Assembly (NCBI GenBank): GCA_012838515.1
Contig: DUPA01000013.1
Location: 1 to 21,139, forward strand
Length of the DNA stretch: 21,139 nt
Source: Natronincola sp.
Lineage (GTDB): Bacteria; Bacillota; Limnochordia; Darwinibacteriales; Darwinibacteriaceae
Direction: 5' to 3'
The position numbers and the translations under genes were made by a program. This document shows positions 1 to 21,139 of the stretch, one piece after another. Each line of letters begins with the position of its first letter. The first letter of the stretch is position 1. The notes under the pieces were generated by a model. The model searched no databases. It worked only from the letters and a program-made list of their open reading frames with translations, and was not told the origin of the DNA.

Positions 1-103
1 ACGTCAGCTTTTTCCGCCCGACGTTCATACCCAAACGGTCACCAATATAGGCTATTACTCCTCCTACAACAGCTAGGATCAAAATTAGAGTAAAACCATA
101 CAT
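1..103 (-). CDS. 5' end (first 34 codons) of a membrane protein, DUF3084-like; continues past the left edge
   Basis: ATG at 103..101 is preceded by a GGAAGGTG Shine-Dalgarno. It translates to MYGFTLILILAVVGGVIAYIGDRLGMNVGRKKLT, a hydrophobic helix followed by GDRLG plus basic residues. I recall this as the N-terminal signature of DUF3084 proteins (from memory, not searched). It is absent from the ORF track because it is truncated. Confidence 0.5.
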   Translation of the reverse strand, partial: MYGFTLILILAVVGGVIAYIGDRLGMNVGRKKLT

Positions 104-138
104 GGTCTGTCACCTTCCTTCTAGCTGATATCTTGTGT

Positions 139-861
139 CTAAAGCGAGAAATTTGCCCCTAAATAATATTTACGAGCCAACTCATTCTCCGCTAATTCCT
201 CTGTGGAACCTGACACTAATACCTCGCCTAAGTGAAGTATATAAGCACGATCAGTAATACGTAGGGTTTCTCTTACATTATGATCGGTTATAATTATCCC
301 TAAATTACGAGTACTCAAATTCGCAACGATTTCTTGGATTTCGCCTACGGCAATGGGATCAACGCCTGCAAACGGTTCATCAAGAAAAAGAAAAGCCGGA
401 TCTAAGGCTAAAGCCCGTGCAATTTCAGTGCGTCTTCTCTCTCCTCCGGAAAGTTGATGACCTCGTTGCTGCCTTACTTCTTGTAGATTGAATTCATCGA
501 TCAAAGATTCTAAACGCTCATTTCTTTTTTCCTCAGAAAGATCGCGTAATTGCAAAACGCTCTTTAAATTTTCTTCCACGGTTAATCTCCTGAAAACAGA
601 AGGCTCTTGAGGTAAGTAACCTAGGCCAAGATGTGTTCTTTTATACATGGGTAGGGCAGTTATGTCGTTTCCGTCGAGATAGATTCGGCCGCCATCCGGT
701 TTGCCAAGTCCGCAGATCAATCCGAATGTGGTGGTTTTACCCGCGCCATTCGGACCCAGAAGCCCCACAATCTCACCTCGATTGGCCTCAAAATCAACAT
801 TGTGTACAACCGTTCTTTTACCATATCTTTTTACTAATTGCGTGGCAAAAAGCTCCATCAT
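139..861 (-). CDS. lptB: LPS export ABC transporter ATP-binding protein LptB
   Basis: 240 aa. Walker A GPNGAGKTTTF, signature LSGGERRR, Walker B FLFLDEPFAGVDP, H-loop ITDHN, and the LptB-typical C-terminal tail ...KYYLGANFSL. Sits in an lpt/fabZ context. Confidence 0.9.
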   Translation of the reverse strand: MMELFATQLVKRYGKRTVVHNVDFEANRGEIVGLLGPNGAGKTTTFGLICGLGKPDGGRIYLDGNDITALPMYKRTHLGLGYLPQEPSVFRRLTVEENLKSVLQLRDLSEEKRNERLESLIDEFNLQEVRQQRGHQLSGGERRRTEIARALALDPAFLFLDEPFAGVDPIAVGEIQEIVANLSTRNLGIIITDHNVRETLRITDRAYILHLGEVLVSGSTEELAENELARKYYLGANFSL

Positions 862-996
862 TTACACACCCGACCATTTCTAATACGTCTAAAACAATCA
901 TTCGTGAATGTTTTTTAATTATGTCGCTTTCTTAAGTTGGATTCTAAATATATTCCCGTTATTCCAAGTTTAATAACAGAACATTACATTTAGTAT

Positions 997-1440
997 CTAT
1001 TTATTTTCTTTCGGTGCTAAAACAAATGTCAAATCACCTTGTGCTGCAATCTTTTCCGCGACTTTTGCTTGAGCCGATATTTTCACTAAGCCCGATCTAT
1101 TTGCTTGCACCGTAGCGGTGATGACCAATTGATCACCGGGCTTAACAACCTCGCGAAATCTTACTTTTTCTATGGCAGCTAATAAAGGGATAACGTCTGC
1201 GCCGGGCGCTCCTCCAACTATCAATCCGCCTACTTGTGCCATGGCTTCAACTATTAATACACCGGGCATTACCGGTGTTTCAGGGTAGTGGCCTTGGAAA
1301 AACGGCTCATTAATCGTTACATTTTTAATGGCAACAATTCTTTCGCCTTCTTCCCTTTCCAAAACCCGATCTACTAAAAGAAAAGGATAGCGATGCGGTA
1401 ACATCTCCCTAATTTGGTCAATGGTAAGCATTTCTGACAT
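997..1440 (-). CDS. fabZ: 3-hydroxyacyl-ACP dehydratase FabZ
   Basis: 147 aa hot-dog fold protein with FabZ motifs LPHRYPFLLVDRV, NEPFFQGHYP..PVMPGVL.VEAMAQ. AAGGAGTG RBS upstream. Confidence 0.92.
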   Translation of the reverse strand: MSEMLTIDQIREMLPHRYPFLLVDRVLEREEGERIVAIKNVTINEPFFQGHYPETPVMPGVLIVEAMAQVGGLIVGGAPGADVIPLLAAIEKVRFREVVKPGDQLVITATVQANRSGLVKISAQAKVAEKIAAQGDLTFVLAPKENK

Positions 1441-1534
1441 GGAAAATCACTCCTTAGCTAAAAATACTAAAAGACTAGATATACTTTAGAGTTTTCTTCT
1501 CTTTTGCGTGTTTTCCTCTTTTCAGCAGGTCTTT

Positions 1535-2275
1535 TTAGTTAGATAGGAGTCGTTTATACAATTTGGCTATCTTTGATTGCGGATGTTCCAAAACCTGCTT
1601 AGGATGACCTTCTTCAACAATTTGACCTTCGTCCATGAATACAATTCTATCGGCTACTCGTAATGCAAAAGAAATCTCGTGTGTAACTATAACCATTGTG
1701 GTTCCTGTGCTTTTAACTAAATCTTCCATTACATCTAAGACCTCCCCTACTAAAATGGGATCTAACGAAGCGGTAGGTTCATCCCATAACATAATTTCGG
1801 GATTTGTAACTAAAGCACGGGCAATGCCCACCCTTTGTTGCTGTCCACCGCTTAATTCATGTGGTCTCCGCGAAGCAGTTGATTTGAGGCCAACCCTATC
1901 TAAGGCTGTTTCGGCTTTTTCCCGTGCTTCCTCTTTTTCCATACCTGCAAGCACCAGATGAAACATGACATTTTCTAGCACTGTGAGGCGTGCTACAAGA
2001 TTAAACTGTTGAAAAACAAATCCCACATTTCTTCTTAATTTTTGCAAATCATCATGGCTTAGTTCAACTACATTTTGGCCATCAAGAATAATTGTACCTT
2101 GATCAGGTTCTGTTAGGCGATTGACACAACGAATAAGGGTGGACTTTCCGCATCCCGAAGGACCCATAATAACAACAGTTTCACCCTTTTTTACATCCAA
2201 ATTTACGCCGTCCAATGCAACGAGTTTCCCGTAACTTTTTCGCACGTCTTTAAGTTCAAGCACTACTTTCACCAC
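1535..2275 (-). CDS. ABC transporter ATP-binding protein, GlnQ/HisP/ArtP (polar amino-acid type I importer) class; partner of 2277..4400
   Basis: Walker A GPSGCGKSTLIRC, Q-loop FQQFNL, LSGGQQQRVGIARAL, Walker B MLWDEPTASLDP, H-loop VIVTHE. The track start GTG at 2275 is 1 nt after the upstream stop. A GTG at 2263 has a better RBS (AAGGTGGTGA, 5-nt spacer) and may be the real start. Confidence 0.85.
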   Translation of the reverse strand: MVKVVLELKDVRKSYGKLVALDGVNLDVKKGETVVIMGPSGCGKSTLIRCVNRLTEPDQGTIILDGQNVVELSHDDLQKLRRNVGFVFQQFNLVARLTVLENVMFHLVLAGMEKEEAREKAETALDRVGLKSTASRRPHELSGGQQQRVGIARALVTNPEIMLWDEPTASLDPILVGEVLDVMEDLVKSTGTTMVIVTHEISFALRVADRIVFMDEGQIVEEGHPKQVLEHPQSKIAKLYKRLLSN

Positions 2276-2276
2276 C

Positions 2277-4400
2277 TTAAAATTTCTGTTTCCAACGATT
2301 TTGCAAGTTCAATAATCCCGGCCTGCTTGAGGGAATAAGAATTTCCCTCATTATTTGCACATTAGATAGGCCTAATGACTGCCCGGCCATTACCTCCATA
2401 CTATTTATGGGGCTAAATCGTTCCGCAAAAACCACGACAAGCATGCCTAGGGAAAAGCCCACAAGGACAATTACCGGAAGACTAAAGAAGGGAATTTGGG
2501 CCCGGCTAAGCTTAAACACGCAGGTTAAAATCAGGCTACCGACAATTCCTCCCGTTACCAAAAGGGGATCAAATACTTTCATCCACCATTTTTTAATGGG
2601 GGTTTTTGTGGATCGAACATATTTTAGAGTGCTAAAAATGGTTGCATGATCCAAAATTAAAACGATGAGCGTAAAGACTATTGAAAGTAAGCCTGCCACA
2701 ATTGAGCGGACTTCCTTTAAAATCCTGAAGATTTCACCTCGAGGATCCGGATTAATCATTCCCACTGAAGTGAAGTATATATGAACTAAAGGATTGTCCA
2801 ATTTATCCCTAAAGAGCTTTTCTAACCCTTTCTCATCAAATTCTTTACCTTGAACTAAAATTTGAATCCTCTCTCCCGGAATTACTTGTCCTCCAAGATA
2901 AGTGTTGATTAAGCGAATAGATTGTCCTATTTCTTCATCGCGTAAATCAGGGAGGGTATTTCTCACATGACTAATCTGTTCGATGATCGCTGTTAAATCA
3001 ATGCCTTGAACATTGGCTATCTGTGTACTAATTCCATTTAAACTACGGCGCATCTCTTCAATATCAAGACTTTCTAATGAATCTAACGAGCCTTCACCGG
3101 TATTTATTGCCGCCTGCGCCAGCGTTTGAAATAGACCGTTTAGTAGTAAAGAAACTAAAAACTGTTCGCCTGAGGCTTTCGCATCGCCCTTGCTAATACC
3201 CTCGTTGAGTTGTCGCATTTGCACTTGCAAGACTTCCAATTGCATTAGTGCTTCTTGGAAGGTTGTCAAAACTGCATCGGCGTTACTTACGGCCTCATTA
3301 GCTTGGACCGACAGCTCTTCTAATTCTTCTAAAAGCCTTAAACTTTCATCAATGGCGTAAGCCAAACGATAACGTTCATTTTCTATTTCACCATCACCTA
3401 TTAATTCTCCGCGTCCGCTCTCCCCTTCCCAGCGATAGGCAGGTAAAACCAGTTTGTCCATGGATTGTACAGGTGATCCTTTCACTATCATTCCTTTAAC
3501 ATTAATGGGCGTAACCTCAGTGATCTCCACAACCAAGTCATCCACAAAGTCTTCTTTTGATACTAAAACCAAAAGTTCACCTACGCCCAAATGGGCGCCT
3601 TCTGCGCCAATAATCGTTACCTTAGACGCATAGCCGGCTAAAAATGCACGCATCTCCATCAAGGTTTTCAAAAAGGCATCTAGATCTTCGCCATATTCTG
3701 CCGAAGTTATATTAGTATAATCCCCCTCTATCATGGGATAATGGGCGCGTAAAATGTCTAGTGCTTGTTGTCCCACTTCTCCGGTGTCAACTTCAAAACC
3801 CATGGGGAAGCGAAGCTCTAAAATCTCGTAATTTGCCAAAATAACATCTATGTCTTTAGAAACTCGCGAAACGGTATCTTCTGCATCTATCACAGCAATC
3901 AAGTTGTTCCCGTCTTGTACAACAAAACCCACACCGTTTACTTCACTAATCAATTCCCGCAATTCTTGACGCACTCCGGGGTGTACGCCGCGAATCAAAA
4001 CGCTAGGCTCCACCATGAGGGTATACCCATTTAGCCCCGGAACCGCGCCAAAGTAGGAGGCAATGCTTTCGAGCACCTCCTTTGTTCGTTGCGCCTTCGG
4101 TAAACCAAAAAATATATTGGCTTGTCCCGCGATTGTGAATGTTTGATTTAGTTTAAATCCGGGAAACGATTCTTCACCAATGCGTTCTAATTCTCGCATA
4201 GCCGCCTCTTTCGCTTCCTCGCGAATATGCAAAATCAAATCGTACTCTCCATATTCACCAATCATATCATCTAGGGTATCACCAAAATATGTGTCAATAG
4301 CCCATGCAACCCCTTGGGAAAACACGGAGCCAATTATTATTGTCAATATCAACAAGATGATTACATCTTGATAAAAACCATCGCGAAAAAAAGAGAGCAT
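2277..4400 (-). CDS. Atypical ABC membrane subunit: 1 N-terminal TM + ~530-aa periplasmic domain with long helical/coiled-coil segment + 3 C-terminal TMs + cytoplasmic EAA-loop-like tail; function unknown
   Basis: 707 aa. GAGGAGGAAGGG RBS. TM1 at aa ~12-34 and TMs at aa ~566-590, 611-631, 637-659. Leu/Glu/Gln-rich helical stretch at aa ~341-500. C-terminal ...EVMAGQSLGLSNVQIMREILIPSSRPGLL fits G-x9-I-x-[LI]-P of the EAA coupling loop. Tightly coupled to the downstream ATPase. Confidence 0.6.
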   Translation of the reverse strand: MLSFFRDGFYQDVIILLILTIIIGSVFSQGVAWAIDTYFGDTLDDMIGEYGEYDLILHIREEAKEAAMRELERIGEESFPGFKLNQTFTIAGQANIFFGLPKAQRTKEVLESIASYFGAVPGLNGYTLMVEPSVLIRGVHPGVRQELRELISEVNGVGFVVQDGNNLIAVIDAEDTVSRVSKDIDVILANYEILELRFPMGFEVDTGEVGQQALDILRAHYPMIEGDYTNITSAEYGEDLDAFLKTLMEMRAFLAGYASKVTIIGAEGAHLGVGELLVLVSKEDFVDDLVVEITEVTPINVKGMIVKGSPVQSMDKLVLPAYRWEGESGRGELIGDGEIENERYRLAYAIDESLRLLEELEELSVQANEAVSNADAVLTTFQEALMQLEVLQVQMRQLNEGISKGDAKASGEQFLVSLLLNGLFQTLAQAAINTGEGSLDSLESLDIEEMRRSLNGISTQIANVQGIDLTAIIEQISHVRNTLPDLRDEEIGQSIRLINTYLGGQVIPGERIQILVQGKEFDEKGLEKLFRDKLDNPLVHIYFTSVGMINPDPRGEIFRILKEVRSIVAGLLSIVFTLIVLILDHATIFSTLKYVRSTKTPIKKWWMKVFDPLLVTGGIVGSLILTCVFKLSRAQIPFFSLPVIVLVGFSLGMLVVVFAERFSPINSMEVMAGQSLGLSNVQIMREILIPSSRPGLLNLQNRWKQKF

Positions 4401-4427
4401 TACCCTTCCTCCTCACCTAGTGCCTTT

Positions 4428-4456
4428 ATTATAACACGCTCTAGCTGGGTTTTAAG
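4428..4456 (-). promoter_or_regulatory. Candidate sigma-70/sigA promoter with extended -10 for the ABC pair (and possibly fabZ-lptB)
   Basis: Minus strand reads TTAAAA/CTTAAA, a 16-17 nt spacer, then TGTTATAAT (TGn-extended -10; TATAAT = 4433..4428). It lies ~28 nt upstream of the ATG at 4400. Confidence 0.4.
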
Positions 4457-4457
4457 C

Positions 4458-4479
4458 GGTAATACTCTCTAGTATTTCC
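4458..4479 (-). terminator. Weak AT-rich hairpin just after lptA stop (possible partial terminator/processing site)
   Basis: GGAAATACT-AGAG-AGTATTACC on the minus strand (6 perfect bp plus a flanking GG/CC). There is no U-tract, so termination is doubtful. Confidence 0.2.
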
Positions 4480-4484
4480 AATTA

Positions 4485-5057
4485 TTACTTATTATCCGTA
4501 TTAAACTCTCCTTGAAATGAACCATAAAACCGGAGTTCACTTTTCTCCAAAAGCATCAGAAATTTTTGGCCCTCTAACTCCCCATCTTCAAAAATCACCT
4601 TAACGTTGCCGGTGAAAAGGGCCTCATCTGTCTCTTCATCGTAATCTAAGTTGTCGGCATAAATCTTTGCATCATCTGTGACAACAAGAACATTATCTTT
4701 AGCAATTAGCTTTTTATCATCACCAAAATATTCAATGATTTGTGCAGATAGCTCGAAATCATCCTTCTCTAATTTAGCGTCATTACTAAAAAGTGCATAG
4801 TTGTCTTTGGTATTCCATTCCATCTTGTATCCTAAAATCTGCACGTCATCAAAGTTCACTTTAATTAGTGCGTCCGGAATTTCCCTAACATCTGCATAGA
4901 AAATGCCCGCATCGGGATCATAGCGTCCGGCCACCACATCGTCGGGAACACCTACGATTTCTAACCTTCCCTTTTCGCTTTCAGCTAAAACAGGCACTAA
5001 GTGAGAACAAAAGATAATTAAAACTAGAATAAAAAGAACTGATCTTTTATTGTTCAT
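4485..5057 (-). CDS. lptA: Periplasmic LPS transport protein LptA (OstA-like jellyroll)
   Basis: 190 aa with a signal peptide (...LVPVLA/ESE). Repetitive OstA-like beta pattern, including ADNLDYDEETDEALFTGNVKV. GGAGGTGGA RBS. Start overlaps the lptC end by 11 nt. Confidence 0.75.
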   Translation of the reverse strand: MNNKRSVLFILVLIIFCSHLVPVLAESEKGRLEIVGVPDDVVAGRYDPDAGIFYADVREIPDALIKVNFDDVQILGYKMEWNTKDNYALFSNDAKLEKDDFELSAQIIEYFGDDKKLIAKDNVLVVTDDAKIYADNLDYDEETDEALFTGNVKVIFEDGELEGQKFLMLLEKSELRFYGSFQGEFNTDNK

Positions 5058-5691
5058 CTTTTTCCACCTCCGTCTCGAAAATCACAACTCCGTAAAAGTC
5101 CATTAGATCATTGTCTAAATCATAAATGGCTTCGCTCATTTTCCAAGAAAATTCGCGATCCTTTATTTCTACACCCGCCTTTAGATGCAATAAACCGGTT
5201 TCCATTTCTAAAATCATTTCTTCCGAAACAATAGCAAGTCCCTGCCAGTCAATGTTCGCCTGACCGGGCGATGTGAGAGTGCTATCCTTTTCGTTTAAAA
5301 TCAAAAGATCGCTTTCCAGCTTAAATTCATCGTCGATTTGCACTATTACCGCGTTATATAATTCTAAATTATTTTTTCTCCGATCCCAGATTGCCTTTTC
5401 AGCATCTACGAGAAAATAAGGTTCTTGTTCTTGGAAAAGCGTAATTTTATCCATTTCAGTTAAAGTAACCTGACCCTCTGCTTGTAACACGGAGTTGGTT
5501 AAAATCTCCCATTGCCTTTCTCCATCCTTGCGACCAATCAATCGAGATTCATGTAGTTGAACACTTGGTGGAATATTTTCCGCAGGTGGAGGTGGATTAA
5601 ACCAAACTAGATAAATAAAATAACAGATAATAGTCACGATAATCAAAACAAAGCTAATAATGATCAATTTAGTCTTGGCGGTTAGATTCAT
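5047..5691 (-). CDS. lptC: Inner-membrane-anchored LPS transport protein LptC-like
   Basis: 214 aa with a single N-terminal TM anchor (KLIIISFVLIIVTIICYFIYLVW) followed by a beta-rich periplasmic domain. It sits between lptD and lptA. ATG overlaps the lptD stop by 1 nt (TAATG). Confidence 0.65.
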   Translation of the reverse strand: MNLTAKTKLIIISFVLIIVTIICYFIYLVWFNPPPPAENIPPSVQLHESRLIGRKDGERQWEILTNSVLQAEGQVTLTEMDKITLFQEQEPYFLVDAEKAIWDRRKNNLELYNAVIVQIDDEFKLESDLLILNEKDSTLTSPGQANIDWQGLAIVSEEMILEMETGLLHLKAGVEIKDREFSWKMSEAIYDLDNDLMDFYGVVIFETEVEKDEQ

Positions 5692-7844
5692 TATTCTATA
5701 CCCCCGATTATATCAGTAACCTCGTCTAAATCGAATAGGCTCATGCCTTCCTTAGAGTCCCAACCGATAGGCATGTTGGGAAATGCATTGATAGTATATT
5801 GCAAAGCGACCCGTTTTTCTACATGATCGTAATTTAGTTCTAGCGTGCGACAATGTAAATCCCTAGTAAGAGTTACATGCCCTTGGATAAACTCTTGATT
5901 TAGAGGCTCAAAGATACTTTCGTACCCAACACGCCAAGTTTTACCCACCGGAACAGATATACGAGAATCTATACGTTCCACTGTTTTAGTTGTGGGATGA
6001 TAACGTAAGCCAAGTTTAAATCCTACATCCTCAGTTTTGTAATCCACCATGGGCACAAGAGTAAGTGTTTCTTTTGTATTTAAATCATGGTAACCGTACA
6101 AATCAAACGATAAACTTTTTGTAGCTTTCCAATTCGCCCTAAAAATAAGGGGACTAAACCCTTCGGATAAAAAATCATATCTACTATTTACGCTAGTTCG
6201 CAACTTAGAATTTGTATAGCTGAGTTCAAAGCCTAAATCTTGTAAAGGCTTTTGCTGATCAAACCGGAAAGGAGTGAAACCCCACACATCTCGTCTTCTA
6301 TAAGTGTTTGTAAGGCGAAGACCTTTCACTAACTCTTGACTTACCGACACGCGACCATAGGTCCAAGTTTGTTGTTTTCGATCACCATAGTAGCTTGTAG
6401 ATAGATCACCTTGGTAGGTTACTCTGGTTTTATCAAAAGGGCGCCAAGTTTGCGATTTTAAACTAAGTTGTCCAAAAACTCGGGATTGCTTTGTTAAAAC
6501 GGGGCGTTCTTGATATCTTCCCACCACTAATTGGGATCTAAATGGAGATTTTTTTGCTCCAAAATCACTATTTTCCCATTTGAATTCGGGAATTCTCTGA
6601 ATACTGCGCCATGGCTGTACTTCTGATTCGAAAAGATCCGGATTCACCTGCTGTTGTACTGCCAGTGTGAATTTATGCTTATCTTTTACATACGTGGTTT
6701 CACCTAAATAGTCAATTAATCGCAAAGTTTGAGTAGTCTCACGCTCAGTAAAACTACCTCTTAAATCAAGCTTCCAATCTTTTGTTAAATTCTGCGACCA
6801 TAGTCCACCGTACTCTTCTAAACGGTGCACGAGTAATCTGGGGGTTAGCTTATAGTTATACCAGAGCTCTGTTTTGAGTCTAGGCAAATTAAGCGCCACG
6901 CTATTTTTAGTGGTGAACTCTTGGCGCATCCAAGAATTTTCCTCACTGGTATTTGTTTTCAAAGTTAAATTAGAGATTTTCAATTCGTGATTCCATGCTT
7001 TTTTCGATAAAATATCAGCGTACCCAGGCAAACCATGAAGATGTAAAGAACCCTTTCCTAATTTCTTCAGATCGTAATTGTGTTTAGCGCCAATAGCTAC
7101 GCCCAAATTAGAATAGCCGTCTAGATGAATATTGCCATAGGAATTCTCGTTAAAATAATAATTGAAGGTATTTAACATATAATAACCTTCATACTCCCCA
7201 TAACCCACTACAGGTAAATTAAAAAATCTATCTTCATCCATTGTATCTAACGGAATCACTAGATATGGCCAATAAAAGATAGGTATCTTACCCTCGTAAT
7301 AAGTTACACCCTTGATTATTACCCGTTTACCGAGGATGACTTCAATTTTTTTTGTTGCAATATGATAATGACTATTCTCCAATTCACAAGTGGTAAAGGT
7401 GGCTTTTTCCACGGTATAGCTCTCATCATCCAACTCTACAGCATTGCCAAAGACAAATAAGGTACCTGTTTCGTCTGCCAAAAGAATCTCGGTGCGGGCC
7501 TCTTCAAAGTTACCTTCACCAGTTTCTAAATTATAAGATAAAAAGCGCCCGGTAACCTCTTGTTCCCCTTGGATGAGACTAACGTTACCCTTAAGCTCAG
7601 CTTCGCTCGTAGATAAATTAACCCATAATTCATCACTTTTGAGTATAAAATCTTCACTAGTTATGACAACATTTCCTTGGGCTTTAAAAACATTATTATT
7701 GAAATCGTATGAGCCAAAGTCCTCCGCGACAATTTGCACTCTCTCTTCGCCACAATAGGCAACGGGTACGAAGCTAAGAGTGCTAACCACTATAAATCCT
7801 AATATAAACAAAATACGGAAGAGCTTTGGCTTTTTTAGGCCCAT
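5691..7844 (-). CDS. lptD: LPS-assembly outer membrane protein LptD (OstA N-terminal domain + large beta-barrel)
   Basis: Signal peptide, then OstA-like N-domain (FKAQGNVVITSEDFILKSDELWVNL...AELKGNVSL), then ~500 aa of alternating amphipathic beta strands rich in Y/W/G. I place the start at ATG 7844 (AAGGAGA, 7-nt spacer) rather than the track start at 7874. Confidence 0.8.
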   Translation of the reverse strand: MGLKKPKLFRILFILGFIVVSTLSFVPVAYCGEERVQIVAEDFGSYDFNNNVFKAQGNVVITSEDFILKSDELWVNLSTSEAELKGNVSLIQGEQEVTGRFLSYNLETGEGNFEEARTEILLADETGTLFVFGNAVELDDESYTVEKATFTTCELENSHYHIATKKIEVILGKRVIIKGVTYYEGKIPIFYWPYLVIPLDTMDEDRFFNLPVVGYGEYEGYYMLNTFNYYFNENSYGNIHLDGYSNLGVAIGAKHNYDLKKLGKGSLHLHGLPGYADILSKKAWNHELKISNLTLKTNTSEENSWMRQEFTTKNSVALNLPRLKTELWYNYKLTPRLLVHRLEEYGGLWSQNLTKDWKLDLRGSFTERETTQTLRLIDYLGETTYVKDKHKFTLAVQQQVNPDLFESEVQPWRSIQRIPEFKWENSDFGAKKSPFRSQLVVGRYQERPVLTKQSRVFGQLSLKSQTWRPFDKTRVTYQGDLSTSYYGDRKQQTWTYGRVSVSQELVKGLRLTNTYRRRDVWGFTPFRFDQQKPLQDLGFELSYTNSKLRTSVNSRYDFLSEGFSPLIFRANWKATKSLSFDLYGYHDLNTKETLTLVPMVDYKTEDVGFKLGLRYHPTTKTVERIDSRISVPVGKTWRVGYESIFEPLNQEFIQGHVTLTRDLHCRTLELNYDHVEKRVALQYTINAFPNMPIGWDSKEGMSLFDLDEVTDIIGGIE

Positions 7845-7860
7845 CAGTATCTCCTTAATT

Positions 7861-8937
7861 CTAACGTAATTCATCGGCCTTGATTAAAAATATAGATCCC
7901 ATTACGGCAAATAAAACATTTACGAGCCAAGCGGCTACCGGAGCGGGAAAAACTTCGTTAATTCCTAAGGAACGGGAAACAGAAATTGCCACGTAGTAAA
8001 ACAATAATACAATTAGGCTCACCACTATACCAAAGGATCTACCCCCCTTGCCTTTTAAGGCTAAAGGAGCACCAAAAAGGGCAAAGACAAAGGAAGCCAT
8101 GGGCAAAGACATCTTCATATGATAATCAACTACGAAAGAGCGTACCTTAAGCCCACTACGTTGAAAGCGCTCAATATATTCACCCAGTTCTTTACGGCTC
8201 ATTTCATCAACCGTTCGCTGGTTACCTAAATACATTTCACCATCTTGCTCAGTAACTATTTCCATGCGTTTAAAGCGACTTTCGAATTCAACAAAGCCAT
8301 CATCGTCAAGTTCCTGTAATATTCCATCGAATAGTACCCAAACATTCTTTTCAAATATCCCCGTTTTTGCACTCACTAAGCTGGGAAAATCAGAATCTCC
8401 CAATTCGTACACGAGAATATTCTTCAATTCATTCGTCTTGGTCTCTACTTCTTCGATATAAAAGTAGCGGTCATCTCCGCCATGGAAAAATACATTTTCC
8501 TCTACAATGGGAACTCCATCGGAAAAGATAATTCGCCGCAAAGTATTTTCGAATTCATGATTTGCCTGAGGAACGATCTTTTCCGCGGCCCAAAAATTGA
8601 ATATACTTATTAATAATCCTAAAATTACAATTGGAACAATTAAACGGGGAAAAGATACTCCGCTTCCCCGTAATACTGTCATCTCATTATCCTGCACTAA
8701 ACGCCCTATGGCCAATAAGGTGGCAAATAAGCTTGCTATGGGCAAAGTCATTACCGCCGTTGCCGGAATTCGATACAGAAGCATTTTAGCCACAGTAAAG
8801 ACAGCCACTTCATTGACGAAAATCAAATCGGTAAGCTGAAATAGCAGACCACTTAATAGGACCACAGTAAACCCAAAAACACAAAAGAGAAAGGGTCCTA
8901 TAAAGCCGCGTATTAAATAACGATCGAAAATCCTCAT
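7861..8937 (-). CDS. LptF/LptG-family LPS export permease (YjgP/YjgQ); only one copy in window
   Basis: 358 aa. N-terminus MRIFDRYLIRGFIGPFLF is typical of LptF/G. Three TMs, a periplasmic beta-jellyroll insert, then three TMs. GAGGTG RBS. Confidence 0.88.
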   Translation of the reverse strand: MRIFDRYLIRGFIGPFLFCVFGFTVVLLSGLLFQLTDLIFVNEVAVFTVAKMLLYRIPATAVMTLPIASLFATLLAIGRLVQDNEMTVLRGSGVSFPRLIVPIVILGLLISIFNFWAAEKIVPQANHEFENTLRRIIFSDGVPIVEENVFFHGGDDRYFYIEEVETKTNELKNILVYELGDSDFPSLVSAKTGIFEKNVWVLFDGILQELDDDGFVEFESRFKRMEIVTEQDGEMYLGNQRTVDEMSRKELGEYIERFQRSGLKVRSFVVDYHMKMSLPMASFVFALFGAPLALKGKGGRSFGIVVSLIVLLFYYVAISVSRSLGINEVFPAPVAAWLVNVLFAVMGSIFLIKADELR

Positions 8938-8969
8938 GCAAACACCTCACAGGTTAAACAGCGACCTAC

Positions 8970-9599
8970 TTAAAAAGAAACTTTATAATTCAAACCTAAA
9001 AGTAAACCCGAATTCGTCGCTAAACCTAATTTAGCTTTGAAATTTGGATTAAAATGGGACATTATCCCACCATTAACTCCGCCATTATCGTATTCCAAGA
9101 AAACAACAGTAGTTGGCCCGGCTTTTTTATTTCCTTTTTGAACTTGCACAGGATTTAAAACCGCAGTGACACCGGCCATGGGTCGTACATTGGCGCCTGT
9201 ACCAACTCCGATTCCTGCATGACCCCTAATAACGGGAGTACCTAGTTGCTTGCTCAGGGCAAGATAGATTTCCCCGCCGCCGCCTGAACCTAGAGCGCCC
9301 CCTACGGCAAGGGCAGGCGTTGTCTGGGTTTCACCCATCAATCCAACCTTTAAGCTACCTGCTAAACTACTTCCACCGCTCCCAAACCATTGGCTAACAC
9401 CAATGTTCAAGCCAGAATATATACCATAATTCAAATCCAGTGTATTACCACCGCCTACAAAGGAATAATCAACTTCCAATGTTCCGGGGTTTAATGTATC
9501 GCCTGTGGGAATTGAGAAAACGTTTGAGGCAAAGACCGGTGCTGAGATAATTATCAGCATTAAAAACACAATTTGCATAAGTAAGATTCTTTTAGACAT
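8970..9599 (-). CDS. Gly-rich small outer-membrane beta-barrel protein, unassigned family
   Basis: 209 aa. Signal peptide (...SAPVFA/SN). About 10-12 short amphipathic strands separated by G-rich turns. C-terminal beta-signal ...LLLGLNYKVSF ends in a terminal Phe. Confidence 0.6.
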   Translation of the reverse strand: MSKRILLMQIVFLMLIIISAPVFASNVFSIPTGDTLNPGTLEVDYSFVGGGNTLDLNYGIYSGLNIGVSQWFGSGGSSLAGSLKVGLMGETQTTPALAVGGALGSGGGGEIYLALSKQLGTPVIRGHAGIGVGTGANVRPMAGVTAVLNPVQVQKGNKKAGPTTVVFLEYDNGGVNGGIMSHFNPNFKAKLGLATNSGLLLGLNYKVSF

Positions 9600-9633
9600 A
9601 ACTAACCTCTTTTCTTTTCAGATGTTCTACATT

Positions 9634-9664
9634 ATTCTATTCACATTGAAGAATTACCTGCCAA
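9634..9664 (-). promoter_or_regulatory. Possible promoter for OMP-lptFG-lptD-lptC-lptA unit
   Basis: Minus strand has TTGGCA (9664..9659), a 19-nt spacer, then TAGAAT (9639..9634). The spacer is long, so this is only a candidate. Confidence 0.3.
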
Positions 9665-9693
9665 TAAGCTGTGGGAGTTATTAGGTATTTTGT

Positions 9694-9720
9694 TAAGAAA
9701 AGGGGTGCCGCAGCACCCCC
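9694..9720 (-). terminator. Rho-independent terminator after skp-like gene
   Basis: Minus-strand RNA forms GGGGUGC-UGCG-GCACCCC followed by UUUUCUU, 10 nt after the stop at 9731. Confidence 0.8.
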
Positions 9721-9730
9721 CTCCTTGTCT

Positions 9731-10150
9731 TTACTTTAATCTTTTTATAACTTCATCACTTAAATCATGACCCCCAAAGCGAATGACATCTTCGTCAACC
9801 ACCACCGAAACTCTTGAATTTTCGGCGACTTCCCTAATCACCCTGTCTGTTTCTTGTTGAAATTGAACCTCCAGATCCTGACGATATGCTAAATACTCGG
9901 CATAAGCTTGCCGTTCACGATCTGCCCTCCCTGGATCGTCTTCATCAGGCTCTTCTTCGAGGTTAAACTGAGTGATAAGTTCGTTATAGCGGTCATTTAA
10001 CTTTTGGTTTAGATTTTGAGCTCGTGCACTCTCATCCACAATCCTAGTGAGATTGACCGTGCCAATAGTTTCGGCAGGTGCCCCCGCCCAAAATGACCAG
10101 ATTAGGGCCAAGGCTAAAAGTGCCACTAAACCCCAAGGTAGATACTTCAC
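9731..10150 (-). CDS. skp: Periplasmic chaperone Skp/OmpH-like
   Basis: 139 aa, GTG start with AAGGTGGTGA RBS, and a signal peptide. Begins IGTVNLTRIVDES, has a charged helical core, and ends VSVVVDEDVIRFGGHDLSDEVIKRLK. This is the OmpH pattern, and the gene is downstream of bamA. Confidence 0.65.
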   Translation of the reverse strand: MKYLPWGLVALLALALIWSFWAGAPAETIGTVNLTRIVDESARAQNLNQKLNDRYNELITQFNLEEEPDEDDPGRADRERQAYAEYLAYRQDLEVQFQQETDRVIREVAENSRVSVVVDEDVIRFGGHDLSDEVIKRLK

Positions 10151-10211
10151 TTTTCCGTCACCACCTTATCTTTGGTGCCTAACATAAAAGTTAGCTTACT
10201 TGGGTTTAGTA

Positions 10212-10847
10212 TTACCTATTTGCCAGTTGCCTACGCAATTCCGGTGCTAGATTAGAGATCTTTTCTTCGAAAATCTTCCAACGTTCTTCTTGAAAAACAC
10301 TAAATTGCTCCGCCAGTGTTCCTTCTAGGCGGGTTCGCAATTCTTCCTTTTCCGTGACCCATATCGCTTCATGCTCTAATCTTAATTCGGCTAAGCGCAT
10401 CTCGAGTTCAAGTTGAATCTCCTTTTGCAATTCAATAAACTCACTGTTTGATTCTGAAATTTGCTGCATTTTTGCAGACTGCTGATCCTCATTTAATGAA
10501 ACAAGAACTAATTCCAATTGATTGCGAAGCCTCTTCTTAGCAATTTCCCTTTGCAACTCGGATGCTTTCGTTTCAAATTCACTAATCAGTTCCTTTGTAG
10601 CATCATGCAATTCTTGTTCCTGAGCTCTGCGTAACTGACTCTCTTGTTCCATCAAGAACTGCTCACCTTTTTCTATAAGTTCCTGTTCATAAGCTTTTAG
10701 AATTTCTTCTTCTTCTGCCAATAGTCGTTCGAACTCAAGTACATTGTTGTCCTCTTTAGCTTCAAATCGCGCCGGTATCATAAGTGTTGAGGCAGATAAA
10801 ACTAGGCTCAAGACAACTAACAGGGTAACTTTCACGTAAGTGTTCAT
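10212..10847 (-). CDS. Secreted, highly acidic coiled-coil protein (possibly divergent Skp/OmpH-like); function unknown
   Basis: 211 aa. Signal peptide, then almost uninterrupted E/L/Q/K/R helical sequence. Lacks the recognisable OmpH terminal beta strands. Confidence 0.45.
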   Translation of the reverse strand: MNTYVKVTLLVVLSLVLSASTLMIPARFEAKEDNNVLEFERLLAEEEEILKAYEQELIEKGEQFLMEQESQLRRAQEQELHDATKELISEFETKASELQREIAKKRLRNQLELVLVSLNEDQQSAKMQQISESNSEFIELQKEIQLELEMRLAELRLEHEAIWVTEKEELRTRLEGTLAEQFSVFQEERWKIFEEKISNLAPELRRQLANR

Positions 10848-10878
10848 CTACTCATTCCTTCTAAAATGATCTAAATTA

Positions 10879-10907
10879 AGTATAACAAGGGTCTATGTGC
10901 CGGACAA
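10879..10907 (-). promoter_or_regulatory. Candidate sigA promoter for coiled-coil/skp unit
   Basis: Minus strand has TTGTCC (10907..10902), a 17-nt spacer, then TGT-TATACT (TATACT = 10884..10879, TGn extended), immediately downstream of the bamA terminator. Confidence 0.45.
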
Positions 10908-10911
10908 ATGT

Positions 10912-10943
10912 AAAAAAAACCAGTGGATGCTTTTATCCACCGG
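10912..10943 (-). terminator. Rho-independent terminator after bamA
   Basis: RNA forms CCGGUGGAU-AAAAGC-AUCCACUGG (9 bp, one G.U) followed by U8. Confidence 0.85.
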
Positions 10944-10961
10944 CTTTCTCAAACTATTATC

Positions 10962-12686
10962 TTAAAATGTCTGACCTATCCCGAAATAAAATTGACCTTT
11001 ACGGTTATCATCTTTATCCTTACCTCGACCATAATCCAAACGAAGTAGACCTAGAGGCGTATCTAAACGGACACCAAGACCATAGCTGTTCTTTAGATTA
11101 CTTATGCTAAAAGAATCTTCATTGTTCCATGTTGTACCCCAATCGGTGAATAGCACGCCTGTAATCTTTTCCACAATGGGAAAACGAAATTCACCATTCA
11201 TTACAAACATATGGTCTCCGATTAGATCAAAAGCTTCATCACCATAACTATAACCCCTTAAAGTATCGGCACCACCAATTTTGAACTTTTCATTTTCTTG
11301 AAGGTTACCGGCTAAAAGCCTACCGCCAAGACCGCGCAGGGCAAAAACATACCCACCATCTTTAATCTCGAAGAAACGACTATATTCAAGTTTTAGCTTA
11401 GCATAATTGCTATGCCCCCCAAAAAGCTTAGTACCGAATTCTAAATAACTGTCATTCTTATACCCTCTCGTGGGATTGAAAGGATGGTCAGTAGTGTTGG
11501 TGCTAAAGCCAAAGCCAATACTACGATTATTATAATCTTTAAACCAGTCTTCTTCGGGACCTGTTTCCTGATCATACTTATTGTTTTCTAGCTTTAAGGT
11601 TAGTCTTCCCCTACTGTAATCACCGAAGGGACGTCCTAAAGTAAGATCCCCACCGATAGTACGCCTCGTACCTGTGGCCTTCTCATCGTCTTCGCCTTTT
11701 TTTACACCTTCAGTACGTTGATAAATATTTACGCCTAAAGATGTTCCGGTTTTATCGATGTATGGTTCGTGAAAACCCAGTTCATAGGATTTTACCTTCT
11801 TACCCATTTGGGCTGAACCTTTCAGTCTTTGCCCTCTGCCTAAAAAGTTTTCGTCCGCGGCCTCAACAAAACCAACTAATCCATCGTTAGAACTATAGGC
11901 TACGCCAAAAGTGGCAGAACCTGTCTTCCGTTCTTCCAGATTAACAGTTAAAACAGTTTCATCAGGGTCTTCTTCATCTGAAAAATCCCTACTAATTTCG
12001 TCGAAGAAACCTAACATTAGAACTTTTCTTAAACCACCGTCAATTTTTTGGAGGTTTACCGGATCACCGGGTTTAAGGGAAAGCTCTCTTTCTATCACAA
12101 AATCTTTTGTCTTTTTGTTTCCCACAATCTCAATATCTTTCAACTTTGTCTGTGTAAACTCTACGTTTATGCGACCTTTAGTGTCAGCGTCTAACTCGGA
12201 TACCCTGGTCAAATAACCATATTCGAGGGCAACCCATTCGCGCAGATTATAAAGATCTTCTCCAAAATCTATGACATTAAGAATATACCCGACCTGTGTC
12301 TTCATTTCTTTCTCAAAATCTTTGAAACGAACGTCTTCTATGCCTGTAACATTAATTTCAGTTACCACTGGGTTTTCCTCAACTTCAAAAACAACTTGAA
12401 CACCGCCAAATACAGGCTCGTAATTTACCCCGGCATCTTGGAAATAACCTAAATCATATATGGAGTGCAAGTCATCCAAGAGTTTCTGCTTCTCCACTTG
12501 TTCTCCAACTTTAGTTTTTAGTATTACATCTTTAATAGTTCCTGTATCTACATTAAGATTGCCCTTTACAACGATGGATTGAACTATATTTTTATCTTCC
12601 GAAGCGAGTGCGCTTGTTCCGGAAACAATTATAATCAATGCTAGGGCAATTAGTGCCATAACTATTTTGGATGAACCTTTCCTCAT
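10962..12686 (-). CDS. bamA: Outer membrane protein assembly factor BamA (Omp85), apparently 3 POTRA repeats + 16-strand-type barrel
   Basis: Signal peptide MRKGSSKIVMALIALALIIIVSGTSALA. Three ~75-aa POTRA-like repeats. Barrel carries RGY.....G-type motifs (ADTLRGYSYGD) and the terminal beta-signal GQFYFGIGQTF. Start set at ATG 12686 (AGGAGG RBS), not the track start at 12782. Confidence 0.9.
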   Translation of the reverse strand: MRKGSSKIVMALIALALIIIVSGTSALASEDKNIVQSIVVKGNLNVDTGTIKDVILKTKVGEQVEKQKLLDDLHSIYDLGYFQDAGVNYEPVFGGVQVVFEVEENPVVTEINVTGIEDVRFKDFEKEMKTQVGYILNVIDFGEDLYNLREWVALEYGYLTRVSELDADTKGRINVEFTQTKLKDIEIVGNKKTKDFVIERELSLKPGDPVNLQKIDGGLRKVLMLGFFDEISRDFSDEEDPDETVLTVNLEERKTGSATFGVAYSSNDGLVGFVEAADENFLGRGQRLKGSAQMGKKVKSYELGFHEPYIDKTGTSLGVNIYQRTEGVKKGEDDEKATGTRRTIGGDLTLGRPFGDYSRGRLTLKLENNKYDQETGPEEDWFKDYNNRSIGFGFSTNTTDHPFNPTRGYKNDSYLEFGTKLFGGHSNYAKLKLEYSRFFEIKDGGYVFALRGLGGRLLAGNLQENEKFKIGGADTLRGYSYGDEAFDLIGDHMFVMNGEFRFPIVEKITGVLFTDWGTTWNNEDSFSISNLKNSYGLGVRLDTPLGLLRLDYGRGKDKDDNRKGQFYFGIGQTF

Positions 12687-12780
12687 TATTTTTCCTCCTA
12701 CACACATTAGATTCGTATCTACCGCTTGTACTTCTATCACTTTATTCGTATTCCTCTTGGCAACTATGGGGATTACACTC

Positions 12781-12802
12781 AAAATAAACCAATTTGTGGT
12801 TT
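12781..12802 (-). terminator. Weak hairpin + U-rich tract after S55 gene
   Basis: RNA forms AAACCA-CAAAU-UGGUUU followed by AUUUUG. The stem is short and AU-rich. Confidence 0.3.
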
Positions 12803-12808
12803 ACTCGG

Positions 12809-14551
12809 CTAATATATATTTAAATCAAAACTAACTATGCCATCTAAGACAAACTGTGTTGAAAGTCGTACCCTTTGTCCGTTTGCGGAGTTATCATCCC
12901 ACCGATAATAATTAGGTATTTCCACATTATCATCGAATTCTTCATCATCAAGCTCTTCTTCGGAGTTACTGTTTTCCAACAGTGGGTAATATTCCAAGAT
13001 AATTTCATTGTTTCGTTCCCCATCCATATACTCCGCAATTAAAACATCAAGCGTCTCAGCCCCGGAGGGAGAAGATTTAATTGGCTCATCATCAAAATCA
13101 TTTTGACTTAAGATGCTGGGGTCTACAGGTGGTTTCATCAAGTAGTAACCTTCGGCACCACTTCGCACCGCCACATTCATTAAACCGGCAGACGCATCTT
13201 CCGGGATCTCCATACGAAGAGTCCTTACTTCACTGGCACCACGGTAGGGGCGAATTGTTACCTCAACATCGACGTTTTCACCCGGTCTAACACTTTGCTT
13301 ATTTGGACGTGCCGATTCGATAGTGGCGGTTTTGCGTTCAAGCTCCACTTCCACATCAACCTTCACATGCTTTAAATCGACTTCTTGCAAACTATTATTA
13401 ACCAATAGTTCCAACCCCGAAAGCAAATCGGTTAAAGACCACACCGCAATATCAGTATCACTATAAAACAGATTTTCCCTAATAATTCTCTGGGAAAGGT
13501 TATCGGCGATAAATTCGAGACGCACAAAGGATGTCCCGGCCCCTAGGCGATCTAAGGTGGCATCTACACCTTGATACGCACTGGAAATTGTTAAGGGAAT
13601 TATAGCACTTTCATCTCTTATTGTCTCCACATAAAAATCTTCCTTGATGTTACGATCTTTATCAATAACAGATATGGAAACAGGCAAGTAAACAGATTCA
13701 ACGCCCAGTTCGCCACCGATGCCAACTATGCGATCTTGTTTAATATTACCAATGGTCGAACCTAAAGAAACAATTTTGCTCGGCATGTCAATGCTGGGAA
13801 GGGTATAGTGTACGTATGCTGCAGAAGCAAAATAATCCACCGCCCCTTTATGAGTAAACGGATGACCGAAGCCAATGAATTTACCATCATCCCTCACATG
13901 AGTTACCGTACCAAAAGATGCAACTTGAAAATCGCCCCTCAAAAGTTGCACGCCAACCATACTTCCTGCCTTGAGCGGAGCAGCTACAACCTCAACACTG
14001 CCTAAGGCGGGCATTGTTTGTACAGCACCCAAACCAAGTGCCTTCTCTAGATATGATGTGTTCCTCTTGTTTAGCCCTTGAATAATCAATGGAGATCGTA
14101 CCGGCTCAAAACCCTCGGGTAAAATTGGTTCCTCTTCCACAATTGTACTGGGAAATTCCTCATATATCTTAAACATATCGACCGCTGGAGTGACTAAGCC
14201 GATACGATGATCAGTCATGGCATATGTATATCCCAGCGCGCCTAATAAACGATCTTGAATATAGATCGGACTGCCGCTCATACCCTGTGCAATGCCGCCG
14301 GATTCGTCCATAATTTCTCCGCTAACCTTGACCATAATTAAATTATTTAAAGGGGGACTTTGGGGAACCAGGCCCAAAACCTCTACGTTGAATTTTTCGA
14401 TTGTATTGCCGGAAACAACCGTTTTACCAATACCTCTTAATCCGGGTCTTATATCCTCAACGGCGAACAACTCTTCGGCAAATCCCCATGTATTGCCACA
14501 TAGAATAAATACTAATAAAAATAGACCTATTCGTAATCGCAATTTACGCAA
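12809..14551 (-). CDS. Secreted SpoIVB-like serine peptidase (MEROPS S55-like domain) with long C-terminal extension
   Basis: 580 aa, TTG start with AAGGGGTGA RBS, and a signal peptide. Segment EKFNVEVLG...GGIAQGMSGSPIYIQDRLLGALGY resembles the SpoIVB Ser-motif region. Segment FGTVTHVRDDGKFIGFGHP...IGNIKQDRIVGIGG resembles the SpoIVB His-motif region. The C-terminal tail is acidic. Confidence 0.7.
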   Translation of the reverse strand: MRKLRLRIGLFLLVFILCGNTWGFAEELFAVEDIRPGLRGIGKTVVSGNTIEKFNVEVLGLVPQSPPLNNLIMVKVSGEIMDESGGIAQGMSGSPIYIQDRLLGALGYTYAMTDHRIGLVTPAVDMFKIYEEFPSTIVEEEPILPEGFEPVRSPLIIQGLNKRNTSYLEKALGLGAVQTMPALGSVEVVAAPLKAGSMVGVQLLRGDFQVASFGTVTHVRDDGKFIGFGHPFTHKGAVDYFASAAYVHYTLPSIDMPSKIVSLGSTIGNIKQDRIVGIGGELGVESVYLPVSISVIDKDRNIKEDFYVETIRDESAIIPLTISSAYQGVDATLDRLGAGTSFVRLEFIADNLSQRIIRENLFYSDTDIAVWSLTDLLSGLELLVNNSLQEVDLKHVKVDVEVELERKTATIESARPNKQSVRPGENVDVEVTIRPYRGASEVRTLRMEIPEDASAGLMNVAVRSGAEGYYLMKPPVDPSILSQNDFDDEPIKSSPSGAETLDVLIAEYMDGERNNEIILEYYPLLENSNSEEELDDEEFDDNVEIPNYYRWDDNSANGQRVRLSTQFVLDGIVSFDLNIY

Positions 14552-14570
14552 ACCATCACCCCTTAATTAT

Positions 14571-14696
14571 TTACTCGGGACTTGCGATCACCACTATGGC
14601 GTTACTAACCGCTCGTTCACTACCATCAGAGGGGATATTCAAGACCAAGTTTCTAACGACCATGGTTGTAGAACCGCCATCATCCAAATTCATAGC
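14571..14696 (-). other. In-frame continuation of the glycosidase ORF beyond the TAG at 14699..14697 (41 codons, conserved C-terminal motif)
   Basis: The same frame reads AMNLDDGGSTTMVVRNLVLNIPSDGSERAVSNAIVVIASPE then TAA (14573..14571). This matches the NLDGGGS...PSDG.ER.V.NA C-terminal core of the phosphodiester glycosidase (NAGPA/DUF2233) family. Confidence 0.75.
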
Positions 14697-15977
14697 CTAC
14701 ACTGCCCCAAGCTCTATCAAAAAATCTGCCAATTCATTTAATGTCATACCAACACTGATATTAGGTTGTCGTCCATTAACAGTCACCAATAGGAGTTTGT
14801 TATCCGCGGTAATTCCCAAAGCCGTTCTTGGATTGCGACCAATCAAGATGTCGTTTTGAAAACGTTCTTCTTTACCCGTAATTTCCACTTTTCCATCACG
14901 CACTAATCTGGGACCGCCGCCGATAATTTGCCTGATATCTGTCTCTTCCCACTGGCAAATTAATTCGGTATTAATCTGTACTTTATCGCCAATTTCCAAA
15001 GTCTCTAAGAAATCTTTTGCTTCACCTGTGCCCGACAGCACAAAACCACTGGGGGGAATTGGACTATTTCCCAATTGGATTCTTGTAATCTCCCCGTCTA
15101 TAACGGTTACCTCGTGACCGAAATGATTAGTATTAGTTTGATTTCCATAGTGATAATTAAACGCTACTAATTCGTCGAATTCCCGTGGTCTATTTAGGCC
15201 ATGTACTTCGAAGAGAAAAGTTCCATCTTCCATTAAAACTTCACCTAGAAAATCCACGTTTCCCATGACTAGTGAGCCTTTTCCATCCATTCCCAAAGCC
15301 GTGCGATTCGCATAGGGTTCACTAATTAACTCACCATCAATCATCAATACTCCCAAAGGACGCCCGTTAGGGGCAAAATATGCTCCGTTAACTGCGGCAA
15401 ATGCTCCGAAACGTTCACTTATCCTACTTACATATTCAGAACCGAACACTTTATTTTGCGCCAAGCCTAGTTTAACCTCGATACCCTGTTGTAAATCAAC
15501 CTCGAGGTAATTTACCACATTAGGCCCAAATATATCGCCGCGCCGTTGATGACCATAAATTATTCCCCGCTCCACAAAACGCCGAGAGCCTTGCACATAA
15601 GTCTTATCGATTTCTATCTGAATAAATTCATCATTCTCTCGAATTTCCGGCTTAGGCACTAGATACTTAAATTCCAAAACTAGCCGAGACCCGGTGGGCG
15701 TTTTAGAAAAACGCATTTCTTTAAAGACTACATCATTATACCTTGTAACAGTGGGAAACTCAAAATTATCTACATTGGAATCAATAATAATCTTCATGGG
15801 TTTGAGTGTAGTAGTGAGCCTAAACTCTTGATCTTGACTTTTCGGTAAAGTAAGTATAATCTGCTCAGGATAAACATTTAACTCTTGCCGCTGATTGGCA
15901 AAAACTAAATGTGAGCAGAAGATGAAAAATAATATTACAAAAATTACTACAAGTGAATGTTCGTATCTGTGCTCCAC
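14697..15977 (-). CDS. Phosphodiester glycosidase family protein (DUF2233/NAGPA domain) with N-terminal AMIN-like domain; ends prematurely at an in-frame TAG (possible pseudogene or read-through)
   Basis: GTG start at 15977 with AAGGGGG RBS, and a signal peptide. NAGPA-like motifs FAAVNGAYF, GGGPRLVRDG, RNPRTALGI...LLLVTVNGRQ. The tentative AMIN-like part is KPMKIIIDS...GSRLVLEFKY. Confidence 0.75.
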   Translation of the reverse strand: MEHRYEHSLVVIFVILFFIFCSHLVFANQRQELNVYPEQIILTLPKSQDQEFRLTTTLKPMKIIIDSNVDNFEFPTVTRYNDVVFKEMRFSKTPTGSRLVLEFKYLVPKPEIRENDEFIQIEIDKTYVQGSRRFVERGIIYGHQRRGDIFGPNVVNYLEVDLQQGIEVKLGLAQNKVFGSEYVSRISERFGAFAAVNGAYFAPNGRPLGVLMIDGELISEPYANRTALGMDGKGSLVMGNVDFLGEVLMEDGTFLFEVHGLNRPREFDELVAFNYHYGNQTNTNHFGHEVTVIDGEITRIQLGNSPIPPSGFVLSGTGEAKDFLETLEIGDKVQINTELICQWEETDIRQIIGGGPRLVRDGKVEITGKEERFQNDILIGRNPRTALGITADNKLLLVTVNGRQPNISVGMTLNELADFLIELGAV

Positions 15978-16032
15978 ACCTATGCCCCCTTATCATCATA
16001 TTGATTTCGGGATTATACTTGGATTTCCTTCC

Positions 16033-16070
16033 AAAAAAATTAACTCCACAAGCTGATTCTTGTAGAGTTA
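16033..16070 (-). terminator. Strong rho-independent terminator closing the flagellar ring/rod operon
   Basis: RNA forms AACUCUACAAG-AAUCAG-CUUGUGGAGUU (11 bp, one U.G) followed by AAUUUUUUU, 27 nt after the flgJ-like stop. Confidence 0.8.
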
Positions 16071-16096
16071 AATAGCTTTTATTTCCAGTTATGAGT

Positions 16097-16408
16097 TTAG
16101 TCGTCGTCAGAGACATAACGTGACATTTGATCGTAAATTAACTTTGCCAAACCCATGCTCTGTCCACGTGCCGAGTTAGAAGAAATCTCCTGATCTAACA
16201 TGGATTGAAATAGTTTTTCGGCCTTTTGATCTCCAAAGAGCTCGTTTTCAGGTACGGTACGTCTCATTTCCGTTAATAGCTGATTGAGAAATAATGCTTC
16301 AAATTGTTCGGACGCTTCCTTCAAAGCCCTTTTGGAAGTAGAAGTTCGCCGTTCAAGTGTTTCCGCTTGGTCAGCGGCTATATTGCTAGGATCCCAATTA
16401 ACACGCAC
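16097..16408 (-). CDS. flgJ: Flagellar rod-binding protein (FlgJ N-terminal domain only; no hydrolase domain)
   Basis: 103 aa, GTG start with AAAGGGGGT RBS. Rod_binding-type motif EQFEALFLNQLLTEMRRT....LFG......LFQSMLDQE....A....MGLAKLIYDQ. Confidence 0.8.
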   Translation of the reverse strand: MRVNWDPSNIAADQAETLERRTSTSKRALKEASEQFEALFLNQLLTEMRRTVPENELFGDQKAEKLFQSMLDQEISSNSARGQSMGLAKLIYDQMSRYVSDDD

Positions 16409-16421
16409 CGTAAAACCCCCT

Positions 16422-17558
16422 TTAGATAATAACTAATTCACCAAATAGTGCACCTGCCGCTTTAATAGCTTGTAGAATCGCAATAATATCCCTTGGTGTG
16501 GCACCAACCGCATTTAAAGCGTCGACTAAGTCCTGAACATTCGGGGCACCGCCTAAAACGGTAAATTGGCTGTGCTCTTCATCCACATCCAATGTACTGG
16601 CTTGACCAACAACCGTACTACCGCCTGAAAGAGACGGAGGTTGTGATACAACCAATTCATTTTTTACTTGAACTTTTAGATTACCATGGGAAACCGCCAC
16701 AGTCGCAACGCGAACGGACGCCCCCATTACAACCGTTCCCGTCCTTTCGTTAATGACAACACGGGCATTAACATCAGGTCTAATGGGTAGTTCTTCAAGT
16801 TCAGCAATAAACCCTACTAAATTACTTAAATATTCCTCGGGAACCATAATATCAACGGTGGATTGGTCATAAGCACTGGCCAGAGTTTCTCCGTAAACAT
16901 CATTTACTACTTTGGCCAATCGCGAAGCAGTGGTGAAGTCAGGTTCAAATAATACTAATGAAATTTGACCATCGTTGGCCAAATCATCTTTCATTAGTTC
17001 CCGTTCGACTATGGCACCGTTGGGAATTGTTCCCACAGTTGCATGGTTTACTTGTGCTCCTCCCCCGCCTCCACGTACCACAAAACCACCTATGGAAACA
17101 GAACCTTGGGCAACGGCAAAAATTTGCCCATTTGCAGCTTGTAAAGGTGTTTGTAGTAAAAGCCCACCTTGCAAACTACGGGCATCACCAATTGACGAAA
17201 CGGTAACATCAATGCGATCTCCACTTCTTAAAGATGAAGGCAAATCGGCCGTAACAGTTACCGCAGCAATGTTACGCATCCTTAAGTCATTTGCGGAAAC
17301 ACTTATACCGAATCCTTCAAGCATATTAGCAATCATTTGAATGTTAGCTCTCGAACCGGCTCCATCACCTGTGCCCTGAAGGCCAACTACTAAGCCAAGT
17401 CCATAAATCTGGTTATCCCGCACTCCAAGTACACGAGCGACATCTTTAACCCGTACAATGGGTGTATCGTACATGATGGGCTCAACAGTCTGGGCGCCTG
17501 CTAAACTCGCACTAATTAACACTACTATGAGAGCTAACCATTTTGTCTTCTTAAGCAT
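16422..17558 (-). CDS. flgI: Flagellar P-ring protein FlgI
   Basis: 378 aa with a signal peptide. Canonical FlgI motifs: RVKD...VRDNQ..GYGLVVGL.GTGD, NIAAV.VTA.LP, PLQAANGQ.FAVAQG, ARVV.NERTGT.VMG, DLV.ALNA.GA.P.D.I.ILQA.K.AGAL. Confidence 0.95.
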   Translation of the reverse strand: MLKKTKWLALIVVLISASLAGAQTVEPIMYDTPIVRVKDVARVLGVRDNQIYGLGLVVGLQGTGDGAGSRANIQMIANMLEGFGISVSANDLRMRNIAAVTVTADLPSSLRSGDRIDVTVSSIGDARSLQGGLLLQTPLQAANGQIFAVAQGSVSIGGFVVRGGGGGAQVNHATVGTIPNGAIVERELMKDDLANDGQISLVLFEPDFTTASRLAKVVNDVYGETLASAYDQSTVDIMVPEEYLSNLVGFIAELEELPIRPDVNARVVINERTGTVVMGASVRVATVAVSHGNLKVQVKNELVVSQPPSLSGGSTVVGQASTLDVDEEHSQFTVLGGAPNVQDLVDALNAVGATPRDIIAILQAIKAAGALFGELVII

Positions 17559-17572
17559 CTGGGCTCCTCCTT

Positions 17573-18157
17573 CTAAAACAACCAGTTAAAGATGCGAGTT
17601 ATAATTCCGGGATTATTTTTGTCTGCCACAATACCCGTTCCTAAAAAAGCGATTTCAGCATCTGCCACAAATGTGGAAAGCACTGTATTATCAGGTGTAA
17701 CATCTTGATTGCGAACTAACCCTGAAATCACAATTTCTTGTTCGTCACCATTTATGAGGATCTTCTGACGACCTTCTATTTTCATAGTATTATTGGGATA
17801 CGTCTCCACAACTTTTGTTGTTAGCTTAGCCTGCAGACTTCCTCCGCGGCTGGTGGAACCATCTGATTTAAAGGAATCTCCACCGCCTACCTTTAATAAA
17901 GGAATCAAGTCTGCCAAAACACCCACACCGGGTCCCACCGAAACTTCCGATTCTTTTCCCGCGTTAGTATTAGCGTTTTGCCTAGCTTGCGCTTGCTCCA
18001 CAATTATAACTGTAACCAAATCACCTGGGTTTCTCGCCTTTTTGTCTTGAAACATAGATGTCCCATCCACGGGAAATAAAGAGTTTGCGCTTGCATTAAC
18101 CGAAACAATCAGCATTAACACTATTAAATTCAGAAACACAACCTTATTTATCTTCAT
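17573..18157 (-). CDS. flgH: Flagellar L-ring protein FlgH (no lipobox Cys)
   Basis: 194 aa. FlgH motifs SLF.D.KAR..GD.VTV...E, T.V.E..PNG...I.G...I..N.......SG.VR..D...DNTV.S...ADA.I. Type I signal peptide ...VSVNASA/NS. Confidence 0.9.
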   Translation of the reverse strand: MKINKVVFLNLIVLMLIVSVNASANSLFPVDGTSMFQDKKARNPGDLVTVIIVEQAQARQNANTNAGKESEVSVGPGVGVLADLIPLLKVGGGDSFKSDGSTSRGGSLQAKLTTKVVETYPNNTMKIEGRQKILINGDEQEIVISGLVRNQDVTPDNTVLSTFVADAEIAFLGTGIVADKNNPGIITRIFNWLF

Positions 18158-18939
18158 GGAGTACCTGACCCCCTCATGTTTACCTGAACAGTCTCTTTAT
18201 CAATTATTTCCGCTTGCACAATTTGTTTTGACAATGAATTTTCCACGGATACAGTTTCTCCTATACCACCCGTACCTTTTGCCACACCGGGAGCCGTCAC
18301 CACCAAAGAGCCGGTATAAACAACAATTGTAACATTATCGCCCCGTTCAATTACTGGTATAGGTTCCACATTTAAGCTCGTAAAAGCGGTATCTTGTAAG
18401 ATTGTTCTTTTTGCCCTTAGACCAATAAGTTCTTCTATGCCACGTCCATCGGGTTTAGCATTTCGCAGCTCAACTTTGGCAATCTTTAGATCTTCAGCGG
18501 TAATAATGTCACCTCTTCTAAGATCTCGGGCAGCAACAACCACATCGTGTAGTAAAATACCATTTTCTTCTGCCTTAGTGTTTTGTTCTTTTCTTTCGTT
18601 TCTTCCAAATATTTGAACCTCAAGAGGGCCGGCAAACTCAACTTTTTTTACATCTATACCTGCTTGCCGTAGACGTACTTCAATTTGCCCCTTAGTGAGT
18701 CTTCGAGAGCTTCCCGGTCTAGGGGCCGCGCCTGCATTTACCTTTGAGACCTCAGCCACCAGTTCCTTTGGGCCTGTGATCTCCGCTATTTCCCCCAAAA
18801 GAATCCATTGCCCCTGTACCTCTGCGTTTTCAGATAAATTAAGAATAACTTGTTCTAACTCGGTTGCTCCACATGCCGAGATAGCAAACAAAAGACCGAT
18901 TAAAACCAAGATTACACGCTTAAATCCCCATAACTTCAT
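18154..18939 (-). CDS. flgA: Flagellar P-ring assembly chaperone FlgA
   Basis: SAF/ChapFlgA-type sequence (RRGDIITAEDL..., ERGDNVTIVVYTGSLVVTAPGVAKGTGGIGETVSVENSLSKQIV.A). Start placed at ATG 18939, giving signal peptide MKLWGFKRVILVLIGLLFAISAC. The track start at 18981 would overlap flgG and lacks an RBS. Stop overlaps the flgH start by 4 nt. Confidence 0.8.
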   Translation of the reverse strand: MKLWGFKRVILVLIGLLFAISACGATELEQVILNLSENAEVQGQWILLGEIAEITGPKELVAEVSKVNAGAAPRPGSSRRLTKGQIEVRLRQAGIDVKKVEFAGPLEVQIFGRNERKEQNTKAEENGILLHDVVVAARDLRRGDIITAEDLKIAKVELRNAKPDGRGIEELIGLRAKRTILQDTAFTSLNVEPIPVIERGDNVTIVVYTGSLVVTAPGVAKGTGGIGETVSVENSLSKQIVQAEIIDKETVQVNMRGSGTP

Positions 18940-18943
18940 GATT

Positions 18944-19732
18944 TTATCTGCGTAAATTGTTCGCTGTTTGGAGCATATCATCTGAGGCTTGAATTGCCTT
19001 TGAATTCGTTTCGTAAGCCCTCTGTGAAACGATCATGTTTACCATTTCTTCAACTACTTGTACATTGGACATCTCTAAGAAGTTCTGACTTAAAGTACCG
19101 AACCCATCAAGCCCGGGGGTTCCCACCATGGGATCTCCGCTGGCGGCTGTTGCAGAATAGAGATTTTTACCTTCGCTTTTTAAGCCCGCGGCATTCACAA
19201 AGCGCACTATTTCCAGTTCGCCGATTTCTTCAGGTGATTCTCCTCCCGGTCGCATAATACTAACTGTCCCATCCGTTCCGATGCTTAGTTCTAATGCTTC
19301 TTCAGGAATCACAATTTCCGGTTCGATTGGAAAACCGTCGGAAGTTGTCAATCGTCCATATGCATCTAATTTAAAGGCACCATCTCTAGTGTATTTTACG
19401 CCACCGTCCGGCAATAAGACTTGAAAGAACCCATCACCTTCGATTACCACGTCTAATGGATTATCAGTCTGCTGATACATACCTTGAGAAAAGATCCTTT
19501 GCGTTGCCACGGTCCTAACACCATGACCGATTTGAATTCCCGTTGGTACTTGGGCTCCTGCTGTTGAAGGAGTACCTGCATACTTAACCGTTTGATATAA
19601 AAGATCCTGAAAATCTACCCTGCTTTTTTTAAATCCTGTAGTATTTACGTTCGCTAGATTATTGGAAATCGTATCAATTTTTGTTTGTTGAGCCACCATA
19701 CCGGAGGCAGCCGTCCATAAAGATCTCATCAT
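18944..19732 (-). CDS. flgG: Flagellar basal-body distal rod protein FlgG (FlhP-like)
   Basis: 262 aa. N-terminus MMRSLWTAASGM.AQQ..ID.ISNNLANVNTTGFK and C-terminus LE.SNV..V.EMV.MI..QRAYE.NSK.IQ..D.ML. AAGGAGGG RBS. Confidence 0.9.
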   Translation of the reverse strand: MMRSLWTAASGMVAQQTKIDTISNNLANVNTTGFKKSRVDFQDLLYQTVKYAGTPSTAGAQVPTGIQIGHGVRTVATQRIFSQGMYQQTDNPLDVVIEGDGFFQVLLPDGGVKYTRDGAFKLDAYGRLTTSDGFPIEPEIVIPEEALELSIGTDGTVSIMRPGGESPEEIGELEIVRFVNAAGLKSEGKNLYSATAASGDPMVGTPGLDGFGTLSQNFLEMSNVQVVEEMVNMIVSQRAYETNSKAIQASDDMLQTANNLRR

Positions 19733-19854
19733 AACAAAAAACCCTCCTTGTTTGTTCGTCTAAAAACAATGCAAGAAAAGGGGTTAGAAACCATCTCTGT
19801 CGGTCGATAGTCTCATAGGCTTCTGTTTACCAGTCCGGCCCGTTCCCCAAAACA

Positions 19855-20598
19855 CTATACATCATTCAGTTTACCAAGAGTCTCATCGTATGCTTGTACC
19901 ACTTTTTGGTTTGCTTCGTAAGCTCTTTGGATTTTAATTAAATCAACCATTTCCCTAACAACGTTAACATTTGCCATTTCAATAACGCCAGGTGCTACCC
20001 TTGTTTCTATAACGAAAGCGTCACCTGCTTCCGGCAAGGCTTCATACATGTTAGCGCCGCTTCTCGCTAGTCCTTGAAGATTATCAAAACTCATGAGTAA
20101 AAGCCTGTCCGCCACTTCTCCATCAATGAAGATTTCGCCTTCTTCATTGAAAAGCACTTCTTCAGCTTCGCCCACATAGATTGGACCGGCCTCCCCTTGA
20201 ACAAGATTTCCGTTTAGGGTAGTCAAATAGCCATCTAGATTGATTGTAAACCGTCCATCACGTGTAAATCTAGGACCTTCAGGGCTATCGATTGCAAAAA
20301 ATCCTTCTCCCACTATGGCTAAATCTAAAGGGTTTTCAGTTGTCTTCAGGCTCCCCGGAGCAAAGGATGTATGACTACCCTCTACCCATGCACCCGTACC
20401 CAATCTACCAATAACCTGTCTTTGTCCTTGGTAAACCCGGGAAATGGGGGCATCGGGATAAGAATAAACATGAGCCACCTGCTTTTGAAAACCCACTGTA
20501 TCAACGTTGGCTAAGTTATTGCCGGTCACATCCATGCGAGTCGATTCCATAAGCATACCTGATGCCGCAGTATAGATGCCACGAACTATTCTCATCAC
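19855..20598 (-). CDS. flgF: Flagellar basal-body rod protein FlgF/FlgG family (FlhO-like, proximal rod)
   Basis: 247 aa. N-terminus RGIYTAASGM......DV.GNNLANV.T.GF and C-terminus NV.VV.EMV.LI..QRAYEANQKV.Q. Start is ambiguous (GTG 20598 or ATG 20595; the GGGAGGTG SD abuts both). Confidence 0.8.
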   Translation of the reverse strand: MMRIVRGIYTAASGMLMESTRMDVTGNNLANVDTVGFQKQVAHVYSYPDAPISRVYQGQRQVIGRLGTGAWVEGSHTSFAPGSLKTTENPLDLAIVGEGFFAIDSPEGPRFTRDGRFTINLDGYLTTLNGNLVQGEAGPIYVGEAEEVLFNEEGEIFIDGEVADRLLLMSFDNLQGLARSGANMYEALPEAGDAFVIETRVAPGVIEMANVNVVREMVDLIKIQRAYEANQKVVQAYDETLGKLNDV

Positions 20599-20640
20599 CT
20601 CCCTAATTCTTAAAAACCATAATTAAGTGTCTTATAAAGT

Positions 20641-20669
20641 TTATCGGCAAGTTACCAAATTAGCTTTAG
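20641..20669 (-). promoter_or_regulatory. Sigma-28 (FliA/SigD)-type promoter upstream of flgF; -35 overlaps the mreB stop codon
   Basis: Minus strand has CTAAAG (TAAA = 20668..20665), a 16-nt spacer, then GCCGATAA (20648..20641). The -10 octamer is an exact match to the sigma-28 consensus TAAA-N15-GCCGATAA, and the spacer is 1 nt longer than canonical. Confidence 0.55.
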
Positions 20670-21139
20670 CGCGCTCTGGAATAAGTTCCAACAAAAGCAC
20701 CACTAGGTATGGATTTTTTGAATTTGTCTAAGATTTCTCCGGTTCCTTCAACAACACAATTGAGCGGCTCTTCGGCAACATGTACAGGTACACCGGTTTT
20801 TTCTTGAATTAAACGTGGAATGCCATGTAATAGTGCTCCACCACCTGTTAATGAAAGACCCTTATTGACTATATCCGCGGCTAGCTCAGGCGGGGTTACT
20901 TCTAAAACACTACGAATTGCATCAATTATACTCTGGAATGGTTCTTCCAATGCAGGATAAATATCAACTGCAGATATTTCAATTGTTGCCGGCAAACCCG
21001 TAACTAAATCTCGACCTCGAATGGTCATTCTTTGGTCCTCTTCAGGATAAGCACTTGCCACTTGGGTTTTTATATCTTCAGCAGTGCGATCACCAATGGC
21101 TAGGTTGTACATTCTCTTTACATGACGAATAATGGCCGC
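20666..21139 (-). CDS. mreB: Rod-shape-determining actin homologue MreB/Mbl, C-terminal ~157 codons (5' end outside window)
   Basis: Frame is open to the right edge (AAIIRHVKRMYNLAIGDRTAE.IK...RGRDL.TGLP....I......AL.EP...I..AI...LE.TPPEL..DI...G..LTGGGALL.G...L...TG.PV..AE.PL.CV..G.G). The internal Met at 21112 in the ORF track is not the start. Confidence 0.9.
   Translation of the reverse strand, partial: AAIIRHVKRMYNLAIGDRTAEDIKTQVASAYPEEDQRMTIRGRDLVTGLPATIEISAVDIYPALEEPFQSIIDAIRSVLEVTPPELAADIVNKGLSLTGGGALLHGIPRLIQEKTGVPVHVAEEPLNCVVEGTGEILDKFKKSIPSGAFVGTYSRAR

Follow-up and report, generated by a model that had tools for sequence, protein, structure and literature searches.

We lean, slightly rather than strongly, towards reading the gene pair at positions 1535–4400 of the window (the whole 21,139-nucleotide stretch of Natronincola sp. 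DNA analysed here) as a Limnochordia-specific, non-importing ABC complex that derives from a type I importer and takes part in LPS/outer-membrane biogenesis. An envelope role is the most likely one for the pair on the grounds of synteny, phyletic restriction and architecture. The two genes and the parts of their products are laid out as follows:

4428–4455, minus strand: promoter with a -35-like TTAAAA (4450–4455), a 16-nt spacer and an extended -10 TGTTATAAT (4428–4436), scoring 10/12 with the TG in a scan
4408–4417, minus strand: Shine-Dalgarno GGTGAGGAGG, seen in the sequence and kept in upstream regions of relatives
2277–4400, minus strand: membrane subunit gene, 707 aa, ATG start, stop codon at 2277–2279 (ORF and translation)
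4296–4364, minus strand: TM1 (aa ~13–35), from hydropathy, AF2 helix 9–47 and invariant columns
3810–4238, minus strand: two ferredoxin-like (beta-alpha-beta-beta-alpha-beta) domains (aa 55–197), from AF2 secondary structure
3381–3809, minus strand: helical linker (aa 206–257) and six-stranded beta-barrel (aa 260–340), from AF2 models
2895–3380, minus strand: coiled-coil hairpin (aa 341–502), from AF2 and conservation
2751–2870, minus strand: membrane-proximal beta-alpha-beta-beta unit (aa 511–550) leading into TM2, from AF2
2415–2744, minus strand: TM2–TM4 (aa 553–662), from hhalign to GlnP/HisQM/ArtQM, Pfam BPD_transp_1, NCBIfam PotC and a decoy test
2280–2414, minus strand: cytoplasmic tail with the EAA/coupling loop (E669...G677-x9-ILIP690...RPG...N701) and the C-terminus, from translation and conserved columns
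1535–2275, minus strand: ABC ATPase (NBD) gene, 246 aa, GTG start, GlnQ/HisP class

The stop codon of the membrane subunit gene is separated from the NBD start by 1 nt (2276), and the NBD is predicted to be translationally coupled to the membrane subunit. In most loci with callable genes the NBD gene lies directly downstream, and in Limnochordales the membrane subunit is fused to its own NBD; these natural TMD-NBD fusions are 930–996 aa long (e.g. Carboxydochorda subterranea WP_324716177.1). The 1-nt gap, the downstream NBD and the fusions together indicate that the two proteins are one functional unit, presumably with the stoichiometry (membrane subunit)2(NBD)2. The NBD carries the full set of catalytic motifs, matched Pfam ABC_tran at 1e-42 and had GlnQ as its best NCBIfam match (274 bits). 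Its identity was 51% to E. coli GlnQ, 46% to HisP and 43% to ArtP, compared with 41% to the MacB NBD, 37% to FtsE and 36% to LolD. By sequence comparison it belongs to the GlnQ/HisP importer class and not to the MacB/LolD/FtsE class.

Kyte-Doolittle analysis of the membrane subunit gave four hydrophobic segments (aa 5–23/13–35, 566–584, 613–631 and 641–659), and these four TMs were covered by helices 9–47, 553–598, 612–631 and 641–662 of an AF2 model of moderate confidence (pLDDT 75, pTM 0.45). By both criteria the subunit has four TMs, the first two of which enclose a large periplasmic domain; the topology is fixed by the basic TM2–TM3 loop and the cytoplasmic EAA tail. The cytoplasmic N-terminus ahead of TM1 is conserved (F5, D7, G8, D12), and in the model the TM1 helix runs on into the periplasm as a stalk, up to aa 47. 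At the other end of the protein, an EAA loop of importer type (EAA-x3-G-x9-I-x-LP) is present as E669...A672 G673...G677-x9-I-L-I-P690. In a 16-sequence alignment E669, A672, L676, G677, L678, I683, I689, P690, R693, P694, G695 and N701 were invariant; with 60 sequences E669 was still invariant and the other EAA-tail positions were at least 90% conserved. P690 lies 17 aa from the C-terminus, and the last two TMs of a type I permease are therefore absent. In type I importers these two TMs help to form the translocation pathway. They were missing in every full-length member inspected; the C-terminus was conserved in 60 members, and in the fusions the NBD comes straight after it. The initial annotation, made from the sequence, had described the 707-aa frame 1 nt from a GlnQ/HisP-class NBD, a single N-terminal TM followed by a large extracytoplasmic region and three C-terminal TMs, a Leu/Glu/Gln-rich helical stretch (AF2 helices 342–403 and 447–502), and the G677-x9-ILIP690 motif with its stop 17 aa later and no post-EAA TMs. 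All of these features were reproduced by the ORF list and translation, the hydropathy and AF2 analyses and the alignments.

Profile comparisons pointed to type I permeases as the source of the C-terminal part. Pfam BPD_transp_1 (PF00528) matched the membrane subunit at E 0.006 (16.7 bits against a gathering score of 26.4) and 24 of 60 members at E ≤ 1, the best at 9e-4, and NCBIfam PotC matched at E 2e-4 (20.8 bits against a threshold of 326). Probabilities of 45–68% were obtained by hhalign to E. coli GlnP/HisQM/ArtQM over 148 columns (positions 1–159 of 219). A PDB profile search returned, besides one noise match, only PotC and MetI, with the EAA loop as the aligned part, and MetI alone matched a family member at E 8.8e-4. 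In a decoy test into which 3,000 shuffled decoys were entered, MetI ranked first, HisQ second, HisM 7th, ArtQ 15th and GlnP 34th among the ~2,900 sequences given a score; the type VII proteins LolC, FtsX, LolE and MacB ranked 372–1279. We believe that TM2–4 and the EAA loop share a remote but significant homology with type I permeases (MetI, PotC, HisQ/M, GlnP), with TM2–TM4 as the probable counterparts of TM1–TM3 in 5-TM type I (PAAT) permeases.

With type I permeases (GlnP, HisQ/HisM, ArtQ, MetI, PotC) the pair shares the GlnQ-like NBD, the TM alignment and a cytoplasmic coupling loop of identical spacing (ALGLS..Q....IVIP..RPGL..N, compared to AMGAT..Q....VLLP..LPGL.N in MetI). Unlike them, it starts with an additional TM and a periplasmic module of ~520 aa, lacks the last two TMs and any fused or separate binding protein, scores under the family thresholds and lies in an LPS biogenesis context rather than one of nutrient uptake. 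An SBP gene was not found in the window, and neither a GlnH/HisJ/ArtJ/ArtI/MetQ homologue nor a canonical permease was present within ±10 kb in ~80 related loci. No SBP Pfam family or SBP_bac_3 was among the families listed for 60 members, and no binding-protein fold was among the 50 Foldseek matches listed. A canonical amino-acid importer, against which the initial annotation had also argued, was therefore rejected on three counts: no SBP nearby, missing post-EAA TMs and a periplasmic domain without a binding-protein fold.

Type I importers have (5–6)+(5–6/8) TMs and type VII ABC systems 4+4 TMs (Thomas et al. 2020, PMC8386196). Like the type VII systems MacB, LolCDE and FtsEX, the pair has four TMs per subunit, an N-in orientation, a large periplasmic domain between TM1 and TM2, a cytoplasmic helix after TM4 and a probable non-importing, envelope-directed role; in the model it also shares TM1/TM2 extended as stalk helices and has ferredoxin-like, possibly Porter-like, modules near the membrane. 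It differs from them in the class of its NBD, in its main coupling element (the C-terminal EAA loop instead of the TM2–TM3 helix) and, as modelled, in a built-in coiled-coil hairpin and beta-barrel where type VII has a Sabre or X-lobe, and similarity to the FtsX domain or MacB_PCD was not detectable. The Pfam families listed for 60 members, scanned at E ≤ 1, included neither PF02687 (FtsX) nor PF12704 (MacB_PCD), and hhalign to FtsX-like/MacB domains gave probabilities of 0–16%. Homology to FtsX/MacB/LolC was rejected on Pfam, hhalign and decoy ranks, and the likeness is topological only. Of the MacB/LolC/FtsX mimicry noted earlier, the 1+3 topology thus stood, but in sequence TM2–4 and the coupling loop appear to derive from type I permeases.

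The periplasmic region comprises ~520 aa between TM1 and TM2 and, judged by the models, is built of generic blocks: ferredoxin-like domains, a beta-barrel and a coiled-coil hairpin. Local Foldseek matches of the ferredoxin-like domains were tandem ACT domains (prob up to 0.98, E about 6e-3), and NapD Pfam matched weakly somewhere in the protein in 29 of 60 members. The beta-barrel matched eIF2-gamma/EF-Tu domain III and the F1/FliI N-terminal barrel (prob 1.0, E about 1e-2); the linker and beta-barrel region is missing from a short subfamily (575–650 aa). AF2 placed the hairpin helices at aa 342–403 and 447–502, with a low-confidence tip between them (404–446), and the ascending helix (342–403) would measure about 93 Å if straight. 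Both arms were highly conserved in sequence, and nearly all length variation in the family (+52 to +134 aa) consisted of insertions at the tip. Around the membrane-proximal unit Y501, G504, V506, I507, P551 and R554 were invariant. As the initial annotation had surmised, a named family for the periplasmic domain was not found: searches of Pfam, NCBIfam, PDB sequences and Foldseek gave generic matches only. In its general plan, a long antiparallel hairpin on an alpha/beta base with flanking TMs and with a length that differs between lineages, the module resembles the MmpL4/5 coiled coil, the MacA/HlyD MFP hairpins and the PCP proteins Wzz/Wzc/KpsE. The likeness to MmpL5 (9mvz_D), the top Foldseek match, was weak and architectural (E 2e-4, TM-score 0.11), as was that to Wzc (E 6e-3, prob 0.14), and Pfam hairpin families gave no match. 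Compared to these proteins, with which there is no sequence relation, the hairpin of the pair belongs to an ABC permease and would occur as just two copies.

Genomic context connected the pair to the outer membrane. The window encodes LptF/G, an LptD-like protein, LptC and an LptA-like protein upstream and FabZ and LptB downstream, with fabZ lacking an adjoining lpx gene, in agreement with the earlier description. In ~80 species-level loci the pair lies between lptA and lpxC/fabZ, and in most loci with callable genes the order is lptFG-lptD-lptC-lptA-[pair]-(lpxC)-fabZ-(lpxA-lpxI)-lpxB, an arrangement that persists down to 28% protein identity. Immediately after the pair comes lpxC in most lineages. 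The link to lipid A synthesis genes does not hold throughout, since lpxC, lpxA and lpxD are not adjacent in the clade of the window. LptB, LptF/G and LptC are encoded alongside the pair, and in some loci MsbA as well; the pair is therefore an addition and not a replacement. Driven by an ABC ATPase and clustered with lpt and lpx genes, the pair resembles LptB2FG-C, MsbA and MlaFEDB, but it is of another TMD and NBD family and has no MCE domain; MlaD was not among the Pfam families listed for 60 members.

The membrane subunit has 120 close homologues of 696–739 aa, and the family comprised 238 clusters in 1.84 billion proteins. All informative source names were Limnochordia, Limnochordales or Ca. 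Darwinibacter; Limnochordia are diderm (PMC11456536). The gene order and these names indicate that the pair is a fixed member of an LPS/outer-membrane gene cluster, specific to the class Limnochordia. Its earlier label, an 'orphan' pair, proved misleading in this respect, while its embedding beside lptA and fabZ held. The phyletic profiling that the initial annotation had proposed found the pair linked tightly and exclusively to lpt/lpx/bam genes in a diderm Firmicutes lineage; neither a spread into monoderms without outer-membrane linkage nor confident homology to a characterised family was found. A description of the pair was found neither in Pfam and NCBIfam nor in the searchable literature.

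The pair also has its own extended -10 promoter, as had been claimed. The lone promoter match in the window was not above chance; 72 of the 80 related loci carry TGnTATAAT before the gene (background 0.0047 per 100 nt), mostly 27–28 nt ahead of the start codon. The pair apparently heads an lpxC-fabZ-lpxA operon in most lineages. Since the gene lies between lptA and lpxC/fabZ and the promoter precedes lipid A genes, a part in LPS/outer-membrane lipid assembly or homeostasis is most likely.

By sequence, this Limnochordia-specific complex descends from a polar-amino-acid-type (type I) importer, as shown by NBD identity, TM2–4 and the EAA loop, through loss of the two post-loop TMs and gain of the N-terminal TM and the ~520-aa periplasmic module. 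Closure of the NBD dimer on ATP would be passed through the EAA helices to the 4+4-TM bundle and a pair of stalk helices that extend TM1 and TM2. Stalk motion would move the periplasmic module, whose hairpin of 90 Å or more may reach toward the outer membrane. The mode would be mechanotransmission or extraction like that of MacB/LolCDE/FtsEX and not alternating-access import. The envelope device proposed by the initial annotation is consistent with synteny, restriction to a diderm lineage and architecture; its action on outer-membrane lipid is a presumptive role. The further proposal, that the pair is a new ABC architecture in which a truncated type I 4+4-TM bundle, coupled by its C-terminal EAA loop, carries an ATP-driven trans-periplasmic arm and which is an integral, possibly essential, part of Limnochordia LPS/outer-membrane assembly, is tentative. 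If so, the pair may extract or deliver lipid (LPS, phospholipid, lipoprotein) in a lineage with practically no Lol and sparse Mla, and would add a new machine to outer-membrane biogenesis in diderm Terrabacteria.

It is unlikely that the pair transports nothing and acts as an FtsEX-like transmitter, its coiled coil switching a PG hydrolase or an OM-PG tether-remodelling factor. The 1+3 topology with a large periplasmic domain is the same, FtsEX came up weakly in the global Foldseek comparison (rank 41, E 0.097), and two hairpins per dimer probably could not form a sealed conduit; FtsEX is reported to work via the coiled coils of EnvC/PcsB (PMC7668044, PMC11627006). However, no hydrolase or amidase-activator gene is consistently adjacent in the loci, the two proteins are not related in sequence to FtsX or FtsE, and the conserved partners are lpt/lpx genes rather than division or PG genes.

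Guilt by association can mislead, and a GlnQ-like NBD would also fit an amino-acid-related function. An importer or sensor of a solute (polar amino acid or similar), with the tandem ACT-like domains replacing the binding protein, would account for the 51% identity to GlnQ, the PAAT/MetI-like EAA loop and local Foldseek matches that were best to amino-acid-binding ACT domains. Its layout (an N-terminal hydrophobic segment, ~500 aa outside, then the TMD) parallels binding-domain-fused permeases; Lactococcus GlnPQ carries fused binding domains. We nevertheless regard it as quite improbable: both post-EAA TMs are missing in all members inspected, there is no SBP_bac_3 signal, the ACT matches are weak (E about 6e-3) and the fold generic, and the conserved coiled-coil hairpin, with its varying length, plays no part in capturing a solute. 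The strict lpt/lpx synteny and the restriction to a diderm lineage would also be left unexplained.

Equally improbable, in our estimate, is an LPS-homeostasis sensor or regulator that follows the state of LPS in the periplasm or outer membrane, tunes LpxC or the downstream lipid A operon and moves no lipid. The position of lpxC directly after the pair in most lineages, both under a shared conserved promoter, speaks for such a regulator, as does the control of LpxC in E. coli by membrane proteins that have periplasmic domains (YejM/LapB). But the clade of the window retains the pair without adjacent lpxC, the pair has no output domain, and an ATPase cycle would be a costly way to sense. A pump for efflux or secretion that carries its own adaptor, the hairpin docking on an outer-membrane channel like MacA/HlyD or MmpL5, is very unlikely: the top Foldseek match is a transporter with porter domains and a periplasmic coiled coil and the beta-barrel plus hairpin resembles adaptor proteins, but the TM-score to MmpL5 is 0.11, a TolC-like gene was not found in the loci, two hairpins probably could not seal a duct, and Pfam gave no HlyD or MFP similarity.

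At the end of TM1, A32-x-A34 is invariant in the membrane subunit. It could be a signal-peptidase site, in which case cleavage would leave three TMs only.

Every gene in the 21-kb window lies on the minus strand. From high to low coordinates the order is:

16097-20598 (-): two flgF/G genes, flgA, flgH, flgI and a gene for a rod-binding FlgJ-like protein (Pfam/NCBIfam)
12809-15977 (-): a NAGPA (phosphodiester glycosidase) domain protein of 426 aa, then a SpoIVB-like S55 peptidase of 580 aa
then (-): BamA, an unknown 211-aa protein, Skp/OmpH and an unknown 209-aa protein (Pfam/NCBIfam order)
then (-): LptF/G, an LptD-like protein of 727 aa, LptC and an LptA-like protein (Pfam/NCBIfam order)
then (-): the 707-aa membrane subunit (2277-4400), an ABC ATPase (1535-2275), FabZ and LptB (Pfam/NCBIfam order)

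The membrane subunit contains four hydrophobic segments (TM1-TM4), and its C-terminal end is ...GLSNVQIMREILIPSSRPGLLNLQNRWKQKF. Translation matched exactly the G677-x9-ILIP690 coupling motif after TM4 described in the initial annotation, including its distance of 17 residues to the C-terminus, and 1 nt separates the stop codon from the GTG start of the ATPase gene, as had also been stated. Because the TM2-TM3 loop is basic and the coupling motif cytoplasmic, the ~520 residues between TM1 and TM2 are placed outside the cytoplasm. In all members inspected, the family ends where type I importer permeases (GlnP/HisQ/MetI/PotC) have two further TMs; these helices are also absent from the inspected fusions in which the ATPase follows directly behind the coupling loop. 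At the periplasmic end of TM1, A32-x-A34 (AWA; 4299-4307, minus strand) is invariant in the family and could be a signal peptidase I site. Residues F5, D7, G8 and D12 of the cytoplasmic N-terminus are equally invariant, which favours a retained TM1 over cleavage at A32-x-A34.

We examined the ancestry of TM2-TM4 and the coupling loop by several routes. The membrane subunit scored below threshold against both Pfam BPD_transp_1 (E 0.006, aa 603-698 on profile positions 13-112 of 184) and NCBIfam PotC (E 2e-4). When 60 family members were scanned singly, 24 matched BPD_transp_1 (best E 9e-4), and FtsX and MacB_PCD were absent among the families listed for them. With the C-terminal 160 columns of the family as the query, hhalign aligned 148 columns to the E. 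coli PAAT permeases GlnP, HisQ, HisM, ArtQ and ArtM with a probability of 45-68%, placing TM2-TM4 and the tail on permease positions 1-159 of 219 with the EAA loops in exact register; the probability for the same query against LolC, LolE, FtsX and MacB was 16% or 0%. In the PDB, a search of all sequences with a C-terminal profile (E<=10) returned PotC, MetI and one noise match and no others, with MAGQALGLSNVQIMREIVIPSSRPGLLN of the membrane subunit pairing with EASRAMGATPMQIVRKVLLPEALPGLVN of MetI, while the full-length profile returned a noise match only. In a decoy test with 3,000 shuffled sequences and reversed controls, MetI ranked first, HisQ second, HisM 7th, ArtQ 15th and GlnP 34th among the ~2,900 sequences scored, and LolC, FtsX, LolE and MacB ranked between 372 and 1279, which is noise. 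MetI as a single query also retrieved a family member from the ORFs of related loci at E 8.8e-4. Together, the hhalign, PDB profile, decoy and MetI-query comparisons indicate a type I importer permease origin for TM2-TM4 and the coupling loop. The likeness to MacB, FtsX and LolC proposed in the initial annotation thus holds for topology (four TMs, N-terminus inside, large periplasmic insert) but not for homology, as judged by hhalign and the decoy ranks.

Of the NBDs compared, the ATPase shares most identity with E. coli GlnQ (51%), followed by HisP (46%) and ArtP (43%); for LolD, FtsE and the MacB NBD the value is 36-41%, and for the window's own LptB 33%. Its ancestry therefore matches that of the membrane subunit. 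Walker A, Q-loop, signature, Walker B and H-loop are all intact. Translational coupling, conserved adjacency and natural fusions show that the two proteins form one ABC unit. The fusions (P0226, P0229, P0233, P0245, P0251 and P0262; 930-996 aa, with a C-terminal ABC_tran domain by Pfam) occur in high-GC Limnochordales, including the cultured Carboxydochorda subterranea (WP_324716177.1, 967 aa), and since cultured organisms carry this single-chain TMD-NBD form, it is within reach of biochemistry and cryo-EM.

When 1.84 billion representative proteins were searched exhaustively with HMMER, only 238 clusters were recovered, without a flood of ordinary permeases among them. Repeating the homologue search with the TMD-NBD fusions in the alignment gave only 2 matches, presumably since words from the NBD crowded the list of candidates. 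The majority of the genomes carrying the family are MAGs labelled 'Bacillota' alone; the informative source names are Limnochordia/Limnochordales MAGs, Ca. Darwinibacter acetoxidans and Carboxydochorda subterranea. Limnochordia are diderm by electron microscopy and outer-membrane (OM) gene content (PMC11456536). Three MAG loci labelled Betaproteobacteria, Chitinophagales and Aneurinibacillus (L069, L080 and L081) have the same lpt-membrane subunit-lpx synteny as Limnochordia and are thus probably mis-binned or mislabelled. Source annotations of family members read 'hypothetical protein', 'ABC transporter permease' or are clearly wrong transfers.

ORFs were called in 82 related loci, 78 of them found by a scan of GTDB species-representative genomes, and labelled against reference proteins; this calling is error-prone in high-GC loci. 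The order lptF/G-lptD-lptC-lptA-membrane subunit-NBD was seen in most loci where the genes could be called. Downstream of the pair lies lpxC-fabZ-lpxA-(lpxI)-lpxB-(msbA or lptB), replaced in the window's clade by fabZ-lpxB-lptB, and the lpt-pair-lpx order persists down to 28-30% protein identity. Since LptB, LptF/G and LptC (and MsbA in some loci) are also present, the pair is an addition to the Lpt system and not a substitute for it. In the window's clade (window 862-1440; compare L005-L036 and L001/L003), fabZ lacks the flanking lpxC, lpxA, lpxI and lpxD that more distant clades have. In the window itself, even the lpxB-like gene that relatives carry between fabZ and lptB is missing, leaving a 135-nt gap.

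The pair had also been credited with its own extended -10 promoter. The single match in the window is not above chance, but the site is conserved: of 80 loci, 72 have TGnTATAAT within 100 nt upstream of the gene, most often 27-28 nt ahead of the start codon, against a background of 0.0047 per 100 nt. In the 2.8 Mb as a whole the motif occurs 132 times, and 72 of these are at this position. The upstream lpt genes overlap one another, and the promoter sits in the 84-nt gap ahead of the membrane subunit gene. A terminator scan found none between the NBD gene and fabZ, and the promoter-led unit therefore probably reads into fabZ/lpxC. Within 4428-4480 of the window (minus strand) and upstream of the gene in L005-L036, L051 and L054, a ~25-nt block over the -35 region, ATTACCACTTAAACCCCAGCTAGAG, is near-invariant across species whose proteins are only 50-73% identical. 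Blocks on the -35 side differ in other clades, for example AGGAATTGCATATG in L037-L048. The conserved block may be an operator or UP-like element; an Rfam scan of the window gave no match, so it is not a known RNA.

The periplasmic region was modelled with AF2 from a 60-sequence alignment; the monomer model of the membrane subunit is of moderate confidence (pLDDT 75, pTM 0.45).

Predicted elements from TM1 to TM2 (AF2)
TM1 to aa 47: TM1 continuing into a stalk helix
aa 55-128 and 133-197: two beta-alpha-beta-beta-alpha-beta domains
aa 206-257: two helices
aa 260-340: six-stranded beta domain
aa 342-403: 62-residue helix, about 93 A if straight
aa 404-444: hairpin tip, poorly modelled
aa 447-502: returning helices
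aa 511-550: beta-alpha-beta-beta unit, then a long helix into TM2

Foldseek with the full model gave no significant global match in the PDB and none that was specific. Weak architectural matches were to MmpL5 (E 2e-4, TM-score 0.11), Wzc, AcrB and FtsEX (rank 41), transporters with porter domains and/or periplasmic coiled coils. The ferredoxin-like pair retrieved generic ferredoxin and tandem ACT domains, and a separate model of aa 198-348 retrieved only generic small barrels (eIF2-gamma/EF-Tu domain III, F1/FliI N-terminal domain). With Pfam and NCBIfam coverage also lacking, the periplasmic domain does fall outside any named family, as first proposed. Almost all length variation in the family comes from 52-134 residues inserted at the tip of the hairpin, and both hairpin arms are strongly conserved in sequence, which suggests specific contacts and not a passive spacer. 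A short subfamily of 575-650 aa (P0178-P0204, P0214, P0216 and P0235) lacks the beta-barrel region (profile positions ~230-350) and retains the two ferredoxin-like domains, coiled coil, TMs and EAA loop, indicating that the barrel is dispensable for the core design.

By sequence comparison, then, the pair descends from an importer of the polar-amino-acid type. The helices that followed the coupling loop have been lost, there is no binding protein, and TM1 and a modular periplasmic arm, whose length is lineage-specific, have been added. Within the LPS/OM cluster of a diderm lineage, the pair occupies a fixed position and is led by its own promoter. We lean, a little past even, towards a non-importing ABC machine associated with the envelope or LPS. 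Such a machine would be a homodimeric 4+4-TM bundle in which the EAA helices and the TM1/TM2 stalks would relay NBD closure to the periplasmic module, by mechanotransmission of the MacB, LolCDE and FtsEX kind, and it might act on LPS, on some other lipid or component of the OM, or directly on the Lpt bridge. An FtsEX-like switch of a hydrolase and a sensor of LPS homeostasis each receive smaller weight. So does an efflux-type pump; with two hairpins per dimer a duct cannot be sealed, and a channel is therefore less plausible than a lever, arm or extractor. Residual import or sensing of a solute is likewise a lesser candidate, and neither a binding-protein gene nor a canonical permease gene was found within 10 kb in any related locus. 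According to the literature, Terrabacteria practically lack Lol and only a few Limnochordia have Mla. An alternative ABC-driven function concerned with lipids or lipoproteins could fit into that gap; assigning it to the pair is speculation.

Fold-based classification gives type I ABC transporters 5-6 or more TMs per subunit and type VII systems (MacB/LolCDE/FtsEX) four (PMC8386196). The family has parts in common with type I by descent but differs in having no post-EAA TMs, no binding protein and only sub-threshold scores; it resembles type VII in topology and probable action but differs in the lack of FtsX-domain similarity and in NBD class. It joins the helix count of type VII with the sequence ancestry of type I. 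We also tested the membrane subunit for defining features of an FtsX/MacB family member, a binding-protein-fused GlnP-type permease and an MCE protein; these were not found, and all three assignments were rejected. We found neither a Pfam or NCBIfam model of the family nor a paper on it in the literature, although Taib et al. 2020, who defined the Limnochordia OM cluster, may list the genes unnamed. There is a real chance that the family represents both a distinct TMD architecture and a new component of OM biogenesis. Diderm Firmicutes, in which several of the classic envelope machines are lacking, are key models for how outer membranes were built and lost. An ABC system that occurs throughout the lineage, has its own promoter and is fixed between lptA and lpxC is a candidate to fill a missing envelope function or to provide an alternative one. 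If this is true, a type I scaffold would be convertible into a MacB-like, non-importing mechanotransducer through loss of the post-EAA helices, the design of four TMs plus a periplasmic domain would have been reached convergently from a different ancestor, and the fold-based ABC classification would be extended.

Several other features of the cluster were observed. The window's OM cluster is directly preceded by genes of the flagellar rod and L/P-ring; the conserved envelope locus of Negativicutes and Halanaerobiales likewise includes motility genes (PMC5007114). The NAGPA and S55 genes come next, ahead of bamA. The S55 peptidase domain of the 580-aa protein, whose start codon is TTG, is partial, and an S55 gene also adjoins bamA in two related loci (L013 and L019). 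In the LptD-like protein (5691-7874, minus strand), only the N-terminal OstA/LptD_N part was recognised (45.8 bits against NCBIfam LptD, cut-off 683), and the presumed C-terminal barrel matched no family model; the gene overlaps lptF/G by 14 nt and abuts lptC. The 209-aa and 211-aa proteins (8970-9599 and 10212-10847, minus strand) had no Pfam or NCBIfam match. The synteny of BamA, the 211-aa protein, Skp, the 209-aa protein and LptF/G is kept across the window's clade, and in L001, L026 and L028 the position of the 209-aa gene is held by a YjbH (PF06082)-like gene.
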